DNA from: Bacteroidota bacterium
GTDB lineage: Bacteria > Bacteroidota > Ignavibacteria > UBA10030
Length of the DNA stretch: 64,000 nucleotides
Direction of reading: 5' to 3'
Assembly (NCBI GenBank): GCA_041695085.1
Contig: JBGFRO010000020.1
Span: 130,732 to 194,731 of the forward strand
Part shown: piece after piece, positions 1 to 64,000 of the stretch
How positions within the stretch are numbered: position 1 is the first letter of the stretch
How the letters are laid out: every line of letters begins with the position of its first letter
Notes under the pieces: generated by a model
Database searches by the model: none
The model's input: the letters and a program-made list of their open reading frames with translations, nothing else
What the model was told of the DNA's origin: nothing
Position numbers and translations under genes: made by a program

Positions 1-2828
1 TCCCTATCATGTTCGTGAACGTCGGTGGGAATGTCGGTCTGGCACGCCTGAAAAAGATTGCGGAGGATTTGCAGGACCGAATCGAATCGGTTCCCGGCGT
101 CTTGCGGGCGGATCTGAGCGGCGGTCTGGAGCCCGAAGTGCAGGTCAATGTGGATGTCTACCGTATGAACGGCTATCAGATTGGATTTGACGACGTGGTG
201 ACGGCAATCCGAAATGAGAACCTCTCCGTTCCCGGCGGCACGATCGATACCAAAGAAAAGAACCTGTCGATCCGCGTCCCGGGCGAATTCAAAGACGTGC
301 GGCCATTGGAAGACATCGTCATCAAGATCCAAAACGGAAAGCCGATCTATTTGCGTGATGTGGCGACGGTGGAGTACTCCTTCGAAGACCGGCAGACCTA
401 TGCCCGGCTCGACGGTGTGGAGGTCGTTTCTTTGGCGGTCCGGAAACGGGCGGGGGAGAATCTGCTTCGCATTGCAGGCGAGGTGAAGAAGATCATCGAA
501 GAGACCCGGGCAACGCTCCCCAGCGGCATCGAGCTGTTGGTGTCCAACGACCAATCGGTGCAGATTCAACGCTCCGTCAATGAGCTCGAGAACAGTATCT
601 TCACGGGTATGTTTCTGGTGGTCCTGTCCCTCTTTATGTTCTTCGGATTCAAGAACTCGTTGCTTGTCTCCGCAGCGATCCCTCTTTCGATGTTCATCGG
701 ATTTATCTTGCTGAGCGCCTTCGGCGTAACGTTGAACTTCGTGGTTCTCTTCGCGCTCGTGTTGGTCCTCGGCATTTTGGTGGATGATGCCATTGTGGTT
801 ATCGAGAACATCTATCGGCATCAACAGGAGTATCACAAGAGTCCGATCCAGGCCGCCAAAGATGGCACGGCGGAGGTTGCGATCCCCGTGCTTGCATCCA
901 CGATTACCACCATCTCCCCCTTCATCCCGCTCCTGTTCTGGCCGGGAGTGGTGGGCGACTTTATGTGGTTCCTGCCGACGACGTTGATCGCAACACTGGG
1001 AGCCTCGCTCTTCGTCGCGTTTGTCATCAGCCCTGTGCAAGCAGCGCAGTGGATCAACTACAAGCGCGAGATTCTGAAGGCGAAGAAAAACCTCGAGCAC
1101 CCGAAATGGTGGAAGAAATATAATCCCATCACGGTGCTTTACCACAAAATGGACGACGTGGTCTTTCCATGGATGCAGAAGAAGTATGTGTCCACGCTGC
1201 GTTGGACACTCCAGCGGAAAGGAATCACCATTGCAGGGTCCATCGTCCTGTTGGTGCTCGTGGTTGTTCTCTTCGGCCTCTTCAATACAGGCGTGGAGTT
1301 CTTTCCGAACGTCGAGCCGAACCAGGTGACGGCCCGCATCGAAGCGCCTCCGGGGACGTCACTCGACATTACCAACAGCATTGCCGCTTCGTTGGAACAG
1401 CGGTTGTCGGAGGTGTACGGCAGGAATAATATCGAATTCATCGTAACCAGCATCGGCACGTCGGACGATCCGTTCGATTTTGGCGGACAGGGAACGACGA
1501 ACAAAGGTTCAATTGCAATCAATTTCTATGAGAAATCGAAGCGTGATGCAAACACGTTCGACATACTCGAGAGCATCCGTTCGAAGTTCACAGGCATTGC
1601 AGGTGCCGATGTGCGCGTCGCGAAGCAGGAGATGGGGCCCCCCGTCGGTGCCGCTGTCAGCATTGAGATTTCGGGTGAGGATTACACCCAATTGGCCGAA
1701 ATCAGCAAGCGCATCCAAGACGAAATCAGATCGGTGCCGAACCTCGTCGACCTGAAGGACGACTATAACATCGGACGGCCGGAGGTGGAGATCATCGTGG
1801 ATCGGGAAAAAGCGGGTATGTTGTGGACAAGCACGGGTCAGATCGCAGGAACGGTCCGTTCCGCTATCAGCGGCGCCGAGGCCTCAAAATACCGTGTGGG
1901 TGAAGATGAGTACAAGATTCGTGTCAGGTTGAAGGAAGATCAACGAACGTCTATTGAAGATCTCGAGAAGCTCAACATCACATTTATGAACAGACGAGGT
2001 CAGCTGCTCTCCATCCCGCTGACATCCGTAGCAACGATCGGAATGACTTCCGGTTTGACCGATATTCGGCGAAAAGACCTGAAGCGGGTCATGACCGTGA
2101 CAGGGAACGTGGAGGGACGCGTCGCGTCGGAGGTGCTGGACGACGTCAAAGAGCGCCTCGCCGGTATCGAGCTTCCTCCGGGATACATGGTGAAGTTCAC
2201 GGGGAAGGATGAGGAGCAAGCGAAGGCGCAGGCATTTCTCCAGCGCGCCTTCAACATCACCTTGCTGTTGGTGTTCCTGATTCTTGTCACGGAGTTCAAT
2301 TCGGTGAAGGTGCCGTTCGTCGTCATGCTCTCGGTTATTCTCTCGTTGATCGGAGTGATGCTCGGCATCCTTGTCACGCGAACACCGTTCATCATCATTA
2401 TGACCGGTGTGGGAATCATCGCCTTAGCGGGGATTGTAGTGAAGAATGCCATCGTCTTGCTCGACTTTGCCAAACGCAAGCGAGACGAAGGGATGCCGCT
2501 GGATGAGGCGTTGATCGAAGCTGGCCGGACGCGCCTCCGCCCAATTCTCTTGACGGCTGCCACGACGGTGCTCGGTATCCTTCCATTAGCTACCGGCTTC
2601 GACTTTGATTGGCGAGAACTGCACTTCGTTGTGGGCGCAGAAAGTGCCGGATTCTGGGGTCCCTTGGGTGTGGCGGTCATTTCCGGCTTGACGGTCTCGA
2701 GCTTCCTCACACTTGTCATCGTACCTACGTTCTACTCCTTGCTTGAGTCGTGGACCGAGAAGTTCAAAGTCCTGATCGGTCGCTTCATCAAAATGATGCC
2801 CGAGAACGAGCCGGTCATGGGCAAGTGA
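1..2828 (+). CDS. RND-family efflux transporter permease (AcrB/HAE1-CzcA superfamily), 5'-truncated by window edge
   Basis: ORF runs from the window edge in frame (939 aa). Multiple TM-rich blocks alternate with large periplasmic loops, and the C-terminal motifs are typical of RND pumps (..GPLGVAVISGLTVSSFLTLVIVPTFY..). Confidence 0.85.
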   Translation, partial: PIMFVNVGGNVGLARLKKIAEDLQDRIESVPGVLRADLSGGLEPEVQVNVDVYRMNGYQIGFDDVVTAIRNENLSVPGGTIDTKEKNLSIRVPGEFKDVRPLEDIVIKIQNGKPIYLRDVATVEYSFEDRQTYARLDGVEVVSLAVRKRAGENLLRIAGEVKKIIEETRATLPSGIELLVSNDQSVQIQRSVNELENSIFTGMFLVVLSLFMFFGFKNSLLVSAAIPLSMFIGFILLSAFGVTLNFVVLFALVLVLGILVDDAIVVIENIYRHQQEYHKSPIQAAKDGTAEVAIPVLASTITTISPFIPLLFWPGVVGDFMWFLPTTLIATLGASLFVAFVISPVQAAQWINYKREILKAKKNLEHPKWWKKYNPITVLYHKMDDVVFPWMQKKYVSTLRWTLQRKGITIAGSIVLLVLVVVLFGLFNTGVEFFPNVEPNQVTARIEAPPGTSLDITNSIAASLEQRLSEVYGRNNIEFIVTSIGTSDDPFDFGGQGTTNKGSIAINFYEKSKRDANTFDILESIRSKFTGIAGADVRVAKQEMGPPVGAAVSIEISGEDYTQLAEISKRIQDEIRSVPNLVDLKDDYNIGRPEVEIIVDREKAGMLWTSTGQIAGTVRSAISGAEASKYRVGEDEYKIRVRLKEDQRTSIEDLEKLNITFMNRRGQLLSIPLTSVATIGMTSGLTDIRRKDLKRVMTVTGNVEGRVASEVLDDVKERLAGIELPPGYMVKFTGKDEEQAKAQAFLQRAFNITLLLVFLILVTEFNSVKVPFVVMLSVILSLIGVMLGILVTRTPFIIIMTGVGIIALAGIVVKNAIVLLDFAKRKRDEGMPLDEALIEAGRTRLRPILLTAATTVLGILPLATGFDFDWRELHFVVGAESAGFWGPLGVAVISGLTVSSFLTLVIVPTFYSLLESWTEKFKVLIGRFIKMMPENEPVMGK

Positions 2829-2866
2829 CTTCAATTTTTCACCGACAAGCGAAAGAGGCTGTGCAA

Positions 2867-2920
2867 CATGTAGGACGAGAAGCCTTCTCGCCCACATTGG
2901 TGTTGCGAAAAAATGTCTGA
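2867..2920 (+). repeat. ATGTAGG + GC-rich hairpin + TTGCGAAAAA motif, copy 1 (40 nt downstream of RND stop)
   Basis: Imperfect hairpin gtaggacgagaag/cttctcgcccac, then ttgcgaaaaaa and cttgaactcgcacatcac. The same architecture recurs at 3238 and 5855. Confidence 0.4.
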
Positions 2921-3237
2921 ATTCCTCACATCTTGAACTCGCACATCACGTCGATCGAACTTTTCGCACAGCCTCTTTTGACTTTTATGCATGGTTGTCG
3001 CGTTCATAATTGGTGATGAGCTGTCGTGACGCGACAATCAAAGCCCTCTGTAAACCCACCGATGTTAGATCTGAATTGATGAGTCTGGATATCACTCCAG
3101 TCTCCCGCGACGCGTTCTTGCTTTTGCGAGAGGTCTGAGATCATCTTCAGGCAATGTTCCTTGTTATTCAATCTTCGCTTTGCTATCATTCAACGTCTTA
3201 AAAACCGTCTTCCAACGCGATCACGACGGCCGTACAA

Positions 3238-3290
3238 GATGTAGGGTGGGAGGCCCCTCCCGCCCACAAACTGAATTGCGAGAAACTTGA
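3238..3290 (+). repeat. ATGTAGG + GC-rich hairpin + TTGCGAGAAA motif, copy 2 (upstream of GHL10 gene)
   Basis: Hairpin gtagggtgggagg cc cctcccgcccac, followed by ttgcgagaaacttgaaccggcacaacacg. Confidence 0.4.
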
Positions 3291-3362
3291 ACCGGCACAA
3301 CACGATACGAGACCTTTTTGTACGGCCGCATTCATCCGTCGTTTTGATCGAAGGAAACCTTC

Positions 3363-4934
3363 ATGAAACTCATTCCCATGAATCGCTCCATCCATCGTGT
3401 TCTCATCCTGATCTTTGTCGGTTGTGGCGTCATTCCTCCCAGCACACGGGTTTCTGAGCTGCGACGCGTCCCGTCGGCGGAACGAGAATTCCGCGCAGTG
3501 TGGGTGGCCACTGTGAGCAACATCGATTGGCCGAGCAAGCCGGGTCTTTCTCCGGAGGATCAGCAACGGGAGGCGCGCGCAATCCTTGATTCTGTGGCCA
3601 ACCTCCGGATGAACGCCGTCATTTTTCAGGTGCGTCCCCACTGTGATGCGATGTATTATAGCGAGTTGGAGCCGTGGTCGTATTATCTGACAGGCCAGCA
3701 GGGGAAGGCGCCCGAACCGTTCTACGATCCGCTTCAATTCTGGGTGAAGGAGGCGCACGATCGGGGACTGGAACTGCACGTCTGGTTCAATCCCTATCGC
3801 GCGCATTTGCCGCGAGGGGGCGAGCCGACGGAGCATTCGATTGTTAAGAAGCGTCCCGATCTCGCAAAGAAGACCAGTGAAGGAACCTACTGGCTCGATC
3901 CGGGGAAACGGGAGGTGCAGGACATTTCGTTCAATGTCGTGATGGACGTGGTAAGAAGGTACGACATCGACGGCGTCCACTTCGATGATTATTTCTATCC
4001 GTATGGCGATGGGGATTTTCCGGATGACGACAGCTGGGGGGAGTATGTGAAATCGGGCGGCTCGCTCTCGCGCAACGATTGGCGACGCGAGAACGTGAAC
4101 ACGTTCATTCAGCGGGTGTATACCGGCATCAAGAAGGAAAAACGGCATGTGAAGTTTGGCATCAGTCCCTTCGGCATCTGGAGGCCCGGCCATCCTCCGT
4201 CTATTCAAGGGTTCGATCAGTACGACCGGCTTTTTGCAGATGCTAAGTTGTGGTTCAACAAGGGTTGGGTCGATTATTGGTCGCCGCAGTTGTACTGGCC
4301 GATCAAGCAGGTTCCACAGAGTTTTCCGGTTCTGTTAGGATGGTGGACGCGCGAGAACACGCGAGGCCGGAATCTCTGGCCCGGCATGTTCACGGGCAGG
4401 ATGGTGAGGGATAGCAGCGCGGATGAGATCCTCAATCAGATCATGATCGCTCGCGGATTTGTGCCGGAGGGGCCGGGGCACATACACTTCAGCATGAGGT
4501 CGTTCTTGCGTGACACTACCGTGCTCAGGGATGAACTGCGCCGTGGTCCCTATCATCAGCCAGCGCTTGTTCCTCCCTCCCCGTGGTTGGATGATGAGGC
4601 GCCGCTCGCGCCGATTGTGGAGTGCAGCGTTGTGAACGATACTGTCAGCGTGAACTGGTCGCACCGCCAGCCCGCGGATGTCTTCCGCTGGGTTGTCTAT
4701 TTCCAATACAACAATAGTTGGGAATATACGATACGCAACAAGAGTGACCGGACGTGGATGTTGCCTGTCTCCCGCGTGGTGGAGGATCCACCGAGGATGC
4801 GACCCGGAGATACAACGGTGCCGACAAGAACCGAGCGGTTGATGCGTATAGCCGTAAGCGCTGTCGATCGAACTGGAAATGAGAGCGAGCTCGTCCAGCG
4901 AGAGCTTCAGTCGACATCAAGCACGAACCAATAA
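3363..4934 (+). CDS. glycoside hydrolase-like family 10 (GHL10/YddW-YngK-like) lipoprotein
   Basis: 523 aa with signal peptide/lipobox (..LILIFVGCG..). Conserved REFRAVWVAT, NAVIFQVRP and HVWFNPYRA blocks are typical of the GHL10 'family 10 glycosylhydrolase-like' lipoproteins. RBS lies upstream of the ATG. Confidence 0.6.
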   Translation: MKLIPMNRSIHRVLILIFVGCGVIPPSTRVSELRRVPSAEREFRAVWVATVSNIDWPSKPGLSPEDQQREARAILDSVANLRMNAVIFQVRPHCDAMYYSELEPWSYYLTGQQGKAPEPFYDPLQFWVKEAHDRGLELHVWFNPYRAHLPRGGEPTEHSIVKKRPDLAKKTSEGTYWLDPGKREVQDISFNVVMDVVRRYDIDGVHFDDYFYPYGDGDFPDDDSWGEYVKSGGSLSRNDWRRENVNTFIQRVYTGIKKEKRHVKFGISPFGIWRPGHPPSIQGFDQYDRLFADAKLWFNKGWVDYWSPQLYWPIKQVPQSFPVLLGWWTRENTRGRNLWPGMFTGRMVRDSSADEILNQIMIARGFVPEGPGHIHFSMRSFLRDTTVLRDELRRGPYHQPALVPPSPWLDDEAPLAPIVECSVVNDTVSVNWSHRQPADVFRWVVYFQYNNSWEYTIRNKSDRTWMLPVSRVVEDPPRMRPGDTTVPTRTERLMRIAVSAVDRTGNESELVQRELQSTSSTNQ

Positions 4935-5129
4935 ATGAGAAGGCAAACGCTTGCGATCAGAAAGGGGCGTATTCTTGCGATGCTGTTCGGCATGCTTTTG
5001 GTTGCATGGTACGAGCGTTTGATTGCACAGGAATCAAAGTTCTCCGTGGGCATATCTGCTGGATTGTCGCATTTTCCACTATCGGATATGAAGGGCGCTT
5101 CAAAGCCAATCTTTCCGCGTACACCTTAA
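4935..5129 (+). pseudogene. possible N-terminal fragment of a secreted/outer-membrane protein (64 codons)
   Basis: Signal-peptide-like stretch MLFGMLLVAWYERLIAQE, then a beta-strand-like start (SKFSVGISAGLSHFP), then a stop. No domain completed. Confidence 0.2.
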
Positions 5130-5506
5130 ACGCAGGAGTTCAACTCGTCCTATAGGGATGGACAGAACAACGTAGACTGTAAACTCACGCATCTTCAACG
5201 ACACTCTGCGCAGCTCCGTCGTTTGCAGCTGCTTGCTTTATGTGTGCCGTGCAGTATCATCTGCGCCAAAAGCACAAGAGTGTCTGGCTCAAATGAGGGG
5301 GAGGTTCACACGATTTTCCTGCCACTGAATTTCCACCAAAACTTTTCCAACTTCTGCGAACTTTCTGCCCATCTCATCCCCAAATCCTTCTCCTTCTGTG
5401 ATGTTTCCAATGGTACGTAACTTGCGTAGCTTTCTCATTGGTGGAGTGTCATCTGCTCTTCCCAAAGCTGAGAGTGGCCATTGTCTTTCACTGAAGAGGC
5501 CTAACA

Positions 5507-5638
5507 ATGGAGAGAGACGAAATTCGGAAGAGAGTCGAGAAAGTCACTGCAGCCGTCCTGAAAGTGGATCCGAAGGAGATCACACCAACAGCCAACTTCG
5601 CATCCGATCTTGGGGCTTGGAAGCGCTTTGAACCATGA
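5507..5638 (+). pseudogene. acyl carrier protein 5' fragment (first ~37 codons, then frame break)
   Basis: Translation MERDEIRKRVEKVTAAVLKVDPKEITPTANFASDLGA.. aligns with the intact ACP at 8151 (MTREEVATRVINVTAREFGMKPSEIKESDQFTTDLGADSL). It loses the DSL phosphopantetheine site and terminates. Confidence 0.5.
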
Positions 5639-5645
5639 GGCGACG

Positions 5646-5723
5646 ATGGAGTTAAAGGTAGAGACCGTCAGTTACTTCAAGGACATTGAGCGAGATCATC
5701 TTGGCCTGCCGGAACTTTCTTGA
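5646..5723 (+). pseudogene. NagB-like 3' fragment (last ~24 codons)
   Basis: Translation MELKVETVSYFKDIERDHLGLPELS matches the C-terminus of the intact NagB at 9812 ([26 protein letters not shown]). The 20-nt string gttacttcaaggacattgag is shared. Confidence 0.5.
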
Positions 5724-5854
5724 ACATCGCCGGTTGCTCCCCCCCATTTTCTGCTCTCAAAATTCCCTTGATGTTCGTAAACGTATTTGGTAGAATCGGA
5801 TGTGGCTGTTCTCTTGCGAAGAGAGCCGATCTTGATAGATACTGAGGCCTTACA

Positions 5855-5910
5855 AAATGTAGGGCGGGACGATGTCCCGCCAGCCAAGGTTTTGCGAAAA
5901 AAAAGTTGAA
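5855..5910 (+). repeat. ATGTAGG + GC-rich hairpin + TTGCGAAAAA motif, copy 3 (upstream of DUF4954-like gene)
   Basis: Hairpin gtagggcgggac ga tgtcccgcc, then agccaaggttttgcgaaaaaaaagttgaaatac. Confidence 0.4.
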
Positions 5911-5978
5911 ATACAACAATCTTGCATTCTCCAAATCTATTTAACACAACACTGACATTCGATGGTACATCCCGACGT

Positions 5979-7970
5979 ATGACCTCTCCCCATCTTACCG
6001 AACAGCAAGTTCAACAACTCCTCCACCAGGGATGCACGGCCACCGATTGGCGAGCAGTCAACATTTCGCCTTCGACGGATCTTCAACGCATTCAACGTGT
6101 CCATTTCTTCGGCTCGGTCGTCGTTGGTGATCTCAGCGGTTCACACATCGTCGATGAAGTAGAAATGCGTTGCGGGATCTATCACGCTTCGATCTCCAAC
6201 TGCGTCATAGGAAACCAGGTTCGCGTTGCGCACATCGGATCGGCCATCGCGAACTACGTTGTGGAAGATGGTGTCGTCATCCAAAATGTTGCGGCCCTCA
6301 CGGCGACGCCGGGTGCCTCGTTCGGCAACGGCGTGGAGGTGGAGACGATCAACGAGGGGGGAGGTCGCACCGTTACGCTGGTCAACGATCTCACCGCGCA
6401 GGTTGCCTTTGCCCAGGCGATGATGAGACATAACGACGAATTCAATAGAAGATTGAGCGGGCTTCTGCGGAAGCATGCTCAGCGCAGTGTGAGCGACCGG
6501 GGCAAGGTAGGAACCGGCGCGCGGCTCCTCCATTGCGGTCCGATTCGCAATGTGAACATCGGTCCCTATGCGTACCTGCACGGCGCCCGATCGCTCGACA
6601 ACGGAACGATCAACAGCAGCAAAGAACATACGTCGGAAGTGGGCGCGGATGTTCAGGCGAAATCGTTCGTGATCGCCGAAGGCGCGAGGATCGAAAGCGG
6701 TGCGATTCTCGACAAGGTCTTTGTCGGTCAGGGGGTGAAAATGGGGAAACAGTTCTCAGCGGAGAACTCACTCTTCTTCGCCAACTGCGAAGCGTTTCAT
6801 GGTGAGGCGGTGGCGGTTTTTGCCGGACCCTACACCGTAACGCATCACAAATCGACGCTGTTGATCGCCGGTGTCTTTTCTTTTTATAATGCGGGCAGCG
6901 GCAGCAATCAGAGCAATCATATGTACAAACTAGGGCCGGTGCACCAGGGCATTCTTGAGCGAGGGTGCAAAACCGGTTCCTTTTCTTACTTGCTTCATGA
7001 AAATCACATCGGCGCGTTCAGTGTCGTGATCGGGAAACATTACACGAACATGAACGTCCCACATCTCCCCTTTTCGTACATTCACGAAGAAGAAGGTGTT
7101 TCGAAGATCATACCGGGTATGAATCTGTTCTCCGTTGGCATGGTGCGCGACGGTGAAAAGTGGCCGAAGCGGGATCACCGCAAAGCTACGGACAAGCGCG
7201 ATCTCATTGTCTTCGACATCTTTTCACCTTATACGGTTGAGAAGATGCGGCGAGGTCGCGACGAGCTGCTCAAACTGAGTGAGATCGTACCCAAAGAAAA
7301 ATCGTTTGTCCAATACGGCGGACTTCAGCTCAGCCGGTTGCTGCTCAAAAAGGGGGCAAAGTATTATTCCCTTGCCATCGACCGTTATCTGCACGGAAAG
7401 GTGCTCGATGCGCTGATGCGATACAGGAAGTCCAGCAAACAATGGGATGAGCTGCTCCGCAGTCTCACGCCTACATCGGATCTGCGCGCACCTGGTGAAT
7501 GGACGGACATATCGGGACTGCTCACTCCACGCGAGCGAATGGCAGCGCTGGAATCGGACGTCGCCTCCGGTTCGATCACAGGTTATGAGGAGGTACGAAA
7601 GAAATTTCAAGAAATGTTCGGTCGCTATGCGGAAGATGAATGGAAGTATGTCTGCGAGACGTACGCTTCCGAATACGGCGTGAAGCCGAACGAGATGACG
7701 AAAGAACAAGCGGCGCATGCAGTTCAGGAATGGGAGAAGGCTGCTACGTCGTTGCACGGAATGATTCTCGAGGACTCGAAGAAGGAATTTGGAGCATTCG
7801 CGCATATCGGTTACGGCGTGGACCAATCTGATGAGCATGCTCGGAAAGATTTCGAAGCTGTGCGCGGTACCATCGACACAAACCCCGTGGTGCAGAAGCT
7901 GTTGGCAGAGGGGGTCGCGATCGCGAATCGGCGAGATGAAGTTTTACGGCTGATAGAGAACGCCTCGTAA
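5979..7970 (+). CDS. DUF4954-like left-handed beta-helix (hexapeptide-repeat-like) protein
   Basis: ATG at 5979; the ORF track begins at a TTG at 5922. About 660-aa protein with repetitive [LIV]-G-x-x motifs (NCVIGNQVRVAHIGSAIANYVVEDGVVIQNV..). No catalytic family recognised. Confidence 0.55.
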   Translation: MTSPHLTEQQVQQLLHQGCTATDWRAVNISPSTDLQRIQRVHFFGSVVVGDLSGSHIVDEVEMRCGIYHASISNCVIGNQVRVAHIGSAIANYVVEDGVVIQNVAALTATPGASFGNGVEVETINEGGGRTVTLVNDLTAQVAFAQAMMRHNDEFNRRLSGLLRKHAQRSVSDRGKVGTGARLLHCGPIRNVNIGPYAYLHGARSLDNGTINSSKEHTSEVGADVQAKSFVIAEGARIESGAILDKVFVGQGVKMGKQFSAENSLFFANCEAFHGEAVAVFAGPYTVTHHKSTLLIAGVFSFYNAGSGSNQSNHMYKLGPVHQGILERGCKTGSFSYLLHENHIGAFSVVIGKHYTNMNVPHLPFSYIHEEEGVSKIIPGMNLFSVGMVRDGEKWPKRDHRKATDKRDLIVFDIFSPYTVEKMRRGRDELLKLSEIVPKEKSFVQYGGLQLSRLLLKKGAKYYSLAIDRYLHGKVLDALMRYRKSSKQWDELLRSLTPTSDLRAPGEWTDISGLLTPRERMAALESDVASGSITGYEEVRKKFQEMFGRYAEDEWKYVCETYASEYGVKPNEMTKEQAAHAVQEWEKAATSLHGMILEDSKKEFGAFAHIGYGVDQSDEHARKDFEAVRGTIDTNPVVQKLLAEGVAIANRRDEVLRLIENAS

Positions 7971-8150
7971 CGGGGGTAGGAGTCCGCCCAACGAGAGTCG
8001 GATATCAAGAGGGATTTCGATGCGGACCGCGGCTTCACCAAAGGGTTCGCGAAACGAACCGCTTCGATTGCATCGCGGTAACAGGAGTGTTTCCCATCGT
8101 CATCGTTATTTGATTTTTTTTCGGGCGTATCCATCACAAAGGAGGATAGT

Positions 8151-8393
8151 ATGACACGAGAAGAAGTAGCTACACGCGTCATCAACGTTACGGCACGGGA
8201 GTTTGGGATGAAGCCGTCGGAGATCAAGGAGTCCGACCAGTTCACCACCGATCTGGGAGCGGACTCGCTGAAATCGATTGAGCTCGTTGCGGCGTATGAA
8301 GAAGAATTCGGCATCTCCGTAAAAGAAGAAGAAGCCTTGAAAGTGCAGACCGTTGGTGGGGCCATCGACTTCTTTCTCAATCTTTCGAAATAA
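8151..8393 (+). CDS. acpP-like: acyl carrier protein
   Basis: 80 aa with DLGADSL phosphopantetheine-attachment motif. RBS aaaggagg lies upstream. Confidence 0.85.
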   Translation: MTREEVATRVINVTAREFGMKPSEIKESDQFTTDLGADSLKSIELVAAYEEEFGISVKEEEALKVQTVGGAIDFFLNLSK

Positions 8394-8410
8394 CAGAAGG
8401 AGAGTTAGCC

Positions 8411-9793
8411 ATGCGTACCTACGAGCTGCAGGACGTGCCAACGCCGAACCTGATTGAAGAGATCTTTCCCTATTCGCTCCCACCGCTGATCAAGTTTGAG
8501 GGGAAAATTCATGAATTGATCGATGGCAAGATCGTTGAGTTTGATCCAAACGAAGTCAAAACGCGCGATATTCACATTACCGACACGACCTTCCGCGACG
8601 GGCAGCAGGCGCGTCCTCCATACAAGAAAGAGCACATGGTGAAGTTGTATGAGATGCTCTCGAAATTGGGGGGACCCAACGGCGTGATTCGGCAGTCGGA
8701 ATTCTTCCTCTACACGAAAAACGACCGGGAGACAATCGATGCGTGTCGTGCGCTCAATCTCCGCTATCCCGAGATTACCGGCTGGATTCGAGCGAACAAA
8801 GGCGATTTTCGCCTTGTGAAGGAGATGGGACTAAAGGAAACGGGGATGCTCACCTCTTCATCCGACTATCACATTTTTTACAAGCAGAACCAAACGCGGA
8901 AGGAGGCGATGCAACAGTATCTCGAAGTGGTGGAGGCGGCATTTGAAGCGGGGGTGCGGCCGCGATGTCACCTCGAAGATGTCACCCGCGCCGATCTGGC
9001 CGGATTCGTCTTTCCGTTCGTTCAGCAATTGGAGCGACTGAGCGAACAGGTGCCGGAGAACATGAAAGTGAAAATCCGGCTGTGTGATACTATGGGATTC
9101 GGGCTTGCCTATCCGAATGTTGCCGAGCCGCGCTCCATCCCGAAACTCATCTGGCGACTGCGGCACGAATGCGGTCTTCCGCCGGAGCGGCTCGAATGGC
9201 ATGGCCACAACGATTTTCACAAGGTGCACATCAACGCCGCAAGTTCGTGGATCTACGGCCTCAACGCGCTCAACGGCACCCTCTTCGGATTCGGCGAGCG
9301 CACCGGCAATCCACCGATCGAAGGAGCCATCATCGAATACGTTTCGCTCAAAGGCAACCTGAATGGCGTCCATCTCGCGATGATGACGGAGATGGCGGAG
9401 TATTATGAAAAAGTCATCGGCACGCAATTGCCTGCCAACTATCCGTTTGTTGGCAGGGACTTCAATACGACGCGGGCCGGTATTCACGCGGGCGGATTGC
9501 GTAAGTTCGAACAAATTTACAACATCTTCGATACAGCGAAGTTGCTCAACCGTCCGCCGCGCGTCGCCATCACGGACAAGTCGGGCACCGACGGCGTGGC
9601 GCTCTGGGTGAACGAGTTCTTAGGTTTGAAGGGAGACGACCGTCTCTCGGTGATGAAGGTGGCGAAGATTCAGCGCTGGGTGATGGATCAGTATGAAAAG
9701 GAAGGACGGATGTCCTCGATTACCGATCAAGAGTTGGAAGAACAAGTAAAGATTCATCTGCCGGAGTACTACAACAAATACAGAAAGAATTAA
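8411..9793 (+). CDS. HMGL-like DRE-TIM metallolyase of the 2-isopropylmalate/homocitrate/Re-citrate synthase family
   Basis: DTTFRDGQQ motif near the N-terminus and a HGHNDFH metal-binding motif. 460 aa, too short to carry a LeuA regulatory domain. RBS aaggagag present; gene is tightly linked to the ACP. Confidence 0.75.
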   Translation: MRTYELQDVPTPNLIEEIFPYSLPPLIKFEGKIHELIDGKIVEFDPNEVKTRDIHITDTTFRDGQQARPPYKKEHMVKLYEMLSKLGGPNGVIRQSEFFLYTKNDRETIDACRALNLRYPEITGWIRANKGDFRLVKEMGLKETGMLTSSSDYHIFYKQNQTRKEAMQQYLEVVEAAFEAGVRPRCHLEDVTRADLAGFVFPFVQQLERLSEQVPENMKVKIRLCDTMGFGLAYPNVAEPRSIPKLIWRLRHECGLPPERLEWHGHNDFHKVHINAASSWIYGLNALNGTLFGFGERTGNPPIEGAIIEYVSLKGNLNGVHLAMMTEMAEYYEKVIGTQLPANYPFVGRDFNTTRAGIHAGGLRKFEQIYNIFDTAKLLNRPPRVAITDKSGTDGVALWVNEFLGLKGDDRLSVMKVAKIQRWVMDQYEKEGRMSSITDQELEEQVKIHLPEYYNKYRKN

Positions 9794-9811
9794 CCCCGAA
9801 AAGGAGTATGT

Positions 9812-10624
9812 ATGCGCGTCATCATCCAGCCGACCTACGAATCGGTGAGCAAGTGGACGGCGAATTACGTTGCAAAAAAGATTCGTGACTACAATCCCAC
9901 TCCCAAGAAGCCGTTTGTCTTGGGGCTGCCAACCGGTTCCTCGCCGCTCGGCACCTACAAAGAGCTTATTCAAATGTGTAAGAAAGGAATCGTGTCGTTC
10001 AAGAACGTGATCACCTTCAACATGGACGAATATGTCGGACTGCCGGAGGATCATCCGGAGAGCTACCATTCGTTTATGTGGAACAACTTCTTCAAGCATG
10101 TGGACATCAAAAAAGAGAACGTGAACATCCTCAATGGCAACGCAAAGGATCTGCAGAAGGAATGTGACGAGTATGAAAAGAAGATCAAACGTGTCGGGGG
10201 GATCCACCTCTTTCTCGGGGGCATCGGTCCGGATGGCCACATCGCGTTCAACGAGCCGGGCTCATCGCTCTCCTCGCGCACGCGCATCAAGACGCTCACG
10301 TACGACACGATTCTCGCGAATGCTCGTTTCTTCGATAACGATGTGACCAAAGTTCCGAAGACAGCTCTCACAGTGGGCGTGGCAACGGTGCTTGATGCGG
10401 AGGAGGTGTTGATTATTATTAGCGGCTATAACAAGGCGCGTGCCTTGGCGATGTGCGTAGAAGGAGGGGTGAATCATATGTGGACGGTGAGTGCGCTCCA
10501 GCTCCACCCGCACGGGATCATCGTCTGTGACGACGAATCGACGGCTGAATTGAAAGTGGGGACGGTCCGTTACTTCAAGGACATTGAGTCACCTCACCTT
10601 GATCCGGCAACGTTGCTGAAGTAA
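9812..10624 (+). CDS. nagB: glucosamine-6-phosphate deaminase/isomerase family protein
   Basis: 270 aa with NMDEYVGL and [16 protein letters not shown] motifs. RBS aaaaggag present. Confidence 0.85.
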
Positions 10625-10653
10625 GATGAGACGAGATCCAAACAACAGGAGTT

Positions 10654-10758
10654 TCAGTTCCTCCACAAATACTGCAGCTTCACAAAGAACTGTCGCTCGG
10701 TTTGTTGGATGCCGTACGGGTCGTCGAAGTTGTGCAGGTTATGCGTCGAGCCGGCGTA
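10654..10758. repeat. 105-bp direct repeat, copy A (duplicate of the 3' end of the DUF5916 gene)
   Basis: tcagttcctccacaaatactgcagcttcacaaagaactgtcgctcggt(t/c)tgttggatgccgtacgggtcgtcgaagttgtgcaggttatgcgtcgagccggcgta is identical to 12619-12723 except one base. Confidence 0.8.
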
Positions 10759-11006
10759 AAAAATGGTAAGGAGAAGCGCTTAAAGGCTCTAAAGACCTTC
10801 CACATCGAGCGGTCGCTGCGGTTCGAAACAACTTCGAGTTTCTTCTCAGCCAGGGTTTTGGAAATGCGAGACTGTTCACGAGGAAAGAAATAGAAGAATT
10901 TGTAAATGTTCTTACAGACTTACAACGAGAGATTGATAGTAAAAAGACGAACAGTCGAGCTCAAGGCAAGCAATGGCGCGCCGCATCGGCACAAGTTGCC
11001 AGTTGG

Positions 11007-11354
11007 GTGAGAGCATTGCAAAGAGCGGAAGGCAAAACACTAAAAGAGCTTATCGAAGGCTCGTCGTCAACTCCTGAGAATCAACACGTCATTTCAGAAA
11101 TTCGCCTGCAAAGTTACCCCAATCCGTTCAATCCAAGCACCACAATCCGGTACTCTCTGCGAACCGATGGATTTGTTACGCTGAAAGTTTATGATCTCTC
11201 TGGTAGAGTGGTTCGAACTCTGGTAAACAGAAATGAGGTTGCCGGGGATTACTCGGTCACACTTGATGGCACAAACCTCTCAAGCGGAGTTTATTTCGTG
11301 CGATTAGAAGTAGGAGAGCTTGTTCAGATGATCAAGATTTCGCTGCTTAAATGA
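11007..11354 (+). CDS. orphan T9SS C-terminal sorting domain (Por_Secre_tail) peptide, probably a gene remnant
   Basis: GTG-start 115-aa ORF. C-terminal ~80 aa is a typical T9SS type-A CTD (..QSYPNPFNPSTTIRYSL..VTLKVYDLSGRVVRTLVN..GVYFVRLEVGE..). No cargo domain is present. Confidence 0.45.
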   Translation: MRALQRAEGKTLKELIEGSSSTPENQHVISEIRLQSYPNPFNPSTTIRYSLRTDGFVTLKVYDLSGRVVRTLVNRNEVAGDYSVTLDGTNLSSGVYFVRLEVGELVQMIKISLLK

Positions 11355-12526
11355 GAGACGGTACTCAACAGCGCAATAGACTATTGGCGCAAGCGGCGCT
11401 TATTGTTTTGAGTGCCGCTTTGCTATATTCGTGTTCACTGCAGCAAGAAGAGAAGGTGAGAACAGACCCTTTTAGACTCGTAAAGGCAGTATCATCTCCG
11501 GGGAGGTACGCTTACCATGCATTTTACACCGGTGCGTTTGGAAATACCATTGAGGTTTTTGATCTGGAATCCAAAGAATCAATAGGCACAATCGTTCCAG
11601 ATGAACAAAAGAAGATAGGTGCTATTGCAATTTCTCCATCTGAGCCTCGCGGTATTTTGACTCTTTTTGAAGTTCCAGGGAACGTCTATAAGTTTGATTT
11701 ACGTAACCACTCCTGGGAAAGAACAACTCTTCTTGAAAGAGTTATGCTGGGCGTAAGCGTCTATGCCCCTCGTGAGGACATCGCTTGGATTAGCGTCGTG
11801 GGACACCCAGAGATCTTGGAATTGAATACGAGTTCTAATAGTGTTGTCGCAACCATAAATCTTGCAGCTCATTTTAAAAAGCCTCTTCCTCACGTCGCAT
11901 TGTCACCTGCCGGAGAATATCTGGCCGTTCTTGGCACTAGCCCGAGCGATACTAACTATTACGACAATGTTTCACTTGTTATTTTGGATACTCGAAGTCG
12001 GTCTCTTCAATCAGTTGTTTCACTTGACGCTGCCCCAGGTAACCCGGTGTTTACACCAGACGGTTCTCGATTGTGCATCCAAGATTTTTCAATGGAGGAC
12101 GTTTTGCTCATAGACATTCAAAACCGGAATTTAACTCGTATGCCGCTTGTGAGGAATTCTGTGATTACGAATAAACTTGTTATTCCTAGTTCTGCAGTAG
12201 ATCCAGTCCGAGGCATCCTGGTTGCGTCTCTGGCCGATCCTACTATAGAGTCATACGGCCCGTTAAACACACTTGCCGTATTTGATCTGAGCGAGAAAAA
12301 AATGAAGGCTGTGCATAGCATTGGCGTCAAAGTTTCACAACTTCAGTATCAAGCTGATGGCAAGGTTCTCTATGCGGTAACGCCTGATGGAATAGCCGCC
12401 TTGGACGGGGATACTTTTGCGATGTTGTACGAGATCAAAAGTAGTTTATTGAATAGCTCTCAGGGCGATAGGAGAGATCCGAGGAATTATATGCCCGGCA
12501 AGCTTGTAATACAAGAACTAAAATGA
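11351..12526 (+). CDS. beta-propeller (YVTN/PQQ-like repeat) lipoprotein, hypothetical
   Basis: 391 aa with lipoprotein signal (..ALLYSCS). Repeated blade-like segments (..LYAVTPDGIAALDG.., ..SPAGEYLAVLG..). Lower GC than flanks; overlaps the upstream ORF by 4 nt. Confidence 0.5.
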   Translation: MRDGTQQRNRLLAQAALIVLSAALLYSCSLQQEEKVRTDPFRLVKAVSSPGRYAYHAFYTGAFGNTIEVFDLESKESIGTIVPDEQKKIGAIAISPSEPRGILTLFEVPGNVYKFDLRNHSWERTTLLERVMLGVSVYAPREDIAWISVVGHPEILELNTSSNSVVATINLAAHFKKPLPHVALSPAGEYLAVLGTSPSDTNYYDNVSLVILDTRSRSLQSVVSLDAAPGNPVFTPDGSRLCIQDFSMEDVLLIDIQNRNLTRMPLVRNSVITNKLVIPSSAVDPVRGILVASLADPTIESYGPLNTLAVFDLSEKKMKAVHSIGVKVSQLQYQADGKVLYAVTPDGIAALDGDTFAMLYEIKSSLLNSSQGDRRDPRNYMPGKLVIQELK

Positions 12527-12618
12527 ACGTGGAGCAAATCCTTGCGGGTATTTTCTTGGTCACTTTTGGAGTTGTCCTCCTGCTTTGTCTTCAAAATGGA
12601 GAAGTCGGACTTCTCATC

Positions 12619-12723
12619 TCAGTTCCTCCACAAATACTGCAGCTTCACAAAGAACTGTCGCTCGGTCTGTTGGATGCCGTACGGGTCGTCGAAGTTGTGC
12701 AGGTTATGCGTCGAGCCGGCGTA
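12619..12723. repeat. 105-bp direct repeat, copy B (native 3' end of DUF5916 gene)
   Basis: Identical to 10654-10758 except one base. Starts exactly at the stop codon of the minus-strand gene 12619..14847. Confidence 0.8.
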
Positions 12724-14847
12724 GAAGATAGTAAAGGGATTCAGCTTGTAGCTGATGAGGGGATAGAGCTGGAACGATTTGCTGAACTTGTTGTATTCCG
12801 AAATCAGCCGGACAAAAAACTCAGGCGAGAACTGGTAGATACCGACCGCACGCGCGATGTAGCCGTCGAAGAACAACTCGCCCGTCTGAACACTGTGGAG
12901 TTGGGAGCGGCGGTAGGAGAGATCCACTTGTAGCTTGTCTGTCGGCCGAAGCGTCGTTGTCAGGCGCAGATTGTGCCCCTTCCCTGCACGCGGTGTCCCG
13001 CTGCGAAATATGTACCGCCCAATATCTCCATTCACAAACACCGAGACCTCGCCAATCGGTCGTGTGTTGAAATTAAAAAACATGTTGGGCAGGTTGGTGA
13101 ACTCCACGCCTCGGAACCGCTCGTTGTTCAACAAGAACCCCACGTTCACAGAGGTTTGCGCCTTCATGTTCAACCCGCTGCCGAGTAGAATCCAGCGCCT
13201 CTTTCGAATCCCCGAGTAGTTAAACCGGAGCCCTGCGTCGAAAAACACAAAGCCCACATCAACCACTTTGCCGTTCGGGTACCAGTTGTATGTCTGATTG
13301 AACGACACCTTGCGCGCATCGTTGCCCGTCACAAAACCGTTGTGCGCTTGGAACGTGGGGGAGAAATCCGCGTATTCAAGCGAAGCGTTATACTCCCGGC
13401 TGCGATAGGATATGTCCGCTTCCACAGCAGTGCCGGTATAGGTTTCTCCGTTGAAAGCCGCGTTGAAGGATGTGTTGCGAAACGGTCGACTACCAGAGAA
13501 GAGCGAAAGATTGTTCAGTTCCCGAGTGCGCGATGCCAGCAATTGACCGCGGAAGTAGTAATTTCCGGAGAAGAGATAATTCCAATCAACGCCGCCAACG
13601 TAGTTGTGTCCACCCGAGAGATTGCGGGTTGTAACGAGGCCGCCGAGGAACGACTCATTCCCAGCATCGTACCGCACGCGCGTGATGTTGGAAAACGAAC
13701 GGAGGTCGGAGTTGACGAACGAACTGCTCTCCTCACCCGGGACGATGAACGATGTGTTTCGGTCGGAGGCAGCGAGATACGCTGCAGACCACGAGCCTGA
13801 CTTGTGGATCAGTTTCGCCGCGCCGAGTGGATTGTTGATCATGCGGGAATAGAAGCCGTCGATGCGCGTGTCGAATAGGTCGGCCCCTTCTTGGAAAAAC
13901 GGCCGCCGCTCGGGGTAAAACAGCGCGAAGGTCGTGTTCACGTCGATCTGCGTTGCGTCGCTTTCGACCTGACTGAAATCGGGGTTCACAACTCCTTCGA
14001 TGGTCAGGTCCGATGACGGGGCGACTTTGAAGCCCGCTCCCACCCGACCACGGATATCGCCGTTTGTGAATCCGGCGGCGGGATTGTTCCGATTGTTCAG
14101 CGCACCGCTCTGCAGTCCAACAATGTACGGCAAAACCTCAACGGCTGTGGATGTTCGAATACCGCGCAGTCCTTCCAGCATGCCGCCCTGGCACAGGAAG
14201 CACGGATTGTTGCGGTCGAACGGCGTCCACGAAAAAATTATCCTGCTCGAACGAGGATAATTCCGTCCGATGAACATCACCCACGACTGCTCCTCCTGTT
14301 CAGGAAACCGTAAGCTCCGAAATGGAATGGCCATCTCCGCACTCCAGAGCGAATCGCCAATGAACGCCGCGGACTCCCAGATCGCATCCCAGCGGCTATC
14401 CTCGTTGTTGCCCGACCGAAGCAAATCGGCCTGGATGCCGTGCGGGTTGACGAAGAAGTTGAACGCACGCTGGTTCTCGGCGTACGTATCGAACATCACG
14501 ATGACAAAGTCATCGTCGAAAATCCTGTCGCGGTCGGTCACACGAGCACGCAGTTGCTTGATGTCGGTGTCATAACAAAGAAAGCCGACATAGATGTAGT
14601 CATCGTTGTAAAGGATCTTGGCAATCGTTCGCTGCCGTGCGGGGATGTTCTCGCCGGGTGTAACCTCGTACGCAATATCGATGGGAGGTGCAAGGTTCCA
14701 CCTCGGGTCGCTCAGGCGTCCGGTCAATTCAATCGGCCCGTCAATGCGCGTTGCCCGAACGCGGAAGTTCTGTTGATTAGGAGGAAGCTGGGCGAAAAGG
14801 ATACCACCGAGAACCGTCAAACACGTCGTCGTAGCAACAAGCCGCAT
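12619..14847 (-). CDS. DUF5916/CBM9-like domain outer-membrane protein, paralog 1
   Basis: 742 aa with signal peptide and an N-terminal CBM9-like region (..RIDGPIELTGRLSDPRW..YNDDYIYVGFLCYD..). Conserved FYPERRPFFQEG block is shared with ORFs 32319 and 42660. Long beta-rich C-terminal part. Confidence 0.7.
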   Translation of the reverse strand: MRLVATTTCLTVLGGILFAQLPPNQQNFRVRATRIDGPIELTGRLSDPRWNLAPPIDIAYEVTPGENIPARQRTIAKILYNDDYIYVGFLCYDTDIKQLRARVTDRDRIFDDDFVIVMFDTYAENQRAFNFFVNPHGIQADLLRSGNNEDSRWDAIWESAAFIGDSLWSAEMAIPFRSLRFPEQEEQSWVMFIGRNYPRSSRIIFSWTPFDRNNPCFLCQGGMLEGLRGIRTSTAVEVLPYIVGLQSGALNNRNNPAAGFTNGDIRGRVGAGFKVAPSSDLTIEGVVNPDFSQVESDATQIDVNTTFALFYPERRPFFQEGADLFDTRIDGFYSRMINNPLGAAKLIHKSGSWSAAYLAASDRNTSFIVPGEESSSFVNSDLRSFSNITRVRYDAGNESFLGGLVTTRNLSGGHNYVGGVDWNYLFSGNYYFRGQLLASRTRELNNLSLFSGSRPFRNTSFNAAFNGETYTGTAVEADISYRSREYNASLEYADFSPTFQAHNGFVTGNDARKVSFNQTYNWYPNGKVVDVGFVFFDAGLRFNYSGIRKRRWILLGSGLNMKAQTSVNVGFLLNNERFRGVEFTNLPNMFFNFNTRPIGEVSVFVNGDIGRYIFRSGTPRAGKGHNLRLTTTLRPTDKLQVDLSYRRSQLHSVQTGELFFDGYIARAVGIYQFSPEFFVRLISEYNKFSKSFQLYPLISYKLNPFTIFYAGSTHNLHNFDDPYGIQQTERQFFVKLQYLWRN

Positions 14848-14985
14848 GAAGTCACTCCTTTCGAGGGAACATCACACGGGGGTTATACTCGCGCTGTGGC
14901 AAAAAGGTTTCACTGTTGTGAGCTTGCTTTTGTGTACATGAGGGTAGATATTGATAAAAAAGTGAATCTACGAAAGGAGGTACCG

Positions 14986-17097
14986 ATGAAAGTCTGGAGA
15001 ATTCTTAGTGCTTGGTGCGTCACGGTGTGGCTATCCTTTGCGTTGCACGGCCAGTCGTTCACTCTCGAACAGATTATGAGCTCGCCGTTTCCCAGCGGTT
15101 TGTCCGCCGCGCCAATGGGCGGGAAGGTTGCGTGGGTACACAATGCTCAGGGTGTGCGCAACATCTGGGTGGCTGAATCGCCGGAGTACCGCGGCCGTCA
15201 ACTCACACAATACACTATTGATGATGGGCAGGACTTGAGTAGTCTTGAATGGTTGCCCGATGCAACAACCATCGTCTATGTGCGTGGTGGAGGTCCCAAC
15301 CGGCAGGGTGAGTTTCCCAACCCCACCAGCAATCCCGCAGGAGCCGAGCAGGCGATCTGGAGAATCTCCGTTGAAGGCGGCCCACCGATAAAGATCGGAC
15401 AGGGAAACAGTCCGGCAATTTCTCCGAAAGGCGATGCTGTCGCGTTTCTCCGGCGCGGTCAAATCTACTGGGCGCGTCTGGATACGGTGAAAGAACCGAC
15501 GCAATTAGTGCAGGCGCGTGGAAGCTCTGGCTCCCTTCGCTGGTCGCCCGACGGCTCGAAGCTCGCGTTCGTCAGCAGCAGAGGTGAGCACAGCTTCATC
15601 GGTGTTTATGACGTGGCTGCGAAGACCGTGCAGTTCTTTGAGCCGTCGGTTGATCGGGACAGCAATCCCGTCTGGTCGCCGGATGGCAGACGTGTGGCCT
15701 TCATCCGCACTCCATCAACGACGAGGGTAGGATTGTTTGGTCCTCAACGCAGCGGCACACCGTGGTCGATTCTTGTCGCCGATGTCGCGACCGGTCGAGG
15801 ACGAGTCGTCTGGCGCGCGCAGGAAGGCGCGGGAAGTGTCTTCCGCGGTGTCGTCGCCTCGAACCAGCTTCTCTGGTGTGCCGGGGATCTGCTTGTCTTT
15901 CCCTGGGAACGCAATGGCTGGACGCACCTCTACGCCGTCTCTGCACAGGGCAGCGAAGCGAAGTTATTGACGCCCGGTGAGTTCGAGGTGGAATATGTAA
16001 CACTCACGCCCGATAGGCGCGAGGTGGTTTTTAATTCTAACCAGGATGATATTGACCGGAGACACCTCTGGCGCGTGAACGTTGCTGGAGGACGCCCCGT
16101 ACAGGTGACGAAAGGCAAAGGCATTGAGTGGGATCCGGTGGTTACAAGCGACGGCAAAGCGATCGCCTTCTTCCGGTCGGACGCGCGCAAACCGGCGCAC
16201 GCGGCTATTCTCATTGGGTCTGGAGAACCGCGCGAGCTTGCGCCGGGGACGATTCCCCAAAATTTTCCATCGAATGCTCTCGTGGAACCTGAGCAAGTCA
16301 TCTACACCGCCGCCGACGGGATGAAGATTCCCGCACAGCTCTTCCTACCCCCGAGGGCGAGTCGAGGCGAAAAGCATCCCGCGGTCATTTTCATTCACGG
16401 TGGCTCCCGAAGGCAAATGCTGCTCGGCTGGCATTACCTCAGCTATTACCACAATACCTATGCGCTGAATCAGTATCTTGCAAGCCAGGGATACGTTGTA
16501 CTCTCGATTAACTTCCGCAGTGGTACAGGCTACGGGATGGAATTTCGCGAGGCGCTCAGGTATGGCGCGACGGGGGCAAGCGAATTTAACGATGTGCTCG
16601 GCGCGGGGCTTTACCTCAAGAATAGACCTGATGTCGATCCGGCGAAGATCGGCTTGTGGGGCGGCTCATACGGCGGCTATCTGACGGCGCTTGGTCTTGC
16701 GCGTGCGTCAGAGTTGTTCGCGGCGGGCGTGGACATCCACGGCGTGCACGATTGGAACGTCGGTATCCGTACATTCGTGCCGAGCTACAATCCACTCGAA
16801 GATCCGGAACGCGCGCGCATAGCCTTTGAGTCCTCCCCGATGGCCTCCGTCGATAGCTGGCGCTCGCCGGTGCTCGTCATTCACGGCGACGACGACCGTA
16901 ACGTTTCGTTCACCGAAACCGTTGCCTTAGTTGAGAAGCTCCGCCAGCGGGGCGTCGAGGTTGAACAGCTCGTGTTTCCCGATGAGGTGCATAGCTTCTT
17001 GCTGCACTCGAACTGGCTGAAGGCGTTTCACGCGACAGCAGATTTCTTGGAACGGAAGCTGAAGGGAAAACGGATGAGAGCGGGAGGTGAACAGTGA
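14986..17097 (+). CDS. S9 family peptidase (prolyl oligopeptidase/dipeptidyl-peptidase type) with N-terminal beta-propeller
   Basis: ATG at 14986 with RBS aaggagg. Signal peptide, TolB-like WD/propeller repeats, and a C-terminal alpha/beta hydrolase domain with GGSYGG nucleophile motif and HGDDD. Confidence 0.85.
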   Translation: MKVWRILSAWCVTVWLSFALHGQSFTLEQIMSSPFPSGLSAAPMGGKVAWVHNAQGVRNIWVAESPEYRGRQLTQYTIDDGQDLSSLEWLPDATTIVYVRGGGPNRQGEFPNPTSNPAGAEQAIWRISVEGGPPIKIGQGNSPAISPKGDAVAFLRRGQIYWARLDTVKEPTQLVQARGSSGSLRWSPDGSKLAFVSSRGEHSFIGVYDVAAKTVQFFEPSVDRDSNPVWSPDGRRVAFIRTPSTTRVGLFGPQRSGTPWSILVADVATGRGRVVWRAQEGAGSVFRGVVASNQLLWCAGDLLVFPWERNGWTHLYAVSAQGSEAKLLTPGEFEVEYVTLTPDRREVVFNSNQDDIDRRHLWRVNVAGGRPVQVTKGKGIEWDPVVTSDGKAIAFFRSDARKPAHAAILIGSGEPRELAPGTIPQNFPSNALVEPEQVIYTAADGMKIPAQLFLPPRASRGEKHPAVIFIHGGSRRQMLLGWHYLSYYHNTYALNQYLASQGYVVLSINFRSGTGYGMEFREALRYGATGASEFNDVLGAGLYLKNRPDVDPAKIGLWGGSYGGYLTALGLARASELFAAGVDIHGVHDWNVGIRTFVPSYNPLEDPERARIAFESSPMASVDSWRSPVLVIHGDDDRNVSFTETVALVEKLRQRGVEVEQLVFPDEVHSFLLHSNWLKAFHATADFLERKLKGKRMRAGGEQ

Positions 17098-17265
17098 AGG
17101 GGGAATGCATCTTTTTTTGGATACTCAATTTCCTGACCTATTCTTGATGACAGGTAACTGCCAATGAACTTGTCTACCGGAGAACGCTTTCCAACATAGG
17201 AATCGGTTCATTCGAAAGATAGATCAAACCGCAGGTTTGATAAAATTCTACTCAGTGAAAGGATG

Positions 17266-17284
17266 AACCACAGATTCACGGATT
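17266..17284. repeat. 19-bp inverted-repeat arm 1 in EPS operon leader
   Basis: aaccacagattcacggatt. Its reverse complement recurs at 17412-17430 (aatctgtgaatctgtggtt) with 1 mismatch. Confidence 0.6.
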
Positions 17285-17411
17285 AACATTCCTCAAAGGA
17301 TGACCCCTTTCCATGTTAATGATGATTCTCCAAGGTTCACCAGCAATCCCACCCTGCAGCCAGAGATTCTCAGGTATAGGGAAATTCCTTTTTATCCAAA
17401 TCTTCTTCTCC

Positions 17412-17430
17412 AATCTGTGAATCTGTGGTT
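17412..17430. repeat. 19-bp inverted-repeat arm 2 in EPS operon leader
   Basis: Partner of 17266-17284; separated by 127 bp and located about 50 bp upstream of ORF 17479. Confidence 0.6.
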
Positions 17431-17478
17431 AAACACTTATTGTAACTTGGTCTTGCGTTTGCTCGCTGAGTAATTACG

Positions 17479-18990
17479 ATGACAGTAACCAACTACCTTT
17501 TTCCAGATACCCGCTGTGCAATGGTGGCTGGCTTACTCGCCTGCCTGCTTCTTCCGATTTTCCATTCTTTTGCTCAAACCGATTTTCCCTCCCGCGCTGA
17601 AGAAATGATGAACAGGGGAGAGTTCCAGCCCGCGCGGCAGATTCTCGAGCAGCATCTCCAACGCTTCCCCAACGATGCGTCTGCTCATCGACTCTTGGGA
17701 AGGCTCCTCTATTGGCTGCACGATTTCGAGCGCTCTCGTTTTCACTACACTCGCGCGCTCGGTCTTGAAGCAGAAAATACTTCACTTCGGCTTGAGTACG
17801 GAAGGATGTTAGTAGAAACCAGAAATTGGAGCCTTGCGCGGGACATTCTGCAACCGCTCCGCACAAACGCTGACCACGCAGCGGAGGCCGAATATCTTCT
17901 CGGCCTGATCGAGTACTGGGACGGCGACTGGACGAGTGCTGTCGAGCATTTCGAAGCGACGCGTCGCGTTAGTCCCCAGCATGCCGACGCGCGTCGGCAT
18001 CTTCGGGATATCCGCATCACAGCGGCGCCTTCCATCTCCTTTTCCTCCGAGGTCCAATCCGACACACAGCCGCTCGACCGATTGGTACTAACCGGACGGG
18101 CCGTCTGGAACCGTACGCCATTGCAAGCCTTTACCGTGCATGCCGAGAGGCAGAATGTGCGAATCTCCACATCGACATCAAACATCTCCACGGTCATGAT
18201 TGGTTACTCCCAATATCACGCGTCGCTCAGGGTTGACACCGAGGCTGGAGCCGGCCTCCTTCAGCGGTCGTTCACTTCGAAGTCTACAGGAGTCTGGCGC
18301 GCGGCAGTGGGGCTTCGGCCTTCTGCATCATTGAAGCTTAGATTTCGCGGTGAACGCAACGGCTATGATTGGACGACTGCGAGTGTCGAGACGCCCGTGC
18401 ATACGACATCCTTTGGTGCGTTCGTTGACTGGAATTCACCCGGCGGATGGACGGGGCAGGCGGCGTACGAGTCGGTCAGGTTTTTTGACAAGAACACGAT
18501 GCAGCGGAGTTATCTCTGGCTTCTCGCGCCGGTATTGCGCGATGGAGAGACGCACTTGAGCATAGGCTATGGTTTTAGCCAGAGCGATACGAAGGAAAAT
18601 CGCTTCACATTAAAGCAGCAGAATGATCTCCGCTCAGGCGTCTATTCCCCGTATTACACACCGGAAGAACAATCCATCCACGATATTCTTGGATTCTTCA
18701 CAACGAAGCTCTCGTCGTCACTCAGCGTTCGGATCAATTTCTCCTACGCGCTCTATGCCGTTGAGCAAGCGCCGTATTTTTTTTATGGTAGAAGCGTGGA
18801 GGGGCCACCACCTGTTTTTAGGAGCTTCTCTCAACGTACATTTCGACCATGGAAAGCTAACGTTGCTTTGGCAGGATCGTTCAGCTCGTACGTCATATGG
18901 TCTCTTGAAGGAGCGTACTGGGCAACAGCATACTACGATTCGCGTCAACTGACGCTCAACATCTCCTACCGATTCATCCCTTCGGAGTAA
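17479..18990 (+). CDS. TPR-repeat plus C-terminal beta-barrel outer-membrane protein (PgaA/BcsC-like exopolysaccharide export porin candidate)
   Basis: Signal peptide and an N-terminal TPR-like helical region (..RLLGRLLYWLHDFERSRFHYTRALGLEAEN..). The C-terminal half has alternating-hydrophobic beta strands and ends ..ISYRFIPSE. First gene of an operon with a GT2 and a GH. Confidence 0.5.
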   Translation: MTVTNYLFPDTRCAMVAGLLACLLLPIFHSFAQTDFPSRAEEMMNRGEFQPARQILEQHLQRFPNDASAHRLLGRLLYWLHDFERSRFHYTRALGLEAENTSLRLEYGRMLVETRNWSLARDILQPLRTNADHAAEAEYLLGLIEYWDGDWTSAVEHFEATRRVSPQHADARRHLRDIRITAAPSISFSSEVQSDTQPLDRLVLTGRAVWNRTPLQAFTVHAERQNVRISTSTSNISTVMIGYSQYHASLRVDTEAGAGLLQRSFTSKSTGVWRAAVGLRPSASLKLRFRGERNGYDWTTASVETPVHTTSFGAFVDWNSPGGWTGQAAYESVRFFDKNTMQRSYLWLLAPVLRDGETHLSIGYGFSQSDTKENRFTLKQQNDLRSGVYSPYYTPEEQSIHDILGFFTTKLSSSLSVRINFSYALYAVEQAPYFFYGRSVEGPPPVFRSFSQRTFRPWKANVALAGSFSSYVIWSLEGAYWATAYYDSRQLTLNISYRFIPSE

Positions 18991-18994
18991 CCTC

Positions 18995-20623
18995 TTGGTG
19001 GGTGCTCACTCGACTTCGTTCCATCCGCCGGACCGTGAAGCATTACGCTCCCTCTGGGTTCATCGCCGAGTTCCGGCGGTGCGAGCTCGAGACCGCCTGA
19101 TGCTTAGCGCGCTCATCACAGCGGGTCTCGCGGCAGTCCTGCTGTTGTTCGATTGGTGGTTCCGTCCCGCGCATGTTGCCGAGCCGGTGCTCTTTATTCT
19201 GCTCTCCGTTGCGTTTTGGTACGGCATGAGTCGCATTCTCGTTGGTTGGTTCAACTACATCGCCGTGGCAAGTCCGGAGGAATGGCCCGCGCCGGCGGGG
19301 AAGGGTGTGGCCATCTTCACGACGAGCTCGCCGGGTGAGCCGCTTTCAATGTTCGAGACGACGCTCGCCGCCTGTGCGCGCATCACGTATCCGCATACTA
19401 CTTACCTGTTAGACGACACACAGGACCCGCGCTTTCGCGAGGTTGCACAGAAGCATGGCGCTCTCTGGTTAGAGCTGGTGGGATTACCGGGTGCAAAGGC
19501 GGGCAAGATCAATCGGGCATTGGAGCTGACGGACGAAGAATTCATCCTCGTCCTTGACCCCGACCATATTCCGTTCCCGAATTTTCTCGACCGAGTGTTG
19601 GGGTACTTTGAAGATGCACAGGTGGGATTCGTGCAGGTGAGCCAGGCGTACTACAATCAGTTTCGTTCGTTTGTTGCGCGCGGTGCCGCAGAGCAGACGT
19701 ATGTCTTTTATGGCCCGGTGATGATGGGGATGTTCGGCCACGGCGTCAGTTTGGCGATCGGCGCGAACTGCACGTTTCGCCGCTCAGCGCTTCAATCCAT
19801 CGGCGGCCACGGCATCGGGTTGGCGGAGGATCTTGTTACGTCCATTCGCCTCCATGCGGCGGGGTGGAAGTCGGTCTACGTGCCGGAGATTGTGAGTCGC
19901 GGCCTGGTGCCGGAAGACCTCGGTTCATTCCTGAAGCAGCAGCTCAAATGGGCGCGCGGGGTGTTCGAAATTCTCTTTGCCGAGCTTCCTCGTCTTGCCC
20001 CCAAGCTCACCTGGCGGCAGCGTCTTTCCTATTTGATGATCGGCACCTATTATCTCTGCGGCACGACCACGCTCATCTACATCGTCATTCCGTTTCTCTA
20101 TTTGTGGTTCGGATTCCTTCCTGCTGCCATGCGCTTCGAAGAGTTCTTGATTTCCATCCTGCCGGTCAGTATGTTGGGCGTTGTCATCTATCTATTCGTT
20201 CAGCGCTGGATGTGCCATCCTGAAACTGAACGCGGCGTACACTGGCGTGGATTGATGCTCAAAATTGGATGCTGGCCCGTGTATCTCTACGGTACGATCC
20301 TCGCCATTTTGGACCGGACAGTTCCGTACATCCCCACTTCCAAGGAGGCACGGCGTGGAGCGTTCGGTCGCCTCGCTACACCGCATCTCGTCGTGATGAC
20401 TCTGTATCTTGTCACCATTGCACAGGTTGTATGGGCGCGACTGACTCAACTATCCGAGGCTCAGCTTATGTTAACGAGTGAAGCGGTGTGGGGGATGATT
20501 GGCTTTGAAACGCTCTCCATGCTCATGCTCGGCGGCATGCTCTATGCTGCATGGGAAGCGACGCGGCCGCCGGCAGGAAACGCCTGGGACGCCGTCGACC
20601 TTACAAAGGAACCAGGGCAATGA
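18995..20623 (+). CDS. processive family-2 glycosyltransferase (cellulose-synthase-like/PgaC-like polysaccharide synthase)
   Basis: D, DxD (LDPDH) and QxxRW (QQLKWARG) motifs. Multiple C-terminal TM helices. Confidence 0.8.
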   Translation: MVGAHSTSFHPPDREALRSLWVHRRVPAVRARDRLMLSALITAGLAAVLLLFDWWFRPAHVAEPVLFILLSVAFWYGMSRILVGWFNYIAVASPEEWPAPAGKGVAIFTTSSPGEPLSMFETTLAACARITYPHTTYLLDDTQDPRFREVAQKHGALWLELVGLPGAKAGKINRALELTDEEFILVLDPDHIPFPNFLDRVLGYFEDAQVGFVQVSQAYYNQFRSFVARGAAEQTYVFYGPVMMGMFGHGVSLAIGANCTFRRSALQSIGGHGIGLAEDLVTSIRLHAAGWKSVYVPEIVSRGLVPEDLGSFLKQQLKWARGVFEILFAELPRLAPKLTWRQRLSYLMIGTYYLCGTTTLIYIVIPFLYLWFGFLPAAMRFEEFLISILPVSMLGVVIYLFVQRWMCHPETERGVHWRGLMLKIGCWPVYLYGTILAILDRTVPYIPTSKEARRGAFGRLATPHLVVMTLYLVTIAQVVWARLTQLSEAQLMLTSEAVWGMIGFETLSMLMLGGMLYAAWEATRPPAGNAWDAVDLTKEPGQ

Positions 20624-21780
20624 AAGCTTCGCATCGGATTCTGGTTACTGGTGCGCTTCTTCTTGTTCTTGTCGTTGCGTTCTGGGGATTGTCCTATGTG
20701 GGAACCCGAACGGAGGGCCCGCTCGGCCGTCTGCTTTCGGCGACCGGTGTTGTTGTGAGTGAGGTAGAAAATTGGTTCACGCGTGCCCTTCGCGGTAAAG
20801 GGCGTGAAGCGCAGCTGGAGTGGTTCAGCGCGTACCGGAACGACCTCTCGCGTCTACAACAACCGGACCGGATATTGCTTGGCGCGTACGACAATGGGCT
20901 TCCACATTCCATGGAAACGGTGCTACGGCTTGAGCAAGCGTTGGGGACGACCTTCCCGCTTGTTCACTTCTACACAGCGTGGGGAGATAAGCCCGAGCAG
21001 CAGTTTCCGCAGAAACTCGTTACCACCATCTGGAATCTCGGCTCCGTTCCCGTCATCACCTGGGAGCCGTGGTTGGTGGATTTCGAGAACACGAAGCATC
21101 CGCATCTGCCCTTGCGCGAGCAGCGAGATAAGGACGGATTGGAGGCGATCGCACGTGGCGAGTACGATTTTTACATCGATCAATGGGCAAAGGATGCGGC
21201 GGCGTTTGGGAAAGCGATTTTCGTCCGGCCGTTCCATGAAATGAACGACCCGTATCGCTACCCGTGGGGTCCGCAGAACAACTCCGCTGCCGATTTCATC
21301 GCCGCGTGGAGGCACGTGGCGAATCGCTTCCGCGTTGCCGGAGCCACAAACGTGATCTGGGTCTGGTCGCCTCACCTCGCGTATGAGTTCTACACCTACT
21401 ATCCCGGCGATGCGTATGTGGATTGGGTCGCCACGTTAGCGCTGAACTACGGGACTGTTGCCAACTGGTCGAAATGGTGGACGTTCGAGGAGATTGTTGG
21501 GACGAAGTATGTCTACCTTGAGGCCCTGAACAAGCCAATCATGCTTGCTGAAGTTGGCTCGTTGGCCGTCGGTGGCGATCGGGAGGAATGGTATCGTGCC
21601 GCGTTGACGAATCTGCCGGAGCGCTACCCCGCCGTAAAGGCGCTGCTCTTCTTCCACAATTCGAGCGATGCCACCGTCACCTACCAGCGCCTCGACTGGT
21701 CGTTCGTGAACGACTCGACGATGGTGGCAGTCGTTCGAGAGGCGATCCGTCCACTGCAAGAGAGTATCAGAGACTTCTGA
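20620..21780 (+). CDS. glycoside hydrolase family 26-like (beta-mannanase/endoglucanase-type) secreted protein
   Basis: ATG at 20620 overlaps the GT2 stop (ATGA). Signal anchor present. RPFHEMNDPY..W motif and WVWSPH are typical of GH26. Confidence 0.6.
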   Translation: MKASHRILVTGALLLVLVVAFWGLSYVGTRTEGPLGRLLSATGVVVSEVENWFTRALRGKGREAQLEWFSAYRNDLSRLQQPDRILLGAYDNGLPHSMETVLRLEQALGTTFPLVHFYTAWGDKPEQQFPQKLVTTIWNLGSVPVITWEPWLVDFENTKHPHLPLREQRDKDGLEAIARGEYDFYIDQWAKDAAAFGKAIFVRPFHEMNDPYRYPWGPQNNSAADFIAAWRHVANRFRVAGATNVIWVWSPHLAYEFYTYYPGDAYVDWVATLALNYGTVANWSKWWTFEEIVGTKYVYLEALNKPIMLAEVGSLAVGGDREEWYRAALTNLPERYPAVKALLFFHNSSDATVTYQRLDWSFVNDSTMVAVVREAIRPLQESIRDF

Positions 21781-21803
21781 AAAATTCAAAAACTAAGTCT
21801 CTC

Positions 21804-21958
21804 TTACGGAGATACGAACGCCGTGAGATTGTTGATGCGGACAATGTTGAACAGCGCTGCTATGAACACATACATCCAACCGACTCGATCCTTGCCGCGA
21901 TGACGTGTCTTGCGCATCAATCCAACCGTCTTCATCCAGCCAAGTTGACACACTCCTC
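21804..21958 (-). pseudogene. IS4/IS5-type DDE transposase C-terminal remnant
   Basis: Minus-strand translation ..GVCQLGWMKTVGLMRKTRHRGKDRVGWMYVFIAALFNIVRINNLTAFVSP* matches the conserved C-terminal tail of IS5/IS1182-family transposases. Only about 50 codons remain. Confidence 0.5.
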
Positions 21959-21967
21959 GTTCCCTCC

Positions 21968-22651
21968 TCATGCAATCGTCTTAATTACCTTTATCACCCG
22001 CCACATAAAGGCCACGTCTTTTTTCCGGACCACCATCGGTTCGTATTCGGGATTGAGCGGAACGAGGTGGAGGAACTGATCGTCGATCTTAATTCGCTTC
22101 ACCGTGTCTTCGTCATTCACCCGCACCACGCAGATGTCGCCGCTGCGCGCCTCCAATTTTGGACTGACGACGATGATATCGCCGTCTTCGATTCGTGGCG
22201 CCATGCTGTTTCCCTTCACCTCGAGCGCAAAGGCGCTCGGATCGCGCACGTCGTCCACCGTGATGTATTTCTCAACATAGTCGGGATGGAAGATCATGCT
22301 TGGCGCCCCGCCCGGAACGGAAGAGAGGAGCGGAAGCTGGATTAAATCGACTTTTCGGTATCTCCCCGTTGCCAATGGAAAGACATTCGCCTCATTGCGC
22401 GTTGGGTACATTTCCCCCTTGCCGGTCAACAGCCACTGGGGCGAGGCACCGGTGATCTTCGCCAAACGCATGAGGTAATTGCTGTCGGGCACCTGTTCCC
22501 CCTTCTCCCAGCGCTGGATCGTACGGCTCGCGACGTCGAGTCTCGCCGCAAGCGTCACTTGATCGATTCCTCTCCCCCTTCGCGCCTCGCGAATGCGTTG
22601 TGCAAGCGTCTGCTTCATGGGTATGATCTCCTCGTCGGACGGGATAGACAT
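21968..22651 (-). CDS. XRE-family HTH + S24 (LexA/CI-like) peptidase-domain repressor
   Basis: N-terminal HTH (LAQRIREARRGRGIDQVTLAARLDVASRTIQRWEKG) and a C-terminal S24 fold (GNSMAPRIEDGDIIVV). Confidence 0.75.
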   Translation of the reverse strand: MSIPSDEEIIPMKQTLAQRIREARRGRGIDQVTLAARLDVASRTIQRWEKGEQVPDSNYLMRLAKITGASPQWLLTGKGEMYPTRNEANVFPLATGRYRKVDLIQLPLLSSVPGGAPSMIFHPDYVEKYITVDDVRDPSAFALEVKGNSMAPRIEDGDIIVVSPKLEARSGDICVVRVNDEDTVKRIKIDDQFLHLVPLNPEYEPMVVRKKDVAFMWRVIKVIKTIA

Positions 22652-22843
22652 TTATGTCATTGCAAATGAATCATAAACGACAGAAATGTCGCACATCAAG
22701 GTAGGTATTTTTCGACTTGGTGTCAAGCCGCCATCGTGGGCGGTTTGGTTAACGTTCCTACCGCCACGCGATGGTTACCATCCTTGTTTTTTCATCCAAG
22801 GCTGGGTATTTTGGCCGCACGTAGGACGAAAGGAAAAACCCTT

Positions 22844-23146
22844 ATGGTGACAGCACTTGTGCTTTTAAACGTTGCACGCGAGCGAACGAACACCGTTGCC
22901 GAGCAACTGACGGCCATCAAAGGCGTTACGGAGGTCTACTCCGTTGCCGGCAGGTACGACCTTGCTGCGATCATCCGCGTCAAAGAAAACGAGGAACTTG
23001 CTGCAGTGGTGACGGAGAAGATTCGCGCGATTGACGGCATCGAGCGCTCCGAAACGCTTATTGCCTTTCGCGTCTTCTCGAAATATGATCTGGAGATGGC
23101 GTTTTCCATCGGTTTGGAAGAAACGGAGAGATCGAGACAGAGATGA
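22844..23146 (+). CDS. stand-alone Lrp/AsnC C-terminal (RAM) ligand-binding domain protein
   Basis: ATG at 22844. The ~100-aa sequence matches the AsnC_trans_reg domain (..[25 protein letters not shown]..) and lacks an N-terminal HTH. Stop overlaps the rsgA start. Confidence 0.55.
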
Positions 23147-24213
23147 CGCTTAAGCAGCTGGGTTGGAGCGACTTCTTCGAAGCGTACTTCGCACCGTTCC
23201 GCGAGGAGGGAAAAGAAGTCGGTCGTGTTGCCATTCCCCACCGTGGTCGGTACGTGCTCTATACAACGCATGGAGAATTGTGGGGAGAAGTCTCCGGCAA
23301 GTTTCGCTTCGAGACGAAAGATTCCGGAGGCTATCCCGCGGTCGGTGATTGGGTGGTGATCGACGCGCGACCGAAAGAGGGGACGGCGACCATTCATCAT
23401 GTGTTGCAGCGCCGGACGAAATTCTCGCGCAAGGTGGCTGGTCAGAAAACAGAAGAACAAGTCGTTGCTGCCAATGTCGATGTCGTGTTCCTCGTGAGCG
23501 GGTTGGATCACGACTTCAATCTGCGGCGCATTGAGCGCTATCTCACGGTCGCTTGGGAGAGCGGTGCTTCACCGGTCATCGTTTTGAACAAGACCGATCT
23601 CTGCAGCGATGTTCCGGAACGCGTGGCAGAGGTAGAGGCCATCGCTCAAGGCGTGCCGGTCTTGGCGATGAGTGCCGTCAAGGATGAAGGAGTTCGCGCG
23701 CTGCTCGAGTTCTTACCTGAAGGCAAAACCGGAGCGTTGCTGGGCTCATCCGGAGTTGGAAAATCGACTATTGTGAACCATCTTCTCGGTTACGACGCAC
23801 AGGAGACGCAAGGAGTGCGTGAGAGCGACAGTCGGGGCCGCCACACCACGAGCCGACGCGAACTCCTTCTCTTGCCATCCGGGGGAATGTTGATCGACAC
23901 GCCCGGCATGCGCGAACTGCAATTGTGGAGTGGTGAGGGATTGCATCACAGCTTTGAGGATATTGAGGAGCTGGCAGCGCAGTGCCGGTTTCGCGATTGC
24001 CGGCATGAACAAGAACCTGATTGCGCGGTGCAGAAGGCGTTGGATGAGGGCTCCCTCGATCCGGAGCGATTTGAAAGTTACCTGAAACTCCAGCGTGAGC
24101 TCAACTATCTCGAGCGTCGTCAGAACCAACGCGCGGCATTCATCGAGAAGCAACGCTGGAAGAAAACCGGGCGCCTGGCGAAGGATATTCAGAAGCGAAA
24201 GGGGAAAATTTGA
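23143..24213 (+). CDS. rsgA: ribosome small-subunit-dependent GTPase A
   Basis: Circularly permuted GTPase motifs ([18 protein letters not shown]) and a C-terminal zinc knuckle ([14 protein letters not shown]). Confidence 0.85.
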
Positions 24214-24380
24214 AGTGCAGCGCAGCGGAGAATACAGCACTCTTTGTCACTCAAGTTGATCGCTTTTCCAAAGTAGGAGGCTGAAAACGCCGATAAAATG
24301 GATTCTCGCGGATCAACTATTTCAAACTGATGTTACGCAAACAGCCATTTTCGATGTCTCCGGGGTTCCTTTTGGATGTT

Positions 24381-24404
24381 ACTTTCTTTGATGCCAAAGA
24401 AAGT
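24381..24404. repeat. perfect 10-bp-arm hairpin preceding hairpin-unit locus A
   Basis: actttctttg atgc caaagaaagt. Confidence 0.5.
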
Positions 24405-24420
24405 AACCAAAGAAAGCTTT

Positions 24421-24580
24421 CCGAAATCGTAACGCACGCGAACGAGCAGCCTCCCCACAGCCCGTTGATTTCGGCCTCGGAGAGCATTGCAACTGATTGT
24501 CAGGAGTGTACGTGGCCGAAATCAAAACGCACGGGAGAGGGCTGCCCGCGCACAGCGCCAACGATTTCGGAGGCCTCTGC
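24421..24580. repeat. tandem pair of CCGAAATC..(~40 nt)..GATTTCGG hairpin units, locus A
   Basis: Unit 1 is CCGAAATCGtAACGCACG...GATTTCGG (24421-24474). Unit 2 is CCGAAATCAaAACGCACG...GATTTCGG (24516-24570). Homologous to 47699-47844. Confidence 0.6.
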
Positions 24581-24677
24581 GCAAAAGATTCTTTAGCCGG
24601 TTTGCCGACGCGAACTCACGGTCATTCAAAGGACAGACCTGCGAGAAGGGGGAAATCGAGATTCTGCGTAATATCAG

Positions 24678-25022
24678 TTACTTATTCCATCCCAACTGTT
24701 GTCGGGCTGCGTCGGACATCCGGCTCGGCGTCCACTCCGGTTGCCAGACGATGCGCACGTCCGCATCACCTACACCGGGAATCTTCTTCACACGATCCTT
24801 CACTTGCTGAGAGATCATGGAACTGGCCGGACAGCCGGGAGAGGTGAGAGTCATCTTCACCCCGACCCAATCGTCAACAATCGTAACGCCGTAGACCAGG
24901 CCGAGGTCAACAATGTTGACGGGAATCTCCGGGTCGTAACACTCCTTCAACGCCTCGTAGATAGCTTCTTGTGTGATCGGTTGTTTGTTGAGATTTTCCA
25001 TCATTTGTACCTTTATGCACAA
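24678..25022 (-). CDS. DUF59/MIP18-family Fe-S cluster assembly factor (SufT-like)
   Basis: 114 aa with motifs DPEIPVNIVDLGLVY and TSPGCP. Confidence 0.8.
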   Translation of the reverse strand: MCIKVQMMENLNKQPITQEAIYEALKECYDPEIPVNIVDLGLVYGVTIVDDWVGVKMTLTSPGCPASSMISQQVKDRVKKIPGVGDADVRIVWQPEWTPSRMSDAARQQLGWNK

Positions 25023-25083
25023 GGAAGATACGATTCGCTCTGACCAAACTCAATCCAATATCCCAACGTTAACCAAAATCCCC

Positions 25084-26508
25084 TCACACTACTATATACT
25101 TCCGAAACAATCGAATCCCTGCGAGCAAGAACACCGTGAGCGGGAATCCAAGCAACACCGCGCCGCTGATCACCCGACCGGTAACGACTGACAACGGCTC
25201 TTCCTCATACAAAAACTCCGGCAGCTTCTCATACTCACGAAACTGCGCCTTCTGAAGGATTTTTGGCATGAAAAAGTCTTTCCATTCCTCGTGATATTCC
25301 TCCACTTGTGCCAGGAAATGCTTGTAGCGGTCAACACCACTTCCGGCAATGTCATTCACAATGTCCTGTGCAACGATGGCGGGTGAGAGAAACCGCAGCG
25401 CGCGGATGACCAACTGCTGCCGCTCCAACTGACTCCGATAGCGTTCTAAAACTGGCGCGATCATTCGCTCGACCTCCTCATTCACAACCGCACGCATCGC
25501 GGCGAAATTACGCGTGTCAATGCTATCGCCGCGCGCAAGCTCGGGATGATCCTCAAAGTATTTCGCCAACAGTATGCTTCCTTGCTCGGATGCTTCTTTC
25601 GACGCCCGCCGCATCGCATCAATCAGCTCTACGCGTGAAGGAACGGGATACAACGTCTTCGCCGCGAGATTAAAGACCGTCGGTAAGACGATAACGACCG
25701 CTAACCAAACAACGGCGAGTACCGTGGCATTCGCTGCCGATGAGCGACCGAACGAGACAACAAACAGCGCAATGCTGAACCACAGAGCGCCATACACGAC
25801 AAGAAACAGCAGGAGCAAAGCAAGTTTCGTTATGGATTCTCCCGTAAATGAAACCGTCCCGCTGAAAAGAACGCCAAGAACCGCAATCGCCGCTACACCG
25901 GTGGTCAGCACAACAAACCGTAGCAGAAAACGGACGGCGACGAGTCGTTTCAGAGAAACGGGATTGGAGAGAAGAAGACCTAATGTGCCCGATTCTTTAT
26001 CCGATGCGGGAATGTTGTAGGCGAGCGCGAGAATGAGAAGCGGATATAAAAAGATAAGAACAAATGCTAAATCGAATTTGCCGGTGAGAAGTCGAAGAGG
26101 ATTTTCAATCTCCTGTGCGGTGAGAATGGCTTCTCTGGAATCTGTTGAGATCTTGAGATAGAACGGATACAGATCGCTTTGTCCCACCGACACGACGGCT
26201 AAAGGTCCCGGAGGTAACACGGCGTACCTATTTGCAATCCGTCTTCCTGCTGCTCCGGGGTCGCGCGGATCCAAGAAGGCCGGTATGGTCAGGTCACCAC
26301 GGTCGAGTGCAGGGATCAGCGATTTCATCGAATCAATGCGCGCAGATTCTTCTGCGAGCGCACCGGCTATCGCGTCATTCTGAAACTTCACCCACTCCGC
26401 ACCGTTCCAGATGGCAAACACTGCGCAGAGTGTAAAGATGAGAAGCAGCAATCCAACTGCCCAATCGGAAGTTAAGAGTTTCCATTCATACGTGAAAAGT
26501 TTCTTCAT
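25084..26508 (-). CDS. ABC-2-type transporter permease, DUF3526 family
   Basis: 474 aa with an N-terminal TM, a large extracytoplasmic loop and a C-terminal TM bundle. Paralogous to 26788..28206. Confidence 0.6.
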   Translation of the reverse strand: MKKLFTYEWKLLTSDWAVGLLLLIFTLCAVFAIWNGAEWVKFQNDAIAGALAEESARIDSMKSLIPALDRGDLTIPAFLDPRDPGAAGRRIANRYAVLPPGPLAVVSVGQSDLYPFYLKISTDSREAILTAQEIENPLRLLTGKFDLAFVLIFLYPLLILALAYNIPASDKESGTLGLLLSNPVSLKRLVAVRFLLRFVVLTTGVAAIAVLGVLFSGTVSFTGESITKLALLLLFLVVYGALWFSIALFVVSFGRSSAANATVLAVVWLAVVIVLPTVFNLAAKTLYPVPSRVELIDAMRRASKEASEQGSILLAKYFEDHPELARGDSIDTRNFAAMRAVVNEEVERMIAPVLERYRSQLERQQLVIRALRFLSPAIVAQDIVNDIAGSGVDRYKHFLAQVEEYHEEWKDFFMPKILQKAQFREYEKLPEFLYEEEPLSVVTGRVISGAVLLGFPLTVFLLAGIRLFRKYIVV

Positions 26509-26787
26509 AGGACATTCTCCTGAACGATCTGTTTTGGGCTAAGTAATTTCCATTCGTCTTCTGCTTGTTCCCACGCCTGCCCGATGCCTACTTCCCGGTG
26601 GGCACGGCAGTCAAGCTCTGCGTGGGAACAGACTCACTGGCGCTCAGCGTCAGTTATCGAACGGGGAAGTGTTGCATCTCCGCAACGCTCGTGCCACTTT
26701 TCTGCTATGAAAATATCCCTGAATAGACAACCGACAGTTCATTTTCATCAGGGGTGGTGAACCCCCGATTCATGACCGCTTTTCCAT

Positions 26788-28206
26788 TCAGACAATGTGC
26801 ATTTTTCGTATTGCAAGAATCACACCGGCAAACGCAATCCCACACCACACAGTTAGGATGAAGATGCTCAGCACGTACTCCTTCAGCACCCATCCAACCG
26901 TAGGGCCTTCGTACACAAAGTCCGGAACCTTTTGCCACAACTCCGGTCCGGCAAGATACTGGCCGCTCTCCGTCTTTCCTCGCTGGAAGATGTCGTCATT
27001 CATAATTTTCTGAATGACACGCCGATAGTCTTCCCCGGCGCGAACGAAATGACGGTGATGATGCCAGTCTGTCCCCGCCAATCCCATCGAAAGCGATTGC
27101 ACCGGCAGAAGCGGCGCAACCAGACCGCAGACTTGGTAAACTGTCATCTGCCTCTCAAAGAGATCGAAGAGTCTGCCGTAATGACGATCGTACACCCTGT
27201 AGCCGTGTTCTTCCCCCGCCTGCAGCGCGAAGCCGCTGAGGTTCACTGGTAAAGCCTGAAGGGAATCAACGCCGTAGCGCCGAAACAGCTCCTGCTTCTT
27301 GGCTTCGATCAACGCTTGTAGCTCAGTCTGATCATCCAGATCCTTTTTCATCGCCGTTTTGAATTCGATGCTCGAAGGAAGGGGATGGATGACTCTGGAG
27401 AGATCCGAAGCGAGACGCGGTGCAATCAGCGAGTTGGCGATCCAGAATGAGAGCAGCACAACGAGCGCAACGCGTGACCCGCCTTCGGGGGGCACTGCAG
27501 CCGACACCGTAAGGGCAACACCGACAATGACACCGAGGTAGAGCACATACACAACGACGAGCAGAACATAGCGAACGAATCCCTCCAATCCTTCCGCACC
27601 GCCTGCATACAACATCACCGCTGCAGCCCCAAGGATTACGGCGGGGATGAGAATAACGGCAAGTCCGCTCGTTACGCCTATGGCTTTGCCGAGTGCAAGC
27701 ACGCGTCGGTCAACGCCGAGACTCAAGAGCTGTCGCAACGTCCCTTGCTCACGTTCACCGGCAAATGCGCCAAATGTCAGAAGAATAATCAGAAGCGGAA
27801 GAAGCAGTTGCATCACGGCGGCAGCGGTCATTTCGCCGAAGCGCTGCACAGCCGTTGCATCCTGTGCAGGACGATAGAGAAAATCATTCTGATAATGCGC
27901 TTCGAGCCAAACCGTGACGCCGACGTACGGATCGAGTCCGGCATCGAGAACGGAAAGGACGTTCTTTGGCTTGAACGCATAGACGCCGTAGTGCGCGGCG
28001 GAGTGGGGATTCTTCTGGCCTTGATCGAGCCATCGCTCGCGCTCCGCTGCGCGTGCCGCCTCGTGTTGCGCACTGATGTCGGCATAATGGATCAGTCCGA
28101 TGATGAGCGAAAGCGTAAGTAAGCCCAGCACTGCTGCCGCCGACCATCGAAAGCGGCCGTCGCGCAGCATTTCGGTGAATTCTTTCTTTGCGATTCGAGT
28201 CAGCAT
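26788..28206 (-). CDS. ABC-2-type transporter permease, DUF3526 family (paralog)
   Basis: 472 aa with the same architecture. RBS aaggaga lies 8 nt upstream of the ATG. Confidence 0.6.
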   Translation of the reverse strand: MLTRIAKKEFTEMLRDGRFRWSAAAVLGLLTLSLIIGLIHYADISAQHEAARAAERERWLDQGQKNPHSAAHYGVYAFKPKNVLSVLDAGLDPYVGVTVWLEAHYQNDFLYRPAQDATAVQRFGEMTAAAVMQLLLPLLIILLTFGAFAGEREQGTLRQLLSLGVDRRVLALGKAIGVTSGLAVILIPAVILGAAAVMLYAGGAEGLEGFVRYVLLVVVYVLYLGVIVGVALTVSAAVPPEGGSRVALVVLLSFWIANSLIAPRLASDLSRVIHPLPSSIEFKTAMKKDLDDQTELQALIEAKKQELFRRYGVDSLQALPVNLSGFALQAGEEHGYRVYDRHYGRLFDLFERQMTVYQVCGLVAPLLPVQSLSMGLAGTDWHHHRHFVRAGEDYRRVIQKIMNDDIFQRGKTESGQYLAGPELWQKVPDFVYEGPTVGWVLKEYVLSIFILTVWCGIAFAGVILAIRKMHIV

Positions 28207-28226
28207 TGATGTTCTCCTTAAATTGT

Positions 28227-28253
28227 GTAGGTCGGATTGTCAATCCGACCTAC
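28227..28253. repeat. perfect 13+1+13 palindrome GTAGGTCGGATTG T CAATCCGACCTAC (intercistronic, 2 nt after TonB-receptor stop)
   Basis: Exact inverted repeat. An identical copy lies at 31099-31125 and a related one at 42626-42651. Confidence 0.8.
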
Positions 28254-28255
28254 CT

Positions 28256-30604
28256 TTACATTACGTACTTCAGTGAAAACCCTCCGTAGAAACTCCGCGC
28301 TGGCGCGGGATGATAGTACCGTCCGCCGAAAGCGTTAATAGCGAGGAACGAGACATATTTCGTACTCAGCGCGTTTTCGACTCCCGCAAAGGCGTCCAGC
28401 TCAAATGCGCTCAACACCCGCGTTCTCCAGCCGGCTTTTCCGCTGAGCAGGCGGTACGCCGAGATGTCCACATCGTTCGCGTTGGTGATGTACCGTTTAT
28501 CGTAATAGCTGAATGTCCAGTGCGTGTATGCGCCGAAGTTCGTCGTGGCATCGAGACCCACAACGAGCACGAGGGGAGAAATGCCGGGAATCTTCTTGCC
28601 CGAGAAATCTTGGGTTTGAGCAGGATTCGCATCGTTTCGCCTGATAAACGTGCCGAAGCGGAAGTTATGGTATGTGTAACTGACAAACGGCTTCACCAGT
28701 GAGACGGTCGCCTGCGGATCGTTGATCGCAAAGTACAAAATCGCCGCCTCGACGCCTTTCTGATTTGCGGAGCCGGAGTTTTCGTAGGTCAGTTTTCCAC
28801 CCGCAAGCGTTCTGCTGATGATGATGTTGTCGAGCAGAAATTGGAACGCCGAGAGATAGAAGTTCAGCCGGTTGTTTAATGCAGTTCCCCGCATGCCAAT
28901 CTCGTAATTCGTTCCCGTCTCAGGAGTCAGGTTGGCGTTGATCTGTCCGGTTACGGCTGTGCTGATTTCGCTGTTGGTCGGTGGCCCAAATCCCTGACTG
29001 ATGCTGGCGTGAAGGGCAAGTGTTGAACTCATCTTGTACACAAGGGCAACGCGCGGAACAAGTTTGGGCGAAAATGAGACCGAAGCGGATTGATCGGGAT
29101 CGCCGGGTGGGTTGAAGAGGTCGAGAACGTCGTAGTGGAGCTTATTGTAACTCATGCCGAGCGTCAGGAGCAGCTCCTGGGTCAGCTCAAGTTCCGCCTG
29201 GGCAAAGAGAATGTACTGGACGGTGGTAACATCCGTATCAACCATCATATTTCCCGGCTTGCCGTTCACATTGGCGTACTCCTTCTCTGTGGTAACGTCG
29301 CGTTGATACTCGCCGCCTGCGGTGATGCGGCTTTTAAAAGAGAACAGCTCAGGTTTCCACACAAAGCGCGTTCTTCCTCCGTAGCTGCTGTAAGTCGAGC
29401 GGAAGTATCCACTGTTGAATTGTGATGTGCCGTACGGATGGTCAACATCTGCAAATAAGCTGTACGCGGAGGTAATGTTGGAAACGGCTTCCGAGATGTC
29501 GTACTGGTGGGAGATTCCGACGCTTGTGGATTTTCGCGTAACGCGCGGATCGAGTGTCGGAACAGCAGGAAGCACTTGGCGTGGATTCGCATCGTACTCC
29601 GCCTTTGTGAGCGCGCCCGGAGACTGGAACTCGGCATCGGCGTGCAGCAAGAGCGCGGAGACAGTCCGATTTTCCGACGGGAAAAAGATCGCGTTCGCGC
29701 TGAGAAGCTTGCGATACGTACTGCTCTGCTTTTCCCTATACCCGCGGTAGTACTGATCCGCATACGACAGTGAGAGATTTGCGTCCTGCAGTCCGGAGTT
29801 GAGTGAGACACCACTTCGTCGCAGTCCAAAGGAGCCGGACTGTACCCCTAGTCCGACGCTTCGGTCGCCGTATGACGCACGGGCCGCGCTCAAGATCATC
29901 ACACCGCCCGTTCCTGCGCCGTAGATGCTTCCAGCAGGACCTTTAAGGACTTCAATATTGCCGATCACCGACGGCTCAAACAGATCGTAGTTGGTGTTTC
30001 CGCCCGCTCCCGTCATCGGAATGTCGTTCCAGTACGCCTTAATGCCGCGTACGCCAAAGGGGGAGCGCAGCAGACTGCCGCGGATGGAGAGCCGACTGCT
30101 TCCTCCCGGCATCTGCGATTCCATCCGAACGCCGGGAATGGTGTTCAAGGCGGGAAGGATTGAACTGTTGTCATATCGGCGGATCTGTTCGGCGGTCAGC
30201 ATACTGATTGAGCCTGCCGTCTCAATGAGTTTCCGGTTTGTTTCATAACCAACCACAGTAACTTCACTCAGCAAGACTTGTGTGGCTTCCAGAAGGATGT
30301 TTAAACGGCTTGTCTTCTCGTCAACCGGAACGGTCACTGTGCGATAGCCAACGTAGGAGATGCGGAGTTGTTCGATCCGTGTGCCGGTGCTGAGCGAGAA
30401 TTCCCCTTTCTCATCGGTCGTTGTTCCGATTGTGGTGTTCGGCACAACGACGTTCGCGCCGATGAGTGGCTGTTTCGTATAGTTGTCGATCACCCGACCG
30501 GTGATCGTGGTTTGCGCGAACGCGGCAACCTGAATGATTGCCGCAACAAATGATAGAAGAATGAGTCTCATAGTCATTCCTTTTTTAAGAGTGTTTGTTC
30601 TCAC
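28256..30604 (-). CDS. TonB-dependent outer-membrane receptor with N-terminal carboxypeptidase-regulatory-like domain
   Basis: Signal peptide, a CarbopepD_reg-like domain (ITGRVID..PLIGANVVVPNT..GEFS), a plug domain and a 22-strand barrel. Ends ..LKYVM, lacking the aromatic C-terminal residue typical of these receptors. Confidence 0.85.
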   Translation of the reverse strand: MRTNTLKKGMTMRLILLSFVAAIIQVAAFAQTTITGRVIDNYTKQPLIGANVVVPNTTIGTTTDEKGEFSLSTGTRIEQLRISYVGYRTVTVPVDEKTSRLNILLEATQVLLSEVTVVGYETNRKLIETAGSISMLTAEQIRRYDNSSILPALNTIPGVRMESQMPGGSSRLSIRGSLLRSPFGVRGIKAYWNDIPMTGAGGNTNYDLFEPSVIGNIEVLKGPAGSIYGAGTGGVMILSAARASYGDRSVGLGVQSGSFGLRRSGVSLNSGLQDANLSLSYADQYYRGYREKQSSTYRKLLSANAIFFPSENRTVSALLLHADAEFQSPGALTKAEYDANPRQVLPAVPTLDPRVTRKSTSVGISHQYDISEAVSNITSAYSLFADVDHPYGTSQFNSGYFRSTYSSYGGRTRFVWKPELFSFKSRITAGGEYQRDVTTEKEYANVNGKPGNMMVDTDVTTVQYILFAQAELELTQELLLTLGMSYNKLHYDVLDLFNPPGDPDQSASVSFSPKLVPRVALVYKMSSTLALHASISQGFGPPTNSEISTAVTGQINANLTPETGTNYEIGMRGTALNNRLNFYLSAFQFLLDNIIISRTLAGGKLTYENSGSANQKGVEAAILYFAINDPQATVSLVKPFVSYTYHNFRFGTFIRRNDANPAQTQDFSGKKIPGISPLVLVVGLDATTNFGAYTHWTFSYYDKRYITNANDVDISAYRLLSGKAGWRTRVLSAFELDAFAGVENALSTKYVSFLAINAFGGRYYHPAPARSFYGGFSLKYVM

Positions 30605-31098
30605 TATTGGTGATGCAAGTTGAACATCGCTTACCTGAGGAGCAGGCAGTTTCGATTTACGGGGGGACCGCGGTCAAAAAGTTGATCACATTCCGAGAGT
30701 TGACAAACGTTGTTATCGTTACGAACGGGAAAACACGATTCAGGTTGGGCAATCTCGTTATTATTCTGCAGCGGTTGGTCTAATGCACGGTGCATCAGTG
30801 CCGTGCAAAGGGGGCATTGGAAGCCTGAAGCGGTGGCGTTCTTGTCCGATGACTCGAACAACAGCGTAGCTCCTCCTTCTTTGTGCAGAGAGATTGGATG
30901 CCGGTGGAACACGGCGAGAAACGTCTGCTCCAACGACAGAAGGAGACTGAAAACACTAACGAGGTGGATAATCGTTGAGTGTGAAAACATCATCACAAAG
31001 ATGTTCGAACATCAAATCACAAGATAGGCGGCCGGACTCGACGAGTGGAATTTCCAGCGTGAGCCAGCTGCCTTTTCTCCTGAAGGAGGAGAAGTGCT

Positions 31099-31125
31099 GT
31101 AGGTCGGATTGTCAATCCGACCTAC
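31099..31125. repeat. second identical copy of GTAGGTCGGATTGTCAATCCGACCTAC palindrome (27 nt after MerC-like stop)
   Basis: Exact match to 28227-28253. Confidence 0.8.
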
Positions 31126-31151
31126 GGTATGATCGGGGAAGACATCCCGAT

Positions 31152-31604
31152 CTACTTACATCTCACACACTCCTTACACAAACGCCAGTTTTGAATGTGC
31201 GAGAGGGCAATCATCATTGCTCCGGCAGGGAGCAGAAGCCGTTCAGACTCCACAAGCAGAAATTTCGCGCCGACGATGATTACCGCTCCCGCAAAAAAAT
31301 ACCACAACGCACTCCATTTGCGGTGATGCAACCGAAAGCCGCGCGTGAGGGCGAACATCCCGATCGCCAGCGATAAGCCAATCATTACCCACTCGAAGGT
31401 TTCTTCCGCAAGGAATCCTCTTGCTAACCAGGGGGCCGCCGTCAGCAAAAGCGGCAACAAGCCGCAGTGCAGAACACACAGCGTGGATGCCGAGACGCCA
31501 AGCAGGTCATACACTCCGCCGATGCTGATGCGTCGGCCTGAAGTCCCTGCAGAGGCTTTTGGCTGGAACATTTCGAATTCCATCACCTTGTGACTCCTTT
31601 TCAT
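31152..31604 (-). CDS. MerC-like small membrane protein
   Basis: 150 aa with four predicted TM helices and a Cys-containing first helix (GVSASTLCVLHCGLLPLL). Start overlaps the upstream ABC ATPase stop (ATGA). Confidence 0.45.
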   Translation of the reverse strand: MKRSHKVMEFEMFQPKASAGTSGRRISIGGVYDLLGVSASTLCVLHCGLLPLLLTAAPWLARGFLAEETFEWVMIGLSLAIGMFALTRGFRLHHRKWSALWYFFAGAVIIVGAKFLLVESERLLLPAGAMMIALSHIQNWRLCKECVRCK

Positions 31605-32329
31605 TCGAGCATATGTCTGAGATAAATGTTTTCCAAATCCGCGTGACCTATGTCGGCTGTGTCGAGAACTTCCACTAACTTTCCGTGCCTCATAATGCCT
31701 ACGCGTGTGCCTGTCTCCTTTGCGCGGAAAAGATCGTGCGTGGCCATCAACACGGCAACGCCCTGATTGCTCAGGTGCTTGAGCAGCTTTGAGAATTCAT
31801 TGCTTGCTTTCGGATCGAGTCCCGATGTCGGCTCATCCAACAGTAATGCTTCGGCCTTCTTCGCAAGAGCAATGGCGATTCCGACCTTTTGCCGCATCCC
31901 CTTGGAGTATGTGGCGATGCGCTGATCGGCAACGGCGGGGTCGAGTCCGACTTGCTCGAAGAACTTCAGATAATCTGTTCGCGTGTAATGATCGTGACCG
32001 GCCAGTGCGGTGAAGTATTCGAGATTCTCCAAACCGCTGAGATTGCGATAGAGTATCACCTGCTCCGGGATATAGGCGACGTATTTCTTTGTCTCAAGCG
32101 GATATCGTGTAACGTCGAGATTCTTGATCTTCGCTGTACCGGCGGTCGGCGCGATGAAATTGAGAAACAGGTTGATCGTTGTTGTTTTGCCCGCGCCGTT
32201 GGCGCCAAGGAGACAGAAAATCTCTCCCGGCTGAATGCGCAGATTCAAATCGGACAATGCCGGTGTACCGTTGTACGACTTCGAGAGATTGACGGCTTCA
32301 AGCATACAGATTCTCCTTTCACATTTCAA
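31601..32329 (-). CDS. ABC transporter ATP-binding protein
   Basis: Walker A GANGAGKTT, signature SKGMRQK, and Walker B LLLDEPTSGLD. Confidence 0.85.
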   Translation of the reverse strand: MKCERRICMLEAVNLSKSYNGTPALSDLNLRIQPGEIFCLLGANGAGKTTTINLFLNFIAPTAGTAKIKNLDVTRYPLETKKYVAYIPEQVILYRNLSGLENLEYFTALAGHDHYTRTDYLKFFEQVGLDPAVADQRIATYSKGMRQKVGIAIALAKKAEALLLDEPTSGLDPKASNEFSKLLKHLSNQGVAVLMATHDLFRAKETGTRVGIMRHGKLVEVLDTADIGHADLENIYLRHMLE

Positions 32330-34580
32330 ACGTGTAGAGATACTTCAACAATATCGCCCGCGCATTGGTCAATGGCAGCCGCGGCGAGCTGGGCATAAGT
32401 CTGTCTCTGTCTGTATTGATGCCTTCATTATACACCAACCACAGATCGTGTCCCTCGTTGAAGTTGTACCGCAGGCGGACATTGCTGATAACGATGGATG
32501 CGGCGCTGTTGTACTGCAGAAAGAGAGCAGCAGAGGCTCTCGTGTTGAGCGCTGTCTGAATGCGCAACTGAAGCAGGTGCGAATCGTATCGCTGTTGCCG
32601 CCTCTCGAAGCGAATCACGTTCAGCTCGTACTGCGGACGCAGCTCCAAATGACGGGAGAGATTCCAAATTGCGCTGAGCTTCAGTGTAGTTTTCTTCCCG
32701 TCGTAGAATGTCCCGTAGAAGAGATCGAGACTCGGCCTGAAGAACCACCGATCCGGCGGTGTTGCGGCAAGCCACACATCGTGGTACCAATAGCTTCCCG
32801 CCGGAACCGAAGCGCTGCTCGATAGCGAAAAGGCCTGCGGCACGTTTTCGTAGTAATGATCCGTGGAGATGAGCACTGTTGCCGCGTTTTGCCACTCAAG
32901 CTGCACAAAGGGATGAAGCCAAACATAATCGGCACGGTGATCGGGATTCCGCACATAGGCGAATCCCCAATGGCCAATCCATATTCGCCGCAACGTCTCG
33001 TGATCTTTGAGAAACCATTGGTAGTCGAGATTATTCCGGACAAACGAAAAATCACGCCGTGGGTCGAATCCAAGGCCCGGCTCAAACTCGGCGTCCGACC
33101 AGGTGATTTTGGTGAGGTAGCTGAACCCTTCGAACACGCGACGCTGCCATTCGAGGGCAATTCGTCCGGCAGTGAATGGTTTCTGGAACGATGGCTTCAG
33201 GCGCGCCCGGTCCACTGTTTGAGCCCAGGTAAATGTGACAAACTCGTCTCCAACGATATTGAGAATGCCATCGAGCGCGTAGGCGTAGTTCCATCCGCCG
33301 TCAGCGTTGATGCGCGAGGTCATCATCCCACCGACATACGATTGCGCGTTGATCACCTGCCTGCGTACCCGGAGGACGCCGAAGTTTTCCGGTGAAAGCC
33401 CTTTCTCGCGTGCGGTTTGCATCGTCAGCGCTCCAAGGTCCCAGTTTCCCAGTCGCCCGATCACGCGCGCGCCGCCAAGGACGCGAATCGGCTCGCCGCG
33501 ATCGTTTAAACCGATCCGCCGACTGTGAAAGAGCATGCTGCGGGCCGTTCCCATATTCAGATTGAAAATCCCCGCCCGTTCCAGAAAGAACTGCCGCTTC
33601 TCCGGAAAGAAGAGCGGAAAGCGCGTGAGATTGATCTGCTGATCATCCGCTTCAGCCTGAGCAAAATCGGTGTTCAGTGTCAGGTCGAGCGTCAGGTTGC
33701 TAACAATCGGATACTTCAGATCGATGCCGATCTCGCGACTCAGCGAGCTGATATGGCGATATGTCGTTCGGGTTGGATCAAGTTCGGCGCGTCTATCGAA
33801 TCCACCGACCGCGTATGGAGTAACATAGATCGGCGTTTTCTGCTGAATGCCCCGGAAGACAACAGGGTAGCCGCGGGACGGTCGCTCGATGGAAGACGTC
33901 GGCGGGACGTCGGGGAAGGTCTGCCGTTCGTTGGATACGGCAATCCAGCGATAGACCGTCATTCCCATCGTTACCTCTCCGTTTATCGAACGGAACCGGA
34001 GACTCGAAAACGGAATGCGCATCTCGACAAACCATCCCGAATCGGTCACCGTTGTGGCAACATCCCAAAACGTGTTCCAGCTATTGTCGCGTGAGGCGCT
34101 GCCCCCTTCTCCGTCGTTCGAGATCGTCTGATCAATGCGGATTCCACCGGGCGTCGTAATAAAGCGGACGGCATTCTCCCTGTCATAAAACGTATCTAAC
34201 ATAAATCCGAACGTATCATCGCCGCTCCAGCGGTCACGGTACAGCGAGTTCAAACGGATGGTCGAAGGATCGCGTGTGTAGCATCTGCCTGAGACATAAA
34301 CGAAATTGTCGTCGTAGGCAACGCGGATCTCCGTACGCTCGCTCGCCTCAGCACGATACACCGGCTGCGTAACCGTGAGCGGCAGGGGAGGTATGGTTTG
34401 CCACGCCGGTTCGTCGGGAAGACCGTCGAGCACGATTGGAGCGGACACACGCAAAAGAACGAGCGGGTCTTGGGCGGGCACAGCGATGTCGGTCGCCAGC
34501 AGGATGGATAGCAGACCCAGTGGCTGGAGTAAAGGGTACTTTATTATCCACCGACGAGCTGAATCAGTTTGACAGCTCAT
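32319..34580 (-). CDS. DUF5916/CBM9-like domain outer-membrane protein, paralog 2
   Basis: Probable start ATG at 34580 ([29 protein letters not shown].. signal), overlapping the WD40 stop as ATGA. The longer ORF to 34715 would overlap WD40 by 139 nt. Contains the FFPEKRQFFLERAGIF block. Confidence 0.7.
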   Translation of the reverse strand: MSCQTDSARRWIIKYPLLQPLGLLSILLATDIAVPAQDPLVLLRVSAPIVLDGLPDEPAWQTIPPLPLTVTQPVYRAEASERTEIRVAYDDNFVYVSGRCYTRDPSTIRLNSLYRDRWSGDDTFGFMLDTFYDRENAVRFITTPGGIRIDQTISNDGEGGSASRDNSWNTFWDVATTVTDSGWFVEMRIPFSSLRFRSINGEVTMGMTVYRWIAVSNERQTFPDVPPTSSIERPSRGYPVVFRGIQQKTPIYVTPYAVGGFDRRAELDPTRTTYRHISSLSREIGIDLKYPIVSNLTLDLTLNTDFAQAEADDQQINLTRFPLFFPEKRQFFLERAGIFNLNMGTARSMLFHSRRIGLNDRGEPIRVLGGARVIGRLGNWDLGALTMQTAREKGLSPENFGVLRVRRQVINAQSYVGGMMTSRINADGGWNYAYALDGILNIVGDEFVTFTWAQTVDRARLKPSFQKPFTAGRIALEWQRRVFEGFSYLTKITWSDAEFEPGLGFDPRRDFSFVRNNLDYQWFLKDHETLRRIWIGHWGFAYVRNPDHRADYVWLHPFVQLEWQNAATVLISTDHYYENVPQAFSLSSSASVPAGSYWYHDVWLAATPPDRWFFRPSLDLFYGTFYDGKKTTLKLSAIWNLSRHLELRPQYELNVIRFERRQQRYDSHLLQLRIQTALNTRASAALFLQYNSAASIVISNVRLRYNFNEGHDLWLVYNEGINTDRDRLMPSSPRLPLTNARAILLKYLYTFEM

Positions 34581-35599
34581 CGCACGTACACCTCCACGTG
34601 TCCTGATTCTGTCCCGGTTGCCAGTAGGCGATCGTCCGGCGACCACGCAAGCAGGCTCACCCCGCTGTCGGCGCGCGCGTAAGCTATTGGTTGTTGATTC
34701 TTCTCTGGACGCCACAGCAACACGAGACCATCTTGATCCGCGGAAGCAAGATGTGCGCCGTGGTGTTGGTAGGCCAGCGCGCTGATAAAATTCTCATGCC
34801 CCCTCAGAGAGATCGGTCTCGTTCCCGCCGGGCCTTTGCCCGAGCAGTCCCAGATTATAACTTCGGGGCTGCCGCCGGTGGCGAGGTAGCGGCCGGAACA
34901 ATCCCATGCCAGCTCGCGCACTTTGGTGGGATAGCCCCACATCTGCAAATCCTGCCTCGTGGCGATGATCCAAAAATGCACCGTGGAATCCTGATCGCCG
35001 GTCGCGAGAAATCTTCCATCCGGACTCCACGCTAACACCAGACTCGAACCTTTCCATTCAAGACGTTCAGCGCGCCCCGGTTGATGCGGGAGGCACAACG
35101 TGACGCCGTTGTACGCGCACGCAGCGAGCACCTTGTCTTGGGGATGCCATGCGATATCCGCTATCGTGCTGGGATGATCGCCAAACGAGCTGAGCAGTTG
35201 GCCAGTCCGATCCCAAAACCGAACTTCTTTGCCCGCAGCGGAAGCAAGCACCTCGCCCGCCGGGCTCCACGCGACGTGTTCAACCCATGCCGCGCCGCCT
35301 TCACACGCCAGCAACTCCTCACCGCGTAGCGTGTCCCACCAGCGCACTTTGCCGTCTTGGCCTGCACTCGTGAGTACGGTGCCGTCAGCATTCCATGACA
35401 ACGAACTGGTGCCGAATCTGTGGCCGGCGAAGTGGTGCACGATACGGCCGGTCTCACGCTCGAAGATTGTGATTGGACCGCTCACCGCAGCGGCAGCGAG
35501 AGAGCGGCCGTCGCGTGACCATATAAGATCGATGACGTGGTCTTCGATTTCTCTGTGCCAGCTTGCCGTGAGCGGCTTCACGTTTTTTATGCGAGGCAT
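34577..35599 (-). CDS. WD40-repeat beta-propeller protein
   Basis: 340 aa with repeated ..H...[15 protein letters not shown] motifs. Start overlaps the COG0523 gene by 13 nt. Confidence 0.75.
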
Positions 35600-36936
35600 G
35601 ACCGGAACCCCTCGTTCAGCTTGGCGCGATCCAATTTGCGACCGATAAAGATCAGCGAATTTCGGCGCTCCTCATTGCCCCATGGCCGATCGGGGCGGCC
35701 GTCGAACAACATGTGCACGCCTTGAAACACGAAACGCTCTTCTTGATTCTTAATGCTGAGCACGCCTTTCATGCGAAAGATATCCGTGCCCTTCGTGGTC
35801 AATAACTCTCGCAGCCATTCGTTGAGCTTTTTCTCGTCTAAATCGCCGGGTGTGGTGATGCCGACGGAACTCACTTCCTCGTCGTGCTCGTGATCGGGCT
35901 TGTACTCGCGCGTCAGCAGCGGAGCGAGCGGGCCGTGCACGCTCTGCAATTTCGCGGAAAATTCGTCGGGATGATGTTGCGTGAACAGCGCGTAGTTGCC
36001 GGGTTCGTCGATGTGAATGTTGAAACGGGTCTCACCCTCGGCAAGCCTCAGCTCACGTAATTTCTTTTCCGGCCGCAAAACATCATTCGCCGCCGTGGCG
36101 TGTTCCTTCTCGGAAAACAGCAAGACGGCCTCCATCTGCAATGCTTCTAATTCTGTGGCCGAAGCTTCCGGCAACGGCAGCAGGGCCACGTTCATTGTAG
36201 GATCGGGGCCGGGATGCATGATCCATTCATACTCGCCGCGCTGGAGCAGGTACACCCCCGCCCATTCAAACGGATATTCCGGCTCCATGAATTTCGGATC
36301 GACTTCGAGAGCGCGCGCGACGTTGAACCCGCCTACGTTGAGGATTTTGTCCATCTCGATTCGCGCGTCGCGCGTGCGATAAATCTTCGTCGCGGCGTTC
36401 ATGCCGCGGATGCGCGCTTCGAGCTTGTCTAACTCCTCAGGAGTGACGAGATCAATCTTGTTCAACAAAATCACGTCGGCAAACGCGATCTGCTCCTTTG
36501 CTTCGTTGCTGTCATCGAGGTGCTGCCAAATGTGTTTTGCATCAACCACCGTTACGATGGCATCGAGCGCCAGCTTGCTTCGCATTTCATCATCGACGAA
36601 AAACGTTTGCGCCACCGGGCCGGGATCGGCAAGACCCGTGGTTTCGATTAAGATGTAATCGAATTTGTCCTTGCGCTTCATCAAGTTGCCAAGGATGCGA
36701 ATGAGATCGCCGCGCACGGTGCAGCAGATGCAGCCGTTATTCATCTCGAAAATCTCCTCTTCTGCGCCGATGACCAAATCCTGATCGACGCCAACTTCGC
36801 CAAACTCGTTTTCGATCACGGCGATGCGCTTGCCATGGTTCTCGGTGAGAATGCGATTGAGCAGTGTGGTTTTGCCTGCGCCGAGAAAGCCAGTGAGCAC
36901 CGTCACCGGGACGCGGCCTGAATTATGTGTGGTCAT
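35587..36936 (-). CDS. COG0523-family G3E GTPase (CobW/ZigA-like zinc metallochaperone)
   Basis: Walker [19 protein letters not shown] metal-binding CxCC motif, and a His/acidic-rich linker (..PDHEHDEE..). Confidence 0.85.
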
Positions 36937-36944
36937 GAGTATCT

Positions 36945-37075
36945 CCTCCTATGTTTGTGAATAATTGTACCTGTCCGCTCACGCAACCGCGCGCATAATG
37001 TCCTCGCGATGCACGTCATCGAGTGGTTTCTGAATTTTGAACTGCCGGGTCTTACCTGGCCCGGCAAAGACCGCA
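36945..37075. repeat. ~130-bp direct repeat, copy 1 (remnant 3' end of small ORF plus RBS, upstream of the COG0523 start)
   Basis: About 88% identical to 37563-37690. Minus-strand translation ..GPGKTRQFKIQKPLDDVHREDIMRAVA* parallels the C-terminus of ORF 37593..37853, followed by a conserved ggagat RBS region. Confidence 0.65.
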
Positions 37076-37143
37076 GCATATCAAGCATGGACTATCGGCA
37101 AGTGATCATCGCGATCGCAATCCCGACAGCGATTTCGGCGCCC

Positions 37144-37596
37144 CTACAACGTGATGACCTGATCCGGCGGGTTTCCCGCCAGGGCGGCGTAGAGGTCTGG
37201 GAAGCAGCCGACCGACACACCCTCCACAGTGCCCTTGGGCTGGCAATCCGCGGGCGCCTTCAGGCCAAGACCCATGGTCGGATCGCACCATCTGGGTGCC
37301 CCCTGGGCCAGTCCTCGTTCCAGCACGCACATGTCGCACATCATCAGCAGAATGCCCTTGTCCCGGGCAACGCTGGCCAGCCGCTCGCCGAGCGGGTCGC
37401 CGCGCCTCAACATGAACACGTTGTCGTCGAAGAAGAACATGCCCACCACATCGACGCCGTGCGTGCCCGCTTCGAGTTGCGGCAAGATCATCTGGCCGAC
37501 TTTGTAGCTGGCTGACCTCGGCGTCGCTAACACATAAGCTACTTTCATGGAAGTATCTCCTCGTGTGTTTGTGAACAATTGTACCTGTCCGCTCAC
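37144..37596 (-). CDS. DsrE/DsrF-like family protein
   Basis: 150 aa; the N-terminal half fits the DsrE fold pattern (MKVAYVLATP..HGVDVVGMFFFDDNVFML.). The overlapping plus-strand ORF 37009..37515 has no recognisable features. Confidence 0.5.
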   Translation of the reverse strand: MSGQVQLFTNTRGDTSMKVAYVLATPRSASYKVGQMILPQLEAGTHGVDVVGMFFFDDNVFMLRRGDPLGERLASVARDKGILLMMCDMCVLERGLAQGAPRWCDPTMGLGLKAPADCQPKGTVEGVSVGCFPDLYAALAGNPPDQVITL

Positions 37597-37690
37597 GCGA
37601 CCGCGCGCATAATGTCTTCACGACGCACGTCCTCGAGCGGTTTGTGAATTTTAAGCTGCCGGTTCTTACCAGGCCCGGTAAAGACCGCAA
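37563..37690. repeat. ~130-bp direct repeat, copy 2 (3' end of ORF 37593..37853 plus intergenic/RBS region)
   Basis: See copy 1. Confidence 0.65.
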
Positions 37691-37853
37691 TGACGGTCTC
37701 CAATGGCGGACAGCCTGGTTCGCTGCATTGCAACTGCGTTACCATAATCGTCGCCTCCTCGGGAAGCGACAGACATTCCGACACCATTCGTTTCAACTCC
37801 AACACTTTGGTGTTGTCATCATAACGCCGGGTTACCATCGGGTTTATGTTCAT
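37593..37853 (-). CDS. hypothetical 86-aa protein (Cys-containing), first gene of the small-ORF/DsrE-like pair
   Basis: ORF with a CSEPGCPP motif. Its conserved C-terminal 27 codons are duplicated as a remnant upstream of the COG0523 gene. Confidence 0.4.
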   Translation of the reverse strand: MNINPMVTRRYDDNTKVLELKRMVSECLSLPEEATIMVTQLQCSEPGCPPLETVIAVFTGPGKNRQLKIHKPLEDVRREDIMRAVA

Positions 37854-37869
37854 GTGATCCTCCGGTTTT

Positions 37870-38631
37870 TCATTGTAACATACCTTCTAGGACGCCGACG
37901 AGCAGCATCAGCCCCGCGCCTAAGCCGATGACCACACCTTGTCCATATTGAGCGCTCAGCGCGGATTTATTGTGCAGCGTCGGAATCAAGTCCGAAGCTG
38001 CGATGTAAATAAAACTGCCGGCGGCAATCGGCAGCAGATAGATCATCGGCGCTTGGAGCCACGTGCCGAAGAGCAGCGTGGCCGTAACACCGAACACGCA
38101 CGTGAGTGAGCAGAGAAAATTCAGCCATACCGCACGCCGCGGGGAATAGCCGCCATAGACCAGCACGCCCAGGTCGCCAATCTCCTGCGGAATCTCGTGC
38201 GCAATGATCGCCGCGGTCGTGGTCCAACCCAACGTCGGGCTGACCAGAAAGCCGCCCGCGATCAACGTTCCGTCGATAAAGTTGTGCGCCGCGTCGCCGA
38301 TGAGATTCATCGGCGCCATGGGCAACACCTTGCCACCCGGCGGAGGCGCTTCATGATAATGCTGCCAGCGCACCACTTTTTCGAGAAAGAAAAATAGCAG
38401 GATGCCCACGATGACGAACAACGACACCGTGCGGATTGAGCCGGTCTCCTGCACGGCGTGGGGAATTAAATGAATGAACGCTTCGCCAAGCAACATGCCG
38501 ACGGCCAGACCGACGAGAAACTGCAAGAGCTTTCGCAACGCCCGGGGCCGCAGGAGCAAACTGAAGGCGCCGACGAATGACACCACGCTGACTAGTGCGC
38601 CGGCTGCCAGCGCGGACAACCAAATGGACAT
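37870..38631 (-). CDS. zupT-like: ZIP-family metal (zinc) transporter
   Basis: 253 aa with 8 TM helices and a HEIPQEIGD motif. Confidence 0.85.
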   Translation of the reverse strand: MSIWLSALAAGALVSVVSFVGAFSLLLRPRALRKLLQFLVGLAVGMLLGEAFIHLIPHAVQETGSIRTVSLFVIVGILLFFFLEKVVRWQHYHEAPPPGGKVLPMAPMNLIGDAAHNFIDGTLIAGGFLVSPTLGWTTTAAIIAHEIPQEIGDLGVLVYGGYSPRRAVWLNFLCSLTCVFGVTATLLFGTWLQAPMIYLLPIAAGSFIYIAASDLIPTLHNKSALSAQYGQGVVIGLGAGLMLLVGVLEGMLQ

Positions 38632-38647
38632 GAGAAATTGTGCTCCG

Positions 38648-39169
38648 TCAAGATTTCGGATAACTGTTCTGAGCTTGCGTTACCGCATCACGCTCAAACC
38701 GCTGAAAATGGCAACCAGCCAGCAAGCCTTGGGGGGGAGCATACGCGCCGGTCAGCAATACCTCTTCGAGGTAATCGTAAATTGCGGTTACGTGTGCTGA
38801 GGTATTGATCGAGTGCAGCCAGATCGTATGCCCGTCGAACAAAATCAGCACGACGTTCGCCAGCTGGCACGGGCCGAGACAGCCGCTCACGGTCAAGTGA
38901 ACGCGAGAGCGCAGCTTGCGTTTGCGCCATTGCGCTTTGAACTCCTCCAGCGGCACGGGAGGGTTGCCCTTCTCAGTATTGCCGCAGCAGCAACCTTTGC
39001 AAACGAATAACTGTCCGTCGAGGAGACGGATGTTTTTCGTTGTGCCGTCGCTGTGTGTAACGTGTGTGAAACGGTCACACCGCGCTTGATCCAGAGCATC
39101 GTTGTAATTGTAGAACGTTCTGGAAAGAAAAGATTGATACGTCTCTCCACCTTTTGTTTTCTTGGTCAT
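38648..39169 (-). CDS. Cys-rich putative metal-binding protein (thioredoxin-like [2Fe-2S]/DUF1636-like)
   Basis: 173 aa with CKGCCCG and SGCLGPC clusters. Sits in the Zn cluster. Confidence 0.45.
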   Translation of the reverse strand: MTKKTKGGETYQSFLSRTFYNYNDALDQARCDRFTHVTHSDGTTKNIRLLDGQLFVCKGCCCGNTEKGNPPVPLEEFKAQWRKRKLRSRVHLTVSGCLGPCQLANVVLILFDGHTIWLHSINTSAHVTAIYDYLEEVLLTGAYAPPQGLLAGCHFQRFERDAVTQAQNSYPKS

Positions 39170-39229
39170 AAAAACACGAGCTGTTCCCGGTGTACTTGGA
39201 TTTTGGTCGTTCAGACAACAATCGCATAC

Positions 39230-41458
39230 CTATCGATGAAGAACCGAAAACGGTATGGTCATTTTCAGCGCAATGTTTCGTCCGGGATTGAGAGCATACT
39301 CCTTGTAGCGATTGAGATGGTCACGGTACGCTACATTGAAGAAGTTGTCGATGGTAAAATCGATCTGAGCTCTGCTTGATCCGAGTGCGATCTCACCACC
39401 GATGCCGACATCCACCAGCGTGTAGCCGTCGGTCGGAGTTTCAAATTCTTCCACACGATCCTGCGCAGCGACGGTTTTCAGATGCAGCGAGAGATAGGGG
39501 TTGAGAAGAGTGCCCAGTTCGCTGCCAACAACCTTGGCTCCCACTCTGAGCCGATTTGCTGGTATCATTGGTAGCGGCCTTTGCGTTTGGTCGTTCGTCC
39601 CTCGTACGACATCAAAGCCGCCGTTGAGAACGAGCCAACTCGTGACCTGTGCCTGAAGAGACAATTCGGTTCCGAGAAGGGTTGCATCGGCTTGTTTAAG
39701 CACGTACTTCTTGAAACCGGAAACATTGTCCACTTCGCCTGTCGGGCTCGCAAAGATGTATCCAGCAATTGCATTCCGGTAAAAGTTCAACTCAGCCTGC
39801 ACAATGTTCGTTACGTAGCGGGTTGCGATGTCGACGTTGAAGGAGCGTTCGTTGGCAAGATTTCTGTCACCGGTGACGTATTGGACAGTCCCTTCGTGTA
39901 CCCCATCGACGAAGAGTTCAAACGGAGTCGGCGCACGCCATGCCCTTCCCACGTTTACGGAGAAAGCGACGGGATCGGAAACTCGGTACACGAGACCGAT
40001 TGTACCCGTCAGAGCCGCATAGTTGCGGGTATGGGCTTCAACAGCAAGTTCTTCCGTCTCTTCCAGTTCCACACTACGGGTATCGAAGCGGAGGCCTCCC
40101 GAGAGGACCACGTTTCCGAAGCGGGCTTCTTCATAGAGATAGCCTGCAAAATTTAGCAGGCTGAAACCGGGAATGAGCTTCTCCTCAGCCAACGATTGAT
40201 TGGTCTGCGACATTAAAGAGATCCCCAGCGTTCCGAAGAGCGAGCCAATGGGAGCGTGATGGCCTTTGAGATCGAGTGAAGAGGTCTGCAGGCGGAGGTA
40301 GATGGCGGGAATCCGGGCCCCTTTCTCTTCAAATTCGCGACGCAGATTTCGCTGCCAACTCCCGTCTGCTTCGAGACGCACTCCCTCGAGTGGGAAGTCA
40401 GCGTGGAACTGAATCTTATCATGCTCGATTTTCTGATACGGGGTCGCCGTAGGGTCCTCTGCTGGATCTTCGTGTATCTGGAGCTCCTGATTGAAGCGTG
40501 CGTAACCGACGAACGCAGAGCCCCAGGTTCCCGCAAAGCCCGCTAAGGCACCTCCGTTCATTTCGTTGAAACCGCTGTTGAACAACTTTCCTTCGGGCGT
40601 TGAAATGTCGCCTGCGTTCCGCACGCTCAGGTTGCCGCGGTATCCGAAAGCACCGCTTGCACCACGCAAGGAAATGGCTCCGGCTGCGTGACGATTGTTG
40701 CTGAAGCCGTTCAGTGTAATCTCGCCGCCAAGAAGAGGTGAACCCTCAGCGACGGAGGGAAGGCCATGTCGGATAACGTGCACAACACCTCCCAAAGCAT
40801 CAGAGCCATACAGTACGCTGCTGGGACCTCGCAGCACTTCAATCCGATCAACATCGAAAGCATCGATCTCGGGAGCGTGTTCATCCCCCCATTGTTGGCC
40901 CTCCTGTCGCGTGCCATCGGCAACGACAAGAACCCGTTGAGAGGTAAGTCCTCGAATGACCGGTTTGTAGATTCCCATACCAGTCGTATACATCCAGACA
41001 CCGGCAGTATGCTCTAACGCCTGGACGACATTTTGGCCGCGCAAGCGCTTGAGTTCCCTTCCTTCCGTTACACTAATCGGTTGCGATGATGAAAGCGCGT
41101 CGGCTGGTCGGGGTTTCCCCGTTACTACAATGCCGGGAAGTTCGAGCACGGTTGGGCGCATCGTAACCTCAATTCGAACATCATCCGTCCCGACGACGAC
41201 GGTTCGGGTTTCTGTTTTGTATCCGACAATGGAAAACTGAAGGGTATAGACCCCCGCCGGAAGCGGGGAAATACTAAAGTGCCCTTGCTCATTGGTGACG
41301 GTTCCCCGGTGGAGGGCAGGAAGCGAAACATTCACAAGCCGAAGCGGCTGTTTGTTTTCATCGATGACAATACCAGAAAGACTTTGTGCAGAGGCTTGCT
41401 GAAGCACTCCGGATGCAGCAAAAACGATCAGCAAGAGGAAAATGATGAGCGTTCTCAT
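39230..41458 (-). CDS. TonB-dependent outer-membrane receptor with carboxypeptidase-regulatory-like N-domain
   Basis: Signal peptide, a CarbopepD_reg domain (GIVIDENKQPLRLVNV..GHFS), a plug domain (..DALGGVVHV..) and a barrel. Ends ..SVLHR, lacking the aromatic C-terminal residue typical of these receptors. Confidence 0.85.
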   Translation of the reverse strand: MRTLIIFLLLIVFAASGVLQQASAQSLSGIVIDENKQPLRLVNVSLPALHRGTVTNEQGHFSISPLPAGVYTLQFSIVGYKTETRTVVVGTDDVRIEVTMRPTVLELPGIVVTGKPRPADALSSSQPISVTEGRELKRLRGQNVVQALEHTAGVWMYTTGMGIYKPVIRGLTSQRVLVVADGTRQEGQQWGDEHAPEIDAFDVDRIEVLRGPSSVLYGSDALGGVVHVIRHGLPSVAEGSPLLGGEITLNGFSNNRHAAGAISLRGASGAFGYRGNLSVRNAGDISTPEGKLFNSGFNEMNGGALAGFAGTWGSAFVGYARFNQELQIHEDPAEDPTATPYQKIEHDKIQFHADFPLEGVRLEADGSWQRNLRREFEEKGARIPAIYLRLQTSSLDLKGHHAPIGSLFGTLGISLMSQTNQSLAEEKLIPGFSLLNFAGYLYEEARFGNVVLSGGLRFDTRSVELEETEELAVEAHTRNYAALTGTIGLVYRVSDPVAFSVNVGRAWRAPTPFELFVDGVHEGTVQYVTGDRNLANERSFNVDIATRYVTNIVQAELNFYRNAIAGYIFASPTGEVDNVSGFKKYVLKQADATLLGTELSLQAQVTSWLVLNGGFDVVRGTNDQTQRPLPMIPANRLRVGAKVVGSELGTLLNPYLSLHLKTVAAQDRVEEFETPTDGYTLVDVGIGGEIALGSSRAQIDFTIDNFFNVAYRDHLNRYKEYALNPGRNIALKMTIPFSVLHR

Positions 41459-41955
41459 TTCGGCAATCTCCTTTTATGGATAACAGGCGATGAGTCTAAC
41501 GCGCAGATCTGCAACGACCAAGCGCGTTGTATTAAAAATGCAGAGAGTACGAGATGAGAACAGGAGGTCCGCGTTTAAAGTGGAGCCGCTCGCGCTTGTG
41601 TGGAGGGTAGACGGTCGTATGAAGAATGTCCAACGGCTCACACTGGTGTTCACCCGAAACAAAGAGGGAAGGTAGCACGGAAACAAATTGGTAGAGCCGC
41701 TGGCAGAGAAAACAGTACGGCGACGCGGCAAGAGGTTTGTGTTGCTCCCCCGTATCAGTACCGGAAACGCGCGTTGTATTGACCGAGCCAGCGTGAAGAC
41801 AATTCAGATGGCCCCTCTCAAGAAGAGGAACCGTGCACACCTGCAGGATCGCTACAAGCAAGGCGATGATATCTTTTTTTCGTCGTATCATTGAGTGCTC
41901 ATCAATCGAAATCACAGCATGCTAGGCACCGAACACCCGTCCGTGCCGTCATCCA

Positions 41956-42588
41956 TCAGGAAGCACCCTGCGCGTTCTCGCTCCATTCGTGTTTACAAGC
42001 CGCTTCATCAGGCCAAATGAGAGCATCTCGAGATGAAACGACCTCCCGCAGCGTCGAGACGATCAGCCATACAGCGACAATTGCCGCCAATATGGGATCG
42101 AAGATGGGATTTCCCACCGCGACCACCAAGAGACCCGAGAGGATCGGCGTAAGCGACATAAAGACATCCCCGACATTATGGAGATAGGCGAGACGAATGG
42201 CGGCGTTCTGCTCTCGAACTTTCCAGAGGAACCGTGCTACGGCGGCGTTTGCCAGAGCCGCGAGCATACCGACAACAATGACGAGAATCTCCGAAATCGG
42301 AACAGGGTTTATGATGCGTTGAATTGCTCTGTAGAGAAAAAAGAGACTGAGTGAGACCAAGCCTGCCGAATTCAGTACATTCGCTGTGCGCTGCAGGTTC
42401 TTCGACATCCTGAGGGGCAGAACATACACGAGATAAAGACAAACAAGCGCCATCTCATCCGAGAAGTTATGGACGGCATCCATCAAGAGCGCAAGACTTT
42501 CCGCCTGAAAGCCGGCAATTCCCTCACCAACAAAAATGAGCGTGTTGATGCCGGCGGCCAATGCCAAGGGTTTTCTCACGTGTGCCAT
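41956..42588 (-). CDS. cation diffusion facilitator family transporter, short form (TM domain only)
   Basis: 210 aa with CDF TM-domain motifs (HNFSDEMALV, HNVGDVFMSL). Confidence 0.75.
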   Translation of the reverse strand: MAHVRKPLALAAGINTLIFVGEGIAGFQAESLALLMDAVHNFSDEMALVCLYLVYVLPLRMSKNLQRTANVLNSAGLVSLSLFFLYRAIQRIINPVPISEILVIVVGMLAALANAAVARFLWKVREQNAAIRLAYLHNVGDVFMSLTPILSGLLVVAVGNPIFDPILAAIVAVWLIVSTLREVVSSRDALIWPDEAACKHEWSENAQGAS

Positions 42589-42625
42589 TGAATTGTCAGA
42601 ATAGGATTTGTTTCCGGAGCATCTT

Positions 42626-42651
42626 GTAGGTCGAGCTTAAGCTCGACCTAC
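42626..42651. repeat. perfect palindrome GTAGGTCGAGCTT AAGCTCGACCTAC (8 nt after DUF5916 stop)
   Basis: 13+13 exact inverted repeat sharing the GTAGGTCG head with 28227 and 31099. Confidence 0.8.
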
Positions 42652-42659
42652 GTTTCGTT

Positions 42660-44915
42660 TTACATCTGCATCAGATAACTCACCTTCAGAATAACCTGCT
42701 GCTGATCCACGAACGACGAAACCGGCGTTCGCTTTGCAAGCCGCGAATCATTAATCACAAGATAGACGAACGAAAGAGGGGCAAACTCATACGACAATCG
42801 CGCGTTCAAAGCAGCGATCTTCGAAACCGTATTGTATTGCGCAAGCGTATGGAACTGGAGCTGCGGGTTCAGGGCAAATCGCACCGAAGCCCCGACCAGA
42901 TGCGTTTCCGTATTCGCATTGTTGATGCCGAGTCCGCTGTATTGTTGGCCGGTATAGTCCAAGGTGAGGTTCCAGTGCGGACCGGGAATCGGACTTGCGC
43001 GGAAGACGATGTAGGCATTCCGTGCGTTGTAGAACTTTCCAACGCCAAGCGTTACGAACGCCCAGTATGGTTTCGAGACATCGGGTTCGTATGTCACTGC
43101 ATATCGTTCGAACCGATAATACCCTCGCGCCAGCCGAATACCCGGCAGTACTTCAAACTCCGATCGCAGGTTTTGCCAGTCCGGTCGGATCGTAAATGTG
43201 AGAGCCGATCCGTTTTCGAAATCGATGTTGACGGGGCGGATGGTGACCCATCCTTCTTGAAACTCCGAAAAGTCCGCGCTGTGGTACAGAAACACCGTGA
43301 AGCCGGGCCGAAATGCCCGCACGCCCCTCGGCTTCCACGCCGGACGCCAATCGAGTGTAATAGCGGGACTGGTAATCATCAAGTTTTTTCTCGACACAAA
43401 TCCTGTGGCGGGATGGTAATTCTTCGAAATGAACACCTGATAATGGCCGAAGTATCCAGCGTTGGAGGTGTGCCACGGATAGAACAGTGCGGCAACACCA
43501 TCGCCTGCGGCACCGCGCGTCGTTGAGCCGGAAACCATCGTCCGGAGATGTGTCGTCTGCCCGAAGCGGAGATAGCTGTCGACAACACCGACATGATTGA
43601 CAACATCCGTACCATCATCAACTCTGCTGACGAGCATCGCGCCGATCCGGTCGTTTGCGCCGAAGTGATGAACATATCTCCCCACACCAAATGTGCTTGA
43701 GCCAGCGGGGGTGCGCTGACGCATCAACAGTCCCCCGAAATGATGTTGATCCACCCGACCGGTCAATCGTACGCCGCCATCAATCGGAATCGGTTGTCCC
43801 GCTGCGTCCAAGCCGATGCGCCGGCTGAAGAACGGCTCAATTTGCCCGCTGATGCCGGTAGAAAACAGACCTGCATTCTCCAGAAAAAAGGGCCTGCGCT
43901 CCGGGAAGAATACCGAGAAGCGCGTTACGTTGATCACCTGACGGTCAACCTCCGCCTGCGCAAAGTCGGTATTGAGCGTCGCATCGAAGACCATGCTCGG
44001 CGTAACCGCCCACTTTGCGTCGAGTCCCGCCTGCGTTGTTACCACCGAGGCATTTCCTAATCGATTGCGCTTGGTAACAAGAAACGGCTGTGCGCGAAGA
44101 TTCAACGCTGCTGCCGGCGGCTGGATGCCGTGCAGATATCCCATATACTCGGTGCGGTACGGAGTGAAGGCACGAGGCCACGGAGACCAGCCGGTCATTT
44201 CGTTCAAACGCCGTATGCGGCGGTGGAAGTTGATCCGCCACGGGTCTGACCCTGTTGAGGCAATTTGTCCGGAGTGAGCAAGCAGGCGTTGATCGTTCGG
44301 GTAGCGGAGGGTCGTCCAGGGAATTCGGATTTCCGCTGTCCAGCCGGAATCGCTCAGTGCCGTTCGGACTTCCCATACTCCATCCCATTCTACATCCAGG
44401 AACTGTCCGTTGAAGACGAGCTGGTCTCGCTGTGTACCGTACGGCGATGTTTGAAAAGCAAAAGCCACTTTCCCATCGCCGAAGGGATCGAGAACAACGC
44501 CGAAAAGGTCTGTGTTGTTGAAATCGAAATCGCGCATCATTGTCGGTACCCGAATTCCCGCCGGCCCGAGTGAATCCCGACACAGGGCCGCGATATAGAT
44601 AGAGCTCTCATCGAACAGAATTTTGACCTCGGTGTCGAAGGATGCGGGCGTGCCTTCGTCCGGATCAATGCGGATAAAGTCGCGGAAAACCCGACCATCG
44701 CTCCAGTCATACTCGTCTAACTTTCCGTCAAGAACGACCGGCGCGGAGATGAACCGAGCTTCAGCGGCGGGGGGATCCGCTTTGAGCGAAAAACTTGATA
44801 CTATGAAAAGTCCGAGACAAACCAAACGCAAGACATACCGACCGTGTGGTAGAAACCAAACCATCGGTGCAATCCTCCTCTCGCAAACAACACGAACCGA
44901 GCGATGCAGGAGCAT
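42660..44915 (-). CDS. DUF5916/CBM9-like domain outer-membrane protein, paralog 3
   Basis: 751 aa with signal peptide, a CBM9-like N-domain, the FSVFFPERRPFFLENAGLF block and a beta-rich C-terminus. Confidence 0.7.
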   Translation of the reverse strand: MLLHRSVRVVCERRIAPMVWFLPHGRYVLRLVCLGLFIVSSFSLKADPPAAEARFISAPVVLDGKLDEYDWSDGRVFRDFIRIDPDEGTPASFDTEVKILFDESSIYIAALCRDSLGPAGIRVPTMMRDFDFNNTDLFGVVLDPFGDGKVAFAFQTSPYGTQRDQLVFNGQFLDVEWDGVWEVRTALSDSGWTAEIRIPWTTLRYPNDQRLLAHSGQIASTGSDPWRINFHRRIRRLNEMTGWSPWPRAFTPYRTEYMGYLHGIQPPAAALNLRAQPFLVTKRNRLGNASVVTTQAGLDAKWAVTPSMVFDATLNTDFAQAEVDRQVINVTRFSVFFPERRPFFLENAGLFSTGISGQIEPFFSRRIGLDAAGQPIPIDGGVRLTGRVDQHHFGGLLMRQRTPAGSSTFGVGRYVHHFGANDRIGAMLVSRVDDGTDVVNHVGVVDSYLRFGQTTHLRTMVSGSTTRGAAGDGVAALFYPWHTSNAGYFGHYQVFISKNYHPATGFVSRKNLMITSPAITLDWRPAWKPRGVRAFRPGFTVFLYHSADFSEFQEGWVTIRPVNIDFENGSALTFTIRPDWQNLRSEFEVLPGIRLARGYYRFERYAVTYEPDVSKPYWAFVTLGVGKFYNARNAYIVFRASPIPGPHWNLTLDYTGQQYSGLGINNANTETHLVGASVRFALNPQLQFHTLAQYNTVSKIAALNARLSYEFAPLSFVYLVINDSRLAKRTPVSSFVDQQQVILKVSYLMQM

Positions 44916-45475
44916 CGCATAAGGCTTGTGCTTTAGTCACAATTGGAAATAGCTACGCGCTCCCGATGAACAGGATGGCGCAAAATTCAACAAGAGCGAG
45001 AAGATTTATGCAGCGGGTGGAGCGCGGGGAACAGCAACAGAAAAGGGATACGGCTTGAGAGCAAAAACTTGTGGCTCAACGTGGGTAAACGCGACACTTG
45101 TAAAAGGTGTAGGAGTTGACGGAGCGAACCAATGCGCCGTAAGGAAATTACATGCATGGCAGAGGTCGGAGTGATGAAGGCGGGGTGAGCTATCATCCTG
45201 AGAGGATGCAAAAGCAACGCACGTGATGGGATGGTAATCTCCCTCGCTATGCAGCCATCCTACCGCTACAACGACAGGCAGGTAGTACAGCAGCAAGGTC
45301 AGCGCAACGATATGATGAAATCGCTTGTTCAAGGTAGAAGAAGAATAATGAAATCGGAGGTCAGATGCAACCAACAGATAAGGGACGTTGAAGAGTTCCC
45401 AGATTTGTAAGCAGACTCTCGCGTGACCATACTTTCCAGTTGATCTAACATCTCGTATATTGGTGACGAATCGCG

Positions 45476-45928
45476 ATGCTTTCTACGCTGACCATACCGT
45501 GGACTCTTCTCCGTGTGAGCGTTCTCGCTTCCTATTTCATCGGCATGTTCTTTGGGAGCGGCTTACACGTCCATTCTGCATTGAGCCACGAGCACAACGC
45601 TGAAGGTTTCCACAGGCACTCACTGGTAGTCCACGTTCACATCACGGCACTGATGCGATCTGCGGATTCCCACAGCGAGAATATATTTTCGTCAGATAGT
45701 GAACATGGACATCAGGTTCCTCAAGTTCAGTTGATTGCGATTCGTGCACCACATTCGAAACTCTCCAAGTCGGTTCAGCAGAACACTTTTTCCTCTTTTG
45801 ATATACCATCCGCTCCATCCTTCAGTCTCCCACGTATTCTTCTCTTTGTATTTGCACAGGAGACTTCGCCACCGCTTCATTCACTGACAGTACTTGCACG
45901 CTTCGGTCGTTCCCCGCCCGTGGTCTGA
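45476..45928 (+). CDS. hypothetical His-rich small membrane protein upstream of czc operon
   Basis: 150 aa with an N-terminal TM and His-rich segments (HVHSALSHEHNAEGFHRHSLVVHVH). No family assignment. Confidence 0.3.
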   Translation: MLSTLTIPWTLLRVSVLASYFIGMFFGSGLHVHSALSHEHNAEGFHRHSLVVHVHITALMRSADSHSENIFSSDSEHGHQVPQVQLIAIRAPHSKLSKSVQQNTFSSFDIPSAPSFSLPRILLFVFAQETSPPLHSLTVLARFGRSPPVV

Positions 45929-46037
45929 AGCCTTTCGGTGGGCATACGCCCGCCTTGCACATACCCATCTCTCTACCTTCACTCCTCATTCTCTGAAGCT
46001 GGGGTGATCTATCATCTTTGTTCTTTACGCAAAGAAG

Positions 46038-47588
46038 TTGTTCCAACAGAATAGGAATTGTCCTATGGAAAGATTTCTTCACCTAATTGCTTTCATCACC
46101 GCACTCCTCATTAGCTGCGGTCCAGGAGGCGATGAAAATCAAGCCGAACTTCCGGGTGGATCAGTGACGCTGTGGACGTCAACGTCGGAACTTTTTATGG
46201 AATATCCCGCTCTCGTCGTCGGACAAGAAGCACGCTTCGCCATCCACCTTACTTGGCTTTCGGACTTCAAGCCCGTTACGGAGGGGCGGCTGGATTTGGA
46301 GTTTACGTCGAGCGATGGGACCCGGAAGAAGACCTCAGCAGACAAACCGACATCGCCCGGCATCTTTCGGCCGACCATTACCTTCGACAAGGCCGGGACA
46401 TACCGGATGACCTTAACCATAGACGGAAGATCGCGCGACATCCTCCACGTTGACGGAATACGCGTGTTTGCGTCTGCCGGCGAGATACCACCCGAAACGG
46501 AAAGCCCACAGGCAGAACAGCTGATCACATTTCTCAAAGAACAACAGTGGAAGATTGATTTCCGAACTGAACCCGCCGTCCGAAGACGAATAAGCGGTAC
46601 TGTTCGAGCCTCCTGTGAGCTCATCCCCAAGCTTTCTACCGAAGCAATCGTCTCTGCGCCGTTCTCCGGAGTGATTCCAGCCGAAGAGAATGCAGTTCTT
46701 CCCGTCATTGGGCAATCGGTGAGCAAGGGTTCACAACTTGCGCTGATGGTTCCTTCTGCTGAAACACCGAGCGGTCTCGAAAACTTCGCCTCCCGATTCA
46801 TCCAGGCAGAAACCGAACGTGCACTTGCCGCGAAGGAATTTGAGCGAGCAAAGCAGCTTCGCGCTATCGACGGCATTTCGGAGAAAGAATATCACGAGGC
46901 TGAGATCGGTTTCAAACAGGCGGACGCCACCTACCGGCTGTTGAGCAAGTTCATCCAATCCAAGGAGAGCGGTGAATCTCCGGACGCATTTATCCTCACG
47001 GCGCCCATTTCGGGAACGATCATCGAAACGAATGTTGTCCCAGGCAGGCAAGTCAATGCCGGCGAGCCGCTCTACCGGATCATTGATGCACGGTCGGTGT
47101 GGGTCCGTGCAAACGTCGCGGCGGAAAACATTGGCACGTTGACCCGGCCCCGCCGCGCATGGCTTCAGTTAGCTGGGTTGACAAATACCGTTGAGGTCAA
47201 TGAGCGCAACGGCAAGCTCGTCTCGATTGCAAAGGCGATTGATCCACGAACACGGTCCTTCCCCGTCATCTTTGAGACACAGAACCCAAGCGGAAGCCTT
47301 CGAATCGGCATGTACGGAGAAATCCTCATAGCGACGGGAGAAGAAAAGGAAGCGCTTGTCATTCCCGAATCCGCTCTGATCGAAGAGGAGGGCCGTTACA
47401 GTGTCTATGTTCATATCGAAGGTGAGGCCTTTGTGAAGCGGGACGTGACGCTGGGTGAGCGCAACGGAGACTTGGTCGAGATCCGAAGCGGTATCTCCGA
47501 AGGCGAGCGGGTTGTCACCGTCGGTGCATATCAGGTGCGACTCGCGTCACGATCGTCGCAGGTGCCTGCTCACGGACACGAGCACTAG
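46038..47588 (+). CDS. czcB-like: efflux RND periplasmic adaptor (membrane fusion protein, CzcB/CusB-like) with extra N-terminal domain
   Basis: Lipoprotein signal (..LISCGPG). About 130-aa N-terminal Ig-like extra domain, then HlyD/MFP barrel-sandwich and beta-barrel motifs. Ends His-rich (PAHGHEH). Confidence 0.8.
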   Translation: MFQQNRNCPMERFLHLIAFITALLISCGPGGDENQAELPGGSVTLWTSTSELFMEYPALVVGQEARFAIHLTWLSDFKPVTEGRLDLEFTSSDGTRKKTSADKPTSPGIFRPTITFDKAGTYRMTLTIDGRSRDILHVDGIRVFASAGEIPPETESPQAEQLITFLKEQQWKIDFRTEPAVRRRISGTVRASCELIPKLSTEAIVSAPFSGVIPAEENAVLPVIGQSVSKGSQLALMVPSAETPSGLENFASRFIQAETERALAAKEFERAKQLRAIDGISEKEYHEAEIGFKQADATYRLLSKFIQSKESGESPDAFILTAPISGTIIETNVVPGRQVNAGEPLYRIIDARSVWVRANVAAENIGTLTRPRRAWLQLAGLTNTVEVNERNGKLVSIAKAIDPRTRSFPVIFETQNPSGSLRIGMYGEILIATGEEKEALVIPESALIEEEGRYSVYVHIEGEAFVKRDVTLGERNGDLVEIRSGISEGERVVTVGAYQVRLASRSSQVPAHGHEH

Positions 47589-47643
47589 CAAAGCTTCGCC
47601 TTAAACCGACGAGCGAAGATTGCTTGAGTACCAAGAGCTATAT

Positions 47644-47681
47644 GCCCCTTTTCTTTTTGCTCGTCCAAAAAGAAAAGGGGC
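47644..47681 (+). terminator. strong perfect hairpin (16-bp stem, 6-nt loop) 55 nt after the MFP stop, inside the czcB-czcA gap
   Basis: gccccttttctttttg ctcgtc caaaaagaaaaggggc. Confidence 0.5.
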
Positions 47682-47698
47682 GAAAAAGTAAAAGGACG

Positions 47699-47844
47699 CC
47701 GAAATCGCAACGCACGGGATAGCCACCAACGCACCTGCCATAATTTCGGTGCCTCAGGAGTTGTCGCTTCGACATCGAGTATGCACCTGCACCGAAATTA
47801 AACGCACGAAAAATGTCGCCTCCGCACACCGCCAGCGATTTCGG
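47699..47844. repeat. tandem pair of CCGAAAT..ATTTCGG hairpin units, locus B (between czcB and czcA)
   Basis: Unit 1 is CCGAAATCGcAACGCACGggatag...aATTTCGG. Unit 2 is CCGAAATTAaACGCACG...GATTTCGG. Homologous to 24421-24570. Confidence 0.6.
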
Positions 47845-48002
47845 TTGCCTACGCACTACCTGAGGTGAAGCACAATCATGTATTCGAACGGTGACTAAAA
47901 CCATCGCTATTCTCTCACAACTACTTACGGGAAAAACTTGTCATCCCACCATGAGGGGATCGTCATTTTACCTGATGGAGTTTTCCTTGAGGAGAAATTG
48001 AA

Positions 48003-51000
48003 ATGCTCGATCGAATGATAAGTTGGTCTCTGCAAAACAGGCTCCTTGTTGTGCTTGCCTCGATCCTTATTCTCGGTATCGGAGTCTTCACTGTCACAAG
48101 AATTCCGGTCGATGTCTTTCCCGACCTCACAGCCCCAACGGTGGTCATCCTTGCCGAAGCGCACGGAATGGCCACGGAAGAAGTCGAGACGATGGTCACG
48201 TTTCCCATCGAAACCGCCATGAATGGAGCCACGGGCGTTCGGCGGGTGCGCTCATCTTCTGCCATGGGTATCGGCATCATCTGGGTAGAGTTTGACTGGG
48301 GCACCGATATTTTCATTGCGCGTCAGATCGTCAACGAAAAACTCCAACTTGTCAGTTCGCAGTTGCCACGCGACATTCGCCCGCCCGTGCTTGCCCCTAT
48401 CTCCTCCATTATGGGTGAAATTATGCTTGTGAGCATTTCCAGCGACCAGCATAGCGAGCTCGATGTGCGGACAGTCGCCGATTGGACGATTCGCCGCAGG
48501 CTCCTTGCCGTTCCCGGTGTTTCTCAGGTTATTCCGATCGGAGGAGGAAGAAAACAGTATCAGGTGCTCGTTGACCCCGACAAACTTCGGGCACACGATA
48601 TTTCGCTTCAGGAGCTTCTCCGCGCTGTTGAAAGCTCTAACCAGAATGCCTCCGGCGGCGTGTTTATGGAAAAAGGGCAGGAGTATCTCATCCGCGGCCT
48701 CGGTCGCGTCCATTCATTGGAGGACATTGGGCGGTCCGTTGTTGCCGTTCGTGAAGGCGTTCCCATCCTTGTGAAGGATGTTGCAGATCTCAAGATTGAC
48801 GCTGCCGTGAAGATCGGGGACGCCTCAGTGAATGCAAAGCCCGCTGTCGTCATCTCGATTCAGAAGCAACCCGGAGCCAATACGCTCGAACTCACGCGAA
48901 AGATCGAACGCACCCTGGAGGATATTCAGAAAACCCTTCCACAGGGGATGGCCATCAATTCTCATATTTTCCGTCAAGCGGATTTCATTCAGGTTGCCAT
49001 TGATAACGTCGCTGCGGTGCTGAGAGACGGCGCCATACTCGTGGTTCTTGTGCTGGTGTTGTTTCTCGCCAATCTCCGGACAACGTTCATCTCCCTGACA
49101 GCAATACCGCTTTCGTTGATCTTTGCCGTCTTCGTGATGAAGTTTTTCGATATCACCATCAACACCATGACGCTTGGCGGAATGGCGATTGCCGTTGGCG
49201 CCATCGTTGATGACGCCATCATTGATGTAGAGAATGTCTTTCGGCGATTGAAAGAGAATAAGCACGCCGAGAACCCGCGTCCAACTCTCGACGTCATCCT
49301 TCACGCGTCTCGCGAGATCCGGTCTTCGATTGTCAATGCAACGCTGATCATCATTGTCGTTTTCCTTCCGCTTTTCTTTTTGAGTGGGGTCGAAGGGAGA
49401 CTGTTGCGTCCCCTGGGAATTGCCTACATCGCTTCCATTGGGGCGTCGCTTCTCGTTGCCCTCAGCGTGACACCGGCATTATGTGCGTACCTTCTCCCCC
49501 GAGCTCGATTCTTGGAGAAAAAAGAAGACCCGTTCGTGCTTCGTCGACTCAAAGAAGTATATTCGCGAACGCTCGATATCGTTATGCGCAGGCCTCAGCA
49601 GGTGCTGGCTGGAGCGGTCGGTGCACTTGCCGTGGCGTTGACGATACTCCCATTTCTTGGCCGTGCCTTCCTCCCCGAATTCAACGAGGGCTCACTTACG
49701 CTCAGTGTCGTTACGGTCCCGGGCACATCGCTTGAAGAATCCAACAAGATTGGGAATCTTGTAGAAGAAATTCTACTAAGCCATCCAGTCATTAAGTCCA
49801 CGGCGCGCCGGACCGGGAGAGCCGAGCTTGATGAGCATGCGCAAGGAGTCAACTCCGCCGAGCTCGACGCCCGTTTCGAGCTCAATGGCATGTCGAAACA
49901 GGAGATGCTCGACGATCTTCGAAGGATGCTTTCCGTTGTTCCCGGCACGAATATCACGATTGGACAACCGCTCGGACACCGCATCGACCACATGCTTTCA
50001 GGCACACGAGCGAATATTGCCGTGAAAATCTTTGGGAGCGATCTCTACCGGTTACGAGCCATTGCCGAACAGGCTCGGAACCAGATCCAGCAGGTCGAGG
50101 GTGTAGTGGATCTGGCGGTCGAGCAACAAATGAACGTCCCCCAGATCCGCATCAAGGCAAACAGGTTACAGATGGCACGATATGGTATGACGATCGCTGA
50201 TTTCTCAGAAGCAATCGACGTGGCCTTTAACGGGGAGGTCGTCTCTCAGGTCTTAGAGGGGCAACAGCACTTCGACTTGCTGGTACGCTTTAACGATGAC
50301 CATCGCGGTAACATTGCAAAAATCAAGCAGGCTCTCTTTGACACGCCGACGGGGATAAAAGTGCCGATTTCCGAGCTTGCCACGATTGTTTCGGAGAAAG
50401 GGATCAATACCATCAGCCGGGAGAATGCGCAGAGGAAAATCGTGGTGCAGGCAAACGTCTCGGGACGCGACCTTCACAGCGTTATTACGGATATTCAACA
50501 GCGGATGGAGCGCAATGTGTTGCTTCCGGAAGGATATTATGTAGAATACGGTGGGCAATTCGAAAGCGAGCAGGAGGCAACCCGCATCATATCGCTCTTG
50601 AGTATCGCCGCAGTTCTCATCATATTTCTCATCCTATATTTTGAACTGAAGTCCATTCGTGTTGCTTTGCTTGTCATGGTGAATCTTCCTCTGGCACTAA
50701 TTGGCGGAATTGTCGCTGTGCTTCTTTCCGACGGCGTGCTAAGCGTCGCCTCGCTCGTCGGCTTTATCACCCTCTTTGGTATTGCAACGCGAAACGGCAT
50801 TCTTTTAGTCTCTCACTACCAGACTCTGCTGGCCGAAGGAAAGTCACTTGACCAAGCAGTAAAGCAAGGCTCCATGGAACGACTCAGTCCTGTGCTGATG
50901 ACCGCTCTTTCGACTGGCTTAGCGCTGATACCACTTGCGCTTGCAGGTGGCGATCCGGGAAGCGAGATTCAATCTCCTATGGCAATTGTTATCCTTGGCG

Positions 51001-51083
51001 GATTGGTCAGTTCGACAGCCTTAAACTTGGTCGTGATTCCTGCGTTGTTTTTGAAATTTGCAGGCAAAAAAGGAACCAAGTAA
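48003..51083 (+). CDS. czcA-like: CusA/CzcA-family heavy-metal efflux RND transporter
   Basis: 1026 aa with the characteristic 12-TM/two large periplasmic loop layout and conserved blocks (..AIVDDAIIDVENVFRRLKEN.., ..GGMAIAVGAIVDD..). Confidence 0.9.
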   Translation: MLDRMISWSLQNRLLVVLASILILGIGVFTVTRIPVDVFPDLTAPTVVILAEAHGMATEEVETMVTFPIETAMNGATGVRRVRSSSAMGIGIIWVEFDWGTDIFIARQIVNEKLQLVSSQLPRDIRPPVLAPISSIMGEIMLVSISSDQHSELDVRTVADWTIRRRLLAVPGVSQVIPIGGGRKQYQVLVDPDKLRAHDISLQELLRAVESSNQNASGGVFMEKGQEYLIRGLGRVHSLEDIGRSVVAVREGVPILVKDVADLKIDAAVKIGDASVNAKPAVVISIQKQPGANTLELTRKIERTLEDIQKTLPQGMAINSHIFRQADFIQVAIDNVAAVLRDGAILVVLVLVLFLANLRTTFISLTAIPLSLIFAVFVMKFFDITINTMTLGGMAIAVGAIVDDAIIDVENVFRRLKENKHAENPRPTLDVILHASREIRSSIVNATLIIIVVFLPLFFLSGVEGRLLRPLGIAYIASIGASLLVALSVTPALCAYLLPRARFLEKKEDPFVLRRLKEVYSRTLDIVMRRPQQVLAGAVGALAVALTILPFLGRAFLPEFNEGSLTLSVVTVPGTSLEESNKIGNLVEEILLSHPVIKSTARRTGRAELDEHAQGVNSAELDARFELNGMSKQEMLDDLRRMLSVVPGTNITIGQPLGHRIDHMLSGTRANIAVKIFGSDLYRLRAIAEQARNQIQQVEGVVDLAVEQQMNVPQIRIKANRLQMARYGMTIADFSEAIDVAFNGEVVSQVLEGQQHFDLLVRFNDDHRGNIAKIKQALFDTPTGIKVPISELATIVSEKGINTISRENAQRKIVVQANVSGRDLHSVITDIQQRMERNVLLPEGYYVEYGGQFESEQEATRIISLLSIAAVLIIFLILYFELKSIRVALLVMVNLPLALIGGIVAVLLSDGVLSVASLVGFITLFGIATRNGILLVSHYQTLLAEGKSLDQAVKQGSMERLSPVLMTALSTGLALIPLALAGGDPGSEIQSPMAIVILGGLVSSTALNLVVIPALFLKFAGKKGTK

Positions 51084-51153
51084 CTTCTCTATCGTAGAAT
51101 GGCTCGACAGCGAGACGGAGAATGCCAAAAACGTAAAGAAGGAGACGAAGCGT

Positions 51154-52110
51154 ATGTCGCACTTATTGGATGAAGCTGTTTTGCCATGCCGTCATCAGCA
51201 TAGGCCATTGCTCATTCACACTGATCATTCAGCCGACCATCAGCACGCGCACGGGCTTGATGTGCATCGCCCTCAGCAGAGAAAGGCGTTGATGATCTCC
51301 GTTGCATTGACGACGGGGATGATGATTGTGGAATTCATCGCCGGGCTGCTCACGGGCAGTCTTATGCTCATCAGCGACGCAATCCACATGCTTTCACACG
51401 CGACGGCGTTGGGAATAAGTCTGCTGGCTGTTGTGCTTGCACAGAAAAAGGTCGGTGAGCATTTTCCGTTCGGACTCTATAGGGTCGAGATTCTTGCGGC
51501 ACTGTTCAACGGAATCGGCCTTGCGGGCTTCAGTGTGTGGATCATTTATGAAGGCATTGTGCGCATGATCGATCCTGTTGCCATCCTTGGACCTGAGCTT
51601 ACCGCTGTGGCCATCGTAGGGCTTGCCGTAAACCTCACAACAGCAGTCATCTTGCGCCGGGCCGGATTAGAAGACCTGAATACGAAAAGTGCGTTTCTCC
51701 ATATGCTTGCCGATACGTTCTCATCGGCCGCAATTGTTGTCGGCGGCATCATCATTGTGCTTACCGACTGGTTTATTGTCGACCCGATTCTCAGTATGGT
51801 CGTGGCCCTTCTCGTTGCTCGATGGTCCTGGGGCTTACTGAGAGACTCGGTACTTATCCTTCTTGAGCGCAAGCCCGATACGATTGATTCAGCAAAACTC
51901 CAACGCGGGCTCAAACAAGAGTTTCCCGAGGTAAGGGATGTGCACGACGTGCACATCTGGGAAATTACCTCGGCGTTTGTCTGTTTGACGATGCACGTTG
52001 TCCTTGATGATATGAAGCTGAAAGAAGCGAACAAGGTGCGGTCGAGAATGACTGAGTATCTTCAACAACAGTTTGGGGTAGGGCACTCTGTGATTCAGAT
52101 TGAATGCTAA
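51154..52110 (+). CDS. czcD-like: cation diffusion facilitator transporter (CzcD-like) with His-rich N-terminus
   Basis: ATG at 51154 with RBS aaggagacg. N-terminal HQHRPLLIHTDHSADHQHAHGLDVH, six TM helices with the HMLSHA motif, and a C-terminal cytoplasmic domain. Confidence 0.85.
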   Translation: MSHLLDEAVLPCRHQHRPLLIHTDHSADHQHAHGLDVHRPQQRKALMISVALTTGMMIVEFIAGLLTGSLMLISDAIHMLSHATALGISLLAVVLAQKKVGEHFPFGLYRVEILAALFNGIGLAGFSVWIIYEGIVRMIDPVAILGPELTAVAIVGLAVNLTTAVILRRAGLEDLNTKSAFLHMLADTFSSAAIVVGGIIIVLTDWFIVDPILSMVVALLVARWSWGLLRDSVLILLERKPDTIDSAKLQRGLKQEFPEVRDVHDVHIWEITSAFVCLTMHVVLDDMKLKEANKVRSRMTEYLQQQFGVGHSVIQIEC

Positions 52111-52222
52111 ACACTTGGTGGATGCCGGGCCAACGTTGGCCGTTGGGCGGACAAAGGGCATGCGGGGCGTTCTCGATTACAGCGGAAGTTCCGCATGGAC
52201 AGCACCGGTTTTGGAGGTATAT

Positions 52223-52972
52223 ATGCAAAGGATTCGTCTCATAGTAGCGCCACTGACGTTCAGCTTCATCTTCGGGGCCCTTGCGGGCTGTGAGAAGAGC
52301 ACGGCTCCACAGGGTAGTAGCAAGTCTAACGTCACGTTCCGGGCGGCACGGGTTGGGATCGTGAATAAATCCGTCAACCCGAAGAGCATCATTGTCGTAC
52401 ATCGTACCGACACCCTCGTGATCGAAAAGGTCTCGCTCACCTTGCAGGACATCGACATGGAGCGCACGACGCAATCTGTGGAATGCAAAGACGGCGTCAA
52501 CAGCGGGAACGCAGATTGCTCTGACTGGGTGGATGGCCCGATCCGCGTGAACCTCAACCTTACGGACGCGACCAAAGGCCATACACTGAGTATCCCGCTC
52601 CAGAAAGGCACCTACGACGTCATCAGCTTCGATATCAGCGTACCGGATGGAGGCGACCCGGCGGAACAGGCGTACATCGCCGCGAATCCGGACATGGCAA
52701 ATGCGAGTGTGTTAGTGATCGGCACGTTCAACAGGCAACCGTTTACCTTCAAGACAGATGTGAGAGGTGATCGGGAGGTGGTGTTGAACCCGCCGCTCGT
52801 AGTCTCTGAGGATAAGGAGGTAAGCTTTCACTTCGCCGTCGAGTTCGACGCCGCTATGTGGTTCCGGCGGGCTGACCTCACGCTGATCGATCCCCGCACC
52901 ACGAACGACGCCGATATAGAGAAGATCAAGCAGAACATTCGCGACCGGATCGAGTCCGAATCCATTCCGTAG
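52223..52972 (+). CDS. hypothetical lipoprotein
   Basis: ATG at 52223 with RBS ggaggt. Lipoprotein signal (..IFGALAGCEKS) and a beta-rich body. No family recognised. Confidence 0.5.
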   Translation: MQRIRLIVAPLTFSFIFGALAGCEKSTAPQGSSKSNVTFRAARVGIVNKSVNPKSIIVVHRTDTLVIEKVSLTLQDIDMERTTQSVECKDGVNSGNADCSDWVDGPIRVNLNLTDATKGHTLSIPLQKGTYDVISFDISVPDGGDPAEQAYIAANPDMANASVLVIGTFNRQPFTFKTDVRGDREVVLNPPLVVSEDKEVSFHFAVEFDAAMWFRRADLTLIDPRTTNDADIEKIKQNIRDRIESESIP

Positions 52973-53003
52973 CCTTCGGGCCAAGTCGCCCTCATGAGCA
53001 GAA

Positions 53004-53031
53004 GGCCGAGCGCAAGGAAGTTGCGCTCGGC
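53004..53031. terminator. hairpin between convergent genes (lipoprotein + / phosphatase -)
   Basis: ggccgagcgca aggaagt tgcgctcggc. No strong U-tract. Confidence 0.3.
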
Positions 53032-53085
53032 TCCCCTCGGACCTTGCGGCGCCGCGCTGCTCAAGCTAACACAACCTCCTCTGCT

Positions 53086-54414
53086 CTAATTCGAACCGGT
53101 CACCCTTCTTCTTGTATTTCCTTGAGGTGCTCTTTCAACCAACAGATTAACTCCCGACGGCTGTTTGATCAACTCGAATGCATCATATAACTCGCCTGTT
53201 ACCGTTTTCGCTTCATACCGCAGGGTATCAAGCGATACATAGATGATTTGATAAAGCTGTGTATCTTCTGCCATACGAGCTATCAGCGGAGAATCGCTTG
53301 CCGCATACATCTTCGGTCCGGAAACAGAAACAACGTAAACCGTTCCGCTCTGGTCATTTCTCACACTCACGCCGCTTCGGACGTTCTTGGTTCTGCCGTA
53401 GGTGTGATCGTGTCCCTGGAGTACGAGATCGACTCTGTGCTTGTCAAACACCGGCATCCAGGTTTCCCGGAGTTCCTTGTTATCTCTCCCCTTCGCAGTT
53501 GAGAAGACCGGATGATGAAATGTGATACACGTCCATCGGGAGGGGTTGTCCTTTAACATCTGATCCAGCCACACCGCCTGCTCGGCAATCCGTTCGTTGG
53601 AGTTCAAACTGACAATTCTTACACCTTGGTAATCAAGGAAGTACGCGGTCTCCTCGAGTCCTGCTGGACCGTTTTCGGGTAGCGTGAACTGAGGACGCCA
53701 GTTGATGGAAAGCTGTTTGCCCAACCCCAACAGTGTAGATTCATACTCGTGGTTGCCGGGCGACGGGATGCTGGGCACCATAGCGTTCAGCCAACTTCCC
53801 GCGTTAAACCACTCCCCCCACTCTCCGTCGCTATTTGCATGGTCGATAAGATCGCCGGCATGGATAATGAATCGCGCCTTCGGTGCATCGCTATACGCTG
53901 CTCGAATTGCCCTCGACCACAAGGAACGGATCTCGTTCTGCGCATCTCCTAAATAAATAAAGGAAAAGGGTTCTGCTCTATCGCTTGCGGTCTTGAACTG
54001 AAACCATTCGCTCCAGTTCTTTCCGTCCCCGACCCGGTAAGCATAAAGAGTCGATGGTTGTAAATCGGTCATGTTGAGCGAGTGGTGGAACACTGGATAC
54101 TGCGGCGTTCGAAGAAGAACGGTTTCGGCGGTCAGCGTTCTTGCGTTCTTTTCGAGATTAGGACCGGGCGTTGCAACAGTAATCTGAACAACAGGGTTGG
54201 TTACTGTCGTATCGGTTCTCCACGTAATCGCTTGACTCGCTGACGGGTCACCGGCAAAAGTAAGAATAATACGATCCGGCATGACAGAAGGTGGATTACC
54301 TCCGTTCTCCGCGAACGCTGTTGAGGCAAGAGTGGTCGGCGGTCCGGATGAAAGGCCGATTGAAACGGCAAGGAACGCAATGAGTTGAATGGATAAAGAT
54401 TGAAACGATACCAT
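53086..54414 (-). CDS. purple-acid-phosphatase-like metallophosphoesterase with N-terminal FN3-like domain
   Basis: Start at MVSFQ.. (signal peptide). Motifs GDAQN, GDLIDHAN, GNHEY and GHDHTY belong to the calcineurin-like phosphoesterase fold. Confidence 0.75.
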   Translation of the reverse strand: MVSFQSLSIQLIAFLAVSIGLSSGPPTTLASTAFAENGGNPPSVMPDRIILTFAGDPSASQAITWRTDTTVTNPVVQITVATPGPNLEKNARTLTAETVLLRTPQYPVFHHSLNMTDLQPSTLYAYRVGDGKNWSEWFQFKTASDRAEPFSFIYLGDAQNEIRSLWSRAIRAAYSDAPKARFIIHAGDLIDHANSDGEWGEWFNAGSWLNAMVPSIPSPGNHEYESTLLGLGKQLSINWRPQFTLPENGPAGLEETAYFLDYQGVRIVSLNSNERIAEQAVWLDQMLKDNPSRWTCITFHHPVFSTAKGRDNKELRETWMPVFDKHRVDLVLQGHDHTYGRTKNVRSGVSVRNDQSGTVYVVSVSGPKMYAASDSPLIARMAEDTQLYQIIYVSLDTLRYEAKTVTGELYDAFELIKQPSGVNLLVERAPQGNTRRRVTGSN

Positions 54415-55014
54415 GGTCTTTCTCTCCTTACGACAATGAGTCTTCTTCAATAATGCCCTGTTCGAGATCCGCATTCGGCACGGTCGTCTCACCCCCTCGT
54501 ACTGTGACAGCGCGGACGCTCTCTACATAACGAAAGCGAAAAACTACAAGTTGATGCTCGTCGGCGGGGACGCGCACAAGCGTGTACGAGCCTTTCAGGT
54601 CTGCCGCTGCACCGATTCGAAGGGAAGCAATGCAAATGTTTGCCGACGGCAGCGCGAATCCATCCTTGTTCGTTACTCTGCCGTCATAGTTCCGGTTTGA
54701 GTATGCGCTATCGTTGTTGAAAATAACAAGACCGCTGCTATCAAGTGATATATAATCTCATGGAAAAATCCTCCTTATGTTGATTCCATAAGTTAGCAAT
54801 CTTGTGTTATATTTGTTTTGTCTATTCTTTATTGAACAATAAAGATAAAGATCTTCCAATGTAATGAAAATTTCCATAGTGATTGTCACTCTGGCAGATT
54901 GCTCAGTTCCACGGAGCTCTATTTGGCCGCCCTTCCTACGTTGTTTCTGAGATTTGCGGATAAGAAAGCGGAAGTATAACTTGGAGGAGAATGACCTGTT
55001 TCTGAGTCTGTTGA

Positions 55015-56235
55015 ATGAATCGTGATTTTAAGATTATTCTTGGGACCTCTTTCATTCGGTCCTTCGCTATCAGTGCTCTGAGTGTTTTCTATGGATTGTA
55101 CCTCGCTGCGCTTGGGTTGGATGAAGTGAAGATCGGATTTCTCATTGCCTCTGGTTTGCTTGGAATGGCGGTTGGGACTCTCCTCGTGACAAGAATAGCG
55201 GACCGAACGGGACGAAGAAAGAGTCTTACGTTTCTTACCGCGGTTATGACGTTGGGGGGAATTTTGTTGGCGTTTTCGTCGCAGCCCGGCTTCCTCATCG
55301 GGGCGTCGTTCATCGGGATGGTAAACGGGATGGGACGGGATAGGGGCGCGCTCCAGGCACTCGATCAAGCAGTAATTGCTCAGTGCGTGTCGCCTGAGGA
55401 ACGAACCCGTATGTTTGCACGCTATACGTTTATCATGGATATCGGCGGTGCGTTCGGTGCCTTGGTTGCAGGCATCCCACAGTCGCTCAATGAATACCGA
55501 ACAGCGATCCTCGTCTATGCAATGACGCTCGGTTGTCTCGTCCCGGTGTATTACTTACTCAGCAACAACGTCGAGGCGTTACCGCTGAAGGAATCAAAAC
55601 GAGCATTCTCTCCAGAAACACGTAAACGCATCTTTACCTTTGCCGCTCTTTCAACACTCGACAGCCTTGGGGGTGGATTCATTACGCGTTCCTTGCTTAC
55701 ATATTGGTTTGTCCTGCGATTTGATGTAGAGCCAATCTGGATCGGGCCTCTCTTTGCTTCAGCGGCGCTTGTCAATGCCGCCGCCTATTTCGTTGCCGCT
55801 GCGTTGGCAAGGAGATTCGGACTCGTCAATACCATGGTCTTCACGCACCTACCATCGCATCTCCTCTTGATACTTGTTCCTTTAGCTCCGACATTCTCAA
55901 TCGCTGTGGTCTTGTTCATCCTCCGGGAGTTTTTCGCGCCGATGGATGTGCCGACACGCCAATCGTACTTGGCGGCTATTGTCAGCGAGCACGAACGCTC
56001 CAGTGCGGCCGGTCTTGTGAATATGGCCCGAAATGCTTCATGGGTTGTGGGGCCGACGTTGGCCGGTTGGGCAATGACCTTTTCACTCTCTGCGCCGTTG
56101 TATTTTGCCGGAGTGCTAAAAATCATTTACGATGTTTCCCTCTGGAAGGCGTTCAATGACATTCGACCGCCGGAGGAAAACGAACAAAGAACCGATATGA
56201 CTGCGATCGCTGACCCAAAAGCGACTCGGAAGTAG
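55015..56235 (+). CDS. MFS transporter
   Basis: 406 aa with 12 predicted TM helices and an MFS loop motif (..RIADRTGRRKSL..). Confidence 0.8.
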   Translation: MNRDFKIILGTSFIRSFAISALSVFYGLYLAALGLDEVKIGFLIASGLLGMAVGTLLVTRIADRTGRRKSLTFLTAVMTLGGILLAFSSQPGFLIGASFIGMVNGMGRDRGALQALDQAVIAQCVSPEERTRMFARYTFIMDIGGAFGALVAGIPQSLNEYRTAILVYAMTLGCLVPVYYLLSNNVEALPLKESKRAFSPETRKRIFTFAALSTLDSLGGGFITRSLLTYWFVLRFDVEPIWIGPLFASAALVNAAAYFVAAALARRFGLVNTMVFTHLPSHLLLILVPLAPTFSIAVVLFILREFFAPMDVPTRQSYLAAIVSEHERSSAAGLVNMARNASWVVGPTLAGWAMTFSLSAPLYFAGVLKIIYDVSLWKAFNDIRPPEENEQRTDMTAIADPKATRK

Positions 56236-56257
56236 TAATGCACAATCGCTTTCACAG

Positions 56258-57583
56258 ATGGAGACTCCTATGTCTTTCATAACCTTTGAAATCGCCTTCA
56301 TAATTCTTCTGACCATATTGAACGGCATATTTGCGATGACGGAAATCGCCGTCGTCTCAGCCCGCAAGGCTCGACTCCAACAATGGGCCGAAAGCGGCAA
56401 CAAGAATGCGCGGCTTGCGCTTGAGGTTTCAAATGCGCCGGAAGAATTCTTATCAACTGTTCAGATCGGCATTACGCTGGTGGGTGTACTGGCAGGGGCG
56501 TTCGGCGGTGCAACAATCGCTCAAAACCTTGCCACGACTTTTGCAACGTATCCCATTCTTGCTCCCTATGCCGAAACGATTGCTATTGGTCTTGTGGTCA
56601 TTAGCATAACCTATTTGTCGCTCATTCTCGGCGAGCTTGTACCAAAACGCATCGCGCTGAACAATCCTGAACGCATTGCAGCGTTTATGGCAAGGCCTAT
56701 GCGTTTGCTTTCGCGGGCGACTGCCCCCGTTGTCTGGTTACTGAGCGCCTCAACCAGCACCCTTCTTTGGCTTTTCCGTTTACGACAAACTTCCGAACCC
56801 CCCATTACTGAAGAGGAGATAAAGATCCTCCTCCGACAGGGGGCTGAAGTAGGTGCGATCGAACGGGATGAGCGGGACATCATCGAACGAGTGTTTCGCC
56901 TTGGTGCACGACGGGCCAGTACTCTCATGACCCCGCGAAAAGAGCTTGTGGTTCTGTATGTCTCTGACTCCCTGGATCAGGTCCGGCAGAAGATAGTTCA
57001 GAGTGGTCACTCGGTTTTTCCACTCTGCGAACAAACACTCGATAACGTTCTCGGTGTGGTGCGCATCCAAGAGATATTTGGGCAAATTGTTGAAGGCAAA
57101 CCGATCAATCTCAAGGCCATTGTTCGCGAAGCTCTCTTTCTTCCAGAGTCGGTGCAAAGCCTGAAGCTTTTAAAAGAGTTCAAGAAAACCGGTAAGGATA
57201 TTGCACTTCTTCTGGATGAGTATGGCGGACTGCAGGGTCTCATTACGGCCACCGATATCTTGAAGGCTGTCGTCGGAGAGGTATCTTACCTTGCCCTCCC
57301 TAAGGCTGTGCGTCGGCCCGATGGATCCTGGCTCGTCGATGGGATGCTTCCCCTCGACGAGTTCAAGGAAGTACTCAAATTGAGCCAGTTGCCCGAAGAG
57401 AGTCACTCGTACGAGACTGCAGGCGGATTTGTTATGGCCCTTTTAGGTCGTATCCCGTCAGAAGGAGACTCCATTCAATGGGGTAGGTATCGGTTTGAGA
57501 TTGTTGACATGGATGGGCTTAGGGTCGATAAAATACTTGTGACCGCCTTGGCTAAAGGGGTCGATCAAAGAGGAATCCGCTGA
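56258..57583 (+). CDS. CNNM/HlyC-family (DUF21-CBS pair-CorC_HlyC) transporter-associated protein
   Basis: N-terminal DUF21 TM domain with the MTEIAVVSARKARL motif, two CBS domains and a C-terminal CorC_HlyC domain. Confidence 0.8.
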   Translation: METPMSFITFEIAFIILLTILNGIFAMTEIAVVSARKARLQQWAESGNKNARLALEVSNAPEEFLSTVQIGITLVGVLAGAFGGATIAQNLATTFATYPILAPYAETIAIGLVVISITYLSLILGELVPKRIALNNPERIAAFMARPMRLLSRATAPVVWLLSASTSTLLWLFRLRQTSEPPITEEEIKILLRQGAEVGAIERDERDIIERVFRLGARRASTLMTPRKELVVLYVSDSLDQVRQKIVQSGHSVFPLCEQTLDNVLGVVRIQEIFGQIVEGKPINLKAIVREALFLPESVQSLKLLKEFKKTGKDIALLLDEYGGLQGLITATDILKAVVGEVSYLALPKAVRRPDGSWLVDGMLPLDEFKEVLKLSQLPEESHSYETAGGFVMALLGRIPSEGDSIQWGRYRFEIVDMDGLRVDKILVTALAKGVDQRGIR

Positions 57584-57608
57584 AAGTCTAGCGCTGTTTT
57601 TTTTTCAC

Positions 57609-58337
57609 ATGAATACTTCAGGCCGTATTGTCCGTTCCTATGAGCCGACAAACAGGCAGCGACGCTTGGTAGTGTTTCTTGTACAAGTGCTCGTGCCGGT
57701 TCTGTTTGGAATTACCTGCACGCAAGTTACTGCACCCGTGACAGAGCTTCCGAAGGAACTTATGCCGCTGACCGTGGGAAACAAATGGAGGTACTTATCG
57801 GGTCTTTTCAATCCGCCCGACACAACGATATTCGAAATCACGAGGAAGATGCCGGTAACGATTGACAGTGTGACATACGATGCTTCGGCATATATCTACT
57901 ACCGACAGGGAGGAACTAAGCCGGAGTTTGAATGGCTCCACTGGAACGGTGCCGACGGCCTCTATTGGCTGGGTGGAGTTTCTGGAAGAGACTCGCTCTT
58001 CATCAAAAAACTTGGTTTCAAATATCCTGCCGAGGTTGGTGAATCATGGTTAGTTCCGATCCTCGCCTATTCTCGTTCTGATGAACGGTTTTACATACGT
58101 GATACGCTTACCTTCCACGTGATTGCCACGGATGAAGAGATTGAGACCCCCGCAGGAAAGTTCAAGTGTTATGTTTACAAGTACAGAAGAAGACCAGCCC
58201 CAGACGTTTTTGCTTACTGGAACTATCTTCTGTATTACTCACCTGGTATAGGATCGGTTGCAGAAATTATCAAGAGCGAAACTAGGGGGGATCTTAAGGA
58301 CAAGATAATTCTCTATGATTTTCAGGTCAAACCTTAA
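57609..58337 (+). CDS. hypothetical membrane-anchored protein, tandem paralog A
   Basis: 242 aa with an N-terminal signal anchor. First ~190 codons are ~98% nt-identical to paralog B; the last ~50 codons diverge. Confidence 0.6.
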   Translation: MNTSGRIVRSYEPTNRQRRLVVFLVQVLVPVLFGITCTQVTAPVTELPKELMPLTVGNKWRYLSGLFNPPDTTIFEITRKMPVTIDSVTYDASAYIYYRQGGTKPEFEWLHWNGADGLYWLGGVSGRDSLFIKKLGFKYPAEVGESWLVPILAYSRSDERFYIRDTLTFHVIATDEEIETPAGKFKCYVYKYRRRPAPDVFAYWNYLLYYSPGIGSVAEIIKSETRGDLKDKIILYDFQVKP

Positions 58338-58438
58338 CTACCTCTGAGTTTCTTCTAACTTCTGTACGAAAGTTTTTCACTGCAATTTATATGGAAGGAG
58401 GAGGAATCCGCTGAAAGTCTAGCGCTGTTTTTTTTCAC

Positions 58439-59167
58439 ATGAATACTTCAGGCCGTATTGTCCGTTCTTATGAGCCGACAAACAGGCAACGACGCTTGGT
58501 GGTGTTTCTTGTACAAGTGCTCGTGCCGGTTCTGTTTGGAATTACCTGCACGCAAGTTACTGCACCCGTGACAGAGCTTCCGAAGGAACTTATGCCGCTG
58601 ACCGTGGGAAACAAATGGAGGTACTTATCGGGTCTTTTCAATCCGCCCGACACAACGATATTCGAAATCACGAGGAAGATGCCGGTAACGATTGACAGTG
58701 TGACATACGATGCTTCGGCATATATCTACTATCGACAGGGAGGAACAAAACCCGAGTTTGAATGGCTCCACTGGAACGGTGCCGACGGCCTCTATTGGCT
58801 GGGTGGAGTTTCTGGAAGAGACTCACTCTTCATCAAAAAGCTTGGTTTCAAATATCCCGCCGAGGTTGGTGAATCATGGTTAGTTCCGATCCTCGCCTAT
58901 TCTCGTTCTGATGAGCGGTTTTACATACGTGATACGCTTACCTTCCACGTGATTGCCACGGATGAAGAGATTGAGACCCCCGCAGGAAAGTTTAAGTGCT
59001 ACGTTTACAAGTACAGCAGGAAGCCCGCGGATGATGTCTTAGAACGTTGGGATTACTATGAGTATTATTTTCCTGGTCTCGGTCCCGTCGCGTTTATTAG
59101 CAGAGGGCAATCAGACCAACGACTGATAGACAGGGCTGTATTATATGATTATCAGATGAGGAAATGA
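58439..59167 (+). CDS. hypothetical membrane-anchored protein, tandem paralog B
   Basis: See paralog A. The duplicated unit (about 831 bp) begins inside the last codons of the CNNM gene (gaggaatccgctgaaagtctagcgctg). Confidence 0.6.
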   Translation: MNTSGRIVRSYEPTNRQRRLVVFLVQVLVPVLFGITCTQVTAPVTELPKELMPLTVGNKWRYLSGLFNPPDTTIFEITRKMPVTIDSVTYDASAYIYYRQGGTKPEFEWLHWNGADGLYWLGGVSGRDSLFIKKLGFKYPAEVGESWLVPILAYSRSDERFYIRDTLTFHVIATDEEIETPAGKFKCYVYKYSRKPADDVLERWDYYEYYFPGLGPVAFISRGQSDQRLIDRAVLYDYQMRK

Positions 59168-59222
59168 TTTTTAACCGTTCGTTCTTATCTTCTTGCCACT
59201 TCTACGAAGGGAGGTTACTTTC

Positions 59223-59300
59223 ATGAAGAATTCCTGCATTCGCGTTGTGATGTTCCTTTGGTGGGCCTTCAACAGCCTCGTCTTCTCTCAAGAGAAGTGA
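59223..59300 (+). pseudogene. 25-codon remnant of a secreted-protein gene start (signal peptide only)
   Basis: RBS gaagggagg, then MKNSCIRVVMFLWWAFNSLVFSQEK, then a stop. Lies immediately before repeat copy 1. Confidence 0.35.
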
Positions 59301-59316
59301 GATCTATCTGGTTCGA

Positions 59317-59674
59317 GAGGAATCTCATTGAAGCTCTTGAAGTCAGAAAGGTTGGATCGAATCCTCAGACAATTCTTGAGCGTTTGCAAGAGTTAGAAAG
59401 AGAGAACAATGAAAATGAAGGCAAGCTGACTGTGTTGAAGGCCGAGAGAAGTGTTGATTCACGTTGCAACGAAACCTCACATTTGGTAGCAAACTTCATC
59501 CTAAACTTTGAAGAAGAGTTCGAGAGGTCGGACCCTTACCGCAAAAAAGCCCTCCTCAAGCAATGCATCTCTGACATCTTGGTCGACCGGGAGAGAAAGG
59601 TTGTCCGCTTTTCTGTCCGCAGAATCCCGGTTATGACTGCAGAGATAGAATCCCTGCTAAAAGAACATCAAAAG
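59317..59674 (+). repeat. 357-bp direct repeat copy 1 encoding a large-serine-recombinase C-terminal tail (gene fragment)
   Basis: Translation ..LERLQELERENNENEGKLTVLKAERS..FEEEFERSDPYRKKALLKQCISDILVDRERKVVRFSVRRIP.. resembles the coiled-coil/terminal region of large serine recombinases. About 98.6% identical to 63552-63908. No catalytic N-domain. Confidence 0.5.
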
Positions 59675-60075
59675 TTGGGGCAGATATTATGCCTATCTGC
59701 CACATATACGTGATGAGACGTAAAAAACGTTTGATTGTAATATTCCAACAGTGATGATATTTTCGGCACATTCACGGTCAACGTGCCATTGATATAAGCA
59801 TCTCCGGCCATCTATCTTTACCTCTCCGAATCCACTTACCGTTCACTCTGTTATCTCGTTCCTTTGTTCGAGATTTTCGAGTAACCAGCAAATGATCATT
59901 CTGGGCCCTTCCACATCATGGGTGCACAGTGCACCTGCCATTCCGGTATCCACTGTCCTATGAGGCACCGCTCTCAGTTACAATAGCGTTGGAACCGACC
60001 GCATGACTCTTTTTTTCTGTATCTTTACATTAACTCCAGAAAATTCGATTCACCCCATAAGTGGTGTTCAATCCT

Positions 60076-60645
60076 ATGGAAGCCATTATCAAATACCTCC
60101 GGGATCACAAGGGTTATGGCCGTATGAAAGACATGAAAGCGAGCGGTTTCCAAACCCGTGATATCCGAAAACTCGTTGAGGACGGCCAGCTGGTTAAGGT
60201 CAAGGCGGGACTCTACCGGCTTGCCGACATTCGCCCGGGAGAAACAACCGGACTCGTCGAGATCTGCCTCGCCATGCCCAAGGCTGTCATTTGTCTCACT
60301 TCGGCCCTGGCTTTTCACGGACTCACGACGTTTGTTCCAACGGCGATCTCTTTTGCTATTCCAGCGTCGGATAAACCGATCGATCTCTCGTATCCGCCAA
60401 GCCAGCCGTATTTCTTTTCCGAAAACCAGTACAAAGCCGGCATCGAGCATCACGAAACAAAGGAAGGACATATCCGAGTCTATGGTCCCGAGAAGACCCT
60501 CTGTGATCTCTTTCGTTTCAGGAACAAACTCGGTGAGGATATCGCTCTTGAGGGACTCAAGGAATACCTCAAACGACGCAGTCGAGACCTGAACAAACTG
60601 ATGAAGTTCGCGCAGGTGTGCCGGGTGAAAGGAACCGTCTCATAA
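60076..60645 (+). CDS. AbiEi-like antitoxin N-terminal-domain protein (orphan, no adjacent cognate toxin)
   Basis: ATG at 60076. N-terminal wHTH of AbiEi_4 type (IIKYLRDHKGYGRMKDMKASGFQTRDIRKLVEDGQLVKVKAGLYRL). Confidence 0.55.
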   Translation: MEAIIKYLRDHKGYGRMKDMKASGFQTRDIRKLVEDGQLVKVKAGLYRLADIRPGETTGLVEICLAMPKAVICLTSALAFHGLTTFVPTAISFAIPASDKPIDLSYPPSQPYFFSENQYKAGIEHHETKEGHIRVYGPEKTLCDLFRFRNKLGEDIALEGLKEYLKRRSRDLNKLMKFAQVCRVKGTVS

Positions 60646-60808
60646 TATGTAAAGGCCATCGTTGGATGAAGAAGAAACCGGTCAAATCGCCTTTAGTTTC
60701 CTATCCCCCTCCGAGTTGCATTTCATTCCAAAAAAAAGTATCTATCAGTCGCAAAAGGGGACAGAAAATGTCCACTTCTGCTACTGATAGAACCAAACAC
60801 GGACTCAT

Positions 60809-61603
60809 ATGGAACCGAAAGATTTACCCGATTTCGTCGACCACCTTCAAAGCGCGGGCAGATATTGCTTCACAAAAGAAGAAGCCAAGAGTCAGACGGG
60901 CCTGGATAACGGCGCCCTGAAAAAGGCACTGTGGAGAATGGAAGACAAGAATCGAATCAGAATGATCAAGCGCGGCTTCTACGTCATCGTACCGTTGGAA
61001 TACTTGCGCTCGGGTATCATTCCGCCAGAGTGGTTCATAGCTGACTTGATGAAGTTCATGGGCCAGCCTTACTATGTCGGGCTCCTCTCTGCAGCAGCAA
61101 TGCATGGCGCTGCACACCAGCAGCCTCAGGAGTTTCACGTTGTGGTACCAACTCCACAAAGAGATATTCGGGTTGACGGACTTCAAATAAAATTCTTCAA
61201 GAAAGCAGGGATGCGAAATTCTCCGGTCGATCAGGTGAAAACGTCGACGGGCTATATGCGCATTTCGAATCCCGCTGTCACAGCAATTGATCTTGTCGCG
61301 TACTCAGGACGTGTGGGGGGATTAGATCGAGTGTTGACGGTTCTTCAAGAGCTGAGCGAGAAGATCACACCCGATATGTTAGTTGAGGCGGCCAACAAAG
61401 AAAAGCAAATGTCGTTTGTCCAACGTTTGGGTTGGTTGTTAGAGAAAGCCGGAAAAGGAGATCTCGTCAGCAAGCTGGCGAACTGGATTTCAAAGAAGAA
61501 ACCCAGGCGAACACCACTTGACCCCGCCCTTTCAAGAAAGGGCTTTCCAAGGAACTCACGCTGGAATGTCGTTATCAACACCGAAGTGGAGGGTGAACTC
61601 TGA
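60809..61603 (+). CDS. abiEi: type IV toxin-antitoxin/abortive-infection AbiEi-family antitoxin (transcriptional regulator)
   Basis: 264 aa with N-terminal wHTH (..ALKKALWRMEDKNRIRMIKRGFYVIVP..) and a C-terminal AbiEi domain. Immediately followed by the AbiEii-type gene. Confidence 0.65.
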   Translation: MEPKDLPDFVDHLQSAGRYCFTKEEAKSQTGLDNGALKKALWRMEDKNRIRMIKRGFYVIVPLEYLRSGIIPPEWFIADLMKFMGQPYYVGLLSAAAMHGAAHQQPQEFHVVVPTPQRDIRVDGLQIKFFKKAGMRNSPVDQVKTSTGYMRISNPAVTAIDLVAYSGRVGGLDRVLTVLQELSEKITPDMLVEAANKEKQMSFVQRLGWLLEKAGKGDLVSKLANWISKKKPRRTPLDPALSRKGFPRNSRWNVVINTEVEGEL

Positions 61604-61620
61604 TCCCGCGTGCCTACATC

Positions 61621-62388
61621 GTGGAGTGGCGTTCATTCGCTCCATGGATTTCCGATGCCCAGCTCGAGCAGGATCTCATCATTTGTCGAGCGCTGATTTC
61701 TCTGTTCTCGAACAAGCTCATAGCAGAAAATCTTGCGTTCCGGGGCGGCACTGCTCTCCACAAGCTTTTCTTAAAACCGCCGTCGAGATACTCAGAGGAC
61801 ATCGATCTTGTTCAAATGAAAGCTGGTGCCATCGGTCCTATGATAGATGCGGTACGCGAGGCACTTGACACTATACTGGGTGAGCCGCGACGCCAGCGGG
61901 GAGAGGACTCGGTAACCTTGGCGTACCGAGTGGAATCGGAAATTCCGCCTGTGGTACCTTTGAAGCTCAAGGTTGAAATCAACACTCGCGAGCACTTCAG
62001 TGTGCTTGGATACAAGGAATATCCATTTTCTATCGAGTCGAGATGGTATTCCGGTGCCTGCGTGCTGAGAACTTATGGGTTGGATGAGTTGCTCGGTACG
62101 AAACTCCGCGCGTTGTATCAGCGACGGAAAGGAAGAGACCTCTTCGATCTCTGGTTAGGCTTAACTGATGGAAAAGCAAATCCTAAAAACGTCGTTCAAA
62201 TATTCCGGAAATATATGAAGGAAGAAGGCCTCAAGGTTTCCCAAAGAGAATATCGTGACAACCTTGCAAAGAAGATGAAAACAAAAGCGTTCTTAGCCGA
62301 TACGGACAATCTCTTGAGACCGGGCATCGAGTACGATCCCCATAAGGCCTATCAATTTGTTGACCAGAATGTTCTTGGACTGCTTTAA
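61621..62388 (+). CDS. abiEii: AbiEii/AbiGii-family nucleotidyltransferase toxin (DUF1814)
   Basis: GTG start. FRGGTALHKLF..SEDIDL nucleotidyltransferase motif is typical of AbiEii. Confidence 0.7.
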   Translation: MEWRSFAPWISDAQLEQDLIICRALISLFSNKLIAENLAFRGGTALHKLFLKPPSRYSEDIDLVQMKAGAIGPMIDAVREALDTILGEPRRQRGEDSVTLAYRVESEIPPVVPLKLKVEINTREHFSVLGYKEYPFSIESRWYSGACVLRTYGLDELLGTKLRALYQRRKGRDLFDLWLGLTDGKANPKNVVQIFRKYMKEEGLKVSQREYRDNLAKKMKTKAFLADTDNLLRPGIEYDPHKAYQFVDQNVLGLL

Positions 62389-62390
62389 GG

Positions 62391-62858
62391 TTGATTGTAG
62401 AAATACGAAAAATCCACCTTCAGATTGCCCTTATTATCGTTTTCTTCCTCGGCTTCGCGAGGATTGGTAATGCCCAACAAGCATCCCCCTGGGACGTCTA
62501 CTTCTCTCCCCGGGGCGGAGCCACGTTTGCAATCCGGCCAGCACACGACAACGCAAAATCATCCGTCCTTGTCCAGGCCTATTCCTTCACCTCGGCACCC
62601 ATCGCCGAGGCTTTGGTCAACGCATATAGGCGGGGTGTCAAAGTCCAAGTGCTGCTGGATAAAAGCCAGCGGACAGGGAAATACTCCTCCTCCGACTTTC
62701 TGGTCAACGCCGGCATCTCAGTCAAAATCGATGCTGCACACGCCATTGCTCACAACAAGGTGATGATCATTGATAAGGAAACGGCGAGAGAATCAATTCC
62801 ACTTCTCCCCGCCGCACCAACTCCATCACTTGATCAGCCGATCCACCGGGAACAATGA
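62391..62858 (+). CDS. secreted phospholipase-D-like (Nuc-type) nuclease domain protein, possibly C-terminally truncated
   Basis: Signal peptide, then a PLD HxK motif (AHNKVMIID). The sequence after the motif does not continue like canonical Nuc (expected GSxNFT..). Confidence 0.5.
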   Translation: MIVEIRKIHLQIALIIVFFLGFARIGNAQQASPWDVYFSPRGGATFAIRPAHDNAKSSVLVQAYSFTSAPIAEALVNAYRRGVKVQVLLDKSQRTGKYSSSDFLVNAGISVKIDAAHAIAHNKVMIIDKETARESIPLLPAAPTPSLDQPIHREQ

Positions 62859-62939
62859 AAGACGAGATGATGACATTGGTATCGAGCGTGATTCGCATTC
62901 ACTTTGCACCGTTACAAAGTTCGCTGATTCAAACGGGGA

Positions 62940-63176
62940 CTATTTGCGGACTTCATCCACAAGACGCTCGATCTTGTCTTCCGTCTCCACCTTCAGCGCA
63001 GCAGCACGCTCCCGCACGGCACGTCGAAATCCCTTGTCGCTTTGGAGGTCCAAATACAGCCGAAGCGCGTCACGCACCACCTCGCTTTTTGTTCGGTGCT
63101 CCTTCTTTGCCATTTTCTCGGCTTCACGCAAAAGACGCGGCGGAATTGAAACCGTTACAACCTTACTTTGTCTCAT
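62940..63176 (-). CDS. ribbon-helix-helix (CopG/ParD-like) DNA-binding protein
   Basis: Start at MRQSKVVTVSIPPRLLREAEKMAKKEH.. (ATG 63176; the longer ORF runs to 63230). Classic RHH beta-strand plus two helices. Confidence 0.7.
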   Translation of the reverse strand: MRQSKVVTVSIPPRLLREAEKMAKKEHRTKSEVVRDALRLYLDLQSDKGFRRAVRERAAALKVETEDKIERLVDEVRK

Positions 63177-63193
63177 AGCTCTAAATTCCCTAT

Positions 63194-63210
63194 GTATTAC
63201 ACTGTAATAC
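63194..63210. promoter_or_regulatory. 17-bp perfect palindrome GTATTACA C TGTAATAC, candidate RHH operator in divergent promoter region
   Basis: Located 18 nt upstream of the RHH start and 42 nt upstream of the ATPase ATG. Confidence 0.5.
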
Positions 63211-63251
63211 AAATATAGTATTCGACACAACGATTGTCAAACATACCGACA

Positions 63252-63566
63252 ATGGATGCAGACTTAAGAAATGACACAACGTTTTTCGGCAGAACAGACG
63301 AGCTTTACCAACTGGTCAAGAACCTCCAGCGAGGAAGGCACACCCTTGTTCTCGGTCCCAAAGGCATCGGCAAAAGCAGACTGATGATGGAAGCAAAGGC
63401 AATCCTTGAAGGCAGGACAAAACGCATAGAATTCTCGGCCAATGTCATCGCACAACTGACCAGTCAACTTGGTGTTCGCATTCGTCCCGATCAATATAAA
63501 ATGCTCTACGTGGAGCATTCCGCGCCATTAAGTGATTGCCTCAATGAAGCGGAGGAATCTCATTGA
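63252..63566 (+). pseudogene. P-loop ATPase N-terminal fragment truncated by repeat copy 2
   Basis: Walker A GPKGIGKS. The ORF runs 14 nt into the 357-bp repeat and stops (about 105 codons). Confidence 0.45.
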
Positions 63567-63908
63567 AGCTCTTGAAGTCAGAAAGGTTGGATCGAATCCT
63601 CAGACAATTCTTGAGCGTTTGGAAGAGTTAGAAAGAGAGAACAATGAAAATGAAGGCAAGCTGACTGTGTTGAAGGACGAGAGAAGTGTTGATTCACGTT
63701 GCAACGAAACCTCACATTTGGTAGCAAACTTCATCCTAAACTTTGAAGAAGAGTTCGAGAGGTCGGACCCTCACCGCAAAAAAGCCCTCCTCAAGCAATG
63801 CATCTCTGACATCTTGGTCGACCGGGAGAGAAAAGTTGTCCGCTTTTCTGTCCGCAGAATCCCGGTTATGACTGCAGAGATAGAGTCCCTGCTAAAAGAA
63901 CATCAAAA
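63552..63908 (+). repeat. 357-bp direct repeat copy 2 (serine-recombinase C-terminal fragment), continuing to the window end
   Basis: See copy 1. Past the repeat the ORF continues ..KEHQKNKAVTEVMTAVSSGG.. to the window edge. Confidence 0.5.
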
Positions 63909-64000
63909 AAATAAGGCAGTCACAGAGGTTATGACTGCCGTTAGTAGCGGGGGCACACCCTTTACTCCAGACACAACCCCTTTTTATCGGATCTTTGAAA

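Follow-up and report, generated by a model that had tools for sequence, protein, structure and literature searches.

Citrate lyase (CitDEF) and malonate decarboxylase work with acetyl and citryl groups bound as thioesters to a small carrier protein instead of CoA, and the left-handed beta-helix acyltransferases LpxD, LpxA and GlmU modify amino sugars using acyl-ACP or acetyl-CoA. Members of the Re-citrate synthase and ADP-forming acyl-CoA-synthetase-like families normally use acetyl-CoA. The Re-citrate synthase of the Clostridium kluyveri and Syntrophus aciditrophicus type has the number EC 2.3.3.3 (Li et al. 2007, cited in PMC12016533 and PMC8027424). The window analyzed here (a 64,000-nucleotide stretch of contig JBGFRO010000020.1 from a Bacteroidota bacterium of the class Ignavibacteria) contains a four-gene cassette at positions 5979-10624, one form of a gene module that recurs widely and is so far undescribed; a literature search that included DUF4954, TIGR03991, and Re-citrate synthase together with ACP found no relevant paper on it. 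The arrangement of the module suggests an undescribed route by which acetyl could pass between the metabolism of amino sugars and the citric acid cycle.

Gene content of the cassette and the relic upstream

All four genes of the cassette reported in the initial annotation were recovered by ORF calling, each on the forward strand, and the observation of the cassette is confirmed. The first gene (5979..7970) encodes a protein with Pfam matches to DUF4954 (9e-170, 565.4 bits) and DUF6819 (4e-41, 141 bits); its reading frame is open from a TTG at 5922, and a start at the ATG at 5979 gives 663 aa, the length found in homologues. It is followed by genes for an 80-aa ACP (8151..8393; PP-binding, 2e-11), a 460-aa Claisen condensing enzyme assigned to the Re-citrate synthase family (8411..9793; HMGL-like, 4e-22), and a 270-aa glucosamine-6-phosphate deaminase, NagB (9812..10624; Glucosamine_iso, 9e-19). 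The NagB protein matches TIGR00502 over model positions 1-259 of 259 (NCBIfam, 430.7 bits versus a cut-off of 236.9) and was the only Glucosamine_iso-family gene found in a search of its own genome. The short intergenic spacing is real, although the earlier figures of 18 and 19 nt are each one too high: 17 nt separate the ACP stop from the synthase ATG, with AAGGAGAG in the gap, and 18 nt separate the synthase stop from the nagB ATG, with AAAGGAG in the gap. A scan for sigma-70 promoters and terminators, which is ill-suited to this phylum, found sites no commoner than in shuffled sequences.

The partial duplicate previously noticed upstream of the cassette also exists, but comparison with a sister genome (G045) indicates that it derives from a paralogous ACP-ligase-NagB unit and not from the ACP-synthase-NagB unit. 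Based on blastn and tblastn searches against that genome, the left half of the relic (5331..5617, forward strand) comprises the leader and first 37 codons (ATG at 5507) of a second ACP gene, with the codons at 5507-5617 breaking off directly after DLGA, ahead of the phosphopantetheine serine. The right half (5631..5826, forward strand) comprises the last ~38 codons of a second nagB (5631-5744, corresponding to residues 240-277 of the sister protein) and its downstream DNA. In the sister locus (order GHL10-ACP-ligase-NagB-DUF4954-ACP-synthase-NagB; L096) the ACP-ligase-NagB unit is intact, and the two halves are what a 3.0-kb deletion left behind; lost were the 3' part of the second ACP gene, a 710-aa ADP-forming acyl-CoA-synthetase-like gene, which lies at 4401-6533 of the sister locus, and most of the second nagB.

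A dedicated ACP and an ACP-linked branch of the Re-citrate synthases

By its sequence, the ACP belongs to a distinct, dedicated ACP family. PF00550 matches it at 44.3 bits (cut-off 20.8), its Ser39, in the motif DLGADSL, is invariant in 19 aligned sequences, and a family HMM (consensus ...DLGA[DE]Sx[QK]S[IV]EL..FEEEF.IEMDED.A..VQTVG.AV.FI) scores members at 99-124 bits versus 71-82 bits for housekeeping AcpP-type proteins. The AcpP equivalog cut-offs are narrowly missed (69.6 versus 71 for NF002148; 66.7 versus 70.45 for TIGR00517), and a separate AcpP-type gene (motif DSLDTVELV) lies on another contig of the same genome (C41). A search for carrier fusions found no ACP-synthase or ACP-ligase fusions, for which it is a weak test. 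The same search gave one 249-aa ACP+NagB call (P0125) and an apparent 785-aa DUF4954-DUF6819-ACP fusion (P0128), the latter being treated as read-through of adjacent genes, with a ~75-residue linker that resembles a translated intergenic spacer and an ACP that starts from an internal Met.

Phylogenetic placement of the synthase, which the initial annotation had recommended, puts it firmly within the Re-citrate synthases, and on sequence grounds it is assigned to that family rather than to LeuA, NifV or CimA. Over residues 4-454 the protein aligns with the citrate (Re)-synthase of S. aciditrophicus (P0255, named from UniRef) at 52% identity (E 1e-176), and it nests among 84 family members in the tree, with the LeuA-type proteins of its own genome forming a distant outgroup. 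Its best scores against curated NCBIfam models fall far below the cut-offs (NifV, 124 bits versus 463; IPMS, 111 bits versus 517). Pfam detects an HMGL-like domain (79.5 bits) and no LeuA-type C-terminal regulatory domain, and the motifs DTTFRDGQQ, HLED and EWHGHND align to DVTLRDGEQ, YLED and EFHGHND of LiCMS, so that the metal and catalytic motifs are all kept. The synthase is not a housekeeping enzyme: the same genome encodes a Si-citrate synthase, LeuA, and a second LeuA-like enzyme (the LeuA-type genes lie on contig C12), and a search across 151 genomes of the class found the synthase gene in only 3. A role as the only citrate synthase of the genome is ruled out by the Si-citrate synthase gene.

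The ACP gene is next door in 13 of the 21 members of the well-supported sub-clade that contains this synthase, versus 0 of the 63 family members outside it. All 13 ACP-adjacent synthases, plus one with an ACP in the same cluster, fall inside a single starred clade of the tree (21-22 rows), and no ACP, NagB or DUF4954 was found near the synthase in the 63 members beyond it. Some clade members have their carrier at a distance (G093, G404 and G401 have no adjacent ACP and encode a family ACP elsewhere, beside a ligase or a DUF4954-like gene), one (G403) has it only as a disrupted, probably frameshifted copy within an ACD-ACP-NagB-altGlmU unit, and two Spirochaetota genomes with a synthase of this clade contain AcpP-type ACPs only and lack this ACP family.

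The clade is also marked by a changed cap motif, which reads AGIHAGGLR in the synthase (Gly361) in place of AGxHADGL. The Asp of HADG is present in 62 of 62 sequences outside the ACP-linked clade, with Gly at the same position in 20 of 21 inside; amongst synthase copies from metagenome loci found with the ACP, Gly replaces the Asp in 33 of 37 and the other four keep HADG. Conserved basic residues (R52, R134, R364, and K416) have been gained in the ACP-linked clade as well. In IPMS, the region of the cap motif is an accessory subdomain that covers the active site of the partner subunit (PMC9860122). At 151 of the 159 positions conserved in both clades, the residues are identical to those of ordinary Re-citrate synthases; the same chemistry is therefore to be expected, with only the thioester carrier in question, and the ACP-tethered 2-oxo-acid pathway raised in the initial annotation is left unsupported. 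An uncontrolled complex prediction for the ACP and the synthase gave a score of 0.01 and is evidence neither way.

Conservation of the module and its beta-helix protein

The ACP-synthase-NagB linkage (with DUF4954) is a conserved functional unit, as had been supposed from the single locus, and is found in Bacteroidota/Ignavibacteria, an 'Armatimonadetes'-labelled MAG, Planctomycetota, Gemmatimonadota, and Latescibacterota. The initial annotation had named two results that together would speak against such a unit, firm clustering of the synthase with Re-citrate synthases or LeuA and an ACP linkage that is not conserved; the first is observed and the second is not, and the suggestion is not refuted. 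In a metagenome scan seeded with the ACP family alone (37 loci counted, each with at least 1.5 kb of flank on both sides), the ACP has either this synthase or an ADP-forming acyl-CoA-synthetase-like ligase no more than 500 nt away in 36 loci, an alternative GlmU or DUF4954 is also adjacent in 26, and NagB is present in 21. Of the 96 module loci, one contains NagA and none contains GlmS. The ACP-adjacent ligases form one clade (support 100*) apart from 25 ordinary homologues without an ACP, and ligase identity falls from 67-73% to 45% or less across the boundary of this clade; two unrelated acetyl-CoA enzyme families have thus each given rise to an ACP-linked branch. Acetyl is what the neighbours have in common: the ligase, acetate kinase, phosphotransacetylase, and a GlmU-type acetyltransferase are among them. 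In Planctomycetota modules, DUF4954 is replaced by an alternative GlmU (TIGR03991, 323 bits versus a cut-off of 225), and in Gemmatimonadota an Ldh2-type 2-hydroxyacid dehydrogenase follows the synthase. It is extremely improbable that a housekeeping Re-citrate synthase and an unrelated ACP became neighbours by chance in this lineage: although four clade members (L011, L013, L025, and L029) have no ACP next door, the same gene order recurs in at least five phyla and dozens of metagenome contigs, and the synthase is rare in its own class and accompanied by a Si-citrate synthase.

AlphaFold (pLDDT 78, pTM 0.82) models the DUF4954 protein with a left-handed beta-helix at the N-terminus and a helical domain at the C-terminus. 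The best structural matches of the model (VIA-align, residues ~20-316) are LpxD (Z 12.9), the acetyltransferase domain of GlmU (Z 12.8), and an LpxD-ACP complex (4ihf; Z 12.5). These beta-helix matches emerged only from this wider search, Foldseek of the model against the PDB having returned nothing at E <= 0.001; a sequence search of solved structures gave no significant match, and profile comparison with the alternative GlmU was weak (31% probability). His290 is invariant and sits in a low-confidence segment of the model. DUF4954 is also found in Bacteroides thetaiotaomicron and is present in Treponema pallidum (PMC6953169). A function in which it stands in for a missing GlmU, GlmS or NagA was rejected, as NagA, GlmS and an alternative GlmU are all encoded elsewhere in this genome.

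The structural matches bear on a possible, though doubtful, explanation in which the synthase is an ordinary Re-citrate synthase that depends on acetyl-CoA, is regulated together with NagB, and provides 2-oxoglutarate for the ammonia released by deamination, and the ACP either serves another partner (for example, the beta-helix protein, working in the manner of LpxD as an N-acyltransferase that draws on acyl-ACP) or is a regulatory subunit. The closeness of the beta-helix to LpxD and GlmU, including the LpxD-ACP entry, is in keeping with this explanation, but the steadiest neighbour of the ACP is the synthase or ligase (36/37) and not the beta-helix protein (26/37), the ACP lies two genes away from DUF4954 in ACP-ligase-NagB-DUF4954 units, and six Bacteroidota genomes from outside the class of the window have DUF4954 but not this ACP. 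Also in its favour, the catalytic core is almost identical to that of known Re-citrate synthases, NagB is the most constant metabolic partner, and the ammonia-handling AsnA adjoins ACP-less clade members in two loci (L028 and L029), whereas the presence of ACP-specific clades in both thioester enzyme families, with a changed cap motif in that of the synthase, counts against it.

A possible acetyl-ACP route and its relation to known systems

As with the acyl-ACP donor suggested in the initial annotation, we infer that the ACP is the substrate carrier, that acetyl is the acyl group, and that the flow has the direction given below. The preferred reading, to which we assign slightly less than an even chance, is that the ACP carries acetyl for the module enzymes and that the synthase makes citrate from acetyl-ACP and oxaloacetate. 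The module comprises the dedicated ACP, a Re-citrate-synthase paralogue and/or an ADP-forming acyl-CoA-synthetase-like ligase, and NagB with the beta-helix protein; the phosphopantetheine thiol of the ACP would take the place of CoA as acetyl carrier. The synthase would convert acetyl-S-ACP and oxaloacetate to (Re)-citrate and free holo-ACP, the ligase of the sister genome would load or unload the same ACP (acetate + ATP + HS-ACP <-> acetyl-S-ACP + ADP + Pi), and the beta-helix protein would shuttle acetyl between the ACP and glucosamine phosphate. In this genome, the net result would be transfer of the acetyl part of a GlcNAc-derived sugar to citrate and on to 2-oxoglutarate, while NagB would free fructose-6-P and ammonia.

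Several points count against this proposal. To our knowledge, no DRE-TIM synthase or NDP-forming ligase is biochemically known to accept an ACP thioester. With the ligase lost from the genome of the window, the proposal does not account for the source of acetyl-ACP here, and with NagA, GlmS and the alternative GlmU encoded elsewhere, ordinary CoA-based routes would suffice. Also counted against it are the retention of HADG in 4 of 37 synthases, the absence of the ACP family from the two Spirochaetota members, and the lone DUF4954 of six Bacteroidota. From textbook free energies it can be estimated that transfer from an acetyl amide to a thioester is uphill, and that the synthase can pull it but the ligase hardly can; loading from acetate suits the ligase only, and thermodynamically no single direction fits all variants of the module. 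A bolder form of the acetyl-ACP proposal, which we regard as unlikely, holds that several phyla maintain a private ACP-bound acetyl pool insulated from acetyl-CoA. The beta-helix transferase would move the N-acetyl group of an amino-sugar phosphate straight to the ACP, replacing NagA hydrolysis, and the ACP-specific citrate synthase and ADP-forming ligase would keep the carrier nearly unloaded so that the uphill transfer runs, the acetyl being saved as citrate or ATP instead of being lost as acetate.

Alternatively, the module may be biosynthetic and assemble on its carrier an N-acylated amino sugar of an unusual kind. A citryl- or other carboxyacyl-ACP would then come from the synthase and ligase without being hydrolysed, and the beta-helix transferase would pass it to glucosamine phosphate formed by NagB in reverse. 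With the cap Asp gone, hydrolysis of the thioester could fail, the ligase family has relatives that activate citrate, succinate, and hydroxy acids, and the closest folds to DUF4954 are beta-helix amino-sugar N-acyltransferases. GT9, PhyH-like, and Kdo-kinase-like genes do lie nearby in some loci, but no glycosyltransferase, exporter or tailoring gene is recurrent and few neighbours are shared beyond the five module families. As NagB also fits the catabolic E. coli-type equivalog and the neighbouring acetate kinase and phosphotransacetylase indicate plain acetyl metabolism, a biosynthetic role is judged quite improbable.

If the ACP does replace CoA, the module would supply the first demonstrated case of a DRE-TIM Claisen enzyme, and likewise of an NDP-forming ligase, that acts on a carrier protein, and acetyl-ACP would constitute a second acetyl-group currency in central metabolism. 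The module would then provide the first functional context for DUF4954 and the 'alternative GlmU' family, and thousands of genes that now carry the label 2-isopropylmalate synthase or citrate (Re)-synthase in environmental genomes, those of Bacteroidota and Planctomycetota among them, would have to be reread. This would in turn affect models of how amino sugars from chitin and peptidoglycan are turned over in sediments and bioreactors.

Compared with described systems, the module enzyme resembles Re-citrate synthase in belonging to the same DRE-TIM family and length class and in lacking the LeuA regulatory domain. It differs in belonging to a sub-clade of its own that is linked with a dedicated ACP, NagB, and the beta-helix protein, in having HAGG and gained basic residues versus an invariant HADG, in lacking the C-terminal Cache domain of the S. 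aciditrophicus form, and in co-existing with a Si-citrate synthase, which the anaerobes that rely on a classical Re-citrate synthase are described as lacking. As in E. coli nagBA, the NagB of the module is a full-scoring NagB equivalog, but NagA lies outside the module, and the ACP, the beta-helix protein, and acetyl-thioester enzymes are found instead. The modelled beta-helix of DUF4954 resembles LpxD, LpxA and GlmU (Z 12-13, rmsd ~3 A over ~180 residues), while the protein has an extra C-terminal part of ~350 residues that includes DUF6819. No citrate lyase or malonate decarboxylase genes (CitE/CitF, Mdc) are among the recurrent neighbours of the module, the subunits of citrate lyase are not DRE-TIM enzymes, unlike the module synthase, and the carriers CitD and MdcC have another fold and a 2'-(5''-phosphoribosyl)-3'-dephospho-CoA group, whereas the module ACP is of the PP-binding type; the working principle of citrate lyase and malonate decarboxylase is nevertheless the same as that proposed here for the module.

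Gene content of the cassette and of the unit beside it

All four forward-strand genes that the initial annotation placed in this cassette are present as described. The reading frame of the DUF4954 gene is open from a TTG at 5922, and a start at the ATG at 5979 (gene 5979-7970) gives a product of 663 aa, a length common to its homologues, with DUF4954 and DUF6819 domains (Pfam, as for the other products). The gene is followed by those for an 80-aa ACP carrying DLGADSL (8151-8393; PP-binding domain), a 460-aa synthase (8411-9793; HMGL-like domain), and a 270-aa NagB (9812-10624; Glucosamine_iso domain) that passes the NagB equivalog (430.7 bits versus a cut-off of 236.9). The gaps between ACP and synthase (17 nt) and between synthase and nagB (18 nt) both contain a Shine-Dalgarno-like GGAG. 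A search of the same genome found no second NagB gene outside the cassette, and its NagA, GlmS, and alternative GlmU are all encoded elsewhere.

The partial duplicate reported upstream is real but derives from a ligase unit rather than from a duplicated synthase operon, because one end of the ACP2-ligase-NagB2 block in the sister genome (G045) aligns with positions 5331-5617 of the window and the other end with 5631-5826; in G045 the gene order is GHL10 - ACP2 - ligase - NagB2 - DUF4954 - ACP - synthase - NagB. In the window, the middle of this block has been lost by a 3.0-kb deletion. The GHL10 (glycosyl-hydrolase-like 10) gene upstream of the relic (3363-4934) has a counterpart at the equivalent position in G045 (89% protein identity). 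The sister ligase (710 aa) is ADP-forming acyl-CoA-synthetase-like, and other related genomes of the same family show the order ACP-ligase-NagB-DUF4954, with the synthase present or absent. ACP-adjacent ligases form a single clade (support 100) apart from 25 ordinary Bacteroidota homologues without ACP, and identity drops from 67-73% to at most 45% between the two groups.

Identity of the synthase and its linkage to the ACP

Of the earlier description of the synthase as homocitrate/isopropylmalate/Re-citrate-synthase-like, only the last part holds: its scores fall far under all LeuA, NifV, and CimA cut-offs and no regulatory domain was found with Pfam, ruling out those identities. Close homologues carry the JGI label citrate (Re)-synthase, and residues 4-454 share 52% identity (E 1e-176) with a Syntrophus aciditrophicus protein so named in UniRef. 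The isolated Re-citrate synthases are those of S. aciditrophicus and Clostridium kluyveri (PMC12016533); a Kuenenia homologue is reported to share 55% identity with the C. kluyveri enzyme (PMC8027424), and the Kuenenia hertensis copy (L093) shares 51% with the window synthase. The metal and catalytic motifs of a citramalate synthase structure align with those of the window synthase. A role as the main citrate synthase was rejected since the genome also encodes a citrate synthase of the Si type (463 bits); LeuA and another LeuA-like gene are encoded as well. Within the class, just 3 of 151 genomes were found to carry the window's synthase gene. Elsewhere in the family, proteins P0150-P0269 (homologues of L045:8001-9314) are Syntrophales-type Re-citrate synthases that are 629 aa long and carry a dCache domain (PF02743) at the C terminus; their various NCBI names ('histone-lysine N-methyltransferase' or 'triose-phosphate isomerase') are evident misannotations.

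Linkage was screened, with the window's proteins as queries, in the best 80 genome-collection loci with synthase relatives plus a few loci from related genomes or assemblies; because MAGs make up most of the comparison set, phylum labels and missing genes should be read as provisional. Among relatives with at least 66% identity (Bacteroidota, an 'Armatimonadetes' MAG, Pirellulales, Latescibacterota, and Gemmatimonadota), the ACP mostly adjoins the synthase directly, with NagB and often DUF4954 nearby, and the 'Armatimonadetes' locus (L015) has the identical four genes in identical order. No ACP, NagB, or DUF4954 was found beside the 63 relatives at 51-57% identity in this set (Syntrophales, Nitrospirota, Brocadiaceae, Lentisphaerota, and others). 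In a maximum-likelihood tree, all ACP-linked synthases fall in one clade (21-22 rows, SH-aLRT 97-99) nested within the family. The ACP-synthase-NagB linkage, whose conservation the initial annotation proposed to check, is thus kept across phyla and confined to one synthase clade, which the ACP linkage defines. Three genomes of this clade without an adjacent ACP (G093, G404, and G401) have the same ACP family elsewhere, beside a ligase or DUF4954-like gene; in a fourth (G403) the sole copy is disrupted, probably frameshifted, within an ACD-ACP-NagB-altGlmU unit (ACD being the ligase), and two Spirochaetota members have AcpP-type ACPs only. Considering these exceptions beside the conservation, chance adjacency is highly improbable. 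The gene after an ACP-linked synthase encodes an Ldh2-family 2-hydroxyacid dehydrogenase in Gemmatimonadota (L024:9437-10453) and acetate kinase in Latescibacterota (L023:9397-10539), and in L213 phosphotransacetylase lies just downstream.

A total of 159 positions are conserved within the linked clade and also among the remaining family members; at 151 of them the residue is identical, which argues that the chemistry and 2-oxo-acid substrate of the linked synthases are most likely unchanged. The clade differences cluster in the accessory subdomain, which in isopropylmalate synthase caps the partner subunit's active site and is required for catalysis (PMC9860122). Asp361 of the motif A-G-x-H-A-D-G is Asp in 62/62 sequences outside the linked clade and Gly in 20/21 inside it (Gly also in 33/37 ACP-seeded copies); positions 364, 394, and 416 have changed to Arg, Asp, and Lys, and R52 and R134 are fixed. 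Basic residues acquired at an active-site entrance would be a plausible match for an acidic carrier protein. An ordinary acetyl-CoA-dependent synthase, with the neighboring ACP serving another partner or a regulatory role, would be compatible with the shared conserved positions and leaves the clade-specific residues to be explained; we consider it rather unlikely.

The module in metagenomes and its beta-helix partner

Metagenomic contigs were scanned with the ACP family as the sole seed, because a synthase-based seed would introduce bias, and loci were counted if flanked by at least 1.5 kb on each side (n=37). A synthase or ligase lies within 500 nt of the ACP in 36 of the 37, a beta-helix protein adjoins in 26 (usually 'alternative GlmU', with TIGR03991 at 323 bits versus a cut-off of 225, otherwise DUF4954), and NagB is present in 21; the most frequent order is NagB - altGlmU - ACP - synthase. 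In the sole exception (L168), the ACP is followed by a convergent gene (4109-6160, minus strand) whose 683-aa product is of unknown family. Occasional neighbors are acetate kinase, phosphotransacetylase, and NamZ. GlmS was found in 0 of 96 module loci and NagA in one, a variant module (L157:1-3376; acetate kinase - alt-GlmU - ACP - NagA) in which NagA occupies the usual synthase/ligase position. A biosynthetic N-acyl-sugar pathway is considered improbable. Some Pirellulales-type genomes have, besides the alt-GlmU gene of the module, a second copy outside it (G406:C1:46899-48083 and G407:C58:7398-8612); in G405 and G409 the module copy is the only one above cut-off and would therefore have to double as the housekeeping GlmU.

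The cassette ACP family is distinct from AcpP (the family HMM gives members 99-124 bits and AcpP-type proteins 71-82 bits), and its serine is invariant in the alignment. In the DUF4954 model (pLDDT 78), the N-terminal part forms a left-handed beta-helix. In structure it comes closest to LpxD, the acetyltransferase domain of GlmU, and an LpxD-ACP complex entry (Z 12-13), with weak links to such proteins at the sequence level. A 468-aa Desulfobacteraceae protein (L261:1104-2510; also L262), which scores 255 bits against the cassette-ACP profile, consists of several ACP-family domains in tandem; its gene lies between cold-shock-domain genes, with no synthase or ligase seen on the short contig. 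A 785-aa gene call (L260:7001-9358) appends a cassette-type ACP to DUF4954-DUF6819, with no synthase, ligase, or NagB detected downstream; its linker of ~75 residues resembles translated spacer, so it is probably a read-through of two neighboring genes rather than a true fusion.

Possible role of the dedicated ACP

Acetyl-CoA is the usual substrate of citrate synthase, the ADP-forming ligase, and GlmU-type/beta-helix transferases. Here these three enzyme types are grouped around one dedicated ACP, with ACP-specific clades in two of them (synthase and ligase). The simplest unifying reading is that the ACP carries acetyl for all three; that it is the acyl carrier of the synthase is a possibility we favor tentatively. 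The window synthase would then convert acetyl-ACP and oxaloacetate to citrate. Estimated from textbook free energies, moving acetyl from a sugar amide to a thiol would be uphill, a step that the synthase could pull and the ligase hardly could, while loading of the ACP from acetate and ATP would fit the ligase. A private carrier held nearly unloaded could be one reason for using ACP over CoA.

A literature search found no paper on DUF4954 function or TIGR03991, nor any describing linkage of an ACP with Re-citrate synthase, with NagB, or with an ADP-forming ligase. The synthase is a variant of the known Re-citrate synthase family, and the module as a whole, going by its genes, may constitute a new pathway.

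What the first reader, a model, noticed from the sequence alone, without database searches (positions are those of the whole stretch)
24381..24580. Novel structured repeat family: tandem CCGAAATC-AACGCACG-...-GATTTCGG hairpin units at two loci
Two loci, 24381-24580 and 47644-47860, each contain a perfect stem-loop followed by two consecutive ~95-nt units. Each unit opens with CCGAAAT(C/T)(G/A)nAACGCACG and closes about 40 nt later with the exact reverse complement (G/A)ATTTCGG, followed by (g)GCCTC. The four units share additional internal blocks (CGCACagcGCC). Each unit can fold as an 8-bp-stem hairpin on either strand. The pattern is too regular and too conserved between loci to be chance and matches no element class I recognise (not a CRISPR array, not REP/BIME). 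It may be a small structured ncRNA family, a MITE-like element, or a cis-regulatory RNA. Locus B sits inside an efflux operon.
Basis: seen in the sequence. Interest (0 to 1): 0.65.

Follow-up and report, generated by a model that had tools for sequence, protein, structure and literature searches.

The report
New mobile intergenic repeat family, Ignavibacteria
The two loci are copies of an undescribed, high-copy, non-coding insertion element of Ignavibacteria-like bacteria that has jumped into gene spacers, one of them inside a metal-efflux operon. It is a new family of a familiar kind of selfish or structural repeat rather than a new RNA regulator.

Summary
Four CCGAAAT…AACGCACG…ATTTCGG units lie at the stated positions (0.01 expected by chance), and each pair is preceded by a perfect hairpin.

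In 114 unique relatives the arms pair in a nested way: the 5' arm of unit 1 pairs with the 3' arm of unit 2, and the 3' arm of unit 1 pairs with the 5' arm of unit 2. The result is one long stem with two paralogous, C-rich, unstructured 35-40-nt loops.

This roughly 215-nt module has no Rfam match. It is very abundant in Ignavibacteria/Bacteroidota genomes and sediment metagenomes: 144 modules in 637 kb of element-selected DNA. It occurs alone, in tandem, or most often as convergent pairs. It sits in either orientation beside unrelated genes and inside 350-780-bp units bounded by terminal inverted repeats.

Both window copies are insertions.
- The czcB-czcA spacer is 15-16 nt in relatives but 415 nt here.
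- A 91%-identical relative lacks the module at locus A, and homology resumes exactly at the right terminal repeat.

Stem pairs are almost purely Watson-Crick, and both DNA strands fold equally well.

Best reading: a new MITE/BIME-like mosaic repeat family. What the module does, and which transposase moves it, remain unknown. Stems are conserved at orthologous sites, which leaves room for a host-level role. Interest is moderate.

The parts
24325..24339 (+). Locus A left terminal inverted repeat, AACTGATGTTACGCA (T3 type)
   Evidence: It is 93% complementary to 24665-24679. The same terminus occurs in L015, L028, L074, L109, L018 and L102, and similarity between copies starts here.
24378..24407 (+). 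Perfect hairpin GTTACTTTCTTTG-atgc-CAAAGAAAGTAAC, with a pyrimidine 5' arm and a purine 3' arm
   Evidence: In 76 unique relatives the stems average 13.7 bp, with 1015 Watson-Crick pairs against 23 other pairs. The base of the stem covaries: GTTAC, GGCAC, GCCCC, CCCAT.
24408..24420 (+). Purine tail CAAAGAAAGCTTT, a direct repeat of the hairpin's 3' arm
   Evidence: Direct repeat D2 and inverted repeat I6. A tail that copies the 3' arm is seen across the family, for example in L062 and L053.
24421..24430 (+). Outer helix, 5' arm (CCGAAATCGT). It pairs with 24561-24570.
   Evidence: Inverted repeat I4 (11 nt, 100%). Helix 1 is 98.1% paired, and 7 of its 9 pairs show double changes.
24431..24464 (+). 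Loop 1: AACGCACG motif, a variable stretch, then a C-rich CCCCACAGCC motif
   Evidence: Consensus AAC.C.CG … C.C.C..GCC. The loops are no more structured than shuffles, mean z = 0.02.
24465..24476 (+). Inner helix, 5' arm (TTGATTTCGGCC). It pairs with 24514-24525.
   Evidence: Helix 2 is 96.9% paired, and all 12 pairs show double changes.
24477..24513 (+). Apical spacer between the inner-helix arms
   Evidence: Its sequence is poorly conserved but its length is constrained. By the CM-alignment column definition the length is 41-44 nt in 96 of 114 copies.
24514..24525 (+). Inner helix, 3' arm (GGCCGAAATCAA)
24526..24560 (+). Loop 2, a paralogue of loop 1 (AACGCACG … CGCACAGCGCC)
24561..24571 (+). 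Outer helix, 3' arm (ACGATTTCGGA)
24572..24664 (+). Right-hand part of the locus A element. It holds no second module and is homologous to the right part of locus B and of L015/L028.
   Evidence: Alignments.
24665..24679 (+). Locus A right terminal inverted repeat, TGCGTAATATCAGTT. It abuts and overlaps the stop codon of the FeS_assembly_P gene (24678-25022, - strand).
   Evidence: In the module-free 91% relative L133, homology to the window resumes exactly at TTACTTATTCC, right after this repeat.
47585..47613 (+). Locus B left terminus, CTAGCAAAGCTTCGCCTTAAACCGACGAG. Its TAG is the czcB stop codon.
   Evidence: The same terminus occurs in the non-orthologous copies L053 and L062, and similarity starts at CTAG. 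Relatives read CACTAA followed by a 15-nt spacer at this point.
47644..47681 (+). Perfect hairpin GCCCCTTTTCTTTTTG-ctcgtc-CAAAAAGAAAAGGGGC
   Evidence: Inverted repeat I1.
47682..47698 (+). Purine tail GAAAAAGTAAAAGGACG, an imperfect direct repeat of the 3' arm
   Evidence: Inverted repeat I3.
47699..47708 (+). Outer helix, 5' arm (CCGAAATCGC). It pairs with 47835-47844.
   Evidence: Inverted repeat I7 (10 nt, 100%).
47709..47740 (+). Loop 1 (AACGCACG … AACGCACCTGCC)
47741..47752 (+). Inner helix, 5' arm (TAATTTCGGTGC). It pairs with 47789-47800.
   Evidence: Inverted repeat I2 (12 nt, 100%). The A-T pair here against G-C at locus A is a compensatory change.
47789..47800 (+). Inner helix, 3' arm (GCACCGAAATTA)
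47801..47834 (+). Loop 2 (AACGCACG … CCGCACACCGCC)
47835..47844 (+). Outer helix, 3' arm (GCGATTTCGG)
47845..47965 (+). Right-hand part of the locus B element. Its right end is approximate and degenerate.
   Evidence: It is conserved with the orthologous copy L010 and homologous to the locus A right part. L053 and L062 end in CTAG at the aligned position.

Best explanation
The two loci are copies of a previously undescribed family of non-coding, multi-copy insertion elements. The family is MITE-like with a BIME-like mosaic organisation, and it is found in Ignavibacteria-like Bacteroidota.

Each element is 350-780 bp long, is bounded by short terminal inverted repeats, and carries one or two copies of a roughly 215-nt module. 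When there are two, they are convergent. The module consists of:
- a perfect pyrimidine/purine hairpin;
- a purine tail that repeats the hairpin's 3' arm;
- a long nested stem made of an outer helix (CCGAAATCG/CGATTTCGG) and an inner helix (..ATTTCGG../..CCGAAAT..). The nested stem encloses two paralogous, C-rich loops of 35-40 nt that carry the motifs AAC(G/C)CACG and C.CAC..GCC.

Shown here: the architecture, the nested pairing, the copy number, the lack of any gene association, and the insertion status of both window copies.

Inferred:
- The elements are moved in trans by a transposase that recognises the termini. The CTGATG and CTAG types of terminus are what DDE transposases of the IS4/IS5 or IS630 kind leave.
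- The module is the cis-acting structured region. It would be read as folded single-stranded DNA or as a cruciform, with its conserved loop motifs acting as protein-binding sites.
- Complementarity is kept at the DNA level, by selection or by hairpin-templated correction. This would explain why stems vary by double changes with almost no G·U intermediates.
- At locus B the element is transcribed with the czcB-czcA operon and must form a very stable RNA structure between the two genes. This could alter mRNA stability or the expression ratio of the two genes, as REP/BIME elements do in E. coli.
For: Abundance and distribution. True matches were found in 17 Ignavibacteria/Bacteroidota genome loci and 80 metagenome contigs. 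A covariance model finds 144 non-overlapping modules, 114 of them unique, in 637 kb. Of these, 88 lie in convergent pairs with gaps of about 17 or 40 nt, 48 are solo, 6 are tandem and 2 form a divergent pair. Viral contigs hold none.

No gene link. Orientation relative to neighbours is 17 (-,-), 15 (+,+), 6 convergent and 3 divergent. The 150 neighbouring ORFs fall into 144 Pfam families, and no family occurs more than three times.

Non-coding. The overlapping ORFs have no Pfam hit and lie on opposite strands relative to the module at the two loci.

Termini. Locus A has a 15-nt inverted repeat that is shared with L015, L028, L074 and L109. Three related terminus families bracket solo and paired modules.

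Flanking direct repeats. They are TTACTCA/TTACTCA in L109, TTACTTAT/TTGCTTAT in L015 and TTAGTAA/TAAGTAA in L028.

Insertion polymorphism at locus B. The czcB-czcA spacer is 15-16 nt in five relatives whose MFP is 62-68% identical, against 415 nt in the window. An 86% relative carries a different 170-nt palindromic insert and no module.

Insertion polymorphism at locus A. A syntenic relative with 91% RsgA identity has no module, and homology resumes exactly after the right terminal repeat.

Structure. The nested helices are 96-98% paired, with 340 double-change cells against 93 in shuffles. Slid controls pair at 26-60%.

DNA-level signature. In about 2400 stem cells there are only 22 G·U and 11 A·C pairs. 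Both DNA strands fold equally well, at -52.8 and -57.0 kcal/mol with z = -8.4 and -8.3.
Against: No autonomous element with the same termini was found. The one IS5-like ORF (L058) is not linked to a module.

The window copies themselves lack clean target-site duplications: 4 of 7 at locus A. Locus B has a degenerate right end.

For the CTAG-type termini, a target duplication cannot be told apart from the repeat itself.

The stems are more conserved than a decaying selfish insertion should be. At orthologous sites, 0 of 42 helix columns changed against 33 of 109 other columns, with flanks at 74.5% identity (L013 vs L107). For window locus B against L010 the figures are 0 of 40 and 12 of 105.

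The loop motifs are conserved on one strand only, and G·U outnumbers A·C 33:15 when the hairpin is included. This leaves room for a strand-specific role in RNA or single-stranded DNA.
Confidence: 0.67

Rival explanations
1. A host-domesticated structural repeat, REP/BIME-like in function. Whatever its origin, the module would now be kept by the host. It could act as an RNA structure in polycistronic mRNAs that stabilises, processes or uncouples the message, or as a DNA site for a nucleoid or topology protein. This partly overlaps the main explanation.
For: Stems are unchanged at orthologous sites while flanks and loops diverge by 11-30%. Most copies lie between co-directional or convergent genes, and few lie between divergent ones: 3 of 41. 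Spacer and loop lengths are constrained. Convergent pairs present the same strand to transcription coming from either side.
Against: No transcription or binding data exist. Solo copies occur in both orientations within gene strings. No canonical terminator or promoter was found. No GTAG or CGTC head and no REP-sized unit is present. Conservation at orthologous sites could also come from gene conversion or from repeated insertion at hot spots.
Confidence: 0.2
2. An independent family of structured non-coding RNA genes. The module would be an sRNA or a guide-like RNA transcribed from its own promoter on the AACGCACG strand. The two symmetric internal loops would be the functional, ligand-, protein- or nucleic-acid-binding surfaces.
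For: There is strong covariation. Unpaired motifs are conserved and strand-asymmetric. The model scores 100-132 bits on one strand against about 30 on the other. G·U exceeds A·C by 33:15. RNA folds have z = -5.7 and -4.8.
Against: G·U makes up only about 1% of stem cells even at heavily covarying positions, for example C-G 52, U-A 49 and G·U 0. The antisense strand folds at least as well. No promoter or terminator was found. Copy density is high, and terminal repeats and insertion polymorphism are present. The loops are C-rich and unstructured. There is no Rfam relative.
Confidence: 0.1
3. A cis-regulatory RNA, such as a tandem riboswitch or leader, that controls the heavy-metal efflux genes downstream of locus B.
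For: Locus B lies 159 nt upstream of the RND gene, in sense orientation, inside a czc-type operon. Tandem architecture is known for some riboswitches.
Against: Locus A lies between two convergent gene ends. Neighbours across 150 ORFs are unrelated. Orientation is mixed. Orthologous operons work with a 15-nt spacer and no element.
Confidence: 0.02
4. A chance similarity, or a segmental duplication confined to this genome.
For: None beyond the presence of two copies in one window.
Against: Chance expectation is 0.01 matches. The flanks are unrelated. More than 100 unique relatives exist in other genomes and metagenomes.
Confidence: 0.01

Closest known systems
Bacterial MITEs with modular or structured interiors, for example the pneumococcal BOX elements (boxA-boxB(n)-boxC), Neisseria Correia elements, the bcr1 repeats of the Bacillus cereus group, and the Porphyromonas gingivalis MITE with an internal minisatellite (PMC4596501)
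   Same: All are small, non-coding and multi-copy. They are intergenic and often lie inside operons. They have terminal inverted repeats, internal tandem sub-units, strong hairpin potential with compensatory changes, and presence/absence variation between relatives.
   Different: The sequences are unrelated and the host clade differs (Ignavibacteria/Bacteroidota). The module architecture is distinct: a hairpin, a tail that copies the hairpin's 3' arm, and nested outer and inner helices that share a GAAAT core around two paralogous 35-40-nt loops. Convergent pairs of two different module subtypes are frequent. The mobilising transposase is not identified.
E. coli REP/BIME (PU) mosaic elements and REPINs
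   Same: Both are high-copy extragenic palindromic units combined in alternating orientation with conserved linkers. Both lie between co-directional or convergent genes and rarely between divergent ones. A host role in mRNA stability or DNA topology is possible.
   Different: REPs are 20-40 nt with a GTAG or CGTC head and are linked to RAYT (Y1) transposases. Here the unit is about 215 nt, has no such head, has terminal inverted repeats with 7-8-nt flanking direct repeats in one subfamily, and has no RAYT link (not tested genome-wide).
Integron attC sites
   Same: Four core sites are arranged → ← → ←. They pair in a nested way, outer with outer and inner with inner, when single-stranded.
   Different: There are no RYYYAAC/GTTRRRY cores. 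The 'spacers' between the outer and inner sites are 35-40 nt rather than 5-6. There is no cassette array and no integrase nearby. Both strands fold equally well.
IS110-family bridge RNAs and other transposon-borne guide RNAs (ωRNA/HEARO)
   Same: They are structured, mobile-element-associated nucleic acids with large internal loops flanked by conserved stems. They occur in many copies per genome.
   Different: No recombinase or nuclease gene is adjacent. One stem carries a single pair of loops rather than two separate loop-bearing stem-loops. No complementarity between the loops and the element ends or targets was seen. G·U pairs are almost absent.

Membership tests
MITE (non-autonomous DNA transposon) | Small (under about 800 bp) and without coding capacity | tested here: met
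   The elements are 350-780 bp long. The overlapping ORFs have no Pfam hit and lie on opposite strands relative to the module at the two loci.
MITE (non-autonomous DNA transposon) | Terminal inverted repeats at the points where similarity between copies begins and ends | tested here: met
   Locus A has a 15-nt repeat at 93% that is shared with six other copies. The T1, T2 and T3 terminus families bracket modules. The locus B left terminus is shared with L053 and L062, but its right end is degenerate.
MITE (non-autonomous DNA transposon) | Target-site duplication flanking the terminal repeats | tested here: inconclusive
   L109 matches 7 of 7, L015 7 of 8 and L028 6 of 7. Window locus A matches only 4 of 7 and L018 3 of 7. 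For the CTAG-type termini, a duplication cannot be separated from the repeat.
MITE (non-autonomous DNA transposon) | Many dispersed copies per genome at unrelated sites | tested here: met
   There are 144 modules in 637 kb. Single 5-8-kb loci hold up to five modules at separate sites. One MAG (CAVUAC01) holds copies on three contigs. The neighbours are unrelated.
MITE (non-autonomous DNA transposon) | Presence/absence polymorphism at orthologous sites | tested here: met
   At locus B the spacer is 15-16 nt in relatives against 415 nt in the window. At locus A the 91% relative L133 has no module, and its right boundary is exact.
MITE (non-autonomous DNA transposon) | A cognate autonomous IS with the same termini and a transposase | tested here: not met
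Whole genomes could not be scanned.
REP/BIME | A 20-40-nt imperfect palindrome with a conserved GTAG or CGTC head | tested here: not met
   The unit is about 215 nt and no such head is present.
REP/BIME | Association with a RAYT (Y1 HUH) transposase gene in the genome | not tested
   Only 64 kb of the source genome was available, and no RAYT was looked for.
Structured ncRNA or riboswitch family | Covariation that supports a conserved secondary structure | tested here: met
   22 of 24 pairs show double changes, and no shuffle out of 500 reaches the observed values.
Structured ncRNA or riboswitch family | An RNA-type substitution pattern, with G·U tolerated and a strand-specific fold | tested here: not met
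   G·U makes up about 1% of stem cells (22 G·U against 11 A·C). The antisense strand folds equally well or better.
Structured ncRNA or riboswitch family | Consistent position and orientation relative to a regulated gene class, or its own promoter and terminator | tested here: not met
Any Rfam family | A match to a curated covariance model | tested here: not met
   There were no gathering-threshold hits in the window. The best E-values at the loci were 0.1-9, and those hits covered the plain hairpins only.
Integron attC | R''/L''…L'/R' cores (RYYYAAC/GTTRRRY) with 5-6-nt spacers, in cassette arrays next to intI | tested here: not met
   The cores are CCGAAAT/ATTTCGG with 35-40-nt loops. There is no array or integrase context.

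The most novel reading that the evidence does not exclude
The 215-nt module is not just transposon baggage. It would be a functional folded nucleic acid, as RNA or single-stranded DNA, that has been under long-term purifying selection. Its pseudo-two-fold stem would present two paralogous, sequence-conserved, unstructured 35-40-nt loops as recognition surfaces for a dimeric protein or for other nucleic acids. That would make it a new class of mobile-element-borne structured RNA/DNA, in the way that HEARO/ωRNA and bridge RNAs were once 'orphan' repeats.
Probability: 0.15. Interest if true: 0.7.

Novelty: new member of a known kind. Interest (0 to 1): 0.36.

Why it matters
The work defines a new, abundant repeat family for a poorly studied class, Ignavibacteria. 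It provides a covariance model, three terminus types and clear insertion examples. This helps annotation, because spurious ORFs of 60-120 aa overlap the copies. It also helps MAG assembly and binning.

The family can explain long spacers inside operons such as czcB-czcA, and it marks insertion hot spots. The same junction carries a different palindromic insert in an 86% relative.

The stems are strictly conserved at orthologous sites against 25% flank divergence. Stem variation is almost purely Watson-Crick. These two features make the family a useful case for asking how palindromic repeats are maintained: by selection, by hairpin-templated repair or by gene conversion. They also raise the question of whether such repeats acquire host functions.

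Tried and rejected
- **Rfam.** I ran Rfam at gathering and E-value thresholds. Only spurious miRNA-like hits to the plain hairpins appeared.
Covariation rejects them.
- **Mini-hairpins inside the loops, or a four-way junction.** RNAalifold proposed a 3-bp helix, but the loops are no more structured than shuffles, with mean z of 0.02 and 0.11.
- **Pairing between the two loops.** It is present at locus A (GCAGCC/GGCTGC) but is not conserved in relatives, by inspection.
- **Triplex or mirror-repeat reading of the hairpin plus tail.** Locus B, L062 and L053 show that the tail is a direct repeat of the 3' arm, not a mirror repeat.
- **Phage association.** All eight viral-contig matches were chance.
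- **Gene association or a riboswitch.** Both are rejected.
- **Sigma-70 promoters or intrinsic terminators.** None were found at locus A, and only weak terminator-like sites at locus B.
- **An autonomous copy.** I searched for inverted termini 0.6-4 kb apart and ran phmmer with E. coli InsH, whose sequence I recalled from memory. One unlinked IS5-like ORF turned up.
- **Literature.** Three full-text searches found no description. The REP-like 18-mer of Caldithrix (PMC5317091) is unrelated.
- **Burkholderiaceae matches of the genome scan.** They are a single conserved coding stretch.

Full report
**1. The observation**

The window holds exactly four matches to CCGAAATY-N30-60-RATTTCGG. They lie at 24421-24474, 24516-24570, 47699-47749 and 47792-47844, all on the + strand. 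Dinucleotide shuffles give 0.01 matches. Unit starts are 95 and 93 nt apart.

Each pair of units follows a perfect hairpin: a 13-bp stem at 24378-24407 and a 16-bp stem at 47644-47681. The two loci share this layout but not their flanks. The hairpin sequences also differ, so this is not a segmental duplication.

No Rfam family matches at gathering thresholds. At permissive thresholds only the plain hairpins draw spurious miRNA-like hits.

**2. Context**

Locus A lies between the 3' ends of two convergent genes: an RsgA GTPase (23143-24213, +) and an FeS_assembly_P protein (24678-25022, -). Locus B lies between an RND membrane-fusion gene of CusB/CzcB type (46038-47588, +) and the RND pump (48003-51083, +). 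A cation-diffusion facilitator follows.

**3. Relatives**

An exact-pattern scan of species-representative genomes returned 35 stretches. Seventeen of them are true relatives, all from Ignavibacteria, Ignavibacteriales or 'Bacteroidota' MAGs, plus one labelled Chitinophagales. Several come from the same MAG. The rest are chance matches or one conserved Burkholderiaceae coding stretch. A metagenome scan returned 80 contigs, mostly from sediments. Viral contigs gave only chance matches.

The best homologues of the window's own proteins are from Ignavibacteria. The window maps to a 559-kb JGI contig.

**4. The fold**

Across 63 and then 114 unique copies, the arms do not close each unit.

- Under local pairing, the base next to the 7-nt core of unit 1 is a C·A mismatch in 39 of 63 copies.
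- Under nested pairing, the same position is C-G in 61 of 63. The positions beyond it covary: G-C 49 with A-T 12 in the outer helix, and U-A 28, C-G 27 and G-C 4 in the inner helix.

RNAalifold recovers the same nested structure on its own. On a model-based alignment of 118 distinct rows, the outer helix (9 bp) is 98% paired and the inner helix (12 bp) is 97% paired. There are 340 double-change cells against 93±14 in shuffles. Pairing falls to 26-60% when partners are slid by one to three columns.

The window's two copies show this directly. The inner helix is TTGATTTCGGCC/GGCCGAAATCAA at locus A and TAATTTCGGTGC/GCACCGAAATTA at locus B.

The two strands enclosed by the helices are paralogous, C-rich and G-poor. 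Each carries AAC(G/C)CACG near its 5' end and C.CAC..GCC near its 3' end. They are no more structured than shuffles.

The upstream hairpin always has a CTTTCTTT-type 5' arm and an AAAGAAAG-type 3' arm. Its base covaries. It is followed by a tail that repeats the 3' arm directly.

**5. RNA or DNA?**

Stem variation is almost purely Watson-Crick. In about 2400 stem cells there are 22 G·U and 11 A·C pairs. At one pair that splits C-G 52 against U-A 49, there is not a single G·U. The hairpin stems show 1015 Watson-Crick pairs, 11 G·U and 4 A·C.

The antisense strand folds at least as well as the sense strand. As RNA the values are -104.9 vs -94.2 kcal/mol at locus A and -88.0 vs -80.1 at locus B. 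As DNA at locus A they are -57.0 vs -52.8 kcal/mol, with z near -8.3 for both strands. No sigma-70 promoter or canonical terminator flanks either locus.

This is what DNA-level palindromy looks like, whether as a cruciform or as single-stranded DNA on either strand. It is not the pattern of an RNA gene. The modest excess of G·U over A·C (33:15 overall) and the strand-asymmetric loop motifs keep a strand-specific role possible.

**6. Genomic behaviour**

The covariance model finds 144 non-overlapping modules in 637 kb of DNA that was selected for holding at least one. Of these, 88 form convergent (tail-to-tail) pairs with gaps of about 17 or 40 nt, 48 are solo, 6 are tandem and 2 form a divergent pair. 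Some 5-8-kb loci hold up to five modules.

The two halves of a pair belong to different subtypes. One common partner has TCGAAAT outer and GTGAAAT inner cores, which is further covariation.

Orientation relative to flanking genes is mixed: 17 antisense, 15 sense, 6 between convergent genes and 3 between divergent genes. The 150 nearest ORFs fall into 144 Pfam families with no enrichment. ORFs that overlap the window copies have no family match.

**7. Boundaries**

Similarity between non-orthologous copies starts mostly at the hairpin. In some subfamilies it starts 90-140 nt further out.

Locus A and its closest relatives (L015, L028, L074, L109, L018) are bounded by CTGATGTTACGCA…TGCGTAACATCAG, about 330-352 bp apart. 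Flanking direct repeats are perfect in L109 (TTACTCA), 7 of 8 in L015 and 6 of 7 in L028. They are poor at window locus A, at 4 of 7.

Paired elements of 580-780 bp are bracketed by related termini, (C)TAGTGCCGTTTCCAA and CTAGTGGATTGTTACGAT. The locus B subtype starts with CTAGCAAAGCTTCGCC in three non-orthologous copies and ends in CTAG in two of them.

From general knowledge, CTAG-flanked ends are typical of IS5-type (YTAR) or IS630-type (TA within CTAG) insertions, and IS10 ends begin with CTGATG. This is a lead, not a test. No autonomous element was found.

**8. Both window copies are insertions**

*Locus B.* In five relatives whose membrane-fusion protein is 62-68% identical, the czcB stop and the czcA start are 15-16 nt apart (…CACTAA GAAAGGAGCGACACG ATG). 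In the window they are 415 nt apart, and the element's first CTAG supplies the stop codon. An 86%-identical relative has a different 170-nt palindromic insert at the same junction and no module.

*Locus A.* A syntenic relative with 91%-identical RsgA has no module. It is the same MAG that carries three locus A-type copies elsewhere. Its sequence becomes homologous to the window exactly at TTACTTATTCC, the base after the right terminal repeat. The left side is not alignable, and that relative carries an extra PEMT gene there.

**9. A complication**

Resident copies keep their stems. L013:4432 and L107:2804 sit in flanks that are 74.5% identical. They differ at 0 of 42 helix columns but at 33 of 109 other columns. 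Window locus B and its orthologue L010 differ at 0 of 40 helix columns against 12 of 105 others.

A purely selfish, decaying insertion would not show this. Possible causes are host-level selection, gene conversion among copies, hairpin-templated repair (which would also explain the absence of G·U intermediates), or repeated insertion at hot spots.

**10. Verdict**

The finding is real and belongs to a large, apparently undescribed family. Three literature searches found nothing.

It is best filed as a new MITE/BIME-like mosaic repeat of Ignavibacteria. Terminal repeats, multi-copy dispersal, lack of coding capacity and insertion polymorphism were all tested and met. Target duplications are seen in relatives only, and no transposase has been identified.

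The riboswitch or cis-regulatory reading is rejected. The independent-ncRNA reading is unlikely but not excluded. What the conserved loops bind, and whether the module has a host function, remain open.

Noticed in passing
L131 1690-1858 (orthologue of window 47589-48002): In an 86%-identical relative, the same czcB-czcA junction carries a different 170-nt insert with its own inverted repeat (GCCAAGACGCGAAGGA / TCCTTCGCGCTCTTGGC) and no module. The junction looks like a hot spot for palindromic inserts.
   Followed up: partly
L002, L020, L013:4370-4430, L086, L093, L100 and L081 (upstream parts of modules): A second family of short palindromes is nested inside some modules, even within the hairpin loop. 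The sequences are GTCCCGC-N4-5-GCGGGAT, often followed by another hairpin, and CTCCGCCGGAGGCGGA plus TGAGCCnnnGGCTCA. The window holds none.
   Followed up: partly
L130 82-1800: Five tandem ORFs of about 82 aa with GIY-YIG nuclease domains, spaced about 370 nt apart, lie upstream of a czc operon in a relative's 1.9-Mb contig.
   Followed up: no
L133/L134 3679-4520 vs window 24213-24680: The 91% relative has a PEMT (phospholipid methyltransferase) gene between RsgA and FeS_assembly_P, together with a 70-nt duplicate of the FeS gene's 3' end. The window has the element there instead, so the region has been rearranged.
   Followed up: partly
window 21968-22651 (-): This is a LexA/CI-like repressor with HTH_3 and Peptidase_S24 domains, two genes upstream of locus A. 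It is conserved in synteny in the relative L133.
   Followed up: no
window 45476-45928 (+) and orthologues in L124-L132: A conserved ORF of about 150 aa with no Pfam match directly precedes the czcB-like gene in all relatives examined. It may be an uncharacterised component of this efflux operon.
   Followed up: no
L022 5900-7200: Four modules lie in head-to-tail tandem, about 350-390 nt apart. Each is preceded by an extra small hairpin (GTGACGC…GCGTCA). This satellite-like arrangement differs from the convergent pairs.
   Followed up: no
L001, L008, L016, L023, L026, L027, L031-L033: Burkholderiaceae matches to the search pattern are one conserved 64-nt coding stretch and are unrelated to the element.
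   Followed up: yes

Follow-up and report, generated by a model that had tools for sequence, protein, structure and literature searches.

The 64,000-nucleotide window analysed here, from a member of the Ignavibacteria (Bacteroidota), probably carries a metal-homeostasis island of about 21 kb on its minus strand, and the metal is most likely zinc. The island is a co-directional string of 19 genes running from 45374 to 24678 and comprises two separable conserved modules, an envelope module (Module A) and a cassette with a cytoplasmic chaperone core (Module B). Conserved as a unit are a leader peptide, an ABC ATPase and a pair of DUF3526 permeases, together with a TonB-dependent receptor (TBDR), a DUF5916 barrel or both; a MerC-like protein often joins them. 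The direct grounds are gene content and how it differs between relatives, folds, synteny, and the motifs carried by the leaders. We hold the overall reading, a two-module envelope and cytoplasmic metal island with a proposed NosFY-like mechanism and zinc as the favoured metal, with slightly more confidence than doubt. A first-pass annotation had proposed a 12-kb chain of eight packed genes; its family assignments were all borne out by Pfam, the ZIP, CDF and DUF59 genes flank the chain as it described, and its link to metal homeostasis is supported by the neighbouring genes. The members of Module A are listed in what was probably their ancestral order, followed by the DUF59 gene, which adjoins the permeases in one of 73 loci, solely that of the closest relative (L007).

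45006-45374, minus strand: orf122, CruR/CutF-like leader with a TM segment, a His-rich stretch, CHAC and C-terminal RAPPAA
42660-44915, minus strand: DUF5916_2, 751 aa, 'D2-type' predicted outer-membrane (OM) barrel (Pfam DUF5916 and CBM9)
32319-34580, minus strand: DUF5916_1, 753 aa, 'D1-type' (Pfam DUF5916 and weak CBM9)
31601-32305, minus strand: ABC ATPase, 234 aa, ABC-2/DrrA type (Pfam ABC_tran and NCBIfam)
31152-31604, minus strand: MerC-like inner-membrane protein (Pfam MerC, 78.7 bits against a cutoff of 27.6)
30631-30996, minus strand: orf121, CruR-like leader with CPLC and C-terminal DRGPP..., preceding TBDR1
28256-30571, minus strand: TBDR1, TonB-dependent receptor, 771 aa (Pfam CarboxypepD_reg, Plug and barrel)
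26788-28206, minus strand: DUF3526a permease, 472 aa, with a NosY-like membrane core (Pfam ABC2_membrane_2 and DUF3526)
25084-26508, minus strand: DUF3526b permease, 474 aa, paralog and partner of DUF3526a (Pfam ABC2_membrane_2 and DUF3526)
24678-25022, minus strand: DUF59/SufT-like protein (Pfam and NCBIfam)

The ABC ATPase, which lies directly before DUF3526a in nearly all other loci, is the ATPase serving the DUF3526 permeases. The core formed by the ATPase and the DUF3526a/b pair occurs in nearly all of 73 loci drawn from Acidobacteriota, Gemmatimonadota, Planctomycetota, Bacteroidota, Rhodothermales and Myxococcota, and is also borne on plasmids of Comamonas, Hymenobacter, Blastomonas and Methylocystis. 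The description of this system as a metal-uptake-type ABC did not hold: it has no binding protein, its ATPase is DrrA-like, and the top 11 PDB matches found by Foldseek with the AF2 model of DUF3526a (pLDDT 74) are all NosY and nothing else. The His motifs PHSAAH, WLEAH and DWHHHRHF of this permease are conserved (alignments A2, A5, A6) and lie in loops that are probably periplasmic. Of 76 DUF3526 loci, 16 carry a MerC-like gene, in each case with a C-x3-C motif; the protein in the window has LCVLHC within TM1 and the tail CKECVRCK. The best NCBIfam match of TBDR1 is PqqU (201 bits, far under the cutoff). Partner TBDRs are heterogeneous, that of Hymenobacter scoring as a siderophore receptor, and the substrate may therefore vary by lineage. 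Of the 73 loci, 15 have a TBDR within 3 kb of the core and 13 have a DUF5916 gene no more than 10 kb away; among the 47 loci whose flanks reach at least 3 kb on each side, 33 have neither within 3 kb, which counts against our overall reading.

In the window, the ATPase and its permeases belong to different leader-headed units, an observation that also counts against the overall reading.

The first-pass annotation had suggested that DUF5916 is an outer-membrane protein, and the predicted fold agrees. The AF2 model of DUF5916_1 (pLDDT 81.7, pTM 0.80) has a signal peptide, a CBM9-like sandwich (residues ~40-245) and a large beta-barrel of ~22-24 strands (~252-749); in Foldseek searches the model matches CBM9 (TMt 0.7), and the barrel resembles generic OM barrels only. 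A literature search found no paper naming DUF3526 or DUF5916. The two DUF5916 proteins of the window share just 26% identity, and each type has its own place beside the core. Orthologs of DUF5916_1 (at least 51% identity) adjoin ABC/DUF3526 genes in L003, L004, L005, L046, L049, L075, L169 and L170, and the D1-type pairs with MerC in L004, L005, L046 and L075. D2-type orthologs (37-47% identity) come directly after DUF3526b in L003, L043, L049 and L059, a slot shared with the TBDR. Junctions are tight, with an overlap in L059, 17 nt in L043 and an overlap with the ABC gene in L169, where a compact operon has the order leader-D1-ABC-DUF3526a-b. DUF5916 might nevertheless be a chance neighbour, its barrels having an unrelated role, for example with glycans as the CBM9 label would suggest: none of 80 other DUF5916 loci (27-46% identity) has DUF3526 nearby and no recurrent neighbour is common to them, and L007 lost both barrels (D2 being reduced to its first 108 nt) and kept the remainder in the order leader-ABC-MerC-leader-TBDR1-DUF3526a-b. 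However, the D1 and D2 clades recur beside the core in Ignavibacteria, Rhodothermales, Bacteroidota and Gemmatimonadota, often abutting or overlapping the permease or MerC gene, and this recurrence far exceeds what random placement would give for genes present in a few copies per genome. We regard chance as very improbable; the tie of DUF5916 to ABC/DUF3526 is clade-specific, and the evidence supports a real functional link that recurs across phyla.

Module B consists of the genes from CDF to WD40, which occupy a cassette between DUF5916_2 and DUF5916_1.

34581-42659, minus strand: putative inserted cassette of ~8.1 kb, CDF through WD40
41956-42588, minus strand: CDF cation-efflux protein, 210 aa (Pfam Cation_efflux; NCBIfam CDF above cutoff; weakly ZitB-like)
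41532-41915, minus strand: orf127, CruR-like leader with CFLC and C-terminal KRGPP..., preceding TBDR2
39230-41458, minus strand: TBDR2, TonB-dependent receptor, 742 aa (Pfam), with weak ZnuD/heme-receptor resemblance
38648-39169, minus strand: orf173, Cys-rich (CKGCCCG...GCLGPC), faintly DUF1636-like
37870-38631, minus strand: ZIP-family metal importer, 253 aa (Pfam Zip, E = 5e-39; weakly ZupT-like)
37593-37853, minus strand: orf86, small conserved protein with the motif L(Q/R)CxExGCPPxETVIA and no Pfam match
37144-37548, minus strand: SaoD/DsrE-family protein, 134 aa (NCBIfam NF040913, 199 bits against a cutoff of 152)
36938-37075, minus strand: 138-nt direct duplicate of 37552-37689 (89% identity; sequence inspection and blastn)
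35587-36936, minus strand: COG0523 GTPase, 449 aa, with a CICC (CxCC) motif (Pfam cobW and CobW_C)
34577-35599, minus strand: WD40 propeller, 340 aa (Pfam WD40, E = 1e-40)

TBDR2 reaches 126 bits against the NCBIfam ZnuD model, far under its cutoff, and COG0523 matches the YjiA-type, CobW and ZigA models of NCBIfam, each below its cutoff. The core of the module (orf173, orf86, COG0523 and WD40) is a cytoplasmic metallochaperone set. Homologs of orf173 and clear homologs of orf86 adjoin COG0523-WD40 in L022 and L162, and a SaoD/DsrE homolog comes after WD40 in L160. The duplicated 138 nt comprise the 3' end of orf86, the downstream spacer and a ribosome-binding site, and the copy sits just upstream of COG0523. 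This implies that orf86 once adjoined COG0523 and that the DsrE-like gene was placed between them later.

The WD40 propeller had been assigned to an envelope machine in which it is coupled to DUF5916; the assignment did not hold, and the coupling is not conserved. Its N-terminus, read directly, has no signal peptide, and its orthologs (52-59% identity) lie directly after COG0523 in five of five other loci examined and beside DUF5916 in none of the five; WD40 is probably a cytoplasmic partner of COG0523, and the association of the two was described earlier (Haas 2009). In L170 (~82-84% aa identity) DUF5916_2 and DUF5916_1 lie 12 nt apart and are followed by the ABC gene, with no cassette between them, and nucleotide homology with the window stops at the D2 stop codon and restarts ~115 nt inside D1. 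The CDF-to-WD40 block is therefore most simply an insertion and the WD40/DUF5916 overlap lineage-specific; a precise deletion in L170 would explain the difference equally well. The whole ~8.1-kb cassette is also absent from L007 (82% protein identity).

Several of the close junctions reported for the eight genes were confirmed: COG0523 and WD40 overlap by 13 nt, WD40/DUF5916_1 and ABC/MerC share ATGA overlaps (the DUF5916_1 ATG, at 34580, is followed by its signal peptide, and the JGI gene call agrees), and the TBDR1-to-permease spacer is 49 nt. An 11-nt DUF5916/ABC overlap was rejected, since it needs a TTG start at 32329; JGI and homologs use the ATG at 32305, which is preceded by GAAAGGAGA and leaves a 13-nt spacer after DUF5916_1. 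The gap between MerC and TBDR1 is 580 nt and contains a perfect hairpin and the 121-aa leader ORF, 279 nt separate the two permease genes, and nine more same-strand genes run on upstream to 45374. Thus five genes rather than eight are tightly packed, and the unit is longer than had been stated.

31099-31125, no strand assigned: perfect 12-4-12 hairpin GTAGGTCGGATT-N4-AATCCGACCTAC, after MerC
28227-28253, no strand assigned: second instance of this hairpin, in the TBDR1-DUF3526a spacer

The eight genes had been read as one operon encoding a single new machine, in which WD40, DUF5916, a TonB receptor and a metal-uptake ABC importer would act in metallophore uptake or zinc piracy. The gene overlaps between COG0523 and MerC do exist, all the genes are co-directional and DUF5916 is a predicted OM barrel, but WD40 lacks a signal peptide and travels always with COG0523 and not with DUF5916, L170, L169 and L007 lack the WD40/DUF5916 junction, the string is broken by the leader ORF, hairpin and 580-nt gap, the ABC system is NosFY-like and lacks a binding protein, and metallophore biosynthesis genes are absent. 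What recurs in other genomes is DUF5916 with ABC/DUF3526 and COG0523 with WD40, and the WD40/DUF5916 junction is lineage-specific. The single-machine model is largely refuted on these synteny grounds, and we consider it very unlikely.

Among the small ORFs of the window, four encode CruR/CutF-like leaders, marked by CxxC and R[AG]PP motifs, and such leaders precede ABC, TBDR or COG0523 genes at no fewer than 14 other loci. Orf122, which heads the entire minus-strand string, carries the CruR motif set (PMC9426467), a likeness by motifs; it has a sub-threshold DUF2946 match aligned through the end of the model, and its ortholog in L007 lies directly before the ABC gene. The positional homolog of orf121 in L007 has diverged in sequence, yet the TM segment, HHH, CYFC and RAPPA are kept. 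The leaders fall below the Pfam DUF2946 threshold, which counts against our overall reading. Experimental precedents are CruR (PMC9426467) and CutF (PMC9973294), copper sensors of CxxC and RAPP layout that head TBDR or Cus operons. The fourth leader heads a divergent unit, and its RND context matches that of CutF-like leaders upstream of Cus/Czc genes (PMC9973294).

45476-51083, plus strand: divergent unit of leader, adaptor and pump
45476-45928, plus strand: His-rich leader with C-terminus GRSPPVV, heading the unit
46038-47588, plus strand: CzcB-like adaptor
48003-51083, plus strand: CusA/CzcA-family RND pump

Zinc is favoured because the neighbouring genes are zinc-type. COG0523 lies within 10 kb of the DUF3526 core in 14 of 73 loci, L162 groups ZnuA, COG0523-WD40 and DUF3526 permeases, and in L160 the neighbours of the WD40 ortholog include a CDF gene, another COG0523 and a gene for ribosomal protein L33. 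Additionally, Cd/Zn-type P1B ATPases are found directly upstream of the ABC gene in 6 to 7 loci, MacB and DUF3299 modules resembling PA4063-66 in 5 loci, and the window itself encodes ZIP, CDF and a Czc-like RND pump. The arrangement had been thought to match no characterised system; the combination of a TBDR, an ABC-2 ATPase and two permeases has a genetic-level analogue, compared by gene make-up and not by sequence, in Caulobacter ZnuK/ZnuGHI, which is repressed by Zur along with uptake receptors. A search for the suggested Zur or Fur box recognised none in the window or any locus, and the window holds no Fur-family gene, which counts against our overall reading. Efflux genes (CDF, RND, P1B ATPases) match uptake genes in frequency among the neighbours, and this counts against it too.

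The same architecture could serve copper, with CruR-like leaders sensing it, NosFY-like trafficking of Cu(I) in the periplasm and a MerC-like protein moving a soft metal. The precedents for the leaders are copper sensors of matching layout, the sole structural relative of the permease, NosY, is part of the copper-delivery complex NosDFYL, and MerC family membership and Cys motifs point the same way. However, the neighbours (COG0523 with WD40, ZnuA, the L33 gene, ZIP, CDF) are zinc-type, the P1B ATPases are Cd/Zn-type and not Cu-type, the adaptor is CzcB-like and not CusB-like, the TBDRs lack Cys and match a copper-receptor model at very low scores, the chaperones PCuAC, Sco, CopC, NosL and NosD were not seen, and the CutF paper holds that such leaders are not all Cu-specific (PMC9973294). 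Copper is in our estimation unlikely.

CruR and NosFY are both copper systems, which counts against the overall reading.

ABC-2 systems are usually exporters, and this too counts against it. The ABC/DUF3526 complex could act in metal detoxification or in metallophore or chelate secretion, with DUF5916 or another barrel as the OM exit duct. Such export would suit the DrrA/ABC-2 exporter type of the ATPase, the CDF, Czc-like RND and ZntA-type ATPase genes common among the neighbours, the lack of a recognisable TonB-receptor plug in DUF5916, and the precedent of the Zur-regulated PA4063-66 MacB system of P. aeruginosa, which exports during zinc starvation. Yet the frequent partner is a TonB-dependent receptor, an import device, the core has no membrane-fusion adaptor, ZIP, MerC-like and COG0523 point inward, and ZnuGHI, if homologous, is Zur-repressed alongside uptake receptors. 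NosFY, the sole structural relative, reportedly exports no substrate, according to cryo-EM work on NosDFY. We find export quite unlikely.

For the favoured zinc island, the direction of transport, the metal, a contact between ABC complex and barrel and the function of the leaders are what we infer in the following scheme. Under metal limitation, most likely of zinc, the metal or a chelate would cross the outer membrane via TonB receptors and/or DUF5916 barrels. The ABC ATPase and the DUF3526a/b heterodimer would then behave like NosFY and not like a classical importer that depends on a binding protein: cytoplasmic ATP hydrolysis would change the conformation of large His-bearing periplasmic domains, which would receive metal from the OM component and pass it onward. 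The metal would cross the inner membrane through the MerC-like and ZIP proteins and be allocated to client proteins by COG0523 and its WD40 partner. A CruR/CutF-like leader may set the expression of each sub-unit after transcription initiation, its His and CxxC residues sensing periplasmic metal and the ribosome stalling at the C-terminal R[AG]PP. Module A is put forward as a conserved, uncharacterised envelope system, the ABC part of which resembles a copper-trafficking motor and is joined by OM barrels and leaders.

The minus-strand genes between 45374 and 24678 include the eight (25084-36936) that the first-pass annotation had read as one operon. All eight belong to the families it named, and the ZIP, CDF and DUF59 genes that it placed on the flanks are real as well.

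Minus-strand genes of the string and its flanks (Pfam; CDF and ZIP from a domain scan)
41956-42588, minus, CDF
37870-38631, minus, ZIP
35587-36936, minus, cobW and CobW_C (COG0523)
34577-35599, minus, WD40
32319-34580, minus, DUF5916 with a weak CBM9 match (DUF5916_1)
31601-32305, minus, ABC_tran (ABC)
31152-31604, minus, MerC
28256-30571, minus, CarboxypepD_reg, Plug and TonB barrel (TonB receptor TBDR1)
26788-28206, minus, ABC2_membrane_2 and DUF3526, permease a (DUF3526a)
25084-26508, minus, ABC2_membrane_2 and DUF3526, permease b (DUF3526b)
24678-25022, minus, DUF59

Most of the junctions are as tight as had been described: the COG0523 and WD40 genes overlap by 13 nt, ATGA overlaps join WD40 to DUF5916 and ABC to MerC, and 49 nt separate TBDR1 from the first permease gene. 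The packing is nevertheless broken by gaps of 580 nt between MerC and TBDR1 and 279 nt between the permease genes. An 11-nt DUF5916/ABC overlap requires a TTG start; the ATG at 32305, which has GAAAGGAGA directly upstream and is the start chosen by JGI and in homologs, leaves a 13-nt spacer instead. Nor does the chain begin at COG0523, since nine further genes lie upstream on the same strand, out to 45374, in the order small ORF, second DUF5916 gene (DUF5916_2), CDF, small ORF, second TonB receptor gene (TBDR2), orf173, ZIP, orf86 and a SaoD/DsrE-family gene. On the opposite strand, a divergent unit starting at 45476 encodes a Czc-like RND pump. Both TBDR1 and TBDR2 possess the plug and barrel domains of TonB-dependent receptors (PF07715 and PF00593).

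The spacer between the permease genes (26509-26787) is about 51 nt long in L007, a comparison locus from an Ignavibacterium album MAG, and in the window it showed no repeat, Rfam match or similarity elsewhere. A perfect 12-4-12 hairpin, GTAGGTCGGATT-N4-AATCCGACCTAC, is present in two copies in the 64-kb window, both within the gene string, one after MerC (31099-31125) and one after TBDR1 (28227-28253); it could serve as an attenuator or a processing site, or be a REP-like element. A related hairpin, GTAGGTCGAGCTTAAGCTCGACCTAC, lies after DUF5916_2 at ~42615-42640. Downstream of DUF59 (24378-24476) is an element of ~100 nt, probably a small mobile or repeated element, whose copy in L007 (83% identity; 6830-6928) lies between MerC and a leader ORF. 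A role for DUF59 in the system was considered and rejected, the adjacency being found in L007 only.

Comparison with other loci does not support a single new eight-gene machine, and reveals a mosaic of a COG0523-WD40 part and a TonB receptor/ABC-2 envelope part. In L170 (~82-84% protein identity), the DUF5916_2 ortholog is followed after 12 nt by the DUF5916_1 ortholog and then by ABC, and nucleotide homology to the window ends at the DUF5916_2 stop codon (42658) and restarts at 34466, ~115 nt inside DUF5916_1. L169 (66%) carries a compact operon of a small leader ORF, a DUF5916 gene of the DUF5916_1 (D1) type, ABC, DUF3526a and DUF3526b, without a TonB receptor, COG0523, WD40 or MerC. L007, the closest genome match for DUF3526a (82% identity), has an ortholog of the first small ORF (orf122) and the first 108 nt of DUF5916_2, with ABC, MerC, a leader, TBDR1, DUF3526a, DUF3526b and DUF59 beginning ~80 nt further on, and is without everything corresponding to window positions 44807-32319. 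From these gene orders, the simplest reading is that the ~8.1-kb block from CDF to WD40 was inserted between two DUF5916 genes in the window lineage; alternatively, the block may have been lost from L170 by a precise deletion. If the block is an insertion, the WD40/DUF5916 ATGA overlap would be a lineage-specific junction, and the coupling of these two genes, which was central to the first-pass annotation, has no counterpart in the DUF5916_2-DUF5916_1-ABC arrangement of L170. Within the block, a 138-nt direct repeat (89% identity; 36938-37075 and 37552-37689) has copied the 3' end of orf86, the spacer and the ribosome-binding site to just upstream of COG0523, a duplicate that suggests a scar left when the SaoD/DsrE gene was placed into an older orf86-COG0523 junction.

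The COG0523 protein contains both the cobW GTPase and CobW_C domains (PF02492, E = 5.9e-63; PF07683, E = 2.5e-24; Pfam) and, in its translation, a CxCC metal-binding motif. The WD40 protein is without a signal peptide, and the COG0523-WD40 set is predicted to be cytoplasmic. Chloroflexota, Poribacteria and other groups have WD40 orthologs of 52-59% identity, and in every context examined (L022, L079, L160, L161 and L162) the gene comes directly after a COG0523 gene of ~450 aa, usually overlapping it, with no adjoining DUF5916 gene. This genomic association is already known: in prokaryotes, genes of COG0523 subfamily 5, to which most eukaryotic homologs, the human one included, also belong, are found clustered with znuABC and WD40-repeat genes and frequently follow Zur sites (Haas et al. 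2009, PMC2770081). The window resembles that arrangement in gene context, in that a COG0523 gene precedes a WD40-repeat gene near zinc genes, and differs from it in having the further conserved companions orf173, orf86 and SaoD/DsrE. The Cys-rich product of orf173 (38648-39169; CKGCCCG...GCLGPC) is faintly DUF1636-like, and that of orf86 (37593-37853) bears the motif LQCxExGCPPxETVIA. Both genes recur beside COG0523-WD40 in an acidobacterial MAG (L022, 11581-14622) and in an unclassified metagenome contig (L162, 5847-9056), and orf173, orf86, COG0523 and WD40 together constitute an unnamed four-gene set. ZnuA is also among the L162 neighbours. The SaoD/DsrE homolog recurs in L160; the window gene (37144-37548) scores above the cutoff of the NCBIfam SaoD/DsrE family model. 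Weak matches were seen between the window COG0523 and the NCBIfam model for a CobW-related selenoprotein, and between a P1B ATPase of locus L045 and the model for a UxxU metal-binding (seleno)protein. In L160 (2742-5769), the closest of the WD40 orthologs (78% identity) has as neighbours a CDF gene, another COG0523 gene and one for ribosomal protein L33, a combination typical of zinc starvation in which L33 is assigned at family level. Extra L33 copies are classic markers of zinc limitation. The three companions orf173, orf86 and SaoD/DsrE could help to identify clients of the COG0523-WD40 zinc-chaperone subfamily.

The envelope part is built on an ABC complex that had been taken for a metal-uptake-type transporter, a description that does not fit its components. 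No gene between 24678 and 45374 encodes a cluster A-I binding protein or a ZnuB/FecCD-type permease, the permeases are of the ABC2_membrane_2 + DUF3526 type, and the best NCBIfam match of the ATPase is the DrrA subfamily. The AF2 model of DUF3526a (pLDDT 74) is all-helical, and in a Foldseek search of the PDB its top 11 matches, the only significant ones, were all NosY chains from NosDFY, NosDFYL and NosDFY-NosZ structures (E = 5e-4 to 4e-2, TMt 0.47-0.62, 15-20% identity; PDB 7o0y, 7znq, 7qba). The complex is like NosFY in its NosY-like six-helix membrane fold, its DrrA/NosF-type (ABC-2) ATPase, the lack of a binding protein and periplasmic metal handling. Unlike NosY (~270 aa), however, its permeases form a heterodimer of ~470-aa proteins, each adding a TM1-TM2 loop of ~85 aa and a helical DUF3526 domain of ~170 aa, and its partners are outer-membrane barrels rather than a periplasmic beta-helix protein. 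The island genes encode no NosD, NosL or NosZ domains; in the absence of these partners the complex is not a member of the NosFY group, and the resemblance indicates a possible way of working. NosFY reportedly transports no substrate, ATP serving instead to drive periplasmic NosD in the delivery of copper from NosL to N2O reductase.

By the positive-inside rule, the TM1-TM2 loop and the DUF3526 domain would both be periplasmic. In these added regions subunit a carries the His motifs PHxAAH, W(L/M)EAH and D..H(H/R)RHF, conserved from Ignavibacteria to Methylocystis and Comamonas, which may bind metal. The NosY-like core and the conserved His motifs in putatively periplasmic loops suggest that the complex relays metal by mechanotransduction instead of pumping it. 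An export role is also allowed, the ABC-2 class and the many efflux neighbours being consistent with it, while the TonB receptors, ZIP, MerC and COG0523 point inward. Apart from this complex, L162 has, beside ZnuA and COG0523-WD40, four tandem ABC2_membrane_2 permease genes (10548-17056, minus strand), of which two include DUF3526; these represent a divergent subfamily in which the a-type His motifs are missing.

The arrangement had further been held to lie outside any characterized metal-acquisition system, yet its TonB receptor and ABC-2 part has a genetic precedent in ZnuK (CC1517) and ZnuGHI (CC1518-1520) of Caulobacter crescentus, which are repressed by Zur and induced by zinc depletion (Mazzon et al. 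2014, PMC4176598). In both cases a TonB receptor stands beside an ABC-2 ATPase and two permeases with no binding protein, a likeness in gene set. The DUF5916 barrels, the MerC-like protein and the CruR-like leaders of the window, in contrast, have no described equivalents in Caulobacter. Our literature search found no mechanistic study of a ZnuGHI-type ABC-2 system since its naming in 2014. The locus also shares a broad purpose with ZnuABC/ZnuD zinc uptake and piracy, and TBDR2 is weakly ZnuD-like, but there is neither a ZnuA-type binding protein nor a ZnuB-type permease, and both receptors score far below the cutoff of 950 bits for ZnuD (NCBIfam NF038289; TBDR2, 126 bits; TBDR1, 20 bits).

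Scanning genomes with a-type (DUF3526a) permease sequences yielded 73 loci, from Acidobacteriota, Gemmatimonadota, Planctomycetota, Bacteroidota, Rhodothermales, Myxococcota and others; a mixed alignment of a and b permeases was too divergent for use, and the peptide patterns of the scan bias the sample towards one DUF3526 subfamily. No Caulobacterales were among the loci from this pattern-biased scan. The order ABC-DUF3526a-DUF3526b is kept in nearly all of them, and the neighbour counts are lower bounds because many contigs are short.

Neighbours of the ABC/DUF3526 core
TonB receptor within 3 kb, at least 15 of 73 loci
DUF5916 within 10 kb, at least 13 of 73 loci
COG0523 within 10 kb, at least 14 of 73 loci
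MerC-like gene (home-made HMM), at least 14 of 73 loci (16 of 76 when loci found via DUF5916 are added)
Cd/Zn-type P1B ATPase directly upstream of ABC, at least 6 of 73 loci
MacB/FtsX + DUF3299 module, at least 4 of 73 loci (5 counting L005)

The MacB + DUF3299 module resembles PA4063-66 of P. aeruginosa, which is Zur-regulated. Cultured carriers have the core on plasmids, with the receptor gene at either end: Comamonas endophytica and Hymenobacter canadensis show the order leader, TonB receptor, ABC and two DUF3526 genes, and Blastomonas the order ABC, two DUF3526 genes and TonB receptor. The window MerC scores 78.7 bits against a Pfam cutoff of 27.6, and its TM1 Cys motif, LCVLHC, is kept across 8 aligned homologs. 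No mer operon context (MerR, MerA, MerP/T) was found among the scanned island and flanking genes, and we therefore call the protein MerC-like rather than a mercury-resistance gene product. A literature search by name retrieved no paper on DUF3526, and the same was true of DUF5916.

The DUF5916 proteins had been proposed to be outer-membrane components, and the AF2 model of DUF5916_1 (pLDDT 81.7, pTM 0.80) agrees, with a signal peptide, a CBM9-like sandwich and a predicted barrel of ~22-24 strands. The protein matches PF19313 at 66.9 bits (cutoff 22.6), with the CBM9-like domain preceding it, and the family is large: of 8,000 candidates scored, more than 5,000 were relatives at E <= 1e-10. With Foldseek, the N-terminal domain has the CBM9 fold (TMt ~0.7), and the remainder finds only generic outer-membrane barrels (TonB receptors, LptD, AlgE; TM ~0.3). 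The best-conserved motif, NTDFAQxEADxQQxNLTRFxLFFPEKRxFF, falls in an irregular, low-confidence segment of the model. D1-type proteins (at least 51% identity to DUF5916_1) are encoded in L003, L004, L005, L046, L049, L075, L169 and L170, often directly after MerC. Those of the D2 type (37-47% identity to DUF5916_2; L003, L005, L025, L028, L038, L043, L049 and L059) often come directly after DUF3526b, the slot occupied in other loci by a TonB receptor. Outside these types the pattern is lost: DUF5916 relatives at 27-46% identity, examined in 80 metagenome loci, in no case had a DUF3526 gene nearby, and no neighbour of any kind recurred, so that the wider family gives no functional clue. The link of DUF5916 to the ABC/DUF3526 core is clade-specific. 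A third DUF5916 gene with a CBM9-like domain (12619-14847, minus strand; 742 aa, 23-28% identical to DUF5916_1 and DUF5916_2) lies 10 kb outside the island, which brings the paralogs within the 64 kb to three. A recent duplication giving rise to DUF5916_1 and DUF5916_2 was rejected, as the two are only 26% identical.

Four small ORFs in the window encode a hydrophobic segment at the N-terminus together with a His-rich stretch; a CxxC motif is present in three of them, and R-[AGS]-P-P stands within the last 14 residues of all four.

Leader ORFs of the window
45006-45374, minus, orf122, CHAC and RAPPAA
41532-41915, minus, orf127, CFLC and RGPP
30631-30996, minus, orf121, CPLC and RGPP
45476-45928, plus, orf150p, His-only (13 His), ending GRSPPVV; heads the CzcB/CzcA-like RND unit (45476-51083, plus)

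These features recall CruR of Bordetella (DUF2946, bp2923), a leader ORF whose CXXC senses copper, which lifts translation arrest at RAPP and leads to Rho-dependent termination ahead of a TonB receptor gene (PMC9426467), and the similar CutF of Rhodobacter; ORFs of the CutF kind are found ahead of Cus/Czc pumps and 'TonB-like' proteins, and copper specificity does not extend to all of them (PMC9973294). Like these, the window leaders are small exported or membrane-anchored first ORFs with a CxxC or His-rich motif, a C-terminal R-A/G-P-P and a TonB receptor or Cus/Czc genes downstream. Unlike CruR, they have short downstream spacers (59-90 nt against 162 nt in Bordetella), and they occur in other phyla (Ignavibacteria/FCB group, Gemmatimonadota and Acidobacteriota) and in contexts that look zinc-type. 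Two window leaders and two homologs elsewhere align to the end of the DUF2946 model (PF11162) at sub-threshold scores of 12.8-14.7 bits (cutoff 23.7); we therefore refer to them as CruR/CutF-like, not as DUF2946 members. In at least 14 other loci such a leader stands directly or closely ahead of ABC, a TonB receptor or COG0523, and leaders occupy the first-gene position ahead of receptor or metal genes in the window and in L005, L007, L014, L025, L042, L044, L045, L049, L075, L167 and L169. Although its sequence has diverged, the leader in L007 that corresponds to orf121 retains every motif. ABC-2/DUF3526, MerC and DUF5916 neighbours are mentioned neither in the CruR and CutF papers (PMC9426467, PMC9973294) nor in the supplementary text searched. 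From the leader positions, the island looks like three leader-headed units: orf122 with DUF5916_2 (and CDF); orf127 with TBDR2 through MerC; and orf121 with TBDR1, DUF3526a and DUF3526b. By analogy with CruR, the window leaders would putatively act by metal-dependent arrest. The 101 bp at 45375-45475 form a divergent control region common to the uptake-type and efflux-type units.

Searches for other control elements were largely negative. The first-pass annotation had proposed a search for a Zur or Fur box upstream of 36936 and 37853; no such box, whether as an AT-rich 7-1-7 or a GTTAT...ATAAC palindrome, was apparent on reading the island spacers, COG0523 upstream included, with the proviso that the host-phylum Zur motif may differ. 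The exact Caulobacter-type Zur operator, TGTTATNNNATAACA, is absent from the 165 loci searched, across which the motif may differ between phyla, and a scan of the plasmid loci allowing one mismatch gave two matches only, both inside genes. No Fur-family gene was detected in the window by tblastn with Fur of E. coli and the Zur proteins of E. coli and B. subtilis as queries; promoter and terminator scans stayed at chance level, and 24000-48500 contained no match to a riboswitch or any other RNA family in Rfam. When the sequence upstream of ABC was surveyed for palindromes in 67 loci, the only one to emerge was a site specific to the genus Singulisphaera, TTACGATT-N5-AATCGTAA, in three genomes (L030, 9049-9069; L031, 9141-9161; L033, 9046-9066). 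It lies just downstream of a TTGCAA...TATCAT/TATGAT promoter-like site and upstream of ABC-DUF3526, in otherwise diverged surroundings; its half-sites resemble those of the B. subtilis Zur box in swapped order, and it may be an operator.

The locus is a mosaic metal island, probably for zinc. Zinc is favoured by COG0523 in the company of WD40, ZnuA and the L33 gene, by ZIP and CDF, the Cd/Zn-type P1B ATPases, the CzcB-like adaptor and the PA4063-66-like modules, by the weak ZnuD resemblance of TBDR2, and by the Caulobacter precedent. Some points favour copper as the metal instead, namely the CruR precedent, the NosFY fold and MerC. The substrate may also vary among lineages, since the partner TonB receptors are heterogeneous. 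Within this probable zinc island, what is new is that DUF5916 barrels and MerC-like proteins show a conserved, clade-specific association with a NosFY-like ABC/DUF3526 complex, and that D2-type DUF5916 proteins are positionally equivalent to TonB receptors; to these the sequences would add the His motifs of subunit a, predicted to be periplasmic, and the candidate CruR-like leaders in these phyla and contexts.

These observations bear on how zinc and other metals, once captured by outer-membrane receptors, reach the cytoplasm where no ZnuABC-type importer exists, and the locus and its relatives offer as leads the NosY-like permeases with His motifs, DUF5916 in the slot of a TonB receptor, and CruR/CutF-like leaders at the head of units in phyla and settings from which such leaders had not been reported. 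We tentatively propose, as a reading that may well prove wrong, that two DUF5916 clades are a new class of outer-membrane metal channels able to stand in for TonB receptors, that they partner a NosFY-like ATP-driven periplasmic relay (ABC with DUF3526a and DUF3526b), and that the system is switched by CruR-like arrest peptides responsive to zinc instead of copper. If true, this would provide the first function for DUF5916 and DUF3526, and a third means of linking metal capture at the outer membrane with the inner membrane, beside binding-protein ABC importers and ZIP/NRAMP carriers.
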